Source: Eledone cirrhosa (Eukaryota). From it: DNA of 64,000 bases. Position numbers and translations under genes: made by a program. Positions 1 through 64,000 of the stretch are shown piece by piece. The notes beneath the pieces are model-generated. The model was given only the letters and a program-made list of their open reading frames with translations, was not told the origin of the DNA and ran no database searches. Positions within the stretch are counted from its first letter, which is position 1. Every line of letters begins with the position of its first letter. The DNA lies in assembly GCA_964016885.1 (NCBI GenBank), contig OZ024745.1, positions 32,984,001-33,048,000 of the forward strand, in the 5' to 3' direction.

Positions 1-228
1 GTCGCAGAATGTGTGACGAAAGAACTTTGACAATATATGAACAACCGTCCGGTTATGGAACCAACCAACCAACCGGAAATTTATAAATTTTTTAAATTTA
101 TAATAAATTGGAGTGAAAGCACTGGTGCGTGTGTTTCTTATTGGCAACATGACCCTCCCAAAGTATAACAATATCAGTTTCAACACACGTTTCCAGATAA
201 AGAATCTTGCTAAACAAATTCAGAAATG

Positions 229-266
<38 letters not shown>

Positions 267-366
267 TATCATTTAGAAATGAGCTCTTCATGACTAGGAA
301 TCATAAGAAAATCGGTGTTTTTCTTTCGTTCTTTTTAGGAAAACCATTCTTAATTTTATGTGTGTT

Positions 367-423
<57 letters not shown>

Positions 424-425
<2 letters not shown>

Positions 426-594
426 GTTATTCCGGGTTGAATCGGAGGTAACCACAGTAAGTAAGGTACTCAATACATAGCAGAGTATAGAAGTTTTAAT
501 ATAGATGAGATTCTACAGGACTAGAACTGTTTCATTCCTGATGATTTCTAATGAATGAAACAGTTCTAGTCCTGTAGAATCTCATCTATATTAA

Positions 595-599
<5 letters not shown>
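424..599. mobile_element. Penelope-type pseudo-LTR fragment with inverted (palindromic) end containing a hammerhead ribozyme core
   Basis: Inverted repeat ~492-599. CTGATGA at 538-544 is followed by TTTCTAATGAAT-GAAA-CAG..CTG-TA-GAAT. 424-490 is the reverse complement of ~1475-1541. Flanked by (TA)n. Confidence 0.65.
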
Positions 600-636
<37 letters not shown>

Positions 637-1201
637 TGTTTATACATGGCTTATAAATAAATAAAAGAAAAGTTAAACATGTCGATGTAAAAAAGAAAAG
701 TGTTCATATGGATGCAATATGAAAGGTAAAATATTTTTTTTAAAAAGACAAAAGGATAGGAAAAAAATGAATGAAAGAAAGGGAGAAAGAAAGAAAGAAA
801 GAAAGAGAGAGAGGGGGTACAGAGATAAGGGGATAGAAACAAAGAGACCAAGAAAAAAAATAGATAAGAAAAAAAAAAAATGAACGAATGAAGAAGAAAG
901 AAAGAAAGAAAGGTATTGAGATATGTATTGAACGGTAAAGAAGGACAGCGAGGTTGTTGTCCAAGAGAAGCTATATTTCCAATAAATCAAAAGACAAGGT
1001 AATTTAATTGATGTCACACGATTACACTGGATGTTATTGTTCGCTAAAACTCAGGGAAAGTACTCGACTGGAATTATACAAGATTCAAGAGTCTATCCCA
1101 TTTAATTTTAACTGCAGCTCTGCCATACATTTTTATTTGTTTGTTCTTCTTCTTATTATTATTGTTTATTTATTTATTTTTGCTTTCTCTCCCTCCGGTC
1201 A

Positions 1202-1288
<87 letters not shown>

Positions 1289-1306
1289 ATCTCACTCTCT
1301 CTCTCT

Positions 1307-1342
<36 letters not shown>

Positions 1343-1354
1343 TTAATATAGATG

Positions 1355-1405
1355 AGATTCTACAGGACTAGAACTGTTTCATTCATTAGAAATCATCAGG
1401 AATCT
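1355..1405 (-). ncRNA. Type I hammerhead ribozyme motif (opposite-strand copy)
   Basis: Minus strand reads AGATTC-CTGATGA-TTTCTAATGAAT-GAAA-CAGTTCTAGTCCTG-TA-GAATCT, with a 6-bp stem I. Confidence 0.65.
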
Positions 1406-1459
1406 GAGATTCCTGATGATTTCTAATGAATGAAACAGTTCTAGTCCTGTAGAATCTCA
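1405..1459 (+). ncRNA. Type I hammerhead ribozyme motif
   Basis: Stem I TGAGATTC (1405-1412)/GAATCTCA (1452-1459); core CTGATGA (1413-1419); stem II TTC-TAAT-GAA; GAAA (1432-1435); stem III CAG/CTG; GTA cleavage triplet (1449-1451). Confidence 0.75.
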
Positions 1460-1539
1460 TCTATATTAAAACTGTTATACTCTGCTATGTATTGAGTACC
1501 TTACTTACTGTGGTTACCTCCGATTCAACCCGGAATAAC

Positions 1540-1625
<86 letters not shown>

Positions 1626-1671
1626 ATCTCACTCTCTCTCTCTTTATATATATATATATATATGTATCTCA

Positions 1672-1703
<32 letters not shown>

Positions 1704-1933
1704 CTTTCTCTCTCTCTCTCTGTCTGTCTATATATATATGTATATATGTGTATATACACCCTCACACATACACGTATATACATATATATTGACCGATCTG
1801 GCTCTATTATCTTTCCTTTCACGACGCCATCGCTAGACTGTCCACTCTCTGTCCATCTAGATCTTCTTCTTATTCATTCTTTCATTCATTTCTTCTTTGT
1901 TGAATTACCTCCTGTTGTCTTCATCTCCCCCTC

Positions 1934-2035
<102 letters not shown>

Positions 2036-2435
2036 CTCTCACTCAATCACTCTCAATCACTCTCTCTCTCTCTTCTCGCTTAATCTCTCTCACTCTCTCT
2101 CAATCTCCCTCTCTCTTTCTATTTCACTGAATCTCTCTCTCACTCACTCTCTCTCTTTCACTCAATCTCTCTCACTCTCTCTCTCTTTCGCTCACGCTCA
2201 CTCACACGCACACACAGACACACTGCCACCCATTCTGACACGCTATCGGACAAGTAGCAAGGCTTTTCTCTCATTCTGTTGACAAGAACAGTTAATTTCC
2301 AGTGTATTCATTTCATCCGAATGGAAATATAAGGCCAGACAGATAATCGATCGGCTTACTCTTTAGATCGGAATATTTCTATATATTGTTCCGACAGCTG
2401 TTAAAGGCATGGAGGATGAGATATCTTTCTCTGTA

Positions 2436-2507
<72 letters not shown>

Positions 2508-2669
2508 CTGTCCCCCAAAAATGTATACACACTTCAACAGCATTCTAATAAGTATTGCCTGTACATGCAATCAAAGTGTGTATACCTGTTTGTGACACCC
2601 TATATATATAGGTACATATATATATATATATATATAATATAAATATACCTATACACATAAACACACACA

Positions 2670-3453
2670 ATGAAAAAGGAAGAGAATAATCAACACATAA
2701 ATGCAAATAAAGTGACTCCAATAGCAGTCATTACACATAAATCTGACCTAACCTATCATATACACACCACATTAGACACAAAGAAAAACAAAACATCCTT
2801 GAGAACACTACTCCAAACCACACTCTCATACATACCAATAACTAAACCTATATTAATTACTGATATGGAGGAGATGGACGTCATCAGGCTGCAGCCATCA
2901 TATTACGTCGTTTCTGTATATCTGCAGCGACCAACACTTCGCTATGTTATCAGTATTAACAAATTCATGGACTCAGATCAACCACCAATGAACAAACTCC
3001 AACTATATGCTACCAACGAATAAGATCTGAAAACAAACTACATTACGCCCATATTACACCCATACTATCATTCAATGCCACTAACATTACAACAAATATA
3101 CTCAATGAAATAAATTAATCGCTTAACGTTTAAAACCAGAACCGATTAATGTATTTATCTATTAACCAAATCCAAATCCTTCGGTGAGCGAAATCAACAG
3201 GTCACGTAACGACTAGATAAACCCGTAAAAAATTGATATCATCACTATAACCTTACCTAATCAGTGTTGCAGCCACCAACACAAAATCAGATCAAACGCC
3301 AGTTCATAAATTTCAACCATATATCAACCTCCTCTTTCTCCTAACTTTATTATTTTCTGATGAAGGAATAACGTCAGATACGTTTAAACACACTTTTTCC
3401 TTTTCTCACAATCATGAAACTAATAAATCTTTGTGTAATTATTGTGTTTATGT

Positions 3454-3470
<17 letters not shown>
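2670..3470 (+). mobile_element. Probable degraded Penelope-like element 3' remnant
   Basis: AC-rich plus strand. The translation 'HTTLDTKKNKTSLRTLLQT' loosely resembles a GIY-YIG C-terminus. A degenerate CTGATGAAGG hammerhead-like core lies at ~3357. Confidence 0.35.
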
Positions 3471-3488
<18 letters not shown>

Positions 3489-3500
3489 CGCGCGCGTGTG

Positions 3501-3616
3501 TTATAGAAATTACTTCTACAGGAGTAGAACTGTTTCATTCGTATGAAATCATCGGGAATGTCTTGATGATTCCATACGAATGAAACAGTTCTAGTCCTGT
3601 AGAAGTCATTTCTATA
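3501..3616. mobile_element. Older palindromic copy of the hammerhead-containing repeat
   Basis: Same GAATGAAACAGTTCTAGTCCTGTAGAA motif in inverted arrangement. Cores mutated to TTGATGA and CCGATGA; stem II loop ATAC instead of TAAT. Confidence 0.6.
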
Positions 3617-3619
3617 TAT

Positions 3620-3800
3620 AATTGTTTCTACTTTTGGCACAAGGCCAACAATTATCCCAGTACATTACTGGTACTTTATTTTATCGACCCCGTAAGGATG
3701 AAAGGCAAAGTAAACCTCGGCGGGATTTGAACTCAGACCGTAAAGGGACGTAACTATGCTAGAAAGCATGGCGTCCGACTCTCTACCGATACTGCAATAA
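3620..3800 (-). mobile_element. tRNA-derived SINE (abundant family)
   Basis: Minus strand has an A/B-box-like head (..CTGAGTTCAAATCCCGCCGAGG..) and a body CCTTTCATCCTTACGGGGTCGATAAAATAAAGTACCAGTAATG shared by many copies in the window. Confidence 0.8.
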
Positions 3801-3888
3801 AGATGCCTATACTCTACCAATGTATTGAGTATCTTTTTTAACTGTGGTTACCCCCTGACACAACTCGAGAGTCTCTCTCTCTCTCTCT

Positions 3889-3988
<100 letters not shown>

Positions 3989-3998
3989 TGAGAGACTC

Positions 3999-4066
<68 letters not shown>

Positions 4067-4553
4067 GAGAGAGAGAGAGAGGGGGAGAGGGGGAGAGGGG
4101 GGGGAGTACTCAAGCATGGCCACAATTTAATGACTGGAACTAGTAAAGAAATCAGAGAATAAAAATAATTCTTAAATTTAAGAATTAGATCATTGTAGCT
4201 AACAATATTTACTTATTGAAATACACAACATTTGAAGTAAAACGGTGCCAGACCTACCAACCTCTAAACAGGCAGTGCCACGAAAAAAAAGTGCCCTAAA
4301 ACGGGGAGAAGTGAGGCAAAAAGGGGAGATTTTACATTTTTACTAGAGAAGACGTCTCTCATCCACCCTAAAGAGGGTGAGAGATTTCCTCATCGGACAG
4401 GAGAATTGACAGGTCTGCAGTGTAATTACTGAAACTATAACTTTATAAGCTATGTTCAAGTTAACCTTTCTTAAAGATTTGGTGTAGTATATAAAAAGTA
4501 CAACTACATATAGAACCACTATAAAACCTGCACAGCGGGATATATAAATACAC

Positions 4554-5165
4554 AGACAGCTATCTGCCTATATCTATAGACAGCTATCTACCTATATTTA
4601 TAGACAGCTATCTGCCTATATCTATTGACAGCTATCTGCCTATATCTATAGACAGCTATCTACCTATATCTATAGACAGCTATCTACCTATATTTATAGA
4701 CAGCTATCTGCCTATATCTATTGACAGCTATCTGCCTATATCTATAGACAGCTATCTACCTATATCTATAGACAGCTATCTACCTATATCTATAGACAGG
4801 GCCGGATTTAGATTTGATGAGGCCCTAAGCTATCTGAGATAATGGGGCCCTTTATATGTTATAAAAAATGTTATAAAAACTGCAAAACGTTCAATATTAA
4901 AGCAGAAAACTGTTTAAAAGTATTGCATTATTTTAGTTCTTTTTTATCTTATATTTTGAAAATGTACACCGCTTTTTTGTTCAATTTTTTCGAGGCCCCA
5001 AGAAAGTGGGGGCCCTAAGCTATAGCTTGTTTAGCTTATACGTAAATCTCACTCTGTCTATAGACAGCTATCTACCTATATCTATAGACAGCTATATGCC
5101 TATATCTATAGACAGCTATGTACCTATATCTATAGACAGTTATCTACCTATATCTACAGCTATCT
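4554..5165. repeat. 24-bp minisatellite (TAGACAGCTATCTRCCTATATCTA)n interrupted by a MITE
   Basis: About 10 units before and 4-5 units after the insertion. Confidence 0.9.
4797..5056. mobile_element. hAT-type MITE
   Basis: Termini CAGGGCCGGATTTA / TAAATCTCACTCTG, internal GGCCCTAAGCTA repeats, 8-bp TSD TCTATAGA. Confidence 0.7.
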
Positions 5166-7997
5166 ACCTCACGATTCATGGCATGATTGTTTTCCAGTCT
5201 ACTCAGCCGGGAAAAAAATGAGATGCAATGACACAGGTGCCAAGCCATATTGGCCTTTAGAAAACATCGGTGTCGTGGAGAGCGACGGCTGATCTTCTAC
5301 AAAACACTGCCTAGGTTTATATCTCTCAGAGGGGGAGCCAATAGCCAGTCATGTCCGAAGGGAGTCTTTCCCTAAACAAACCAAACAAACTTTCTCTTTA
5401 ATTCAAAATTAAATTTGAAACTATTTACACGATAAGCAGTAAAATCTCATCTCTTTTTATCCATCGATATTTGATTTTTACTTAAATAAAATGAACTACA
5501 GCAAAAGGTACAGATTTGGAAGAATTAACATTTTCCTTTGGAACAAATACAAATACCCAGTATTCGGTGATATGAATAGGCTAAGAATATAAACGAATCA
5601 TAAGCAACCAGATTTTAGACATTCTCTAAACAATGATAATTACAAACTCTGTATTAATTACTTGGCAGATTTACAAATAAATATTTTATAACTCGCTACA
5701 AATATTATCAGTTAATCAATTTTAGCGATTTGGGTGGGGGTCTTATAATTTCCTTACTCACTGCTTAAAATCTTTCTTCTGATTAATCTAGTGAATCAAT
5801 ATTCCAAAACATATTATAAACACGAGATAGCTTCTATATAATCTCGACCCCCCCCCCCCTACACACACACACAGCCCCGCGATTTAGATTTTAGTAATGT
5901 ACTATAAGCGGCGAATTGGCAGAATCATTTTAAAATCGGATAGAATTTTTTGCTGTATTCGTTTCGGCTCTCTGCTCTCTGAGTTGAAATCCCACCGAGG
6001 TCAACTTTGCCTTTCATCCATTCGAGGTGGATAGAAAAATGTACCAGTCCAGTACTGGAGTCCATTCTTCTTCTATATCTCTTTCTCACTTCCATTCTTT
6101 CACTCTCTATCCTTCTCTGGAAAAAATCTGTTGTATTCAGACATGGAGCTCCGTGAGGGTTAAACAAGACAATACCCTACAAACGCTATATGTCAATACA
6201 GCGTCCTTATGACTCCCTCGGGAGGTACGGGGAAAAATAAAGTAAACTAATGTACTATAATGGTTTCTAACTTAGGCGAAATACCCGCAGTTTTGGGAGA
6301 GGGATAAGTAGATTAAATCAACCTTAGTACTTGACCGGTATTGTATTTATCAACATCGGAAAGACTAAAAAAAAAGTTGGCCCTCGGTGTGAATTCAGAG
6401 AGCTGAGAACCGGAATAAATACCACAAAACACGTTACCTGACACCCAAACAACTCTGCCAATTCGACGTCATTCGATGTAATGAGTTACGGATTTACAAA
6501 TCCACTTTTACAGTAAATGTTACTTATCTTAAATCCACATTAAATAACATTATTTCCTGAGTTCAAATCCCGCCTAGGTTAACTTTGGCATTCATCCTTA
6601 CAGGGTCGATAAAATAAAGTACCAGTAATGCACTGGGGTAATTGCTAACCTTGTGACAAAAGTAGAAATAATTATTAATAACTACATTGCTTCTTTCCAG
6701 AGACTATGTTGAAAACTAAACCTCATCTGGTCATTCCATAAGAGTATCTTGGTCAGCCTATGAACTTTTCAGCCGATCGTCGTGGAGACACATTTTACTG
6801 GGCGTGGGGTCATGGGCTTTTATTTTAACTTTTTTATTTAGCATATATACTCGTATTTAAGCCGAGAAATGTGACAAAAATCGATGTTAAAATGTCTTGT
6901 ATGACACCGGCCCGTGACGCAAAAAAGTTGGGGCCCGTAGCATATACATTTAACTTGTAAAGCTGCAGATCTATCCAAAGATCCTCCGCATTACGAATGT
7001 TTGCTATTGAAAAGCAGTTTGCTATTGAAACGGTTAAGAAATATATATACTTAATAGCATTTATTAGGTAACATATCTTATATTTATAAGTAATCCATCA
7101 TATATGTTTGACGTAGTTATAGAAATATTGGTTTCTAATTTAAACACAAGGTCAGCAATTGGGTGGAGGTGGTGGTGTGGGGTGTAAGTGAGTTATATCG
7201 ACCTCTTGTACTTGATTGCTACTCTATTTTATCGATCCCCCAAAGGAGGAACGGCAAAGTTAACATCGACGGGATTTGAACTCAGAACGCAAAGAAAAGT
7301 AACTAAATACCACTAAGCAATCAGAAATATTACACATCATAGAGTTACGGCCCTTTGCGTTCTGCGTTCAAATCCCGCCGATAATGTTAAACATGTCTGT
7401 GGAATGTTCGGACAGTTTCACGTTAATAACACGAACAACTGGAACACATGTCGTCATAGGAACCAACGAAGATCCAATACTTAATCATGAATTGAAACTA
7501 TGTCATATATTTCTGCAACTGTGTCAAACGTTATAATAGGTGTCATATAAGTATCATAGAGTATAAAAGACTAAGCAACAAGCTGTACTAAATATATAGA
7601 ATTTTCAAAAGCATTGAACTAAAAAATCTCTTAAATGTGTCAGTATTCTACTATTTAGACTGTCATTCCTTGGTTACTAAAGACCAATGGTGAAGTTGAT
7701 CACTTCTAAAATTTATAGCAAGTCTGTAAAAATGTTTATTTACATCAATATTTCGTATATTATTCAATATACAATTCCAGTCACGTATCAATCATGATAT
7801 AGAGCAATTTGGAGGAGGGGAAGTCGATTATATCGACCCGAGGACTTCATTTTATCAACCTTGGAAGTATGAAACACAAAGTTGATCTCAGCGGGATTTG
7901 AACTTAGAACGTAAAACATCGTAACTAAATGCCGTAAAGTATTTTGACCGACACTCTAACGATTCTGCCAACCCACCTCCTTCAGACCAGTGAAAAT

Positions 7998-8180
7998 AAT
8001 TGTTTCTACTTTTGGCACAAGGCCAGCAATTACCCAGTGCATTACTGGCACTTTATTTTATCGACCCCGTAAGGATGAAAGGCAAAGTTAACCTCGGCGG
8101 GATTTGAACTCAAATTGTAAAGGGACGTAACTATGCTGGAAAGCATGGCGTCCGACCTTCTACCGATACTGCCAATCCAC
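7998..8180 (-). mobile_element. tRNA-derived SINE copy
   Basis: Near-identical to copies at 3620, 14643, 17449 and 21150. Confidence 0.8.
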
Positions 8181-8331
8181 AGTGAAAATAATACTATCTA
8201 GGTGGTTAGGCCATGACCCGCTTACCTCTCCACTGGATATCCGGTATCCTATTCATTAGGACATCCGTTCTCTAAGTACATCCGATAAGCTTCTGCATAT
8301 TTTCCCTCTACCAAATTTCACCGAAAGGGCA

Positions 8332-8365
<34 letters not shown>

Positions 8366-8366
8366 A

Positions 8367-8436
<70 letters not shown>

Positions 8437-8599
8437 CAGTCTAAATAGTAGAATAATGACACATTTAAGAGATTTTTTAGTTCAATGCTTTTGAAAATTC
8501 TATATATTTAGTACAGCTTGTTGCTTAATCTGTTATACTCTATGATACTTATATGACACCTATTATAACGTTTGACACAGTTGCAGATATATATGACAT

Positions 8600-9560
8600 T
8601 ACAGAACTCTCTGTGTTCAGAGAACGTGAGGCTACCTGTGAGACGTGGGACCGGCTGGGACTTAGCCCAGTAGACGTCCCTCCTCCTTCTCCCCCTGTTG
8701 ACGTCAAGTCCCCCCAACGCACTTAGGATGCCATTCAGTGCAGCCTGGCCTCAAGCGCCAGCTCGACCAGCACCGCCTTGCTTGTTTTCGTGCGGCCTCC
8801 AAACCCCACAGTGGTGCCTGGCTCCATGCCCTGCCCTCCTTCTCCACTGGTACTCTGCTAGACAACCATAGCCTGCAAATCGGCGTTTCCCTGAGGCTCG
8901 GCCTCCGGATCTGCCAGCCACACCAATGTCGCTGCAGTTCCACCGTGGCTTCTTTCGGCCTCCACCCGCTTTCCTGTCGCCACAGTGCCGGTCGCATTCC
9001 ACGCCATGCTGCCCTCAACGAGGTCATTAAGCATGGCTTGGACGCTGCAGGCTTCCCTTCCCAGCTCGAGCCGGTGGGGCTGGATCGAGGGGACGGCAAA
9101 AGGCCAGATTGTATGACCATCTTCCCCTTCCGCGGTGGCAAACCCCTCGTCTGGGATGCCACTTGCACCGACACTTTCTGCAGCCGCAACCTGGTGCAGT
9201 CTGCGACTGACCCAAGTTCTGCTGCACGTCGGGCTGAGGGGGCCAAACTCCTCAAATACCGGTCGCTCTCCGACAGGTTTGCGGTCGTTCCCCTGGCAGT
9301 GGAAACTTCTGGTGTCCTCGGCCCCAGGGCTACCTCCTTGCTCACCACCATAGGCGCTGAGCTGGCCAGCCGCAGGTGTGAGCCCCGCGAGTTGGAGTGG
9401 CTTTTCCAGCGCGTCTCCCTTGCCGTCCTCCGGGGAAACGCCTTCTCCATTCTGTCCGCCGGGGCTGTAGGTGGGCCCCATCGCGTACCATTACATTAGT
9501 TAAATACCATTCTTTCATCTCATAAAGACTAAAGTGTTTATAAAAAAAATTTAAAAAAAA
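8600..9560 (+). mobile_element. 5'-truncated CRE-clade-like non-LTR retrotransposon (zinc knuckle plus restriction-like endonuclease)
   Basis: ORF 8738-9499 contains 'GAWLHALP', 'LRLG', the C-x-C..H..C knuckle, 'RHAALNEVI', 'DGKRPD..LVWDATC' and 'FQRVSLAVLRGNA'. A-rich tail ends at 9560. Strongly GC-rich relative to its flanks. Confidence 0.8.
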
Positions 9561-9919
9561 GTTACACAGTTTCACTTCATGATTAAGTATTGGATCTTCG
9601 TTGGTTCCTATGACGACATGTGTTCCAGTTGTTCGTGTTATTAACGTGAAACTGTCCGAACATTCCACAGACATGTTTAACATTATCGGCGGGATTTGAA
9701 CGCAGAACGCAAAGGGCCGTAACTCTATGATGTGTAATATTTCTGATTGCTTAGTGGTATTTAGTTACGGTTCTTTGCGTTCTGAGTTCAAATCCCGTCG
9801 ATGTTAACTTTGCCGTTCCTCCTTTGGGAGATCGATAAAATAGAGTAGAAATCAAGTACAAGAGGTCGATATAACTCACTTACACCCCACACCACCACCT
9901 CCACCCAATTGCTGACCTT

Positions 9920-11260
9920 CCACATCAACAGTGACATAGACCGCCTTTACTTGAAACGTAAGCAGGGAGGCAGAGGCCTAACATCAGTCCAGACAGCATT
10001 TGAATGTCGCATCATATCCCTCCGACAACATCTACGAACCTCAAAGTGTAGGAGCCCGTCTCTCGAGCACGTCTATCTGCATGAAACAGATAAGATCATG
10101 AGAGGTGGGGAGGAACTCCTCGAGAGGTATTCCCTGTGTGATAATCAAAAACTCACACCCAGAGAAGTTGCTCAGCAGTATCGCAGTAAATCCATGGATG
10201 AAAAACTGCATGCTTATCATCAAAAAATCATGCATGGATATGTTGCCAGGAAGCTCCAGAGTGAGAGTAATATAATAAAGAAAGTAGTCTATCTTGGACC
10301 AACAACTGCTATATTGGCTCCCTCTTTGAAGGATACGCTTTTACAATCCAAGGACAGGAAATCAACACGAAATACCTGATTCACAAAAGAGATAGGGATG
10401 CAGGCAAAATACCTAGATGTGATAACAAGTGCAGACTCTGCAGAATTAACATCGAATATGTCACCCATGTCATAAGTAGCTGTCCAAAGATGTCATCGCA
10501 GTACTATCTACTTATGAGGCATGATGTAGTGGCCAAAACTCTCTACAATGCAATCCGTAGAAAAGATAACCCCGATAATAAACACATTAAAAGCTACAGC
10601 AATGTGAAAGACATACATATACATAATATGAAAGAGTACTGGTGGAATGCTCCAGTAAAAACCCCAATGGGCATAACAGACCAGATATTATGATATGGGA
10701 TAGGGAAAAGAAGGCATTCACAGTAGTGGAAGTTAGCTGTCCAGCAGATGCCAATATAATATCAAAGATTAGCGAAAAGGAGAATATTTATGCAGAACTG
10801 ATGAGAAATCTGCAGATACTCCACCCTGATTATGCCTTCAGATTTATGCCTGTGATTATTGGGTCACTGGGATATGTTAGTAACTGCCTCAATACAAATT
10901 TTGAGAAGCTAGGCTTCACAGGAACAGAAAGAACACAACTAGTTAGGAAATTACAAGTACAATCCATTAATGGAACAGTAAAAATATGTAAAACATTCCA
11001 AAAATGTTGCATCCAATAACTGCATATACACAGGTACAGATACTAAGCATATATACATGCACACATACAACTCAAAACATCCACATCCATACATACAATA
11101 ACATCCATATCTACACATGCAGACATGCAGACATAATCTACCAAGTTGATGTTGTGTAAATTCCAATGAGAGAGCCTTGTGTCTATGTTAGAAACCGACT
11201 CGCTCTCTATTGGCAAAAATTTGTGAAATTATAAAACCAGAAGAACATACATACATACAT
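9920..11260 (+). mobile_element. 5'-truncated, frameshifted R4/Dong-like non-LTR retrotransposon
   Basis: 'DIDRLYLKRKQGGRGL', the CRLC..H...C knuckle near 10430, 'RHDVVAKTLY' and 'NRPDIMIWD..VVEVSCP' endonuclease motifs. (CATA)n tail at ~11245-11260. Confidence 0.8.
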
Positions 11261-11482
11261 GAATCCGTGGAGAAAGAAAGCGACTCTTAACTCATAAGCC
11301 TCAAATGGCGACGATATCTGGAACCTTCAAAACCGTCAAATATTCTTGCGATTCAAAGGATGGACGATGACAGCGAAAATGGTGGCCGGTCAAAAATAAA
11401 CTCAAAATTAAGAGAAACAGATAATACATACATACAAACATATGCCATTTATAATCACAAATGAAGGTTGTAAGCAGCAAGT

Positions 11483-11554
11483 GGCTCGTTGGTCTAGGGG
11501 TATGATTCTCGCTTCGGATGCGAGATGTCCTGGGTTCAATTCCCGGACGAGCAC
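11483..11554 (+). pseudogene. Degenerate tRNA-Pro(CGG) copy
   Basis: Matches the copy at 13003 except for four substitutions, including the base 3' of the anticodon (G37A) and an acceptor-stem mismatch (GAGCAC vs GAGCCC). Confidence 0.75.
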
Positions 11555-11774
11555 AACTAAATATTTTTAGCTTAATCATTTTTCTTTGTAAATGTGCGTG
11601 GAGACTTAATCTCGGATCCTGTGTAGAAACACGAACAATGACCTCGTACAAAAATGTTCATTTTTCAACCATTTAACATACAGACGATGTTAAATTAACC
11701 TTCAATTTTCTTATTAGTGTATATCTAGCTTTTTTCTTCATTTCTAATTTTCAAAATACGTTAACAATATCATA

Positions 11775-11920
11775 ATTGTTTCTACTTTAGGCACAAGGCC
11801 AGCAATTACTCAGTGCATTACTGGTACTTTATTTTATCGACCCCGTAAGGATGAAAAGCAAAGTCAACCTCGGCGGGATTTGAACTCAGATCGTAAAGGG
11901 ACGTAACTATGCTGGAAAGC
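11775..11920 (-). mobile_element. tRNA-derived SINE copy (5'-truncated)
   Basis: Same body as the other family members. Confidence 0.75.
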
Positions 11921-12169
11921 AACAATATCATAATGGTTTCTAATGTTAGCACAATACCAGCCATTTGGGTGGGGAAGGTATGTCAATTATATTCACTACG
12001 GAAGGATGAAAGGTAAAATTAACCATGGTGGGATTCGAACACAGCAGAGAGTACTAGCACAAATACTGTAAAGCTATCCGACGCACTAACAATTTTCCCA
12101 ATTACCTTTTATCATATTGTTTACGTTATGATAATGACAAAATAAAAAGAGAAATGTGGTTAGAGCAAG

Positions 12170-12410
12170 CACTACACTTTTGATTGGGCGGGTATATTTC
12201 ATCTGCGACCCGTGGATAAGACGACAAGAGCACTGACGCGGAGAATAGCCAGCGATACCCGTTGCATCAGTCATTCCTTCTGACGTAGCTCTTTCCTCGA
12301 GTGTGATACCCTCGTCCCAATTCGGCGGGGGGAAAACAGCAGTCACGTGACAGAAAACACCTGAGGTTTTCATTGGTGACAGGGAGACAGAGGAAATGGT
12401 CAGTCAATGC
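12170..12410. promoter_or_regulatory. CpG-rich promoter-like island
   Basis: GATTGG (CCAAT) adjoins GGGCGG at ~12182-12192; TGACG half-sites; palindromic E-box GTCACGTGAC at ~12342-12351. No gene assigned. Confidence 0.35.
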
Positions 12411-13002
12411 CTGCTATTTAATCCAGTAGTATTATTATTTCATATGTTTAATAGTATTATCTACTATAAACAACCAAATGGTTTGTCGCACTTCTACGAC
12501 CTAGTCATTCACACAATTCCACGACATACGTTGAAAATCATTTACTGGTCAGATTCATAAAAAATGAAAAATTAGAATACACATAAAAAATTAGAACACA
12601 CAGCACCCTTCTTCCCGCCCAATTTTATATATCAAAGTTAGCTTGGCGCAAGAATTGGAATTGAAACGTTATACATAGAGGTATTAAATTTTAAAATTCT
12701 AACCATCCTAAAACTAAAAAGCCCTGCTGAGGGCACAAATAAATTGATACGGCCGACACTAGCGCACCCCCCCCCCCTCCACTGCAGGGGCCCTTGAGCA
12801 ATTGCTCCCTTTGCCCCATTAAATTTGGTCCTGGTCATATTATATAATTTTTTGAAGTTTTCTATATTTGTTTGATTTTTTTTTATTATATACCTCTTTT
12901 ACTATGGAAATAGTTTTAATGACTTTCATATACAGAGAATGGAAAAGATTAAAATATTGCTGTTGTATTATTTATAATAAGTAAAGTAGACAAGCAGCAA
13001 GC

Positions 13003-13074
13003 GGCTCGTTGGTCTAGGGGTATGATTCTCGCTTCGGGTGCGAGAGGTCCCGGGTTCAATTCCCGGACGAGCCC
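13003..13074 (+). tRNA. tRNA-Pro (anticodon CGG)
   Basis: GGCTCGTTGGTCTAGGGGTATGATTCTCGCTT-CGG-GTGCGAGAGGTCCCGGGTTCAATTCCCGGACGAGCCC gives a canonical cloverleaf. TTTTT Pol III terminator at 13085-13089. Confidence 0.97.
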
Positions 13075-14642
13075 ATCTACTTACTTTTTAGTAAATATAT
13101 TTGCTAAGTATCTCTGTTTAAACGAAAATCATTTTAGTTTAGTGAAAAAAACAAAACCAAACAAACGTAATTACTATGTCGTATGTAATACATTCTTGCC
13201 GATCGAATTTATTAAAAATAATTCCTTATTTATTGAACAAATATTAACCTCAGTGATAAACTCTCACCAGCCTCTGATCAAAAATGTTCTAACTTTGACC
13301 ATCTCAGCTTTTCGTATTTCTAGGAGCATATTGTCCAATGTTTCCTTCTTTGAAGATGGCAGTATGTGATGTACAGGAATTTGGCTGTTATTTCTCGCAG
13401 TATAGAGAAACATTAAGGATGTCGATTTGGTAGAGTGGTTAGATCGTTGGATATTTGTTGCAGTTCTCTGTATTCTGAGTTCAAATCCCACCGAGGCCCA
13501 CTTTGCCTTTCATTGGGGTCGATAAAAAAATACTAGCCCAGTACTGGTACATCTCTCTCTCCTTCCAGTTGTCACATGGATGTTCCACTGTATCAAGGAA
13601 GAGAAATCTGAAAGTGTATCTGTGTCTACTCAGCACTGATTGGACACTTAAAACACTTAGCGAAAGCATGATATATACTACCAAGTCGTATTCGATTGGG
13701 AGTAAGGGCTGTAGTTCCCAAAGGGGGTTCCGCAAAGGAGTGTCTAGGGTTCTGTGAAAAAAGTAGGCGTATATTTATATTACGACCATATAACAGTATT
13801 ATAGTTTGGGGTTCCCCCAAAAGTTTCTGAACCAAAAAGGGTTCTGCGTTTGAAAAAGTTTGGGAAACGACTGGTGCTTTTTTGTTTTTCTGCAGAAACC
13901 ATAATATGTAGTGAGTTCTCTAAGTCATTACTTTCTAATGATTTTCTATGGTTGTCTCTATACGTTAGATACTATACACTGACTGTTGCTCTATCGTATG
14001 TAATACTATTTCCTTCCTTTATTAGTCCTCAATGTATTGTTAAACATAAATAAGATGTTTATGTAATAATTCTATAATAAAGCTTACATAAAATGACATT
14101 ACAACTTCCTTATTCAGCCAGGTTTGTTTGATGTTGTCTAAACAAGCAACTATTAACTGACTGTTACAGATAGCTAGATAGAAATTATTTTAACATTTTA
14201 ACGATTATTAGTGAAGGTGGGTGACTAAATGGTTAAAGAATTGGATTCGCAGTTGTGAGGTTGCGATTTCGATTCCCGGACCGAGCGGTGCATTATATAT
14301 AGCCTTGAACAAGACACTTTATTTCGCGTTGTTCCTTTTGCCAGGAGTTGCGACTGGTAAATAGTATCAGCAATGGAAAGACTAATGGAAACATTGTTTC
14401 CTTGGTCTGATTTGACGAATCCCATCTCACTCGGTAAGCGAATGGGGTCTGGGATTTTGTCGATCGTTTTTTTACTAAAGATTATCAAAAATCTTTGAAA
14501 ATTTCACCATGTATTGCCATATCGGTAATCATATAATTACATGGGTTATTTGGATGAAACACAGAAAAATGTGACTAACAGATCAAATTTATACAATTTA
14601 TTCAAGTATAGCATGTAAATATTAGATGCAGAGACTTATAAT

Positions 14643-14830
14643 AACTGTTTCTACTTTTGGCACAAAGCCAGCAATTACCCAGTGGATTACTGGTACTTTA
14701 TTTTATCGACCCCGTAAGGATGAAAGGCAAAGTTAACCTCGGCGGGATTTGAACTCAGAATGGCAAGGGCCGTAACTCTATGCGTCAAAGCATGGCGTCT
14801 GACCTTCTACCGATACTGCCAATCCACCGC
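14643..14830 (-). mobile_element. tRNA-derived SINE copy
   Basis: Full head GGCGGTGGATTGGCAGTATCGGTAG.. on the minus strand plus the family body. Confidence 0.8.
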
Positions 14831-15137
14831 CTGTACTTATAATAACGATCTCTAATTTAGGTACAAGGCCAGTAAGTTTGGAGGAGGAGAAAGTCGATTA
14901 TATTGACTCAGTACTTTATCTTATCGGCCTTAAAAGGATGAAAGGCAAAGTTGATATTGACGGGACTTGAACTCAGTGTGTAAACAGTTGCAACAAATAC
15001 TGCTAAGTATTAGACCGACGTTCTTATGACTCTACCAATCTACTACCCTCGCTGATATTTAGTTGTTCATTCTTTTATATATAGTAAGATTAGATAAATT
15101 TTAGCTGTATGTTCTTCACACTTATAATTTTATACAT

Positions 15138-15268
<131 letters not shown>

Positions 15269-15340
15269 GTATGGTAGGATACCAGGTAGACCATAACGTA
15301 CCAGAGTACTCGATACTTCGGGTAGTACAGTAGGTAATAG

Positions 15341-15458
15341 GAAAAGAATCAGGACCCTGATGGCTGAGTTCCGGCCGTTTCGACAGCTAGATCTGGTCCC
15401 GACCGGATGTAGCTGTCGAAACGGCCGGAACTCAGCTGTCGGGGCCCTGACTCTTTTC
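15341..15458. mobile_element. 118-bp palindrome resembling a decayed inverted hammerhead pair from a second Penelope-like family
   Basis: Inverted repeat. Plus arm reads GGTCCCGA-CCGGATGT-AGCTGTC-GAAA-CGGCCGGAACTCAGCTG-TC-GGGGCC, with a non-canonical core. Between (TA)n tracts. Confidence 0.45.
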
Positions 15459-16184
15459 ATATATATATATATATACAGTGGCGGACTGGCAAAGTTTCCA
15501 AGTTGCCCAACAGCAAGTGGGCCCCAGGGGGTCTACGGTAGCATTGCAGGGCCCACTGTAGTATTTTAGGGGCCTTGCTTTCAAAAAATACCTGAAATCT
15601 AAGAGAAAGAATAAATTTTTTAATTAAATAAATAGAACAATTAAGCAAAGCATTTGGTCAACCAATTCCCCAGGGAATTACTAGAAACCAAAATATACGA
15701 TAGTGCAAATAGCTGGAATCGGTGGTTGTAGTCTACTAAATCTAAAGTATTCATTCATGCAGGCAAACATACATATATAGACACAGACATACAAGCATAT
15801 ATATGTATATATATTTATATACTTACACACGAACTACTGACCAAATAATATTTGGTATCAATGGGTTAAAGACATCTGTCAAATCAATTAGTGGTGAAGG
15901 TGGTGTATATATATATATAGAGAGAGAGATAGATAGATAGATTACACACACACATATATATATATAAAGTGGTAACACAATAGTTATTTCACCATACCGA
16001 GAACAATTGTTTCACCTTAGCGGATCTTCAGGAGTGTGAAAGACCAAAGGTCATTATTAAAAGTAGGTTTATAAGTATGAATTTTCATAAGATTTTCGTA
16101 GTTGTCTCTGTGGCCTCGGGGTAGGTACTAGAGACGGTGGAGATCCTGGTCAAGAGGCACATGTAACTCTTCTATCCTATAAGT

Positions 16185-16415
16185 GTGAATATTTTGTATA
16201 TCCAGCGATATACGGTATGTTCATGACTAAACATTTAAAACTGATGACCTAGCGACATCTAACGCTTTCAAATGTTTATTCATAAGCATACCGTTGGTGT
16301 TAGGAAGGGCATCCAGCCAGAATCAGTTCCCATCCCACCCTTGCAAGCAGGGAAAAGCGGACGTAAAAGTGATGATGATACCGTATATCTCTAGATATAC
16401 AAAATACTCATGCTG
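16185..16415. mobile_element. Hairpin (MITE-like) element with an inserted 83-bp retroposon 3' end
   Basis: Arms AATATTTTGTATATC..TATACGGTAT / ATACCGTATA..GATATACAAAATACT. The insert (16295-16377) ends in (GAT)n and is flanked by a 7-bp TSD ATACCGT. Confidence 0.6.
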
Positions 16416-16679
16416 ATATGTAGACAGCTATGTTAGATCAAACACGTTAATCCTTCCATCATAATTTTATGTAAAACCCATTCATTAATGAGAAAGTTAG
16501 TGGTATTTGTTCCTCCTAATTTCTTAAATATTTGAAAATTCTAGTCCCTTTATTTTTATTAAAATATGGTAACAAAAGGGTTAAATAATTAAAACAATGT
16601 AAAGGGGAATAACTTATACTGAATACAGTGAATAACTCTTAACGCAGTGGAAAATATCCAATACCAAAACAATTTTACG

Positions 16680-17215
16680 TGACGGTTGCCGTTGAGACCA
16701 CTGGTGCCTTCAGACCCTGGACTGCCGTATTCTTCCGCAAAATCAGGAGTGCAACCCACCTGATGGAATAGCGAGTGTCACTGGCTGTTTTTTGCCGGCA
16801 AAGCTTTCGCCATCCTGTTCACAGGGCACAGCTGAGATGATATCAACTAGACAGGTATGTAGTCTGCCCCTCCCACCCATTTTTTTCTCTTTTCCCCTGT
16901 GAATAAAAGAACTGTAATAAAAAGGCCGACACCTCACCGCCTTCGGTCACGATGACCATGAGATCTGCATATGGAAAGTTTCCCTCCAGAGGCACAAGTC
17001 CAAGCAAGGTTGTTTGTTAAAGACCAGCAGTCGCCCATCTCCACACCACCGATGTTGTCCCAAGGGAAAGGCAAAGGCCGATACAGCTTGGCACCAGTGA
17101 TGTCACGTGAAATAAAGTGTCTTGCTCAAGGACACAATAAACCACTCGGTCTTGAAATCGAACTCGCAACGATTGTGAGCCCAAAACTCTAACCACTAAG
17201 CCATGTACCTTCAAC
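16680..17215 (-). mobile_element. Retroposon with a tRNA-like head (SINE or RTE 5' UTR type)
   Basis: Minus head TGGCTTAGTGGTTAGAG..GAGTTCGATT..GTCCTTGAGCAAGACACTTTATTTCACG, also seen at ~14220 and ~51140. Confidence 0.55.
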
Positions 17216-17448
17216 TATAAATATAACATGTAAGGGAAAAAACTTGTTTCACTATTATTAGACCTTAGCATAATCTAAATAAGCCAGCTGTCCATTCCTA
17301 CCGATTGTAAACCAAGTTCAAAATTATTTTCTCTTGCTTTTTATATATCGCCAATAATTAAAGCTACGATTTTCATAAATATAATATATAAATATCCGAA
17401 TTTAGACACATTCCATAGGAAAATGAGTGGTGTATTTAATATTTAAAA

Positions 17449-17636
17449 TAATTGTTTCTACTTTAGGCACAAGGCCAGCAATTACCAGTGCATTACTGGT
17501 ACTTTATTTTATCGACCCTTTAAGGATGAAAGGCAAAGTCAACCTCGGCGGGATTTGAACTCAGATCGTAAAGGGACGTAACTATGCTGGAAAGCATGGC
17601 ATCCGACCCTCTACCGATACTGCCAATACACCGCCC
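17449..17636 (-). mobile_element. tRNA-derived SINE copy
   Basis: Family body and head. The flank TTTAATATTTAAAATAAT is duplicated on both sides, like a TSD. Confidence 0.8.
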
Positions 17637-19684
17637 TTTAATATTTAAAATAATGAGGCAAGTTGCATTTGGCCTTGAGATAGCGTTATTATATAGCTTC
17701 AGTTAAATGCACAAATATAGTCATCAGAGATGATTGCATGTGATGTATAGGAAAGTGAATGGGAGGTTGAAATTGTAAGATTTAATTTTGGAGCAAGATA
17801 GAAATTTCACAAAAAAAAATTTCATTGTTTGGGACGAGATGCCAGATTTGAATTTTTTCATGAAAGTGATAAATTTTGATCTCTGCCAAAATTTATAATT
17901 TACTGAGAAATGACAATTAAAAACAAACTAGGTAACTAGAATGTACTTTGCTCTATATTATTCAAGTCGGGACAAATCAGTTTTCAAGGGGGTCCTTCTT
18001 GGTGATCTATACAAACACTCAGTATAATGTGGACTCTTCAGCTGTGACAAGCATAACACTAGTGCTGGAGCCTCAATAAAATGCACTTGTTAGAAAGACA
18101 TTGTATTCAAACCAAAGGCCCATCTGACAAACTAGCAGCTCCACCTACTGGTAAGAAGCACTAAATTATGATTTTGCTGACCTTATTGTAGTAGCTCCTT
18201 TTAGTTTTTCAAACTGTACATAAAGATCTTATGTAATACCATGAGCTCCAACAAATCTATGTCTACATGTACTATTAGTGTGCTGATGTGACATTTGGTT
18301 CAGCATATTCAGCTCTTGATAAGATCGTGGTTCATATAGTCGGAAACACTTACCAAACAAGGGAGGTGATTATATTTATAGGATAGACTTATGGGTGTGA
18401 TATTGAAGACAGTATGGTGCAGTTTGAAGGACACACAGGTCAGGTATCTTAAGCTGGCAGAGTACAGAATGTCACCAATCCTTGTGCTTCTTTTCAACCT
18501 TTACTACATCTTAGATCACCAAGATTTATGTACTTAATACAGCTGTCATCATCCAGAGTTCGTTCCAAACCAAGTTTTTCATTCAACCAGCCTACACAAT
18601 ACTTTCATTGTTTAGCCACCACAAATCTGCAAATAGCTCATTGCAATGCAGTGTTTTTCACATAACACTTAGGTGGGCAATGGTACAAAGCTTCTGAATT
18701 TGAAACCTACTACAGCTATTGTGACCAATAACCTAAGTAACAAATTCTAGTGAACCTTCCAGTTGAGTTGATCTATGCTGCATACAAAGTGTATCTCCTG
18801 TTAATTTACCGGTAATACCATAACATTTTTTTTTTTTGTGCCAAGATTATATTAAGTCCAGAGTTGTTTCTAACCAACTCACAAAAGGTCAAACTAGGCC
18901 ATTTTCCAGCATCATGTCACTCTCTACTTTAAACCTTTGTCCAGCAGGTGGAGAGTTGTCAGAACAGATCCAATAATTTTGGTTTCAAAGCTACTAACAA
19001 CCAAAACTCGTCATGTGGGATGTCACTACTGTAAGCCAGTGTCCAAGGCTGCAAAAATAGAATACCATATTCAGGGTGACACAAAGTCACTAGACCTTTT
19101 CCAAAATATAACCTTTATTCACTGTAGATTAATTGTATCTCAATTCTGAGATACGACAGGGACAGAGTTATATTACTCCAAAGAGGAAACCCATTTTGAC
19201 TGCTTGCATTTACTTTCTTTCAGCTATTACCAAAGATCCATGACCATAGATAGGTTATGGGTTGGCACAAATAGTGAATTACCTCTTCTAATTACTGAAT
19301 GCTTAGGCTGGCACATTACTGTACCAGCCCCTACACTAGCTTCCTGCCCTCCGAAGGGTGCAAACTGTAACCTAGAACAGAACAATTACAGGCAAGGAGC
19401 AGGACTGGACCTAGTGGAAGAGGCTATTCAGGTGTGCTGCTGTAAATGACTGCACAGACAGTTTAAAAAAAACTTATTTACACCCGCGTTTTTGTGAGAT
19501 GGGTAGTCGGTACTTAATTTTGAGTTTCAACAGCTGTATACCCTTCCAACACTTTCCTGGGCATATTAAACCATTTATCAAACTGTTTTTTGGAACAGAA
19601 ACTATATTCCTAGTGCTTAAACTATCATAATTTCATGTTAATTATAACCCTAATGTAGTCAAGAGCAATGTATATTACTGCAGT

Positions 19685-19784
19685 TGAGGACTCAGACATC
19701 CAAGAAAGGAAGGTAACCTTCATAGAACATTTCTCTGGTGGAAACCGCGAACAAATAAGTTCATCATCATCATCATCATCCTCA
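19685..19784 (-). ncRNA. SNORD14: U14 box C/D snoRNA, copy A
   Basis: Box C within (ATG)n, domain A TTCGCGGTTTCCAC, domain B CCTTTCTTGGATGT plus box D CTGA, terminal stem TGAGGA/TCCTCA. Confidence 0.88.
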
Positions 19785-20112
19785 TGACAGTAGTAAAAAC
19801 AAAAGTATTAGGCTTTATTCTTACTGTTAAACCAACCATGGAAATGTCTACCACTCCAAGCAATTATATGAATTCTAGTCTTGGCAGACGTTAATCCCTT
19901 AAAATGAATGCTACCAATTGTCCGATATATTAAAAACATGGTAGTACTCTTCTCCAGAAATATCTATATTTAAAATAAAGTCTCCCAATTTTTTTTTTAA
20001 ATTTGTTAATAAATAGGAAAATCACCTAGGTTTGTTTGAATCCAGCTAAATAACCGTTGATGTGAAAATTTGATAGTGATCAATAAAAAAAATTGTGCAA
20101 GTGACAGCTGTA

Positions 20113-20211
20113 GAGAACTCAGACATCCAAGAAAGGAAGGTGACCTTCATAGAACATATTTCTCTGGTGGAAACCGCGAACAAATAAGTTCAAAACATCA
20201 TCATTGTTCTC
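20113..20211 (-). ncRNA. SNORD14: U14 box C/D snoRNA, copy B
   Basis: GAGAAC-A-ATGATGA..TTCGCGGTTTCCACCAGAGA..CCTTCCTTTCTTGGATGT-CTGA-GTTCTC matches U14 architecture, with 18S-complementary domains A and B. Confidence 0.92.
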
Positions 20212-20636
20212 AACAGCTGACCTTTGGACAATTCTCTTTGGAATGTTATAATGGAAATTAAGGAAATCTATCAACGGTCACAATAGCAGAAAAATTTGTT
20301 AAATGTCGACAATCTCCAATCTCGCCAGAGCAATAACAAATATTAAATGAATCAACCATCATTCTATATAATGCATGTTATGATTTCGACCACTTATTCA
20401 TGGAAAGGGGTGGGGGTCCTTCAACACTCCTTCCAGAAGCAAGTTTGCAATTGATCTGGCTGGATCCCCAAACGAGACCAGAACTCATGGATATTATCCA
20501 ACCACCTTGCTCAGAGTCCATCCGTGTCTCTCGGTTGATTTTGTCTGTAAAATCTGTCCAGAGACAAAGTTGTGATCTATCAAGAAAATTTTAAAAACAG
20601 CCACGTATCATGTCAAACCTATAGTTAGTTCTGTGA

Positions 20637-20736
20637 AAGGGAATTCAGACATCCAAGAAAGGAAGGTGACCTTCATAGAATACATCTCTGGTGGAAACCG
20701 CGAACAATAAGTTCAATTCGTCATCATAATACCCTT
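20637..20736 (-). ncRNA. SNORD14: U14 box C/D snoRNA, copy C
   Basis: Box C 20721-20727, box D 20645-20648, domains A/B intact, AAGGG/CCCTT stem. Confidence 0.92.
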
Positions 20737-21149
20737 ATATACAGACTGATTAACAAGTAGCAGAACATCTAAAGTTCACCCGTAAACGCACGCTTGATAT
20801 CTAATGTTGCTTGTTCTTATTTCGGAAACTTTAAATGTAACGTTCTAAATACCAGTTTATCATGGGGAAACATTTGGCTATGAATTCAAACCTAAGCAGT
20901 GATATTTCATTAGAAATATGACAAAAAGGGCTAATGCGGAAATACTCTAACCCTACGTGTTTCTGACATCTGTCGAATATCTACAATAGAAATTGTTCAC
21001 AGAATCACCCTGCAGAGAGCTGTTTAACATTCATTTGTATTCGGTATTCATCCAGTAAAATAAAGATCAATTAAATCAGCCCCTAGGTTAGAATGGTTAA
21101 GTGTAGGCGATATCTCAGCATTGCAAGATATTCGAGATTCTCAATGTAA

Positions 21150-21330
21150 TAATTGTTTCTTTTGGCACAAGGCCAGCAATTACCAAGTACATTACTGGTA
21201 CTTTATTTTATCGACCCCGTAAGAATGAAAGGCAGTCAACCTCGGCGGGATTTGAACTCAGATCGTATAAGGGGACGTAACTATGCTGGAAAGCATGGCG
21301 TCCGACCCTCTACCGATACTGCCAATCCAA
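21150..21330 (-). mobile_element. tRNA-derived SINE copy inside the snoRNA cluster
   Basis: Family body and head. Confidence 0.8.
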
Positions 21331-21569
21331 GCTTCACAGTGGAGAACAGTCGTAAGGAATGATGTTGGTATGGCTTGTTTCGTGTATATATTTCCATTAT
21401 TTTGTTAGTTTTACTGTGGGTAGCAACGTGGTTGTCTTGCTGACACTAGCGATCTCTTGAATTTCCAGGCCAAAATAAAAAAAAAAATTAATTTTTACAA
21501 TACCATACGACCGGGATTATGAGATTCCTCTATAAGTGGAATAATTTGGAACAATTTATACCGATTAAA

Positions 21570-21668
21570 TGAAGGGAATTCAGACATCCAAGAAAGGAAG
21601 GTAACCTTCATAGAATACATCTCTGGTGGAAACCGCGAACAATAAGTTCATCATCATTATACCCTTCA
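21570..21668 (-). ncRNA. SNORD14: U14 box C/D snoRNA, copy D
   Basis: Box C 21651-21657, box D 21580-21583, TGAAGGG/CCCTTCA stem, domains A/B intact. Confidence 0.92.
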
Positions 21669-21790
21669 ATAGAGCGATAGTGTCATATGTGTTGAGATAA
21701 AAGGGAAAAGGCACGAGTCAAAACATCAGAACATACGCAAAAAAGAAACTAATGGTATTTAATTAACCCAATTAATTATATGCTGCAGTA

Positions 21791-21889
21791 GAGAACTCAG
21801 ACATCCAAGAAAGGAAGGTGACCTTCATAGAACATATTTCTCTGGTAGAAACCGCGAACAAATAAGTTCAATACATCATCATTGTTCTC
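21791..21889 (-). ncRNA. SNORD14: U14 box C/D snoRNA, copy E
   Basis: Box C 21876-21882, box D 21797-21800, GAGAAC/GTTCTC stem. One C>T change in domain A (GTTTCTAC). Confidence 0.9.
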
Positions 21890-22135
21890 AACATGAAAGC
21901 AGCAATAATTCTAAAATCCACATCGAGGAAAGGACAATATTGAGGCCCCCAAGTTGACATCAGCGGGACTTCAACTTGAACTCAAGTCGTAACCAAATAC
22001 CGTAAAGCATTTTATCCGATGCTCTACCGATTCAGTCAATACCCCTATCCCAATTTCAATTTCATTAGTAGAATCTATAATGAAAACCTGTTACACGGAA
22101 CGATGTTAAGACTATCCGGGAATATAGTTCTGTGG

Positions 22136-22236
22136 AAGGGAATTCAGACATCCAAGAAAGGAAGGTAACCTTCATAGAATACATCTCTGGTGGAAACCGC
22201 GAACAAATAAGTTCAGTCCATCATCATTATACCCTT
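22136..22236 (-). ncRNA. SNORD14: U14 box C/D snoRNA, copy F
   Basis: Box C 22221-22227, box D 22144-22147, AAGGG/CCCTT stem, domains A/B intact. Confidence 0.92.
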
Positions 22237-22422
22237 GTATACATAGTTGTAATAAAAGTATCAAAATACAACCGGGATGTGATATGAAACATGTAGCAGA
22301 AAATGAAATTGCAATCATGTACATACAATATATTGAACACATTGCGATGTCTACAAAACAAAACTAATTTTAAAATGGTTATAAACTTTCATACATCAAG
22401 CCATCTACAACTCAGTATTTAC

Positions 22423-22490
22423 ACCAATCAGTTAACAACAATTCAACAACAGTTTCAGAACAGGTCTGTGAAAATTATCATCATATTGGT
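22423..22490 (-). ncRNA. SNORD25: U25 (snR56-equivalent) box C/D snoRNA
   Basis: ACCAA-T-ATGATGA-TAATTTTCACAGACCTGTT-CTGA(D')..CTGA(D)-TTGGT. The guide TCACAGACCTGTT is complementary to the conserved 18S sequence AACAGGTCTGTGA. The D'+5 rule gives the G equivalent to human 18S Gm1490. Confidence 0.88.
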
Positions 22491-23086
22491 AAAATACTTT
22501 AAACATAGCTACGAGCTGATATACAATGTTTACATGTCTTTCAGTTAGATTCAATGTCGACCCAGCAACAAAATTATAGCCTTTTGAAAACGGAGATTCT
22601 TCTTCTTGAGATTCTTTTCGAAACATGCTGTATATCATTGGTTCTTAACCAGGGGGGGGGGGGGGGCATAGAAAGTTATTGCTTGAGCCACCGGAATTAT
22701 CTAGAAATCAAAAAATTTTATGCATAAAAAAGAAGAGTTTCCTAACAATTTTTTCTTGCTTCAAATTATCAACTTTCTAATTATGAAATTACTTCACTTG
22801 ATAATCATTTTAAATCTGGATATAACAATTCATGTTTTAGTAAATAAACTTAGTTTTATAACAGGATATATTTATTTTAGTAAATTTCTCATTGACAAAT
22901 AAAGCCATGCCGAAATTATTTCTACATAAAAATATTATACAAAAAAAGCTTGAGATAGGATCAAATATAGCAGTATCATGAAATAAATAGCCAATGCATA
23001 CCGAATACTTTTTCCTAGCAGCACTTACATTTACACGCAAGACCATGGAACCAGCTTTTCGAAAGACAAACCACCAACTAATAAAA

Positions 23087-23172
23087 GTATTGAGGTCAGG
23101 TACTGTCTAGTAACGCTCACTGATGTTGTCACATCTCATGAAACCCAGTTAATATTCATCATTCCTCAATAC
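23087..23172 (-). ncRNA. Box C/D snoRNA, candidate snR65-like guide for LSU rRNA
   Basis: Perfect 9-bp terminal stem GTATTGAGG/CCTCAATAC, box C ATGATGA (23156-23162), box D CTGA (23096-23099). D-guide CTAGACAGTA against the conserved LSU sequence TACTATCTAG gives 9/10 pairs. Confidence 0.8.
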
Positions 23173-23706
23173 ACAGCCAAAGATTTTTAATCACCACATT
23201 TTTCTAAAGCAATCATGTAACCATTTCCTAAATCGCATATATGCCTAAGTAATCAAATCCATGCCACTACCATAAATGAAACCGTAAGGGCGAGTCGGCC
23301 GCGTGGTCCCGGAGGGCATGATGAAGACATTTCCTCGGAAGACGGCAAGACGAACTGGAACATACATCAACCTCGCACCTAGAAGCAGCCAATTCCTCTC
23401 AGATAGCAGAGATGTGGTACCCGAGAGCGAAGAGGACTGGAAGTAAAGAACCAACAAAGAGCAACGAAAGAACGAAAATTTAAACAAAACTACTATTCTT
23501 CACACAATTCAGCTGAAACACCTAATTCAAGTAACGAATATCATAGTTAATACTATATATCGGGATTTTTTTTAATCGACATTCATCCCTCCTGGTAAAC
23601 TCGACGTCACCAACTGCTGATGCTGTTAACATCTGAAATATAAAATAAACACCCAACTGTAAAAGCAGAGGAGTCATTTCAAACATTTATAATATAGATA
23701 TATAAC

Positions 23707-23835
23707 GACTGTGGCAAGGTCTATACAATATACGACATATATATATCAATTAGTGTATAAACCTTGCCTAATATAATATAGCAATTATTTTACACAGTCA
23801 TTCAACAAATGAGGACTGCTCTAGCAAAATTGCAA
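23707..23835 (-). ncRNA. Box H/ACA snoRNA, candidate guide for the LSU uridine equivalent to human 28S U3830 (legacy numbering) / yeast U2347
   Basis: Hairpin 1 has stems GCAATT/AATTGC and GCAGTC/GACTGT with pocket TTGCTAGA / GTAAAAT. H box ATATTA lies 14 nt below the pocket apex. Hairpin 2 GGCAAGGTTTATACA/TGTATAGACCTTGCC is followed by ACA plus 3 nt. About 129 nt. Confidence 0.8.
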
Positions 23836-24387
23836 TCAACGAGTCTTTAACAAACAAGTCTCTTTACCCACGTGGAGAACTCAAACGTGTATAAAATAAA
23901 ATTCCCCATTTCATAGGCTCCCCCCCTTAAATTGAAGACTCCCTACAATTTAACATTTCATGTTACTAATACTATCTTAAATAACATTTCATGTTACTAA
24001 TACTATGTTAAATAAATTACAATTATTTACTGCGAATGACTACGATGTTCTATAATTAATAACGTCATAGAGCCATTAACAATGTACAGCTATAATTATT
24101 CGCTAAATATAACTACTTTTAGCCAATTTAATAATTAGGAGCCCAGCTCACATGTGTTACTACACTTCATATATTTCTAAGATTGCATCTGTTAAAATAA
24201 TTAAATATCTCTCTCTATATATATATAAAGATAAAATTAATCTATAATAATTAACAACTAACCCAGGATGAATGCTAAATTAAGCCTCTCTTATTTAAAA
24301 TATAAATTTGTGGTGTAAAAGTTAAGCGTTTAAAAGTATAAAGCAGGAGGAGAACTTACAAGATGTTCACAGGTGGACGGTCCTCAG

Positions 24388-24420
24388 CGAAAAGGCTGAA
24401 GTCAGTCCAATACCGGAAGT
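24388..24420 (-). promoter_or_regulatory. TCT (polypyrimidine initiator) promoter with ETS/GABP-type site
   Basis: Minus strand ACTTCCGG (24420-24413) about 20 nt upstream of CCTTTTC, which matches YC+1TYTYY. This arrangement is typical of ribosomal-protein and snoRNA host genes. Confidence 0.6.
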
Positions 24421-26476
24421 TGAAAATTTAGGCGCAAACTATGAAATATTTAAAATATAAAAGAGAAAATAATAATTTCTTCAAAGAAATATATAAACCT
24501 ATATTGTAATTAAATATGTTTTTTAAAATATTACAAGTATTTATAGTGCATAATAAAATATAATGATTTAATTTCAGAAAATCAAACTTAAATTATTTTG
24601 TTTCATACTAGTCAGGACTTCTAAAACTACTTCCGGAATTCTGTTCTAGCAAGCTGCTGCTGCTGCTTTTTGTCGTCAATATCATTGTCCCTAGGTTATC
24701 CATTAGGTTCTATGACAGATTGCTCTCCCCTCTCCTTCTCATCTCAAAATCTTGCGATTTTTAAACTTTCATTTCATTTTAACACCAACGTTAGAAATTA
24801 TAAATTAAAAGGGAAATAATTTAACAATGCTCTTAAAACAAGATAAAATAACTTTCACAAAATTTGAATCCATTTAATGTAACAATTATAAAAAAAATAT
24901 TCATTCTCTTGTATTTAGTGCAGAAAAATTTACTTTGACTAAGTATGATAAAAATTTGCGTTAATTTCCTCAGATATTAGAGACATCGACATTTAAGACG
25001 GAACTACTCTTTCTTAAGAATCATTTATTTCCTCAACGGGACATAAATATTCATAATATATGTTTACACTCAATAGTCAATAATGTTTTTATCATATAGA
25101 TCTATATATTGCTTTTATTTTTCATGAATAGAAAGAGAAAGTGATCATTCACTTCGTACTACGTAGGTACTTCCGGTTTACCCCTCCACGTCGTTTTCCT
25201 TAATAATTCATTTCGTTTTTTGCAGCCAACGTTGTAAGTGGAATTCTCTTTTAATTTTGTGAAGAGACGCAAAATAAATACGTCAAGGAAGGACTTACAT
25301 TTTGATTTGTTATATTTCCCTATATAATTACTGAGTAATTTTTCTTTATTTAATTTCAGAACTACAAGTCAACATTCACGTGAAGGTGTCAATCGTCATA
25401 ACAGTTAGCTTTAATCTCATTGCGGAGAAATGTATCTTCATCTTACATTAAACCTCGTGGCTTAGTGGTTAGGATGTCCGCTCACAGTCTTAGGTTCCAT
25501 TCAGTGAGGCACGTTGTGTCCTGCAGGACATTTTATTTTACTTTGCTCCACTCCACTTATCTAACAAAAATAGGTCTTACCTGTAACTCCCTTAGAACAT
25601 AGTTTGGATATACTTGTCAGTGGAATGCTCGGGTACCTTTTACGTTAATTTCACGAGCCAACTTCTTATGCAGATATAACCTCATCCTGTAGACTAGCAT
25701 AACTTGAATACAGTCATCTACAGGGCAACTCAAAACTAAGGCCTCTCTGCACATGATCACTTTATATATGGTAGCCCTTTCGTAGTTAAAATTGCACGTA
25801 AAAATAGAAGTCACAACTTCGATACACATTTAAGGTACTGTTCACGAATGTGAGACCCTGTAATTACTACACACATTTAATATCTTAAAAGCCCCTCCAA
25901 ATTATAGACAAACCTTCACTTTACCAACGTCTCTGACACACCGATATCCTGTTTCATCTATATCTCTTCTACCACTACACAGAGCCAATGCGATCTGCTA
26001 GATATAGCAGCCAAATTTCTCTCCAATCACATTCAATTAATTAATGATCTATTTGGGGGAATTATTTATTTCATAGTTATGTAAAATTGTTCGAGTATTT
26101 TAATTTAAGTAGAAACCCTTTAAAATTAGTCATTTTGTTTCACAGCCATGATAGTATCAAAAGCGTTAAGATCACAGTTGGAGTGTCTGGTCTTTCCTCT
26201 CCATAACCAACTCTCAGTGCCAAAAGTAGAAACAATTATTTTTATTATTATCGCACCTATCCGAGATAGGTTTCTCCATCCGAGTTCAAAACACCAATCT
26301 CAGAGACGGGGTTAATACAAATTTACCGTTTTCTTTACATTTTATAGAAGTTTAAGCTGAACATCATCACACAGAACATTTATTTGTGTGTGGTTTACGC
26401 CCGTTTTTTACTCTATATATACATAGGACTAGATGTATAAAAATACAGTTGTTGCTACTAAAATATTTCTACTCGT

Positions 26477-26613
26477 TGCAATTCTGTTCGAGCAGTCTTC
26501 ATTTGTTGAATGACTGTGTATATTGATTGCTATATTATATTAGGCAAGGTTTTATACACTTATTGATGTATAATGTTATGTACTTTGTATTTTGTATAGA
26601 CCTTGCCACAGTC
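26477..26613 (+). ncRNA. Paralogous H/ACA snoRNA copy (diverged or pseudogene)
   Basis: Reverse-complement homologue of 23707-23835. Both hairpins, H box ATATTA and ACA-GTC are retained; pocket sequences are changed. Confidence 0.65.
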
Positions 26614-26683
26614 GTAGTCGTCGTTATATGTCTGTACTTTGTGTAAATATTTAAACAATGTATCATATATTATCTAGTTGTTA

Positions 26684-27115
26684 TACCAGGTTGAGTCAAA
26701 ATATTTTTCGGATTTCCGCTGATAGTTTTTGGCAACTTGTATCTCCATATATCATTAATACAACTTGTCCAATCGTTGCTAAATTATTTACTCCTTATTT
26801 TACAGGAGCCGTTTTACTCTACCTGTGGTAAAAAGAGCTGAGTGCAAGGGCAGTGGCAAAATATATTAATGATGTGGATGGTTCAAGAACTGTCAAAGAG
26901 CGCATGGCACAAAACTGGTTCACACGTTTCAGGGAAGTTGACACCAGTCTCGAAGACAGACCAAGATCAGGGGGACCATCTGTTGTGAAAGATTAGGCCT
27001 TGCTTGAAACGGCCAACCACGAACGCTCGTACATTGTCGGTAGAACTTGATCCTTCACAAAGCATCATCAATCAACATCTCAATAAACTCAGCCTTGAGA
27101 ACAGACGCTGATACT
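26684..27115 (+). mobile_element. Mariner transposon 5' remnant
   Basis: TA-CCAGGTTGAGTC TIR-like start. Translation 'RTVKERMAQNWFTRFREVDTSLEDRPRSGGP' is a mariner helix-turn-helix region, with an in-frame stop. Confidence 0.75.
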
Positions 27116-27442
27116 CCTAGAGGCAGTTCCATAGTCTAAATTGTTTCTACTACTGCGCCGTTGAAGTACTGTATTTATTGTTTGTGGTTGTCACTAGAGA
27201 TATATTTTATGGGGGTTTCTTTCTACTCATGTTGGTGTGTTTATATATGTATGCTGATAACAAATAAGTACCCAGTCCATCCTGTATGGTGGTGGTGTTG
27301 GTGACACAAATAGCATCCAATCCACTCTGTAAGCTGATCATATTTGTCTCATGACAAAAAGCACCTAGTCTACCCTGTTAGATGGTGACACGATAAATAA
27401 ATACCCAATCCACCCTGTAAATGCGCTTGGCATTAGGAAGGG

Positions 27443-28181
27443 GGCGATATCCAATTTTAGTGGACTAAATGCTGCTTACGTGCTGTAGTTGCTGTTTACT
27501 TCAATGTATGAGGCTATTCCAACAAATTTACATTCCCCCTTTTTTTTAGCCGTTAAAAGAAATATAGATTTTTTTTTGCGATTTATTTGCCACTGGGGCA
27601 TAGATTTCTTTATTTGCCCCTTTTTTGTTTGTTTGTTTTTTTGGCGATTTATTAGCCTTTTGGGGTCACACACACCCCCGTAGAAAGTGTGCGACCTTTC
27701 TGCCAGGGAGTACATAGAGAGGGGGGGTGCTCCCTTCTCTTACCTGTACAAGCCGATATAGAGAGATGGCCCACTTACACGGACAATTATTGCTACTTTC
27801 ACCCGAAAAAGGCACTCAGTCCCAGCCAATTCCATGAAAGATGGGTAAAAGTAGCAATAATGGCCCGTGTAAGTGGGCCATCTCTCTATATCGGCTTGTA
27901 CAGGTAAGAGAAGAAGGGAGCACCCCCCTCTCTCTGTGCTCCCTGGCAGAAAGGTCGCACACTTTCTACGGGGGCGTGTGTGACCCCAAAAGGCTAATAA
28001 ATCGCAAAAAAAGGGGCAAATAAAGAAATCTATGCCCCAGTGGCAAATAAATCGCAAAAAAATAAAAATAAATAAATCTATATTTCTTTTAACGGCTAAA
28101 AAAAGGGGGAATGTAAATTTGTTGGAATAGCCTCATACATTGAAGTAAGCGGCATTTAGACAGCTAAAATTGGATATCGCC
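27443..28181. mobile_element. 739-bp foldback (fully palindromic) non-autonomous DNA transposon
   Basis: Termini GGCGATATCCAATTTTAG / CTAAAATTGGATATCGCC; arms pair to the centre (~27800-27845); 8-bp TSD AGGAAGGG (27435-27442, 28182-28189) within a retroposon tail. Confidence 0.9.
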
Positions 28182-28457
28182 AGGAAGGGCATCCAGCCAT
28201 GAAAACCAAGCGAGAAACAGTCATGTATGAGCAAGACAGTCACCTGATCTGATTTGTCTTACAATGGGGCAACTCATCTAACCCATGCTGGCGTAGAAAA
28301 TAGATGTTAAACAGTGATGATGATTCTCACCAACAAAGTATTAGCTTGCTTCTAATGAGATATTATTATAGTCCTTTTGTTAGTTTTGCTGCAGCTATCT
28401 ATCAAGTACTATACCCCAGGAATTGTTACTGGGGTTTAGTATTTCTAGTACTCTGTT

Positions 28458-28557
28458 GAAGAGTATTATAATATATTGAACTTATTGTTTGCAGTTTCCA
28501 ATAGAGAAATGTTCTATGAAGGTCACCTTCCTTTATTGATACATTTAACTACTCTTC
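28458..28557 (+). pseudogene. U14 snoRNA pseudogene (paralogue of copy F)
   Basis: TGAACTTATTGTTTGCAGTTTCCAATAGAGAAATGTTCTATGAAGGTCACCTTCCTTT. Boxes C and D are lost. The downstream flank resembles the copy-F flank (..TATT.CCGGATAG.CTT..). Confidence 0.8.
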
Positions 28558-28615
28558 CATAGTTGTATTACCGGATAGGCTTGATGTGAACATGTTTGGT
28601 GTAAGATTCTTTTTT

Positions 28616-31044
28616 AGGTTCTCAACGGGGGGGGCATATGCACCCCCAGGGGGCGTTTGGAGATTTGGAGTGCACTGGAAGGCTCTTTACTTTGGTAAGT
28701 TTTATAAGCCATATTTGTATGTCTTTGAGACAGCCAGTGTGAATGCATTTGAATGAGCATGCAGACAGCATAACTATGGTCTGACCGCAGGTGTGCAGGC
28801 CTGTTTAGACATTAACCGGCAATTGAGATCCTAACAATGGAAAATCCCACAGTCAACTGGGTCAAGGACACTTCAATCGCAGCCAGTTAGAATCTTGTTT
28901 TTCCTTCACCGATAACAATGTATTTCATGTCTGAAATTATTGACTCTACCGTAACGAGTTAACACTATGTAGATCTATTTTATTTCCTATTGTATAAATA
29001 ATATTACAAATAAAAAAAAGAAGAAAAAACACAGAAGTGGGTAGCACACACATCTAGGACCACATACAACACATAAGCAGGTAATACACACATCTAGGAC
29101 TATATGCAACACATAAGGAGGTAGCACACACATCTAGGACCACATACAACACACAGGCAAGTAATACATACATTTAGGACCACATACAACACAGGCAGGT
29201 AATACAAACATCTAGGACCACATACAACACATAATCAGGTAATACATACATCTAGGACCACATGCAATACATAAGCAGGTAATACATCTAGGACTACCTA
29301 CAACACACAGGCAGGTAATACATACATCTAGGACCAAATACAACACATTGTATCGTGCTACGGACGACGCAATGGTCAGCCAACATAAGGGTTTCGTCAC
29401 TCTTCTGAAGAGAGAAAATCTATCTGTATTTGTTGTTCATTGTGTCATTCATCGACAACACTTGGCTGTGAAGAAACTCAGCAAGCCACTGAGCAAGTCC
29501 TTGCAGGTGGCCCTTGATGTCATCAATTTGATCAAACGGCATTCCCTATGAACGAATTTTCCGGCAACTGTGCCAAGATAATGACAAAGAATTCGTCAAA
29601 TTGTTCCTTCATAATGAAGTGAGGTGGCTTTCAAAGGGAAACTGCCTTACTCACTTCTTTGAACTGTTTGACTCTATTATTGAGTTTCTGCGAGGACGCA
29701 ACACAGAACTGTACAAGAAAACCCTCGATGTGAGGCAAAACTGCGCCTACCTCACCGACATCGTCAACAAATGCAATAGCATCATTTTGGCTTTGCAGGG
29801 GAAGAAGATCATCTTGCTTAAAGCAAGGAATGCTGTGAAAACATTTCTGGCCAAATTGAATGTCATCGAAAGGAATCTTTGTTGACGAGAATTCTATAAT
29901 TTTCCTAGTGTCGCCAATGTTCAAAACATTGTAAGCGATGACCAACTCCAAATTTATACCGCTCACCTCCGTGCGCTACAAGACAACAAGGAGAGAACGG
30001 TTTGTCGACCTTTTGCCGATGGACATCCCAATGTGGGTAGCAGATCCCTTCACACCTAACGTCGATGATTTGGACGTTATATTTCAGGAAGAATTCATTG
30101 AACTTCAAGCAGATGACATGATCAAAATTAGATTTCCCAAAATAGGTGAACCCCTTTTTGGATGCAAGAGGAAATTCAGCGTCGATTTCCACACCTACAT
30201 GCAGAGGTTAAGAGATTTGCTCTGCCTTTTCCAAGCTCATACTTAGTCAAGAGGAGGTTTAGTGCGGTTTCCAGACTGCACAGTAAGGCTCGCAACCGCT
30301 ACAATGTAATTACATGTGGAGATCTCCGGCTACATCTTACAAAAAATCCAGCCTCACGTCAAAGAGTTAGCTAGACTCCATAAAGTTCAAGGGTCCCATT
30401 GAAATGAGGTCAAAGTTAAAGTAAGTTGATTTATCCGAAAACTTAGATATGCTATTGTTACAAAGCAAACTAACAATTTTTTATATTTGAAGTTGCAGTC
30501 TGACTGGACTGGAAACCATCTACTACAATTCACTTACTCATTTGTTGTATATATTTTACCATTTACTAATAAATATACCCTCCCGCGTGGTCATGAAAAC
30601 CCTCTTCCGTGGTCTCTAAGCTCACAAAGCAGAGGGGACATCAAGTTAGATATCAACATTTATTCTGTCCATTTCATTAAAGGGAAAATTGGAAAGCTTT
30701 GAAATGATATAATTGCCACTTTCTTCTAGATAAGAGCACTCTTTGGATAGACAGAGTTGCTCTTGTATAAATGTTCAAAATAGTTGGTATCGTTGGTGGG
30801 AATATAACAAATTCAACTGGTCCTTATTCATAAAAAAGAACATTTATGTTCCTTTTTTTGAAATTTATATATTTCCCTTCAAGGAATATATTTATACTCT
30901 CAGCTGCCTGCAATGGTATCTTTGGAATATTGTTAATCAATTTTTTAGTAATCTACAGATATCAAAATCAGTAGTATATTGAAAAATGGGGGAGGGGGCG
31001 TTTCGTGATTTCGAGGTTTGGCCTAAATGGGTTGAGAACCTGTG
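28616..31044 (+). mobile_element. Degenerate hAT (Buster/Charlie-type) DNA transposon
   Basis: TIR-like AGGTTCTCAAC / GTTGAGAACCT. Transposase fragments 'HCVIHRQHL', 'HNEVRWLSKGNCL' and 'LPFPSSYLVKRRFSAV' at 29350-30400, with frameshifts and stops. Confidence 0.85.
29039..29348. repeat. ~38-40-bp minisatellite, ~8 copies
   Basis: Unit GGTAATACACACATCTAGGACCACATACAACACATAAGCA, inside the hAT element. Confidence 0.9.
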
Positions 31045-31243
31045 ATGTAGATCATAGCTTCCACATATATACAAAATGATGGTTGATATGTTTCATATTT
31101 ATCAGTAATATTCTCTATGCTGCTATTACTGCTCTGCTGGTATCGACATTTTGCCATTTATTCTCAATACTATTTCCACACCATTGATAGATTTCACTTT
31201 TCATTATAACATTTCAAAGAGAAAGGAATAAGATTTATTGATA

Positions 31244-31336
31244 TCAGCTATTGAACCCATTTGTTCGTGGTTTCCACCAAAGGAATGTTCTATGATCACC
31301 TTCATATCTTTGATGTTTAAATTCACTCCAGCTGTC
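31244..31336 (+). pseudogene. U14 snoRNA pseudogene (paralogue of copy B)
   Basis: TTGAACCCATTTGTTCGTGGTTTCCACCAAAGGAATGTTCTATGATCACCTTC. Box C is deleted and box D mutated. Upstream flank ~31075-31225 is homologous to the reverse complement of ~20230-20365. Confidence 0.8.
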
Positions 31337-33235
31337 AATTGTCAATATTTTTGCCCCTCTTTTTGTTCACCTTATTAAATTAGGTGTTTTTAGTGATGGC
31401 TGGATAGGTCTTTGATAGAACTTTCAGCTGTCTTTTTGATTATGACACAGCATGAAAAATGAGTGATGATATTGTGGTCATCATTGACTGGATGACTTAC
31501 TTTTGAATACACACAATGTGTGTCTGATTGTGAGGCCTAGTATTAATTTACTATTGTTTAATGTTAAGAAATATCAAAATCATTTTCCATCCCTCCACAG
31601 TCCAAGTCTTTATTCATTTTACTATCCTAGATGTTTGAAGAATAACATCTCACTTGTGTTCCATGGCAGGGCTGTACAGAATGTACTGGGTGTGTTTTAT
31701 CACAGTACCAGCACTAGAGAGGGTTATCGCATCCCTGACTTACCTTGTCTCTATTTGCCAACCATGTATTTTAAATTGCCATGTTCCCTTAAAAACTAAA
31801 AACTTTACCTTGTGGAATTGGTGATGGTAAGTAATAGTGATAGATGTCAATGATGAGTTTCATGGAGAATGGTGACAAACGGTTAATAGAAAAATTGAAT
31901 GTGGGCTGACCAAATTAAATGCCATCCCATGATATGTAGGCAGTAAATAGAGGAGAGCAGTAGATGGAGATTTGACAAGAATGTACTGGCCAAAAGATCG
32001 AATGTAGATATATATCCAAACCTCCATCCCCCACCACCATTTTAATTTTTGCCATGCTTCCTTCCACCAGTAAGGGAGTTTCTCCAGCTTCGCATGTCAC
32101 CACTCATCATGGTTCTTTAACATCTTTGTGATGTTGAGTTTTTCAAATCAATCCTAAGTCTCCTTTTTGCACAGGTTTCAAACACTTGGCACTTTCTACA
32201 TACATCACATGCCAGTATTAACAGTCTTCTCTTCTTCCACACAACTAATTCCTCTTGTATCCAGTAGTTTAACCCAGTATGGAGATTCCAGTTAAATCTT
32301 TAACAACTAAACTAACCTTCCTGTTTGTCAACATGAAATATTAGGCTGTTAATTAGTTCTATAAATTTAGTATTAATTTAACCGTTTAGCATTTTCATTA
32401 GTCTCTATTTACTATTGTATTTTCACAGTAAATACTTTATCTCACATAATATCAAATTTTTGAGATTTTGAGAACAATGCCTTAACATCGTATGAGTGGC
32501 CGGTTACAGCCAGTTTGAACAGAAAGAGGTGAGGGAATTCTGGCTGGATACAGCAGGTTTGAATGCTAAAGGGTTAAGGCAGATTTTATTTGGCGTACTT
32601 GTTTGTTTTTCTATGGTGACTTGATTGGCATCTTCTAGTCTTCGAGAAATGGCCCGAGACCTAATTTATAAGTTATCCTCAGTGATATTGCTATCAAAGT
32701 TGTTCCTATGTACATAGGTTGAAGCGTACTAAGAGTATGCACCACTTTGCCCCTATGCTCTTACACTCCCACCCTACACTGTAAATTGGTCATTTTGGTG
32801 CCACAACAAAAAGCACCCAGTCCACACTGTAAATGCGGTTGGCATAGGAAGGGCATCCAGCCATAGAAACCAAGCCAGAAACAGTTCTGTGAGCAAAATA
32901 TATCACCTGGCCTAACTTGTCTCAAGTGGGACAATTCGTCTAACCCGTGATAGCATGGAAAATGGACATTAAACGATGAACGAGCAGCTTGTTGGCACCA
33001 CAGTGATTCACACCAGTAATTTCTCATAGTGAATGTTACTACCCCTTGGAGATGCTGGGAATCTCAGTGATACTAAAAAGTAGCAGAGTGTGGTAAAGGA
33101 GGAAAAAGTCGAAGATGTAGTAGTTACTCGTAAAATCTGCCACCTTTAGTTATTCAATAAATCTTTTATTTTTTTTAAAATTCAATTTATCAACTTGTTG
33201 GGTAGTCAAACGATATATATTCTCTTTAGAGAAAT

Positions 33236-36060
33236 TATCATCATCATTTTGGCACTTCTTAACCCATCGGTCATCCTCCATGCGCATCATATGTCCATAC
33301 CATCGCAGTCTCCTCTCTCGCACACTACAATCTATCCCTCTCAACACATCCATGCTCGGTTGTTCACGCACATTAACATTGTACATCCAACAGAGCATGT
33401 TTGCCTCATTTCTCTCCAGCCATTGCCTATCCTCTGCAGTTGCTGCCCATGTCTCACTACCATGCAGCATCGCGCTCCTCACACAGGCATCATATAACCA
33501 GCCTTTCGTACGCAGGAAGAAACCCTTCGTCAGCAGAGGAAGCAGCTCCCTTAACTTCTTCCAACCCGTCCTTATTCTAGATACTATGGCCTCAGAACAC
33601 CCCCTTCCCATGCTAATCTGATCTCCGGAAGCTATCAACCACTTCTATAGCACCCACCTGCATTTGAAAAATGTGTCTATCAATGCGACTTCTACTGTCT
33701 AATTTCCCTGTACATCTACTGCATACGTATTTCTCCCTACCTGTTAGTTTGCCTGCTATCTCACTACATCTCTTGTGTACCCAAGATCTGCATTGTGTGC
33801 ATTTTATAGAATTTATGCCATTTCCTTTTCTGATAATCGAACATGGCCATTTCCCTGACGGAAAGTTTTGTCCTCTTTTCTACTCTTTTGTCTTAGCGAG
33901 GTTCACTCTCAGTCCTCTTGATTCCAACTGCTGTTTCCATAGCCAGAATTTATTCTTTAGCTCCTCTACTGATTCTGCTATAAGAACCAGATCATCAGCA
34001 TAGAGAAGTTCCCATGGACAGCCAGTCTTAAACTCCTCTGTTATAGCTTGGAGGACTATAATGAACAAGAGTGGACTGAGGACCGAACCCTGATGTACTC
34101 CTACTTGTATCTGGAATTCCTCACTAAACTCCATTCCTACCCTCACTTTACTGACAACACCTCTGTACAAAGTTTGCACTGTCCTCACAAGCCATTCCTC
34201 AATACCCAGCCTCCTTAGGGACCACCAGATGACAGATCAGAGTACCCTATCAAAGGCCTTCTCTTGGTCAACAAAAGCTAAGTATAGTGGCTTATTCTTC
34301 TCTAAGAACCTCCCTTGTAATTGTCTCACCAAGAAGAGGGCATCTGTTGTACTTTTCCCAGGCACAAAACCAAACTGCATCTCATCTAGTTTGACCCTTT
34401 CTCTAATTAGTTGAGCTAATATCCTTTCTGCCACTTTCATAACCTGATCCATCAGTTTTATACTTCTATAATTGCTCCTCTCCAGAGCATCCCCTTTACC
34501 TTTGTAGCAATTTATGAGAATACTACTGCACCAGTCTTTGGGTATGACACCGCCATATATAGCCTGATTGATGATGCGTGCAACCAGTTTAGTACCTACA
34601 TCCCCTGATGCCTTCAGCATGTCAGCAACTATCCCCAACGGCCCAGCAGCCTTACCATTTTTCATTTCCTTAATCGCCTCTTGGACCCTATATTCAACAA
34701 TCTCAATAGCTGATCCCTCTGTTGGATCTACTGAGGTTAATTTCTCTCTCCCATTCGTCAGTCTCTCATAATGACATTTCCAGGCCTCCTTTTTCTAATC
34801 ATTTGTGATACTAAGTACACCGACATCATTCCGGGCACATTTATCTCCAACAACATACTAATTTGCATTGACACACTGCCTTGCAATGTGGAACACTGCA
34901 CGTCTGTGATCTTCCCATCGCAGAACATTGGCAAACCTCCTACTCTCAGCCTCCCTGCGTGCTAAGTACACCTGACGTCTAGCTGCTCTCTTAGCGGCTG
35001 TATATCCTTCTCTACTCCCACCCTTTTTCCAAGCCTTCCATGCTAGTCTTTTGTCTCTAATGGCCCTATCTACCGTGCTGTTCCACCACCAGGTCACTGT
35101 CTGGTTGGAGCTCTGCTCCAGCCACAAGTTTCATCAGTAGCCTGCAGTAAGTTGTCACATAAGAAATTCCTGTTATCATTTATGTCATACGTCTCTAAAT
35201 CGTCTTCTTTTTCGTCATGCACATCTTGAAGGGCTTTCCTAAATTTGTATTTTAGTGAAAGGTCTTTTAGCTTCCAGACCTTTCTTCTCCACACCTTGTA
35301 TGTCTCATTCCGTCTCTTGCTTACTGAAATATCACTAACGACTAACCTATGCTGTGGGGTACATTCTTCCCCAAGGTATGCCTTGGTATTGGACACCACC
35401 TGCCTGTCCCGCTGCCTAACTAGTAAGAAGTCAATCTGGCTTATGTGCTCGCCTTATTTGTAGGTTATTAGGTGGTTGGCAGGTTTCTGGAAGTTAGTGT
35501 TGCAAATGGTTAGTGTACTTGCATCACAAAATTCAAGAATTATCACTCCATTTCTTGATCCATAACCGTGCCCACCATGTACCCCAGTGTAACCATCCTG
35601 GAGCTGTCCAACATGACCATTGAAGTCCCCTGCTAGCATAACAATGTCTCCGTCCTCTGTCATTGCAGCTGTTTGTAAAAGTTGCTCATAAAAGCAGTCT
35701 TTCTTTTCTTTACCCAGGCCTGGGGAGCATAGGCAGAGATGATTGTCAGTAGTCTCCTGCCTACAACTAATCTAAGCTTAATTATTCTATTATTAACTCA
35801 AACTACCTCTATTGTCTTATCAATCCATCTCTCAGCCAGGAAAATGCCTATCCCCCCTAACCCATCATCCTTACCTACCCAGAAAAGCTTATAACTAAGA
35901 TGTTTGCCTGTGATTAGTCTCGCAGAAGCACCTCTCCATCTCACCTCTTGCACGCAGCACACATCCACATGCCTTCTTTCCAGCATCTCCGCTATTTCAC
36001 CAGATCTACCTGTGAGAGTGCTAACATTAAGTGTTGCAACTCTGAGCCACAATACGTAAT
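33236..36060 (-). mobile_element. RTE-clade LINE, near-complete ORF region but frameshifted
   Basis: APE endonuclease motifs 'ATLNV', 'VQEVRW', 'GDFNGHVG'; RT motifs 'QFGFVPGKSTTDA', 'GVHQGSVLSPLLF', 'LYADD'; C-terminal 'RRLRWYGH'. Confidence 0.92.
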
Positions 36061-38575
36061 GGCCCATCTAACCCATGCAAGCATAGAAAATAGACATTAA
36101 ATGATATTCTATACTTGCTGGTACTACTCCCAACTAGACTTGTATTTTAAAACTGAACAATGTGTTATTTTACTTAACCCTTTAGTAAATATAGAGTAAT
36201 GTAATTGCTATTGTATTTTCATGGTAAAGGCATAATATCAAAGCTACAAGATTTTGAGAACAATACCTTAACATCAGTATAAGCGGCCGATTATAGCTGG
36301 TTTGAACAAAAAGGGGTGTGACAATTCTGGCTGATTTAAATGCTAAAGGGTTAATGCAATATTTTGATCACCACAATTTATAATTACATCTTTCAATGAC
36401 ATTCATTTCTATTGGTTCATGTGTGAGGTGAACTTTCTGTCACTAAGTGTAAAGATGTTTGTGTCCATTCATTTTCTTCCTAAACAATCTTTTCAACTTG
36501 CAATCATTTTCTAGTTCTAGTTCAGAAGATAATATTGAATAATAATGAAGAAAAATAAAGGCTCAAACGTTTTCCATTGCTAATATTTTACTTACCACAA
36601 GTAATTGGAAGCAAAAGAGAGGCAGAAAAATCTGTATTTGGTTTTACATCAAATAAAAATTCTATACAAGCCTCCATTTGAAACAGCATTTGATTAAATG
36701 TTCAATACATCTGACTTATTATAAAGACATGCTTTCAACTTCAAAATATTTTCTCGCACTTAAAACTAAAATGCATTTTCATTACAGTCTTGTTTTACCA
36801 ATTGAAAAAAACCAATATATTTCTAGGCTTTCAATCGAGATCAATATATCTATTACATTGAATATCAATAGGGATTTTATTTAAGCACACGTTACCAGAT
36901 TTTGTTTCTGATTGTGCAATAGGCTTAACACATTTTGCCTAATGCTACATTATATTGAATTATATAATGGACAATATTTTAGCCCAAGGTTATTGTTGGA
37001 AGAAGCAGAATAGAATTTGAGTAGAAATTGTTTAGACCTTAAGATGCATTAAAAAATAGGGACAAGTTGGTAGCTGCTCAGATTCATTTCAAAATTGGTA
37101 AAATGGAAATAAAATTATTTTAATGAGGACAATGGAAATATTCTAGAAAATTTACACTAATGAAACTGTTATATCTCATACAATAGCTTTTGTGTGAGAT
37201 GAATGTGTGACAAAATATTCTAAATATCTTCATCCAGCAGGGAGAACTGCTTGGAGTTGAGAATTCAGGAATCTAACACAAAGACAAAACTCACATAATT
37301 CTGGCTGGGTTTGCCAACATTCCACCCTGGCTCTGGCAAAATAAGTATTGGGTTATATTCAATTGAATATATCCCTGTCCCTACTAAATTCTTGGACCTA
37401 GTATAAGGGAATCAATAATTATAATGGTTATCAAAATAAGCATATCATAAAAGGGGTTAAAATATTGTAGTTCTGAATAAGGATGATTAACCATTTTGAG
37501 TAATCAGAAAATTGTATGTGTGCATATAATATACACACGATAAACACACTTATCTACGAAGATAAGACTTGCTGGTTTATAACAGAAGAAAGCACCACAG
37601 CATTGTTGTGGAGAAAGCTGAAGTAGTGTGGCAGTAGAATATCTGAAACAATTAGCTGTCTAGATGATGACAAATTACAAGGGGAGATAAATAGTGTTCA
37701 ATTCATTGTCTCAGTCTTAATATTGTCATGTTATGAGACATTCCAACATTAAGGGAGCAGAGTGCAATAAGTGTTCTGATAAAAAGGGCCGATATAAAAT
37801 CTTCATTATATATGAAAGAACTTTTCCATATTTTTTTTTCTTTTGTGTGAAAAGAAAATTCATCAATCATACAGACATGCAATTCATAACATTTTCTTGC
37901 TGAGAATAATATATTGCAATTCTTACTTTTAATTAAATGCCATATTAATATATGAATTCTCTAACATCTTTATCAGTTTGTCATTAATTTCCAAATCATA
38001 AACACATCTCATTTATATATATTCATATATATTTTCATCAAATCTTTCAGTTAAACCAAATTTGTTACAAGGCAATGTTTTCATCCGACCCTGAAAAGGT
38101 AGTAAGCAGGAAATTTTTTGCTGCTAGAGGACGAATATTCCCCAATGCATTAAGATAAGGGATGGGAGAATTTTGTGGTTAATTTTGATTTCATTTGAAT
38201 ATTTTATTGTTTTAATAAAACAATTTTTTTCTTGGGAAAATGGAGATTCATATGATTTTGGTTAACTGGCAAATAATATACAATTAAAATTGTGAAGCAA
38301 GCATTAGTTTTAAACTAGACATTTACACAATGAATATTTAGATTAGAAATTTTTTTTGTTTTTCTCATCGATATTGAAACGACCTCTAGAATAAATCGTC
38401 AGTGATTTCAGTCATATTGGAAAACAGGTATTGTAAGGAAGAAGTGTCTCTTTACAAGATGAATTCCAGCTAAAACATGACAGAATTACAGGGGAAAAAA
38501 GTAGGAGAGAACGTGAAAGATTGCAGTGGAAGTAGTTGAGAAACTATTGCGTAAGAAAGAAGATAATGAGAATAG

Positions 38576-38999
38576 TCAACAGCAACCTCCACCTTCTGGT
38601 TCACCCTCTAAATGTAAAGTCTCTTTGGGTCGAGCAAAACCATTTTTCACACCGTCCCATCCTTCTTCAACTGTAATTTTACCCTCTTCTAACATTTGAT
38701 ATATGTCTCTGGCAACAACGAGAAAAGCTTCTTCCACATTAGTTCCAGTTTTGGCAGAAGTCTCTAAAAATCTTAGTCCATGATATTCAGCAAACTGACG
38801 TCCTTCTCGAGTTGTCACTTTACGTTCATTATCTTTGTCTGATTTGTGACCAACAATCACATAAACAGCCTTATGTGGTTCTATGTGCAACTGCGACTCT
38901 TTCAACCAATCCTCCAAGTGTTCAAAACTACTGCGTTTTGTTATGTCGTAAACTATTAAAGCTCCAACAGAGTTTCGGTAGTAAGATCTGGTTATGGAT
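38576..38999 (-). CDS. RAB39: Rab39 small GTPase, terminal coding exon (exon 1 not found in window)
   Basis: After a polypyrimidine tract and CAG acceptor (39000-39001): 'SITRSYYRNSVGALIVYDIT..VGHKSD..FLETSAK..VEEAF..EEGWDGVKNG..GGGCC*'. The GHK G4 variant and GWDGVK motif are characteristic of Rab39; C-terminal CC prenylation site. Confidence 0.93.
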
Positions 39000-39062
39000 C
39001 TGGAAAAAATCAAAGAGAAAAGAATAAATATGAAAGGGAAGTCAAAGGAGTTTATTAATAAG

Positions 39063-39356
39063 GTATGTATATGTAATACTAGCAAGACAATTGTTTGAAA
39101 GGCAAGTCAAATGGAATTATTAATCAAGTGTGTATATGTAATACTAGCAAGACAATTGTTTGAAAGGCAAGTCAAATGGAATTATTAATCAAGTGTGTAT
39201 ATGTAATACTAGCAAGACAATTGTTTGAAAGGCAAGTCAAATGGAATTATTAATCAAGTGTGTATATGTAATACTAGCAAGACAATTGTTTGAAAGGCAA
39301 GTCAAATGGAATTATTAATCAAGTGTGTATATGTAATACTAGCAAGACAATTGTTT
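39063..39356. repeat. 65-bp tandem repeat, ~4.5 near-identical copies
   Basis: AATACTAGCAAGACAATTGTTTG recurs at 39075, 39140, 39205, 39270 and 39335. Confidence 0.95.
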
Positions 39357-42300
39357 GTTGAGATTTTTATTAAAATGTAGAGTTTATTTTTTTTTATCAG
39401 CTGTAGAAAGCACACCAAATATAGAATGTATCAGCAAGACATACGAAAAAAAAACATACAATGGCTGCTGAGATCACAGTTATATACACTACCTAGATAT
39501 TACACCACACGGTGATGCAACCCACTAATCTCTACCCCAGTCATAGCTCACACAGCACACTAAGTCCTGTTACTCTTCTGGCATACCTCTTGGTCACCTG
39601 ATTGGTCTAGCCTTTAAAGACATGACAAGCTGTCCAACTCATGCCAGCATAGAAAGTAGATGTGAAAACAATAATTGAATAATCAAAATATATATTACTT
39701 ATTTCAATAACTTGATAGTTATCTTTAATTTAGTTGTCTAATCTATATATGTGCTTTTAACCATTTTGATACCAACCTACCAAAACAGCCACAGATTCTA
39801 TTTCTGCCAGTCACCCACCTCATGGATTGTCTTTCTGTTTACCACTGGCTGCTGGTCTCTGTCCTCTGAGGCATTTTTGCCCATTGCTGTCTTTGACTGC
39901 ATTTAGCTGTTTTAACAGCTGTTCTCGTAATGAGTTTTTTGTTTTTTTTCTATATATATTCATTTTAAATAGTTTCTATTTATATTAAAATCTTCCAACA
40001 TATATAAGAACCATTTGTTATGTTGTAGTGCAATTACTATCTTTATAATGAAATGATTTTAGTAATCTTATAAAACTGAGTGAATTAAGAAGAGTTGTTA
40101 GAACATTGGTCAGTATGCCATATATTTATTCAAGTTCTCTGAGTTAAAATCCCAAGATCAGCCTTTCATCCCTTTGTGGTTTGATAAAGTAGCACTCCAG
40201 TATTGGTGAAGAAGAAATCAGCTGTGGCCAAGACATGGAAAGGGATTAGCTCCACCTTGTTTACATGCCCAAGACATTTACTGTGTGTCATGACATCACC
40301 ACTAGAACTCCAACAGCAGTTGAGGGTTTCAATGGAATTTGCTTTGCTTCTTTTACCACTAATAAAAGATGATAATGATGATGGTGGTGATGGTTTTGCA
40401 ATCCCATATATTTGAGATTGTGATTATGAATAACTGGTTTAATAAATATAATTATTTATAAACCTAGATGATACGTGGATGTAGCATGGTTGAACAGTTA
40501 AGTTCACTTTGCTACCAACCATTCGGTCATGGGTTCAATGCTACAACATGGTATCTAGGACAAGTGTCATTTACCAAAGCCTTGGATTGACTCAAACTTT
40601 GTGAATGAAACTGGGTAAACAGAAACTGTTAGGAAACTAACCTGATAGACTACTTGTAATTCAAAAGACCAGCCTGGTCATGCTGAATCTCCTTGAAAAC
40701 AATGTTATTAGTACATGTATCTGTGGAAGACTCAACCACTTACATGTTAATCTCATGAGCAGGCTGTTAGGTTAATTGAAAAACAGGAACATTCATCACC
40801 AAAACTGGAGACCCATCGTACTTGTGTGAGTAACATAATGGTGTTTTTTTTTTTTTTTATTTATAATTCTATATTTCTTAATGAAAAAAAAATACAGGAT
40901 GTTCTTTGTTTTCATTCTTTTCACAAGCCTAAAATTAATCTGTTGCTAAATTATTCAGAGATTGAATTTCAAGTTATTTGTTGTCATAACAAAACAATAT
41001 ATTTTTCATGTCAACAAAGATGGTATTTTAACATGAATAATTTATCGATGGCATGTCTATCAGATTTTACATCATCATCATCATTTTACGTCCACTTTTC
41101 CCTGCTTGCAAGGGTTGGACGGGTCCTATTCAGCACAGCATCTCTCCACTTGTCATGGTCCTTCGTCATCTCCTCGATGAGTTTCAGCGATCTGAGGTCT
41201 GCTCTCGGAACATAGACATCACTGCTTGCCTTCTTTTAATAAGATGCATAAGGAAACAGATCCCTGGCTTGCCAGAGAGATCAGTGGTTCCACTTCAGTA
41301 CTGACTTAGTCTAGGAAAAGCAGACATTAAAATGATGATGATGATATATAAATATATATTAGGTGATTCAGTACATTTGTAGATTACTGAGGAAGGTACT
41401 CAATACTATAGCAGAGTGTATACATTAAGAAGAAAACAAGGTTTCACATTGAGGTTTTTATCAATAAAAACCTGTGAAACCTTGTTTTATTATTTATATA
41501 TATATATGATATATATTATTCAGTTTCTGTCTGCAAATTTCATGCACAAACAAGGCATTAGTTGGCCCAAGGTCTTAACAGAAGACACTTACTCAAGGTG
41601 CCATGCAATGGAATAGAATCCAAAACCTTGTGGTTACACAGTGAACTTGTTAACACAGTCATATATGTATCTAAATCAGGATTACATTCTGTTAAATATT
41701 TAGTTTTTACTAATATAATGGTTTTAGCAGCTTCATAAAATGATAAAAGGAGAGAAACCAAAAAATTAAGTAACAAGTCCCAGAAACTATATCATGAGAT
41801 CAACTATTGAGGTGTACGTATATATTCATATTGAGTGTGTAACCCTCATAAGAGTCATCCCTCTCCAAGTCACATTAATGGTGAAATGTTAAGTCAACAA
41901 TGCAAGTGAATGAAACACCATTCATTTACACAGCTTCCTGCAGCTGCGAGTTGTAGTTTCTTCTTCTCATGGTACCTAATTTTCAGCCAGACATACAGAA
42001 ACTTAATATGTTTGACACTGGGTCAGCTTTGGAAAAGCAGATAAATAATCAAAAGTCTTCCAACAGTGGCCATCTCATTTTTCTATTCTGACATAATATA
42101 TGACTACCGTTATTTAATGTCTCTAAAATCTGTTTTTTTTTCCATTCTGACATAAATACTTTTATTTATGTCTGAAATCTGTCCAATATTCCTCAGGCTG
42201 GTGTTTATCCCCACAGTACAAGACTTACCTTGAACAGGAGGCCAGTCCATCACAGGGTTAAAGCCCCAGCTTTATTTAATATGACCTCCTTCTTAAGATA

Positions 42301-45300
42301 GCAGGTGTAAATTGATGAAAGTTTGACTGCTATTTCTAACAGACTGACTGATGATGTAGAGAGTTGTTGTTTTTTTTTTGTTAGTTAGAACATGAAAAAT
42401 CTCTTTGTAAGAGGGGCACAACATAAACAATCATTGATGGAGTACAAAACTTCCATCCATGAGCAGGCCTATGCAAATCTGGTAATGGCCAGGACCAGAT
42501 GTAAAATGTAGGTTCCTAAACCTGCTAATAGGCCTGGACCAGAAGTGAGATGTAGGCTGCTAAACCTGATTACTATCTGAGACCAAATGTAAAATGTAGG
42601 CTCCACTGGAAAATTTGAAACTGCTCAAAATATTTTAATAATCAAACAAATAAAATTGTACATTTTATCTGTGTTAAGAAATATTTATATATTTCAATAG
42701 TCCACTAATATTTGTCTGAATTAAACAGTTGATAAGTTATAAGAATATCACCAATCGATGTTAGGTTTGTTTAGTCTTTTTAGTATATGAGAAACTAGTT
42801 ATCCAGATTAAAACACCTGAGAAACTGCCTCCTATGAAATTGCTTCTCATAGGAGGCCAGCTAAACCTACATAGGTGTAGACTATAACAACAACATTGTA
42901 GTTACAGAATAGTCATTAGTGAGTGATGTTAACAGTGCATATATACCTCAGCTACAAGATCCACCAAACGTTTTAAGACAATACAAAAAGGGCAACAACA
43001 AAGTTTTGGGTTCTATTTCCCTGTGGGACTCTGTGGGCAAGTATCTTCTAAATACCACATAAACTAAGTGTTTTCTCCAACAAAAATTTAAAAAATGTTG
43101 ATCTGTATAATATGAATTCTAAATGAATGCATTTAAAGTCTTGTCTCAAGTCTGGTGGGGCTCATCAGACCAGTGCTAATCTCAGTTTCCATGGCATTAA
43201 GTGACTGAGAGTATAAGACTTCTCCCTCAACAGAACACCAGTCCATCACAGGGTTAAACCCTCAGCTACTGCTGGACTCATTTTCAGCTGAGAATACTGG
43301 AGCAATGTGAAATGAAGTGTTTTGCTCAAGAACACAAGACACCACCCAGTCGAGGAATTGAACCCACAACATTTTGATCATAAGTTCAACACTAGGGTCA
43401 TGTACCTCCACAAATGAATGCATATAATGAGTTGCATGTTTTATCTGATTCAAAGATAAATTGAGGTTAATAAAAGTAGTGGGAATGATGTAATAACCTT
43501 TTACATAATGTGTGTCAGCAATCTGGACTAATATGATTAAAATCAACCTTTGATATTGAGAATGTTCAGTAAAAAAACAGTTAACATTGTGATAGCGAAA
43601 ATGATACCCCAGCAAGATCACAATCTAATAAATGAAACCAGTAAAAGTGTATAACCACCAAATATATCAAAATATAAAGATAGCAGTAACTTTCAATAAG
43701 AACAGATACAAGGTAGAAGGAACTTTTTAATCCTCCTGTACAGGACCTCTCTAGTGCTGGTGGCACAATAAAATACACCCAGTGCACTCTGTAAAATGGT
43801 TGATGATACAAAGAGTAACTAGAGGTAGAAAAGTGATATAATGGAATTTAGAAGTAAGACATAGACTCCACATGTTGCATTGCAGGACACTTAACTTGGG
43901 GAGGAATTATTCTAAATAAAAATTGATAGACAGTTCTAGTGGATCTTTAATCCTGTGACATGGCAATAACATCTCTAATGCTGGTGGTATTACAAAACAC
44001 ACCTTGTCCACACTGTAAGGACATACACAACAACAAAGCCAACTGGTTTTCTATGTTGCTATGTATACCAGATGATGGTGTTGAAGAGAAGGAATAATAG
44101 ATGTGATGTCAAAGAAAGAAATCTAATGCTAAACTTCAATAGTTTACAGCAACTTTAGCAAAATTAGACCATCATCATCATAATTATTAGAAAAATAAAA
44201 ATGATATCAACAAAAATTGGTTTCCTCTGAGCAAGGATCCTCAAAGTGGTTGATATCACTACCCAGAAGATCAACTGAACATTTTAGACAAAACTTGACA
44301 TTTGTATTAGAAAAGAAAATACATAAAATAATACAACCAAATACAACTTGCTTAAACAGGTTTCTCATTTGCATATAATTAATTCTTTATAGTTTATTTA
44401 TTATTCTGTTTACTGATTTATTTATTTACCTATTTATTTTTGTATATGTCTGGGGGTTGATGTGGAGAGTCAAGGATTTCATGAGAGGGGTAAATGATCT
44501 AACAAATTTGGAGTTCCCTGCTTTAGAATAATAGTGAGTTCACCTGCACTCTAGTTGTTAGATGCTGAAAGTGCAGAAAAAAAATTCATTGCCTTTGAAA
44601 TGAAATGTTATAGAAATGTGCTTTGTATAGAGAACATTGAACTGATGCAAGAAATTAGGAGAAAAAAACTGATAAAAAAATAGCAAACTCTTCTGTTGTC
44701 AAAATTTAAACTGGTTTGGTTATATTACCCAACACTATAACAATCAGCCTTTACTAAATAGGGTTATGCAAAGACAAAGCCCAAGTAAAAAAAAATTGTA
44801 TTAGAAATTTAACTTAAATGCTCTTACATAAATTTATGATGAAAAGTTTTTAGACCCTGTTCTTATATTTTTCAGGAAAGATACTGCCTATAATTTTTGA
44901 ATAATTTTGAAAATAAACTAGAATCAATTTATTCAATATATAAAATCTCTCAATGTCATGAAAGGCCATTGACATCATATAATTGAGCAGTTGTCTAATA
45001 AAAACATAACACACTACTAAATGGGGACAGAAAAGGAAGAAGAAAAAATAATGAAAAAGAGAAAAAGAAAGAAGGATTAAGCAGTGAAAGAAGGGGGGGG
45101 GGGGCAGATACTACACCCCAGTCTTAGCGGTGCCTCAGCCATGCCCCATGGACAAAACAGTGTGTTACCACGTAGAATGGCCAGAGACACCTGCTTTAAC
45201 AGCCACCCCACTTCACAGGACTTCTGTAGAGATTCAGTAAAACTTACTCATTATTAATCTGGTGTTCAGAATAAAGTTTTACTGTTTCAAAATAGCAGCT

Positions 45301-45564
45301 GTTATAGAATAGTTGAAGGCAAACTGAGACAAATGCATCTTACATGGGGCAGAACATAGACTAGCCAGAAGGGAATCAAATCATTGAAGCCTTATTTCCC
45401 AAACAGGAAGAATAGAAAAAAACCCCATTAAACACTAACACTACAATATTATTACAATAATATTGACATAAGTCAACAAAGGAACATCTAAATGACCATT
45501 CAGCCTGCTAGAAATAGCAGCTAAATCTCTTTCAAAATAAATCTTACTGTCTAAAATAATAGTT

Positions 45565-45760
45565 TTTGATGTAGGCTCAAGGCCAACAATTTTAGGGGAA
45601 GGGGAAAGTCGATCGACCCCAGTACATTACTGGCAATTTTATCGACCCCGTAAGGATATAACCTTAGTGGAATTTGAACTCAAAATATAATGGCTGTAAC
45701 TCTATGCCACAAAGCATGATGTCCGATGCTCTATTGATGCTGCCAATCCACCACCCTTGT
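45565..45760 (-). mobile_element. tRNA-derived SINE copy (diverged)
   Basis: Family body. The flank TGTCTAAAATAAT is duplicated on both sides. Confidence 0.7.
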
Positions 45761-46330
45761 CTAAAATAATGAAAGCACACATTAGATAATGTAATCCTAG
45801 ATGCCATTAAAAATACAAGATGATAATGGTAGGATCACCTCTAATTGATCATTTGTCTGCTCAATCAACATTCAACCGAGGAACAACAACTTTTATCATT
45901 TATCTTTTTTAAATAATTCAGTAACATATCTGTCAACCTATCTATCATCATCATCACTATGGAGAACTACAGGGGGGGGGGGGTTCAAGAAGTGGCTGGA
46001 GTACTACAACATGTGTATTGAGTTTTGGAGGATCCTACTTTGAGGGAGACAAAAGTTTGGTGTTGATCCGAGTTAAATAAATGTCTCTGATAAAAGTCTC
46101 AAAGCCACTTGAGTGTACCTCATATATATAATGTTAAACATTTAATTACACAATAGTTTTGCTTCATTTTCCTCAGAAACTGCTCCAGGACAACATTCAA
46201 CTATCTTATTGGACACTGTGGTCCTGAATGGACTGGCAGTACTGTTGGTGGGGGGTAACACTGTGTACATTCATTTCAACAGCTGATAACCACAGAGTTT
46301 TTTTGTATTTGTTGCCAACTTTGCTATATA

Positions 46331-47602
46331 TCATCATCATCATCATCGTTTAACATCCATATTCCACGCTTGCATGGGTTTGGACGGGAGTTTTCCCACT
46401 TGAGGCAAGAGTGGTTGTCTTGCTCGTATAGGACTGTCTGGCAGGTTTTCTACGGCTGGATGCCCTTTCTAACACCAACCATGTTTACAGTGCGGACTGG
46501 GAGGTTTTTACCGCGTTACCTACACGGCCACATTACAGCGTGGACTGTGTTTTTTTGTCGTGACACCTACTCGACCTCATTTGTTTCGGACTGGATGTTG
46601 TAGTACCAACATAACTTTACATCGAAAGGGGGTGGTGTGGATGAGGTGGGGGTAGTGGGACGGGGGTGTATTTTTGTTAAGAGGTGCCTACTGACTGTAG
46701 GTTTCGCTTTGTACTTAGGCAAGGCAGGTCTTCTGTATTACTGCATAGCGCCAAAGATCTCGGTCCAGTGACATTGTCTTGGAGAGGTGTAAGTGTGTGA
46801 TGTCGGAATTTATCAAGTCGTCCCAGGTTTTTCTGGGTCTGCCTACTCCGTAGCTACCGTCTATTTTTATCGCCCTGCACTTTTTTATACAGCTGTCGTC
46901 TTTCATGCGCATCACGTGACCATACCAACGTAGTCTTCTCTCGAGTAAACAGCATCTGATCCCTCTTATTCCTAATTTCTCCCTTAGTTCATTTATGCTT
47001 TGTCGTTCACGTATATTACTAGTACACATCCAACGGAGCATGCAAGCTTCGTTCCTCTCCAGTCTGCATATATCCTCTGCACACAATGCCCAAGTCTCAC
47101 TGCCATGTAACATTGCTGTTCGTATGCAGGCATCATACAGCCTGCCTTTCATTTTTAGAGAGAACCCTTTAGCGGCCAATAGTGGTATATGCTCTCTGAA
47201 CTTTTTCCATCCCGTTCGGACACTAGCTACAGTACTTTCAGCGCATCCTCCACCACTGCTGATTTTGTCAGCCAGGTAATGGAAGGTGTCCACTATTTCT
47301 ATAGGACCATCTGTGCAATGGAATGAGCTAGTATTCTGTGGGCACTTGCTGCTACTTATTGCACCTGAGCAGCAGCCACATATAAAATCTATATTCTTAG
47401 TTAGCTTACCTGTGATCCCACTACATCTTTTATGCATCCATACTTTGCATTTGGGACATAAAATGGAGTTTCTGCCTGCTCTTTTCCTACACACTGAGCA
47501 TGACCATTTCCCAGATGGGACCAATGCCCTATTTTCCTTCCTACAAACTAGAACTTTAGTCTTAGACAGGTTAATTTTAAGGCCTTTTGATTCTAGACCA
47601 TG
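46331..47602 (-). mobile_element. 5'-truncated RTE LINE with 3' UTR and (GAT)n tail
   Basis: ORF 46715-47602 with a PHD-like Cys cluster and '[15 protein letters not shown]'; (CAT)n on the plus strand at ~46331-46347. Confidence 0.9.
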
Positions 47603-47958
47603 CTCCCTCCTCTTGGACATATGTTTTTCCAATAAATTTGAACATATGTTCCTTAAGGGTTAATTTTATGCTGGCCCCCACCGCATGTGCAATCATTTTC
47701 TTTAGTTCATCGTGGTTTTCGGGGGTCCGTATGGCTCTGGTCCACCCATTCCATCTATCTGTGTGGGTTTTCTTGGCCATTGAAGTAATGGTAGGTGGTC
47801 TGCCTCTTGCTGGTCTTGTAGGGCACAGGTTGCTAGGGTCATATGTGTCTAGATAATTATTACTATAGGTAAGTTTAAGTAGGAGTCACTGGTATCAATC
47901 TCACTAATCATTTCTACGCATTTCTCCACAGCAAAATCCACGTCAATAGATGGATACA
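47603..47958 (-). mobile_element. Penelope-like reverse transcriptase fragment
   Basis: Minus-strand translation 'MYPSIDVDFAVE..KEHMFKFIGKTYVQEEG' matches the PLE RT motifs LYPSI and FxFxGxxYxQxxG. Confidence 0.65.
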
Positions 47959-48119
47959 TAATATATATATATATTATATATATATATATATATTATATTT
48001 CATTCCTTTTATTTTGATCATGCTTTATTTTTATTTTTAATTCCATTCGCACCATTTCCTTTCGCTATATGTCTCTCCACCACTCCCCTACACACCCTTT
48101 GAACTCTGTTCCCACACAC

Positions 48120-48210
48120 TTCTCACCTGAGGAAGGGCTTATGCCCGAAACGTCGTTCCCCACCACCACCCCACTCTCCAGAGCGTGAAATTAATAAACA
48201 TTCGTTGTAC
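48120..48210 (+). ncRNA. Hammerhead-like core in a Penelope-type terminal repeat
   Basis: CTGAGGA-A-GGGC-TTAT-GCCC-GAAA-CGTCGT, then AATAAA at ~48193. A stem I partner is not obvious. Confidence 0.45.
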
Positions 48211-48254
48211 TGCCTCTCTGTTTTGTTCCTGTACAAATTTTTCCATTATATTAA

Positions 48255-48289
<35 letters not shown>

Positions 48290-48981
48290 TTATAATATAT
48301 ATGTATATATCATATATATATACATTATATATATATCATATATATATCATATATATATAATATATATATAATATATATATAATTTATATATATATATATA
48401 ATATATATATAATATATATATAATATATATATAATTTATATATATATATATAATATATATATCATATATATATCATATATATATCATATATATATAATAT
48501 ATATATTATATATATATCATATATATGTAATATGTATATCATATATAATATATATATTATATATATCATATATATGTAATATATATATCATATATATGTA
48601 ATATATATATCATAAATATGTAATATATATATCATATATATATAATATATATATCATATATATATAATATATATATAATATATATATCATATATATAATA
48701 TATATATTATATATATCATATATATTATATATATATTATATATATCATATATATTATATATATCATATATATATATATTATATATATATATATTATATAT
48801 ATTATATATATATCATATATATATCATATATATATAATATATATATAATATATATATATTATATATATATTATATATATATTATATATATATATCATATA
48901 TATATCCTATATATATGTAATATATATATCATATATATATATGTATATAATATATATATAATATATATATAATATATATAT

Positions 48982-49035
<54 letters not shown>

Positions 49036-50486
49036 TATATATATAATATATATATATATCATATATATATAATATATATATATGTAATATATATATCATA
49101 TATATATATCATATATATATAATATATATATATTATATATATATCATATATATTGTAATATATATATCATATATATATATCATATATAAATAATATATAC
49201 ATATTATATATATATCATATATATATATATATATATATCATATATATATCATATATATATAATATATATATATATATCATATATATATATCATATATATA
49301 TATTATATATATATCATATATCATATATATATACTATATATATATTATATATATATATCATATATCATATATATATAATATATATATATTATATATATAT
49401 CATATATATATATATATATATCATATATGTATAATATATATATATCATATATATATAATATATATATATATAATATATATATATTATATATATATCATAT
49501 ATATATCATATATATATATATATATTATATATATATCATATATATATATATATCATATATATATATATATGATATATATATATATATATATCATATATAT
49601 ATAATATATATATATTATATATATATATATATATCATATATATATAATATATATATATTATATATATATATATATCATATATATATAATATATATATATT
49701 ATATATATATATATATCATATATATATAATATATATATATATTATATATATATATATATATATCATATATATATAATATATATATATTATATATATATCA
49801 TATATATCATATATATATATATTATATATATATCATATATATAATATATATTTATATTATATATATATCATATATATAATATATATTTATATTATATATA
49901 TATCATATATATCATATATATATATATTATATATATATCATATATATAATATATATTTATATTATATATATATCATATATATCATATATATATATATTAT
50001 ATATATATCATATATATAATATATATTTATATTATATATATATCATATATATAATATATATTTATATTATATATATATCATATATATATCATATATATAT
50101 CATATATATATATTATATATATCATATATATATCATATATATATATTATATATATCATATATATATCATATATATATCATATATGATATATATATATTAT
50201 ATATATATATATTATATATATGATATATATATATAATATATATATATTATATATATATAATATATATATATTATATATATCATATATATATCATATATAT
50301 ATCATATATGATATATATATATTATATATATATATTATATATATGATATATATATATAATATATATAATATATATATATTATATATATATAATATATATA
50401 TATAATATATATAATATATATATATTAATATATATATAATATAATATATATATATTAATATATATATAATATAATATATATATATT

Positions 50487-50519
<33 letters not shown>

Positions 50520-50765
50520 ATATATATATATTATATATATATCATATATATAATATATCATATATATAATATATATATATCATATATATAATATATATAT
50601 ATATATAATATATATATATATATAATATATATATATATATAATATATATATATCATATATATAATATATATAATATATATGTATCATATATATAATATAT
50701 ATATATAATATATATATATATAATATATATATATCATATATATAATATATATATATCATATATAT

Positions 50766-50798
<33 letters not shown>

Positions 50799-50822
50799 AT
50801 ATATATATAATATATAATAAAT

Positions 50823-50854
<32 letters not shown>

Positions 50855-51131
50855 ATATATATATAATATATATATAATATATATATATATAATATATAAT
50901 ATATATACAATATATATATAATATATATATATATAATATATAATATATATACAATATATATAATATATATATATATATAATATATATAATATTAATATAA
51001 TATATATATATAATATATATAATATATATATAATATATATATATATTATATGTATTATATATATATATATAATATATATATATATTATATATATATATTA
51101 TATATATTATATATATATATTATATATTATA

Positions 51132-51262
51132 CGCCAGTGAAGGCGTGTGGCTGAGTGGTTAGAGGATTGGATTCGCAATCGTAAGGTTGTGAGATCGATT
51201 CCTGGACCAGGCGATGCGTTATGTCCTTGAGCAAGGCACTTTATTTCACGTTGCTCCTTCTA
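51132..51262 (+). mobile_element. tRNA-like SINE head embedded in the TA satellite
   Basis: GGCGTGTGGCTGAGTGGTTAGAGG..GAGATCGATTCCTGGACC..GTCCTTGAGCAAGGCACTTTATTTCACG. Confidence 0.7.
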
Positions 51263-52045
51263 CCTATATAATATATATATATAATATAATATATATATAT
51301 AATATATATATATATAATATATATATAATATATATATATAATATAATATTTATATATAATATATATATATATAATATATATATAATATATTATATATATA
51401 ATATATATATAAATATAATATATATAATATATATAATATAATATATATATAATATAATATATATAATATATATATATAATATATTATATATATAAATATA
51501 ATATATATAATATATATAATATAATATATATATAATATAATATATATAATATATATATATATATATTATATATATAATATATATATATATAATATATATA
51601 ATATATTATATATATATATATAATATATATAATATATTATATATATAATATATTATATATATAATATATAATATATATAATATATATATAATATATGTAA
51701 TATATTATATATATAATATATATATATATAATATATAATATATATAATATATATAATATATAATATATATATTATATATATATATATTATATATATAATA
51801 TATTATATATATTATATATATTATATATTATATATATTATATATATTATATATATAATATATTATATATATTATATTATATATATAATATATTATATATA
51901 TTATATATATAATATATTATATATATTATATATATAATATATTATATATATTATATATATAATATATTATATATATATATAATATATATAATATATTATA
52001 TATATAATATATAATATATATAATATATTATATATTATATATATA

Positions 52046-52141
52046 ATTGTTTCTACTTTTGGCACAAGGCCATCAATTACCCAGTACATTACTGGTACTT
52101 TATTTTATCGACCCCGTAAGGATGAAAGGCAAAGTTAACCT
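52046..52141 (-). mobile_element. SINE 3' half embedded in the TA satellite
   Basis: AATTGTTTCTACTTTTGGCACAAGGCC..GGCAAAGTTAACC family body. Confidence 0.8.
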
Positions 52142-52734
52142 TAATATATTATGTATATAATATATTATATATATTATGTATATAATATATTATATATAAT
52201 ATATAATATATAATATAATATATATAATATATAAATATAATATATAATATATATATAATATATATTATATATATAATATATATAATATATTATATATATA
52301 TAATATATATAATATATTATATATATAATATATTATATATATAATATATATATAATATATATAATATATATATAATATATATATATATAATATATATATA
52401 TAATATATATAATATATATAATATATATATAATTATATATATATAATATATATATATAATATATAATATAATATATATATATATAATATATATATATATT
52501 ATATATATATTATATATATATATATTATATATATTATATATATTATATATATATATTATATATATATATAATATATATAATATTTATATATATAATATAT
52601 ATAATATATATATATAATATATATAATATATATATAATATATAATATATATAAATATATATATATATAATATATATATATATAATATTATATATATAATA
52701 TATATATATATAATATAATATATATTTTATAATT

Positions 52735-52793
<59 letters not shown>

Positions 52794-52929
52794 ATTATAT
52801 ATATATATAATATATATATATATAATATATATATATATAATATATATATATATAATATATATATATATATATAATATATATATATATTATATATATAATA
52901 TATATATATAATATATATATATATAATAT

Positions 52930-52961
<32 letters not shown>

Positions 52962-53039
52962 ATATATAATAATATATATATATATATATAATATGTATAT
53001 ATATAATATATATATATATAATATATATATAAATAATAT

Positions 53040-53071
<32 letters not shown>

Positions 53072-53129
53072 ATATATATATATAATATTTATATAATATA
53101 TATATATATATATAATATGTATATATATA

Positions 53130-53172
<43 letters not shown>

Positions 53173-53188
53173 AATATATATAATATAT

Positions 53189-53233
<45 letters not shown>

Positions 53234-53408
53234 TATATATATATAATATATATAATATATATATATATATATAATATATATATAATATATATAATATATA
53301 TAATATATATAATATATATAATATATATAATATATATATATATATATTATATAATATATATATATAATATATAATATATATATATATATATATAATATAT
53401 ATATATAT

Positions 53409-53441
<33 letters not shown>

Positions 53442-53731
53442 ATATATATATAATATATATAATATATATAATATATATAATATATATAATATATATAAAA
53501 TATATATAATATATATATAATATATATATAATATATATATAATATATATAATATATATATAATATATATAATATATATATAATATATATAATATATATAT
53601 AATATATATAATATATATATAATATATATAATATATATATAATATATATTAATATATATATAATATATATATAATATATATATAATATATATATAATATA
53701 TATAATATATATATATATATATAATATATAT

Positions 53732-53783
<52 letters not shown>

Positions 53784-53784
53784 T

Positions 53785-53860
<76 letters not shown>

Positions 53861-53914
53861 TAATATATATATTATATATATATATATAATATAATATATA
53901 ATATATATATATAT

Positions 53915-53946
<32 letters not shown>

Positions 53947-53952
53947 ATATAT

Positions 53953-54019
<67 letters not shown>

Positions 54020-54365
54020 TATATATAATATATATATAATATATATAATATATATATATATATAATATATATAATAATATATATATATATATAATATATA
54101 TATAATATATATAATAATATATATATAATATATATAATAATATATATATATATATATAATATATATATAATATATATATAATATATATAATAATATATAT
54201 ATATATATATAATATATATATAATATATATATAATATATATAATAATATATATATATATAATATATATATATATATATAATATATATATAATATATATAT
54301 ATATATAATATATAATATATATATATATATAATATATATATATATATATAATATATATATAATAT

Positions 54366-54418
<53 letters not shown>

Positions 54419-54482
54419 ATATATATAATATATATATATATATAATATATATATATATAATATATATATATATATAATATAT

Positions 54483-54514
<32 letters not shown>

Positions 54515-54615
54515 ATATATATAATATATATATATAATATATATATATATATATAATATATATATATATATAATATATATATACATATATATATATATAA
54601 TATATATATATATAT

Positions 54616-54650
<35 letters not shown>

Positions 54651-54749
54651 ATATATAATATATATATATAATATATATATATATATATAATATATATATA
54701 TATATAATATATATATACATATATATATATATAATATATATATATATAT

Positions 54750-54784
<35 letters not shown>

Positions 54785-55471
54785 ATATATAATATATAAT
54801 ATATATATAATATATATGTATATATATATATAATATATATAATATATATATAATATATGTAATATATATATAATATATGTAATATATATATTATATATAT
54901 AATATATATATAATATATGTAATATATATATAATATATGTAATATATATATTATATATATATATAATATATATACTATATATATAATATAAATATATATA
55001 ATATATATAATATATATATATAATATATATATAATATATATAATATATATATAATATATATATAATATATATAATATATATATAATATATATATTATATA
55101 TATAATATATATATAATATATATATATATATAATAAATATATATATATATATAATATATATATAATATATATATATAATATATATATAATAATATATATA
55201 TATAATATATATATATAATATATATAATATATATATATAATATATATGTATATATTATATATATAATATATATTATATATATAATATATATATATATATT
55301 ATATATATAATATATATATATATATTATATATATAATATATATATATATATTATATATATAAATATATAATATATTATATATATAATATATATTATATAT
55401 TATATATATAATATATATATATATATTATATATATAATATATATATATATATTATATATATAATATATATA

Positions 55472-55577
<106 letters not shown>

Positions 55578-55658
55578 ATATATATATATATATATTATAT
55601 ATATAATATATATATATATATTATATATATATATATTATATATATATATATATATATT

Positions 55659-58089
55659 ACATCCACAATGTAAAGGTGACACCAACAATTCTCTCGGATC
55701 ATAACTTGGTAGAGCTAATGATATGTGGTCCAAGAGAACCAACAGAGACAAAACCACCAAGGTCCGGGACGCTATCCAGCCTTAACTTCTACGGGGCTGA
55801 CTGGAAGAAGATTAAGAGTGAAATCCGGAAGCAAACATGGAGTGCAAACATCGCCACACAAGACACTAACACACAATTTCAACACTTCATGACAACGATA
55901 CACACCATATGCAAAAAGTGTGTCCCGGAGAAAGAGGCAAACAGACACAAAAATCTTATTCCCAGAGATAGGAAAATCCTTATGAGACGTAGAACTAAAC
56001 TCTCAAACCAGTTGAATAGTCAACAAAACCAAAACAAGAAGGAATCCTATTTGAAACGTGCACTACTTGACACCGAGATTGCACTCAAGCTTTCACATGA
56101 GAATGAGAGGGCAAGGAAAGAGAACAGGGCCATAGAAAACATTAAAACAAACCCTAAGGCCTTCTTTAAATTTGCAAAAGAAACTGCCTCAGTACACTGC
56201 AAGATTGGGCCACTCTTCCACACGGACGGTTCATTAACCGAAAACCCCCAAGAGATATGTGAAATACTGAACGAACAGTACAAAAGTGTCTTCACATGTC
56301 CACTGAGGCACATGCAAATAACGAAGCCAGAGGAGTTCTTTGATGCCACAACACTACATCAAGAAATGGCAACCATCAACCACATAGACATAACGGAGGA
56401 GGATGTGGTGTACGCCATTGATGAAATTAGAACAGACTCGGCTGCTGGACCTGATGGATTCCCAGCAGTTCTCCTAAAAATATGTAAGCGGGCCTTAGCA
56501 ACTCCACTGAAGATGCTCTTCAGAAGCTCCTTGGCTAGCGGTGTACTACCCAGGGAGCTGAAAGAAGGCACAATATGCCCTATCCATAAAGGAGGTAGTA
56601 GAGCGGAGGCCAAGAACTATAGGCCAGTCTCCCTGACGTCGCATATCAGTAAGGTCATGGAGCGAGTCGTCAGAAAGAAACTAATCACTTTCCTCGAAGA
56701 AAATGACCGCCTGACTAGCACGCAACATGGCTTCCGCCCAGGAAGAAGCTGCCTTACACAGCTGCTACATCACTATGACTGGGTACTGAGACAGCTAGTA
56801 GACAGCTCACATGTAGACGTGATATATCTTGACTTTGCGAAGGCCTTTGACAAGGTCGACCACGGAATGATATGTCACAAACTACACGGACTCGGCATAA
56901 CTGGAAAAGTAGGTGAGTGGCTGCATGGCTTCCTAAGGGACAGAATCCAGGCAGTCGCAGCAAATGGGGCCCTCTCGAGGGAAATACCGATAACAAGTGG
57001 GGTGCCTCAGGGGACAGTCCTGGGACCACTACTGTTTTTGGTGGCTCTCTCGGACATGCCCTCTGTGGTGCATGCAACAACATCCCTCACTAGCTATGCT
57101 GATGACACTAAGGTAGCACAGGCAATCAAAAACCCGGCTGACGCTGCCCTCTTACAGCAGGATCTGGATGCCATATACAGATGGGCGGAAGAAAACAACA
57201 TGCAGTTTAATGCTGGCAAATTCCAAGCCCTACAATACAAACCTGCAAACACAAACACAAATATAGCGGAACACAGCTACACAGGACCAGGAGGGACCGA
57301 TATCCCCGTGTCAAAATCGATACGAGACCTGGGCATAGACATGAGCGATGATGCATCTTTTTCTTCACACATCATGAAGGTGGCGACAGCATGTAGACGA
57401 TTCGCTGGCTGGATCTTGAGGACTTTCCTTACAAGAGATCGAGACACCATGTTGACACTGTGGAGGACTTTTGTCCTAAGCCGCCTGGACTACTGCTCCC
57501 AGCTGTGGTCACCCCATAGTGTCAAACTAACCACAGAGCTTGAGGCAATCCAGCGAAGCTACACCAAGAGGATTGCCAAGATGAGGGAGACAAGCTACTG
57601 GGAGAGGCTGAAGGAACTGAACCTCTACTCTTTGGAGCGAAGACGGGAGAGATACGCAGTGATCTACATGTGGAAAATCCTGGAGGGACTAGCACCAAAC
57701 TTTGGCATTGGGAGCTGGACCAACCGTCAAACAGGACGTCACTGTGTGGTGCCAAAGGTCCCGTCTTCCACATCTAGAATAAGGAGCAGGTATTGCAATA
57801 GCCTGGGATTCAAGGGCCCTCAACTCTTCAACAAGCTGCCGAGGCATCTGCGAGACTTGCATGACGTGGAGGTGGATGTCTTTAAGAAACATCTCGACAC
57901 CTTGTTATCCAGGATCCCGGATTAGCCCACAGCAAGACACGAGGGAAACCTAAGGGCAGCAGCAACAAACTCCCTCCTACACCAGTGGCCAACCTGTACA
58001 GGCTGGAGATAAAATGTGTAGCAACAAGGGCAGTGCCCCAGCATGGCCTCAGCCGGATGGCTGAAACAGGTACAAGAGTAAAAGAGTAA
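55659..58089 (+). mobile_element. 5'-truncated, young CR1/L2-group LINE
   Basis: Uninterrupted 749-codon frame (55676-57925) with 'SDH' (end of APE), 'NYRPVSLTS', 'QHGFRPGRSC', 'YLDFAKAFDKV', 'GVPQGTVLGPLLF', 'YADD', 'LYSLERRR'. Short 3' UTR with a stem-loop and AAGAGTAA tail. Confidence 0.93.
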
Positions 58090-58095
58090 TATATA

Positions 58096-58143
<48 letters not shown>

Positions 58144-58169
58144 ATATATATATATATATTATATATATA

Positions 58170-58200
<31 letters not shown>

Positions 58201-58321
58201 ATAATATATATGTATATATATATATAATATATATGTATATATTATATATATATATAATATATATGTATATATTATATATATAATATATATATATATCTTA
58301 TATATATAATATATATATCTA

Positions 58322-58660
58322 TCTATCTATCTAAGGCGGGTAAAAATTCCCGAGATCCATGGACGAGTTCTCTCCAGCGGTCTCTGTCCCTCATTATCGC
58401 TGCCATATCCTGCATCTCCAACAGACCAGTGTCTGTCCTTAGGGCATCAACATATGTTAACCTTGGTCTTCCCCTTCTAGTGTGTCCATGTAGGGGCTCA
58501 CAAAGGAGCACTGAGTGCAATGTCAACTCTGGATGTCGGTGAGCATGTCCAGCCAACCTCACTCTCCACTGTTGAGCTGACTTTTGGGATGCTCCCATAG
58601 AGCTCTGAGTTTTTCATCCTCAGTGTATACTGATTAATGTTCAGAGCCATCCTCAGCATT
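58322..58660 (-). mobile_element. 3' fragment of an RTE/RTEX-like LINE
   Basis: 'RLAGHAHRHPE..GRPRLTYVDAL..DRDRWR' C-terminus and (GATA)n tail. Confidence 0.7.
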
Positions 58661-59138
58661 CTTATATATTATATATCTTATATATGTATATATTATATAT
58701 ATAATATATATGTATATATTATATATATAATATATATATATATATCTTATATATATATAATATATATATATATAATATATATATATATCTTATATATATA
58801 TAATATATATATATATCTTATATATATATAATATATATATATATATAATATATATATATATCTTATATATATATAATATATATATATATAATATATATAT
58901 ATATCTTATATATATATAAGATATATATATATATATTATATATATAATATATACATATATATTATATATAATATATATATATATAATATATATATATACA
59001 TATATATTATATATAATATATATATATATAAATATATATATATAATATATATATTATATATAATATATATATATATAATATATATATATAATATATATAT
59101 ATAATAATATATATATATATAATATATATATATATCTT

Positions 59139-59169
<31 letters not shown>

Positions 59170-59288
59170 CTTATATATATATAATATATATATATATAAT
59201 ATATATATTATATATATATTATAATATATATATTATATATATATATAATATATTATATATATATGATATATAATATATATAATATATA

Positions 59289-59321
<33 letters not shown>

Positions 59322-59576
59322 AAAATATATATATATATATATATATAAAAATATATTATATATATATATATATATAAAAATATATTATATATATATATAT
59401 ATAAAAATATATTATATATATATATATAAAAATATATTATATATATATATATATAAAAATATATTATATATATATATATATAAAAATATATTATATATAT
59501 ATATATAAAAATATATTATATATATATATATATAATATATTATATATATATATATATAATATATTTTTATATAATA

Positions 59577-59617
<41 letters not shown>

Positions 59618-59634
59618 TATATAATATATAATAT

Positions 59635-59666
<32 letters not shown>

Positions 59667-59747
59667 ATAATATATATATATTATAATATATATATATATA
59701 ATATATATATATATATAATATAATATATATATATATATAATATATAT

Positions 59748-59778
<31 letters not shown>

Positions 59779-60000
59779 ATATATATATAATATAATATAT
59801 ATATATATATAATATATATATATAATATATAATATATATATAATATATAATATATATATAATATATAATATATATATAATATATCATATATATATAATAT
59901 ATAATATATATATATATATATATAGTATATATAATAGATCATATATATATAATATAATATATCATAATATATATATATTATATATATATATTATATATAT

Positions 60001-61417
60001 CATTGCTGTTCGTATGCAGGCATAATACAGCCTGCCTTTGATTTTTAGAGAACCCTTTAGCGGCTAATAGTGGTATAAGCTCTCGCAACTTTTTCCATCC
60101 AGTTCTAACTCTAGCTACTGTACTTTCAGAGCACCCTCCACCACTGCTGATTTTGCCACCCAAGTAACGGAAGGTGTCCACTATTTCTATAGAACCATCT
60201 GTGCAATGGAATGAACTAGTATTCTGTGGGCACTTGCTGCTACTTATTGCACCTGAGCACCGGCCACATATAAATTCTATGTTCTTAGTTAGCTTACCTG
60301 TGATCCCACTACATCTTTTATGCACCCATACTTTGCATTTGGGACATAAAATGGAGTTTCTACCTACTCCTTTCCTACATACTGAGCATGGCCATTTCCC
60401 GGATGGGACCGGTGCCCTATTTTCCTTCCTACAAACTAGAACTTTAGTCTTAGACAGGTTAATTTTGAGGCCTTTTGATTCTAGGCCATGCTTCCATGTT
60501 TGGAATTTCTTCTCTAGTTCAGCCATTGATTCAGCTATGAGCGTTAGATCATCTGCGTATAGGAGTTCCCATGGGCAGCCGGTCTTGAACTCCACTGTTA
60601 TAGCCTGAAGGGCAATAATAAATAGTAGGGGGCTAAGAATGGAGCCCTGATGAACACCAACTTTTACGCTAAACTCTTCACTATATTCGTTGTTAATTCT
60701 AACCTTGTGGACTGTTTCTTTATACATGGCTTGTATAGCTCTCACAAGCCATTCATCAACACCTAGTTTTCTAAGAGCCCACCAGATAATGGAACGGGGG
60801 GACTCTGTCGAAGGCTTTCTCCAAGTCGACAAAAGCTAAGTATAGGGGGTTTACTTTTAGCTAGGTACTTCTCCTGTAGTTGTCGTACAATGAAAAGAGC
60901 GTCTGTGGTACTTTTACCTGACACAAACCCGAACTGCATTTCATCTAGATCAATTCTCTCTCTGATTAGTTGCGCTATTACTTTTTCTGTGACCTTCATG
61001 ACCTGGTCAATTAATTTAATGCCTCTATAGTTTCCCCTATCTAGGGCATCTCCTTTACCCGTGTAGCAGTTAATGATGATGCTATCTGGGTGACCATAGT
61101 GTGTCCCACCATGCCAGATGCTTTCAGCATTTCAGCAACTATTTCCGAAGGCCCAGCCGCCTTGCCTGTCTTCATATCTTTGATCGCCTTACTTATTATA
61201 CTACCTTCGACTAACACTGCCGGTCCCTCTATTGGATCGATGTGGGGGAGACTGTCTTTCTCCCAATTATTCTCCTCATTTAGTAGCCTTTTGTAGTGAC
61301 ACTTTCAAGCTACCTTCTTATCAGCGTCAGTGATGGCATGTACACCATCATCATTAAGACACACTTCTCTCCAACAATATCACGGTTTTCCTTGACACAT
61401 TGCCTAGCAATCCTGAT
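60001..61417 (-). mobile_element. RTE LINE central (RT) fragment
   Basis: 'QFGFVSGKSTTDA', 'GVHQGSILSPLLF', 'LYADD'. Overlaps the 46.3-47.6 kb copy in sequence. Confidence 0.92.
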
Positions 61418-61738
61418 GATATATATATATATAAATAAATAAATATAAATATATATATATAAATAAATAAATATAAATATATATATATAAATAAATAAAT
61501 ATAAATATATATATATAAATAAATATAAATATATATATATATAAATAAATATAAATATATATATATATATAAATAAATATAAATATATATATATATAAAT
61601 AAATATAAATATATATATATAAATAAATATAAATATATATATATAAATAAATATAAATATATATATATAAATAAATATAATTATATATATATAAATAAAT
61701 ATAAATATATATATGAATATATATATATATATATATAA

Positions 61739-61770
<32 letters not shown>

Positions 61771-61863
61771 TATAAATATATATATATATATATAAATATA
61801 TATAAATAAATATATATATATATATAAATATATATAAATAAATATATAAATATATATAAATAA

Positions 61864-61918
<55 letters not shown>

Positions 61919-61986
61919 TAAATATAAATATATAAATATATATATATATATAAATAAATAAATATAAATATATAAATAAATATATA

Positions 61987-62720
61987 TCATCATCATCATC
62001 ATCATCAACGTTTAACGTCCGTGTTCCACGCTTGCATGGGTTTGGACGGGGGTAGTCCCACTTGAGGCAAGAGTGATTGTCTTGCTCGCATAGGACTGTC
62101 TGGCAGGTTTTCTACAGTTGGATGCCCTTCCTAACACCAACCACATTTACAGTGTGGGTCTGGGAGGTTTTTACCGTGTTGCCTACACGGCCACATTACA
62201 GCGTGGACTGTGTGTTTTTTTGTCGTGACACCTACACGATCTCATTTGTTTCGGCCTCGATGGCGCGGCACCAACATAACTTTACATAGAACGGGGTGTA
62301 TTTTGTTAGAGATGCCTACTGGCTGGAGTAGGTTTTACTATATATTTAGGTAAGGCGGGTCTTCTCTGTTACTGAGTACCGCCAAAGGTCTCGGTCCAGT
62401 GACATTGTCTTGGAGAGGTGTAAGTGTGTGATGTCGGAGTTTATCAGCTCGTCCCAGGTTTTTCTAGGTCTGCCTATTCCGTGACTACCGTCTATCTTTA
62501 TTGCCCTGCACTTTGTTATACAGCTATCGACTTTCATGCGCATCACGTGTCCATACCAACGTAGCCTTCTCTCGAGTAAACAACATCTGATCCCTCTTAT
62601 CTCTAATTTTTTCCTTAGTTCGTTTATGCTTTGCCGTTCACGTATATTACTGTTACACATCCAGCGGAGCATGCAAGCTTCGTTCCTCTCTAGTCTGCGT
62701 ATATCCTCTGCACACAATGC
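61987..62720 (-). mobile_element. RTE LINE 3' end with (GAT)n tail
   Basis: ORF end 62346-62717 and a 3' UTR closely similar to 46345-47090. Confidence 0.92.
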
Positions 62721-63634
62721 ATATATATATAAATAAATATGTATATATAAAATAAATATGTATATATATATAAATAAATATATATATATATAGTATATAT
62801 ATAAATAAATATATATATATATATATAAATAAATATATATATATATATATAAATAAATATATATATATATATATAAATAAATATATATATATATAAATAA
62901 ATATATATATATATAAATAAATATATATAAATATATATAAATATATATAAATATATATAAATATATATATATAAATATACGATATTAAACAAATGGAAAC
63001 TACATTTATAAAACCATATTTATTTCATTATATATATTTCAGGGATATCATATTAAAAATATGGTATGCCCTCTTCAGACAAAATACAATATATAAACAG
63101 TTTTATAAATAAATTTGACATACCTTAAAAAATTTTACAACTTCCATTTAAAAAGTTGTTATGGTAGTGAAAATGTTAACGACAGTTAGAAGAAAGACGG
63201 GAGAAAAAAAGAAAAAAAGAAAAAGAAGGAAAAAGAAAAAGAAAGAGCGGAAGGTGAAGAAGATGAAGAAATGTATGTAAAGAGAAAAACACCAAATGAG
63301 AGATTTATGAGGGAAGGGGGTACTGTAATTATTTATTTATTTATTTAGTGTTAAGGATACGGGGAGAAATAAAAACAAAAATAAATAAGGAGAGGTAGAT
63401 CGAGTAATATCTATTATACGAGGTGGGAGAGATAGGGGAGGGGTGAGATACAGGAGATAGAGTTAAAACAGCCGATACATAAGTCCCGTCAATATCAGTT
63501 ATAAAATATTTACTCGTTGTAACCCAACAATTTTAAATAAAACTTTTGCATATATATAAATATATATATAAATAAATATATATATATATATATGTAAATA
63601 AATATATATATATATATATATATATGTAAATAAA

Positions 63635-63668
<34 letters not shown>

Positions 63669-63685
63669 TAAATATATATATGTAA

Positions 63686-63736
<51 letters not shown>

Positions 63737-64000
63737 TATAAATATATATATAAATATATAAATATATATATAAATATATATATATAAATATAAATATATA
63801 TTTATGTAAATATATATATAAATATATATATAAATAATATATATATATAAATATATATATAAAAACAAATAACGAAACGAAATTAAATTTCGTTTCGTTT
63901 GTAACTCACTTTTGTATGACTTACGCTTAAATATATATATATAAATAAATAATATATATATATAAATATATATATATAAATAAATAATATATATATATAA

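Follow-up and report, generated by a model that had tools for sequence, protein, structure and literature searches.

A cluster of nine snoRNA elements lies on the minus strand at 19688-23836 (4.15 kb) of the analysed window, a 64-kb stretch of octopod DNA. The original prediction of nine snoRNA-shaped elements on one strand within about 4.2 kb of a molluscan genome was thereby borne out, both by the model matches, boxes, stems and folds and by the identity of the animal. In the 5' to 3' direction of the minus strand, the gene order is one H/ACA RNA, one box C/D RNA, one U25/snR56-type RNA and six U14 copies, with a cassette of an ETS-type site, a TCT initiator and a 35-nt exon with a GTAAGT donor located upstream. 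A strict C/D scan of the whole window on both strands returned nine loci, eight of which are members of the cluster, together with one at 26300-26370. The proposed check with the Rfam SNORD14 and SNORD25 models gave a mixed answer: SNORD14 and snR56, a member of the U25 clan, matched at the E-value threshold, but none of the nine elements reached its gathering score, and two tRNAs are the only passing matches in the 64 kb. Directly observed are the elements with boxes and stems, the complementarity between the guides and the animal's own rRNA and the conservation of the U14 bodies against unrelated flanks, and the cluster almost certainly consists of real, functional snoRNA genes. Transcription, splicing and rRNA modification at the locus are what we infer from them.

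The six U14 copies are located at 22140-22232 (a), 21793-21887 (b), 21576-21662 (c), 20641-20732 (d), 20115-20209 (e) and 19688-19781 (f), and a high-copy, SINE-like interspersed repeat (21147-21329) is inserted between copies c and d. All six matched the SNORD14 model (RF00016) with 45.2-49.9 bits and E-values from 2e-8 to 4e-7, below the cut-off of 64 bits. Because only one of seven other invertebrate U14 copies (51-65 bits) passed this value, the cut-off is strict for invertebrates. The predicted U14 identity was supported by boxes C and D, a terminal stem of 5-7 bp and both 18S-complementary domains in every copy, the stems having three different sequences. Domain A forms 11 Watson-Crick pairs with positions 85-95 of the animal's own 18S rRNA, and domain B, which ends at box D, forms 14 pairs with it. 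The octopod copies thus share boxes, domains and terminal stem with SNORD14 and differ from it in a short central region, one G-U pair in domain B and the lower score. For copy e, D+5 falls on C613 of the own 18S rRNA, which by sequence would be the equivalent of Cm462/414 (human C462). The six copies would pair with 18S rRNA through domain A for processing, while domain B would direct methylation of the counterpart of human C462. In all 15 pairwise comparisons, the cores are 86-98% identical, in contrast to 43-58% for the 60-nt flanks. Six copies are also found in Xenopus, another animal with multicopy U14.

Upstream of the U14 array, the U25/snR56-type RNA (22421-22492, minus strand) has a D' guide at 22471-22459 with 13 Watson-Crick pairs, and D'+5 falls on G2444 of the own 18S rRNA, the G1490/G1428 site. 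This guide supports the predicted U25 identity, and the RNA would methylate the 18S counterpart of human G1490. The best clan member (CL00049) was snR56, matching 22410-22488 with 41 bits and an E-value of 0.004, below its cut-off of 54. The one other exact match to the U25 pattern in the genome, on another contig (C3), was rejected for want of a C box.

The H/ACA RNA (23707-23833, minus strand) has its H box at 23779, its ACA at 23712-23710 and a 5' pocket formed by 23829-23820 and 23793-23785, whereas the 3' hairpin has no pocket. Its fold has a z-score of -5.59, equalled by none of 200 shuffles, and outscores every other H/ACA-shaped fold in 17700-24400, where no further convincing H/ACA RNA was found. 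MicroRNA matches to the 3' hairpin fell far below the cut-off and were rejected. The next element, a box C/D RNA (23087-23172, minus strand) present as a single copy in the genome search, has its C box at 23162-23156, its D box at 23099-23096, a D guide at 23110-23101 and a 9-bp terminal stem. An Rfam match to snoU2-30 (26.7 bits) was rejected as its identity because the own U2 and U6, both in the target set, were outside the top four targets of the D guide; the set left out U1, U4, U5 and U12. A 10-bp match of the 5' part of the RNA to another 28S region was also rejected, since it violates the D'+5 layout.

A newly recognised coincidence is that one 28S uridine, the equivalent of yeast U2347 and human 3830/3851, heads the target ranking of each of the two neighbouring guides. 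The H/ACA pocket ranked index 5033 first among 2,236 uridines (score 12.5, next 10.0) in the 28S sequence used for the scans, which carries an insertion and has approximate ends, and none of 300 shuffles matched this score. The pocket is located 14 nt from the H box, within the spacing rule of 13-16 nt, and pairs over 3+10 bp, one arm being as short as 3 bp. The D guide of the C/D RNA ranked the same uridine first with 10 Watson-Crick pairs (next 8), and D+5 is placed exactly on it. The register of the site is supported by eight of nine yeast modified bases, which match at shift 0, compared with at most four of nine at 12 other shifts. After the target uridine, all 43 matching rDNA copies have a G where the Rfam consensus and yeast have A, and the C/D guide places a C opposite this G. 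Our literature search, outside which most subscription papers lay, found no paper that deals with the locus, with snoRNA hosts of cephalopods or with an animal methylation guide at the U2347 site. As a type of gene the locus is familiar, and only one feature is surprising, the shared 28S target.

In yeast, snR9 and snR65 compete at U2347, yielding pseudouridine, Um and Psi-m, according to PMC5062969. The octopod guides resemble snR65 (C/D) and snR9 (H/ACA) in that both classes are aimed at the homologous uridine (25S U2345 in Taoka numbering), but they differ in being neighbours in one predicted host, whereas the yeast genes are separate units. The C/D RNA appears snR65-like in its predicted target without being assigned to the snR65 family, which was absent from the 30 matches listed at E-values up to 10. 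Human SNORA62 (E2) is likewise an H/ACA guide for the homologous site, 28S U3830, and shares the hairpin-H-hairpin-ACA layout. It resides in RPSA and also targets U3832, whereas the octopod RNA has a single pocket and no SNORA62 match: the model (RF00091) had none genome-wide at E-values up to 1 and was absent among the 15 matches for the H/ACA element. Lacking a sequence-family match, the relation to the yeast guides is an analogy, and homology is not demonstrated. The H/ACA RNA would pseudouridylate and the C/D RNA would 2'-O-methylate the same uridine. Their duplexes span positions -3 to +11 and -3 to +6, respectively, relative to the target, and such overlapping footprints would preclude simultaneous binding, so that the two guides would alternate or compete and the site would carry a mixture of pseudouridine, Um and Psi-m like that of yeast.

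We consider it somewhat probable that both modifications are made at this uridine, and we lean slightly towards the fuller proposal of a mixed mark produced by side-by-side guides in one host, the methylation guide being tailored to an rRNA base that changed in the lineage. A possible but clearly less probable explanation is an ordinary non-coding host whose C/D RNA is either an orphan or a guide that pairs but does not methylate, leaving pseudouridine alone at the target as in human, where 28S 3830 carries only pseudouridine (92%). Nm at the U2347 site is listed for yeast only and not for fly, human, Arabidopsis, Xenopus or Dictyostelium, and a C/D duplex of only 10 bp somewhere in the targets was reached by 64 of 5,000 shuffles and 8 of 287 genomic CTGA sites, corresponding to 1.3-2.8% by chance alone. 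Against this explanation, two independent scans chose one nucleotide out of 2,236 uridines, the D+5 rule lands exactly on it and the guide matches the G variant of the rDNA copies. The mixed-mark proposal predicts a ribose methylation in octopod 28S rRNA at a conserved uridine with pseudouridine only in human and no methylation in fly. Were this so, the double mark of yeast would have been retained, or would have arisen anew, in an animal, and the sharing of one host, which would couple the dose of two competing snoRNPs, would provide a natural model for setting partial rRNA modification.

The adjacency of U25 and U14 invites comparison with known hosts. The Uhg2 rows of PMC11014333 list this Drosophila gene (FBgn0063449) as a lncRNA hosting Me18S-G1620 (the SNORD25 site) and U14:30Ea/b, which upholds the statement in the original prediction that Uhg2 hosts both, and Table S6 of the same source lists its promoter as dual-initiation. 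Both loci place a U25-site guide directly beside tandem U14 with another C/D guide on the other side. The fly gene has two U14 genes, in contrast to six in the octopod, and no H/ACA RNA among the four Uhg2 rows listed. It is tempting, if rather doubtful, to regard the octopod locus as the Uhg2 orthologue, with U25 and U14 in a common non-coding host since the protostome ancestor, which is compatible with our main reading; the chance of such adjacency is estimated at a few percent, assuming about 100 guide families and before allowing for the post-hoc choice of comparison. Against orthology, the remaining fly guide is assigned in those rows to 28S Gm2666 (yeast G2288), whereas its octopod counterpart is predicted to target the U2347 site. 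The fly U14 genes carry the label orphan or 28S-Gm1005 and no assignment to C419, which a separate RNA in RpL15 guides, whereas the octopod copies keep both domains including domain B. At three of three other animal loci found, on short contigs (1.1-5.6 kb) not placed in a phylum, U14 goes with a protein-coding gene, within introns of RPL7A-like and RPL5-like genes or downstream of a frame resembling AP1G1, and those contigs contain no U25 guide; for one of them (L022), the best named matches are a bivalve (86%) and a brittle star (84%) over 43 aa. Moreover, snoRNA positions are described as unstable over deep time in PMC3511168. The suggestion of an old protostome linkage rests on two species and is unproven, given that Uhg2 carries a different additional guide and that U14 resides elsewhere in three other animals. 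The octopod adds another protostome example of adjacent U25 and U14, and the linkage can thus be tested directly in molluscs and annelids.

Among human hosts, the locus resembles the SNHG1/UHG and GAS5 class in its putative 5'TOP/TCT start (here a motif only), short predicted exons and several guides in one predicted gene. SNHG1 also hosts U25; it holds U22 and U25-U31 but not U14, which resides in HSPA8 and RPS13 in human. One snoRNA per intron is the rule in SNHG1, whereas this arrangement is doubtful in the octopod U14 array. The predicted one-to-one arrangement fits the H/ACA RNA and U25, with candidate acceptors 74 and 70 nt downstream, respectively, but no acceptor-then-donor pair above threshold was found between U14 copies a and b or b and c. 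Probably not every U14 copy has an intron to itself, and the host may release several copies from a single intron.

The motifs of the predicted promoter were present as claimed. The initiator motif CCTTTTC at 24395-24389 (minus strand) agrees with the TCT consensus YCTYTYY and is in line with the proposed TCT-type start, with the predicted +1 C at 24394. A putative ETS-type site, CCGGAAGT on the plus strand (24413-24420), is located 19-26 nt upstream of this start, and its 8-mer occurs three times in the window, always inside 24413-25176. The arrangement of ETS site, YCTYTYY, short exon and GTRAGT occurs once (24420-24354) in 248,000 strand-bases, which is a rarity check only because the pattern was composed after the site was known. 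The TCT/5'TOP promoter class itself is described in PMC6954239. Predicted exon 1 (24394-24360, 35 nt) contains no ATG and is followed by the GTAAGT donor at 24359. By a crude consensus score for splice sites, the later exons proposed originally retained acceptors at 24188, 23942, 23632 and 23436, whereas two boundaries shifted, with exon 2 ending at 24152 and the last exon starting at 23436, one base lower than claimed. Candidate exon 2 (24188-24152) is 37 nt long, the exon starting at 23632 (23632-23611) has an uncertain end, and a candidate 24-nt exon (22350-22327) is located between U25 and the U14 array.

A single 151-nt record (depth 2.5) fits 23502-23632 and continues for 20 further letters, the break being exactly at the predicted acceptor; coming from a run of unrecorded kind, possibly low-coverage DNA, it is a hint of splicing only. 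No splice joint at the locus was among the joints listed (177 more are unlisted) for three of four sequencing runs of unrecorded kind.

A single non-coding TCT host is probable, and we think it likely that all nine snoRNAs reside in its introns, with the adjacent H/ACA and C/D RNAs predicted to modify the same 28S uridine. From known snoRNA biology, Pol II would start the host transcript at 24394, splicing, debranching and exonuclease trimming would release the snoRNAs, and the spliced exons would be disposable. That the host instead encodes a small protein, or that the snoRNAs are in introns of a longer coding gene with exons beyond the examined stretch, is unlikely. A GC-richer open frame of 84 codons (23499-23248) does overlap the strong acceptor at 23436, and 1,579 of the 21,384 splice paths enumerated yield an ORF of at least 100 aa, up to 158 aa. 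The median longest ORF per path is only 64 aa, however, the stop-free frames of the minus strand reach at most 89 codons, none of six frames tested reached the Pfam cut-off, and the first ATG of the transcript, in exon 2, meets a stop three codons later. Just one host-like protein exon was noticed in the window, that of Rab39B (38.6-39.1 kb), and it terminates in a stop codon 14 kb upstream. The absence of a convincing protein favours the expectation of no coherent ORF across these exons.

Inverted copies on the plus strand 2-7 kb from the cluster have decayed: a likely H/ACA pseudogene (26476-26615, 86% identical) has an altered guide pocket whose pairing is lost, so that the U2347-equivalent is no longer its target, and two U14 copies lost boxes C and D (28442-28582) or their boxes (31180-31352). 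These copies, and two lone U14 copies with intact boxes on contigs C3 and C4, could suggest a dead or mostly dead array with the lone copies as the working U14, but this is very improbable, as the lone copies look derived from the cluster array, all six cluster copies retain their boxes, the two 18S domains and a terminal stem, in one of three sequence versions, amid unrelated flanks, and no other intact copy of U25 or the C/D RNA was found in the genome. The genome-wide U14 model search, in which 107 of 36,159 candidates were scored, returned eight matches, six of them in the cluster. The locus would be the main U14 source in the octopod genome, where standard Rfam cut-offs miss U14 entirely.

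The DNA between 19688 and 23836 of the window (C5:32984001-33048000) is a multi-snoRNA locus of a known kind, and it is likely to be functional. The original prediction had described nine snoRNA-shaped elements behind a cassette of ETS site, TCT initiator (predicted +1 C at 24394), 35-nt exon 1 and GTAAGT donor (24420-24354), and both were found as described. The cassette occurs a single time in 248,000 strand-bases, for a pattern that was composed after the site had been seen. At the Rfam gathering thresholds of the covariance models, the 64 kb yielded only two tRNAs and no snoRNA element of the cluster, whereas at E-value thresholds (17500-25000) we obtained six SNORD14 matches on the minus strand (45.2-49.9 bits, E 2e-8 to 4e-7) and one match of the snR56/SNORD25 clan (22410-22488, minus strand, 41 bits). 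The C/D element at 23087-23172 closes with a terminal stem of 9 bp, and the H/ACA element at 23707-23833 folds into two hairpins (z -5.59). Eight of the nine C/D loci from a strict scan of the whole window belong to the cluster; the ninth C/D-shaped locus (26300-26370, minus strand) lies outside and is probably due to chance.

For guide assignment, we drew the target set (rDNA, U2 and U6) from the genome itself. All six U14 copies (22140-22232, 21793-21887, 21576-21662, 20641-20732, 20115-20209 and 19688-19781, copies a to f) can form 11 bp with positions 85-95 of their own 18S through domain A and 14 bp, including one G-U, with positions 609-622 through domain B, immediately 5' of box D. The fifth-base rule leads to C613, which has the sequence context of human Cm462 and yeast Cm414. 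The U25-type guide (22421-22492) forms 13 bp with 18S, and its predicted site, G2444, is equivalent to human Gm1490 and yeast Gm1428 in the site table of PMC11014333. Pairing at the expected sites thus bears out both the U14 and the U25 identities. Across all 15 pairs of copies, the U14 cores are 86-98% identical as opposed to 43-58% for the 60-nt flanks, which points to selection or gene conversion acting on the RNA bodies. A genome-wide search of the 3.0-Gb assembly with the U14 model returned at least eight matches, namely the six in the cluster and two lone copies, both of which look derived: C3:305036424-305036518 shares 222 nt with this locus at 99.5%, and C4:98683081-98683172 is alike only from box to box and runs into a C/A stretch and then a repeat, as in a retrocopy. 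Six copies are not an unusual number, as Xenopus is also listed with six.

The most noteworthy feature, predicted from base pairing in one genome, is that the neighbouring C/D and H/ACA RNAs would be aimed at one and the same uridine. Among 2,236 uridines in 18S, 5.8S, 28S, U2 and U6, the 5' pocket of the H/ACA RNA, 14 nt from the H box, has its top target at 28S index 5033 (3+10 bp, score 12.5; runner-up 10.0), and none of 300 letter shuffles reached this score. The D guide of the C/D RNA also has its top target at index 5033, with 10 Watson-Crick pairs against 8 for the runner-up. On its own, this duplex is modest evidence, since 10 pairs anywhere arose in 64 of 5,000 shuffles and at 8 of 287 genomic CTGA sites. 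The weight of the case comes from the agreement of both guides on one nucleotide; a chance match would land on exactly index 5033 about once in 2,000. Index 5033 is the equivalent of yeast U2347, as this register matches eight of nine neighbouring yeast modified bases, compared with at most four of nine in 12 other registers. The base 3' of the target is G in all 43 rDNA copies picked up by a search pattern open to either A or G, but A in the Rfam consensus and in yeast (PMC5062969). The C/D guide carries a C opposite this G, a pair already counted within the 10 bp and hence not an independent test. The SNORA62 model had no match in the whole genome, so we call the two RNAs E2-like and snR65-like by target and not as family members.

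At U2347 in yeast, the H/ACA RNA snR9 and the C/D RNA snR65 compete, giving a mixture of U, pseudouridine, Um and Psi-m, and loss of snR9 leaves growth unaffected (PMC5062969; PMC5699541). A second study, with a method that could not detect Psi-m, found about 66% methylation (PMC5199042). Human position 3830 has pseudouridine alone (PMC6182160), guided by SNORA62 from RPSA (PMC6466398). Among the six species in PMC11014333, ribose methylation at this site is given for yeast only; other species may be listed elsewhere.

The claim that the host exons hold no coherent ORF is in line with our results. The longest minus-strand stop-free frame in 17800-24394 has 89 codons, none of six frames tested reached the Pfam cut-off, and when 21,384 candidate splice paths were enumerated, the longest ORF had a median of 64 aa (at least 100 aa in 1,579; maximum 158); the host may still encode a micropeptide. 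Candidate acceptors lie 74 nt past the H/ACA RNA and 70 nt past U25, a usual spacing. One snoRNA per intron, as originally expected, is doubtful for the U14 array: there is no acceptor-then-donor pair above thresholds between U14a and U14b (244 nt) or between U14b and U14c (122 nt), so that several copies probably share an intron. A parallel is found in L022, an animal contig from a metagenome scan, in which five U14 model matches (2603-4630, minus strand) lie inside a single intron between consecutive RPL7A-like exons. The previous intron of that gene contains SNORD36 and a later one two snR60/ceN111-like RNAs. A TCT start is a typical feature of genes that host snoRNAs (PMC6954239), the exons of fly Uhg are reported to be untranslated (PMC3396368), and polycistronic snoRNAs of yeast need RNase III cleavage (PMC10557570). 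Release of several snoRNAs from one intron would require endonucleolytic cutting, or else trimming that leaves one survivor.

The fly arrangement given in the original prediction, with U14 and U25 together in Uhg2, agrees with PMC11014333, where the order is Me18S-A1576 (reassigned to 28S-Gm2666), Me18S-G1620 and U14:30Ea/b. U25 adjoins U14 in both fly and octopod, whereas the remaining fly guide targets the yeast G2288 site (PMC11014333) and those of the octopod are predicted to target the U2347 site. Fly C419 is guided by an RNA from RpL15. In all three animal loci from the one metagenome scan, U14 sits in or behind protein-coding genes: the RPL7A-like gene, an RPL5-like intron (L024, 806-904, plus strand) and, at a distance of 1.3 kb, the DNA behind an AP1G1-like frame that lacks introns (L023, 4082-4176, plus strand), the latter two named from their translations. 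These short contigs contain no U25 guide. The genomic location of snoRNAs is reported to be labile (PMC3511168), and an ancient U14-U25 linkage, the proposed old protostome arrangement, seems to us rather doubtful.

Upstream of the promoter, 26476-31352 (plus strand) is a decayed inverted part-copy of the locus with the order of the intact cluster: an H/ACA copy (26476-26615, plus strand; 86% identical) whose changed pocket bases no longer target the site, then the remains of two U14 copies and, at about 27162-27223, weak traces of one more. On another contig (C12), the 18S of the rDNA unit is about 2.87 kb long in all of at least 11 copies. The 28S copy examined has extra sequence just 5' of the conserved UAGCC motif, the insertion site of R2-type elements, and has C at the base matching yeast pseudouridine 2314. 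The molluscan source is corroborated by the last exon of a Rab39B gene (38576-39106, minus strand), 14 kb upstream of the cluster on the same strand; the exon (38.6-39.0 kb) shares 99% identity with a sequence cluster named from Argonauta hians, the next best of 117 matches being 72%, so that the animal is an octopod. Two tRNA-Pro(CGG) genes lie at 11483-11554, with stem mismatches, and 13003-13074 (both plus strand), and several kb of near-pure AT, microsatellite-like DNA with GC below 10% (48000-56000 and 59000-64000) surround LINE-type reverse transcriptase frames.

Follow-up and report, generated by a model that had tools for sequence, protein, structure and literature searches.

The window, that is, the whole 64,000-nucleotide stretch of DNA that was analysed, carries on its minus strand a C/D snoRNA and an H/ACA snoRNA whose guide elements both match the same uridine of this genome's 28S rRNA, U3784. 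The two genes lie 534 nt apart, in agreement with the spacing of about 0.5 kb given in a preliminary description of this DNA. Their parts are as follows.

23172-23087, minus strand: C/D snoRNA with a 9-bp terminal stem; its D guide is predicted to methylate 28S U3784
23162-23156, minus strand: box C of the C/D snoRNA
23110-23101, minus strand: D-box guide CTAGACAGTA, a perfect 10-bp complement of 28S 3781-3790
23099-23096, minus strand: box D of the C/D snoRNA, with a single spacer C between guide and box
23835-23707, minus strand: H/ACA snoRNA of two hairpins; its 5' pocket is predicted to guide pseudouridylation of 28S U3784
23820..23829: 5' pocket strand, 8 nt, or 10 with two lower-stem bases open; pairs with 28S 3786 onward
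23787..23793: 3' pocket strand, of which the first 3 nt alone pair contiguously, with 28S 3781-3783
23779-23774, minus strand: H box, 14 nt past the 5' pocket
23712-23710, minus strand: ACA box

Targets were sought in the 18S, 5.8S and 28S rRNA of this genome (3.0 Gb), in which the 18S is 2,876 nt long and an uninterrupted 28S copy 5,114 nt. These rRNA lengths, the size of the genome and its repeats suggest a coleoid cephalopod. Three of the four fetched 28S copies carry a 1.23-kb insertion (L002 5202-6439; also L003 and L004) that ends just before TAGCCAAATGCC, presumably the target site of the R2 retrotransposon; in L004 the junction shows a short duplication of upstream 28S. The insertion has no Rfam intron match and is likely to be a non-autonomous or truncated R2-type element.

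The RNA at 23172-23087 has the attributes of the box C/D class: a box C (RUGAUGA) near the 5' end, a box D (CUGA) near the 3' end, and a terminal stem. An antisense element of this class should span at least 10 nt and place its target at D+5. Here 10 of 10 pairs to 28S 3781-3790 are Watson-Crick, none is G-U, and the D+5 base (23104) faces U3784, the very uridine matched by the H/ACA pocket, as had been proposed. U3784 is the top site of the guide, with a score of 10.0 against 7.0 for the runner-up. Perfect complements in this rRNA exist for 751 of the 127,982 10-mers of the window (0.6%). The window holds 38 box C-box D pairs, 15 of them with a guide score of at least 9: twelve rows from six U14 genes, the snR56-like RNA, the U3784 C/D RNA, and a 9-bp match at 26370 that is probably due to chance. 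The C/D snoRNA is single-copy in the genome by DNA and pattern searches. A target for its D' guide was rejected, the best matches being 9 bp including 3 G-U pairs, and so was a weak Rfam similarity to snoU2-30 (26.7 bits), as the C/D body has no complement of at least 8 bases to U2 or U6.

Next to the target uridine, yeast and human rRNA have an A, which would oppose a C in the guide. All four fetched 28S copies of this genome instead have a G, reading CTATCTAC-T-GTCTAGCGAAACC, and this G pairs with the guide's C to give the perfect 10-bp duplex that had been suggested as a check. The duplex energy is -15.0 kcal/mol with G in the rRNA and -8.8 with A. This shows an apparent joint change of guide and rRNA at one base. 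In the rRNA itself the G is a tolerated wobble, since its partner in a long-range helix is U.

The RNA at 23835-23707 has the hairpin-hinge (ANANNA)-hairpin-ACA-NNN architecture of the box H/ACA class, and its fold (-42 kcal/mol, z -5.14) is matched in stability by none of 200 shuffles. The pocket of its 5' hairpin forms 8-10 plus 3 bp, leaves Psi-N unpaired and stands 14 nt from box H. The top site is again U3784, with 10+3 bp including one G-U, or 8+3 bp if the lower stem is closed; the 3-bp arm flagged earlier as a weakness is real. The score of 14.5 at U3784 compares with 9.5 for the next site, and addition of this genome's U2 and U6 to the scan gave no better site. None of 300 shuffled pockets reaches 14.5, the best scoring 14.0. 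That the match is coincidental, and that the RNA guides some other substrate (U1, U4, U5, minor snRNAs) or none, is very improbable: the best shuffle does come near the observed score and the scan covered rRNA, U2 and U6, but out of 1,779 rRNA uridines the pocket selects one that is an established pseudouridine site and also faces D+5 of the neighbouring guide. U3784 is thus ranked first by both guides and G stands in four of four copies, so neither an A in the 28S nor a clearly better target among the RNAs scanned, either of which would have counted against a common target, was found.

In the 3' hairpin of the H/ACA RNA, registers 13-21 nt from ACA were scanned against rRNA, U2 and U6; the best score was 9.5, no convincing target emerged, and U3786, the equivalent of human Psi3832, was outside the top matches in every register. 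A generic H/ACA scan of 18000-33000 returned five rows: this RNA twice (in two H-box registers), a paralogue, and two weaker candidates. A genome pattern search for another H/ACA RNA with a longer 3' arm for U3784 gave 5 matches against 4 in the control, and the four distinct loci were rejected, their folds having no pocket hairpin. The SNORA62/E2 covariance model (RF00091) has no local match at E<=5, and a genome-wide SNORA62 search, one without a working positive control, was blank. In composite C/D-H/ACA scaRNAs of the U85 type both box sets lie in a single RNA with an snRNA target. Such an identity was rejected for this locus, where there are two separate RNAs 534 nt apart with no U2 or U6 target.

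At gathering thresholds, Rfam identifies only two tRNAs in the whole window. These are related genes on the plus strand, 11483-11554 and 13003-13074; the first scores lower, has several changes and is possibly a pseudogene. Neither the C/D nor the H/ACA RNA reaches a gathering score, and no family that would name them matches at E<=5; the snR65 model (RF01204) has no match at E<=5 in 21500-26000, while yeast-type loci do match it. Relaxed thresholds bring out six U14 genes and a snR56-like RNA on the minus strand (19688-22488), in a block directly downstream of the C/D and H/ACA pair.

22410..22488, minus strand: snR56-like C/D snoRNA; D' guide with 12 bp to 18S G2444; Rfam RF01188 at 41 bits, gathering 54
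22232-22140, 21887-21793, 21662-21576, 20732-20641, 20209-20115 and 19781-19688, minus strand: six U14 (SNORD14) genes, from relaxed Rfam

The six tandem U14 copies are intact and score below the Rfam gathering level (45-50 versus 64 bits). Their D guide forms 13 bp with 18S C613, and no coding host was seen. A SINE-like repeat of very high copy number (contig depth in millions) lies inside the cluster at 21147-21329 and again at 17449-17630.

Several features point to a host transcript that begins upstream of the H/ACA gene.

24419-24413, minus strand: putative promoter motif, from inspection and a consensus scan
about 24395, minus strand: predicted pyrimidine-led start of a putative non-coding host gene
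24359, minus strand: predicted first donor site, from a consensus scan
23632..23638, minus strand: 3' splice site predicted 75 nt downstream of the H/ACA gene, with a score under the cut-off of the acceptor scan; the exon would begin at 23632
23436-23260, minus strand: GC- and CpG-rich segment between the two snoRNAs, which may be an exon that follows an acceptor at 23437 or may mark a second start of transcription

In run X4, a 151-nt contig aligns to 23502-23632 with 20 unmatched letters exactly at the predicted acceptor, so that the end of the match at 23632 may hint at splicing. Position 23437 has 16 of 20 pyrimidines as an acceptor in the consensus scan. A strong donor is predicted at 23028, below the C/D RNA, where the scan is ambiguous as to the acceptor. 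The C/D and H/ACA RNAs are likely to be guides encoded in the introns of a single non-coding host. The transcript starting at about 24395 would be spliced, and trimming of its introns would release the snoRNAs. Non-coding 5'TOP snoRNA host genes are familiar from GAS5, UHG and the SNHG type. Such hosts, and the zebrafish host FP101887 as described in part of PMC7668251, share with this cluster many same-strand snoRNAs, tandem paralogues and a pyrimidine-led start, which here is a predicted one, as are the exons. This combination of snoRNAs was not described in the literature that was found.

The reading preferred here is that both minus-strand RNAs match U3784, are probably intronic in one non-coding host, and act as a predicted Um guide and a predicted Psi guide for that base; judged from the DNA alone, its probability is put at roughly 0.55. 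It is also conceivable, if unlikely, that both guides act on U3784 from separate units, the H/ACA RNA from the start near 24395 and the rest from one near 23436, their adjacency being an accident of snoRNA mobility. In keeping with this, of 23 bins the one at 23200-23399 is the richest in CpG (11 CpG, GC 0.47) and is preceded by a pyrimidine run, and snoRNAs are known to change hosts even among members of a single genus (PMC4515611, in part). On a rough estimate, with about 3 of about 100 C/D families in a host, the chance of a shared host is a few percent per doubly modified site, and for one base a few percent of genomes would show it by accident. Adjacency could therefore be due to chance and requires no special reason; as the scan was large, it is by itself no proof of selection. 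Two observations speak for one unit instead: 23437 also scores as an acceptor, and an inverted unit on the plus strand has the same order of promoter motif, H/ACA gene and U14 remnants, which fits a single H/ACA-U14 unit.

This divergent unit (25170-31330) mirrors the minus-strand cluster, with a promoter-like motif at 25170, a donor at 25234, an H/ACA copy, and decayed U14s; no remnant of the U3784 C/D RNA or of the snR56-like RNA was found in it.

26476-26613, plus strand: H/ACA paralogue, inverted and 86% identical, with H and ACA boxes and stems intact and flanks that cannot be aligned
28442..28538, plus strand: decayed U14 copy, with no Rfam match at E<=1
31249-31327 and 27162-27223, plus strand: U14 remnants

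Other repeats lie in the same region. Nested long inverted repeats at 27443-28181, with arms of up to 90 nt that are 89-100% complementary, resemble a MITE or foldback element. Stretches at 26830-27120, 29350-30400 and 33200-36050 are taken by eye to be decayed transposon pieces (mariner-like, hAT-like and minus-strand LINE-like), and a 40-nt tandem repeat (28991-29362) precedes the hAT-like piece. Further on, 48000-60000 has extremely low GC (2-12%) and simple AT repeats, with an island of GC 0.49 at 56001-58000.

The 5' pocket of the paralogue has another best target, 28S U1650, with 6+3 Watson-Crick pairs. By context, this base corresponds to yeast Psi1040/1042, which is guided by snR33, and to human Psi1769. 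Around U1650 the rRNA of this genome differs from that of yeast at two bases, and the paralogue pocket matches both. In the first 71 nt, the paralogue differs from the H/ACA RNA at 5 of 15 pocket bases and at 2 of 56 others (Fisher p 0.004, for a span picked after viewing the alignment, which does not include the upper part of the 3' hairpin, where variation is higher). When five random substitutions were placed in the main pocket, 327 of 3,000 trials reached the score of the paralogue at some site, and 6 of 3,000 did so at U1650. The pair of paralogues is thus likely to reflect retargeting, after duplication, between two conserved pseudouridine sites, in either direction. The fit to U1650 and the concentration of changes in the pocket weaken the view that the plus-strand copy is a simple pseudogene, which keeps some plausibility because the plus-strand U14 copies have decayed. 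A precedent is SNORA6, which arose from SNORA62 by cis-duplication (PMC4515611, in part). A local duplication of an H/ACA gene is seen here likewise, except that the copy is inverted, lies 2.6 kb away, and differs by two pocket changes that would switch between two conserved Psi sites, the second being the snR33 site (human Psi1769).

By sequence context, U3784 is the equivalent of yeast U2347 and human Psi3830, as first suggested. The yeast base (U2345 in Taoka numbering) receives Um through snR65 and Psi through snR9, in reactions that compete (PMC5062969 and PMC5699541, each in part). Wild-type yeast has 9% U, 74% Um, 4% Psi and 13% Psi-m at U2347 (PMC5062969, in part). The human base is plain Psi3830, at 92-100% (PMC6182160, supplement), and SNORA62/E2 is its predicted guide (PMC4515611, in part). 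In Table S4 of PMC11014333, Um at this site is marked for yeast only, the entries for fly, human, mouse, frog, Arabidopsis and Dictyostelium being blank; tomato and tobacco carry the methylation as Um2350 in Table 2 of PMC11542601. Since yeast, tomato and tobacco have it and most mapped species do not, methylation at this site is old and patchy. A planarian RiboMeth list of 28S sites ends at 1600, and the main text of PMC7668251, on zebrafish, has no mention of '3830'. No U2347-type site in a mollusc was found in the accessible open-licence literature, in which the yeast pair is found.

The yeast pair resembles the present one in its target nucleotide by context, its two guide classes and its guide register. 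The systems differ in several respects. Here the two guides share one strand and are 534 nt apart, whereas at one snR65 locus (L020) Rfam finds no snR9 within 5 kb. The guide precedes box D here and box D' in the snR65 matches. Unlike in yeast, the guide base has changed to C along with a G in the rRNA, and Rfam snR65 or snR9 matches none of the RNAs at this locus. By its predicted target the C/D RNA is a putative functional counterpart rather than a demonstrated homologue of snR65. SNORA62/E2, known from human and sponge, is the predicted guide of the base equivalent to U3784 (PMC4515611, in part). It also guides Psi3832, whereas the 3' hairpin of the present H/ACA RNA has no match to the equivalent U3786 and RF00091 does not match it; its hosts are RPSA and FAU, whereas no coding exons were seen here by eye.

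Relatives of the C/D guide were sought in metagenome contigs by the exact box C-guide-box D pattern, which returned 22 loci. The pocket scan covered all 22, and the Rfam scan 20 (all except L022 and L033). Rfam assigns three of the 20 to snR65 and one to a ciliate C/D family. D-guide RNAs with stems of 8-9 bp are encoded in L014 and L033. L033 carries, on its minus strand, two almost identical C/D RNAs in successive introns of an eIF2-gamma gene, and a third copy is in L014. The L033 exon scores 85 bits against one type of PDB chain, which we take to be mammalian-type, and 74 bits against another, presumably yeast-type. Since it is nearer to the former, other, probably animal, lineages may keep a U2347-type guide. 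Five loci with the C variant of the guide and stems of at most 4 bp (L015, L021, L024, L031, L035) may be chance matches. Six others (L017, L018, L019, L027, L028, L034) encode double-guide C/D RNAs with a second conserved element near box C, which by inspection complements rRNA just upstream of the U2347 site (yeast Cm2337 region).

Eight aligned guide RNA sequences have no similarity beyond boxes and guide. The same holds for the comparison with plant Um2350 and the D-box guides of L014, L033 and the L017 type: they share the target uridine, and no further likeness and no linked pocket are seen. An H/ACA pocket for this base occurs in none of the 22 loci (67,516 bases, with 9 loci under 2.2 kb), in a scan that recovers the true pocket of the window together with two false ones. 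Linkage of the C/D and H/ACA guides is thus not seen elsewhere, on weak coverage. The accessible parts of PMC8817022, PMC11121408 and PMC8536713 contain nothing on such linkage. Nor was a report found in the accessible open-licence literature in which a C/D and an H/ACA guide for a single nucleotide lie side by side.

If both RNAs act as preferred above, a fibrillarin RNP would pair with 28S 3781-3790 and a dyskerin RNP with 3781-3783 and 3786-3793. These footprints overlap, so the two RNPs could not bind simultaneously; they would act in turn and compete. Um, Psi and Psi-m would then coexist at this base, as they do in yeast under snR65 and snR9. The earlier statement that both guides are needed for a doubly modified nucleotide is therefore overstated: in yeast the two reactions are in competition and just 13% of molecules bear both marks, which makes a mixture the better expectation at U3784. 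The placement of the base near the peptidyl-transferase region also lacks support. We take the yeast site to lie in helix 61 of domain IV, outside the peptidyl-transferase loop. In the yeast table of PMC8307265 (seen in part), 25S-2347 has no functional-region label, while Gm2815 is labelled PTC.

Competition could also be one-sided. Most likely the C/D RNA with its perfect guide would then out-compete a pocket with a 3-bp arm, or else one of the genes might be a silent relic, and the base would be almost purely Um (or purely Psi). This is a doubtful alternative with some points in its favour: the short arm itself, the predominance of Um over Psi-m and Psi in wild-type yeast (PMC5062969, in part), the 3' hairpin with no good target in rRNA, U2 or U6, and the decayed snoRNA copies nearby. 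However, the total pairing of 11-13 bp and the 14-nt spacing fall within the pocket rule as quoted in PMC5062969 (9-13 nt of pairing in all, 13-16 nt from the box). Psi at the equivalent base is nearly complete in human and reaches 62% in S. pombe; the genome pattern search produced no other candidate guide; and neither RNA has lost a box or a stem.

A stronger proposal is that the pair is a selected two-guide unit, in which one transcript would deliver both guides at a constant proportion and thereby set the ratio of Um, Psi and Psi-m at U3784. A local duplication in inverted orientation, with two substitutions in the pocket that change the target between U3784 and U1650, would have supplied the H/ACA partner or spun off a second guide. 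This is speculative and rather improbable. If true, it would add a Psi-m site in an animal, one missing from the maps consulted, and would mean that guide retargeting has been caught within 3 kb.

The mechanism as such is known from yeast, where snR65 and snR9 compete for this base. The chemistry is not new either; new are the methylation predicted for this animal, the adjacency of the guides and the probably retargeted paralogue. Loss of snR9 in yeast has no growth or ribosome phenotype (PMC5062969, in part), so the biological weight of this Psi is likely to be limited. The predicted ribose methyl at U3784 is missing from the mapped animals, in the tables for human, mouse, fly and frog. Nucleotides that carry both modifications as Psi-m are rare. 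A neighbouring, probably co-transcribed pair of guides in an animal would offer a direct test of whether the ratio of the marks depends on the supply of the guides or on which of them has access first, and the inverted paralogue may provide a small case in which the shift of an H/ACA guide to a new target can be tested.
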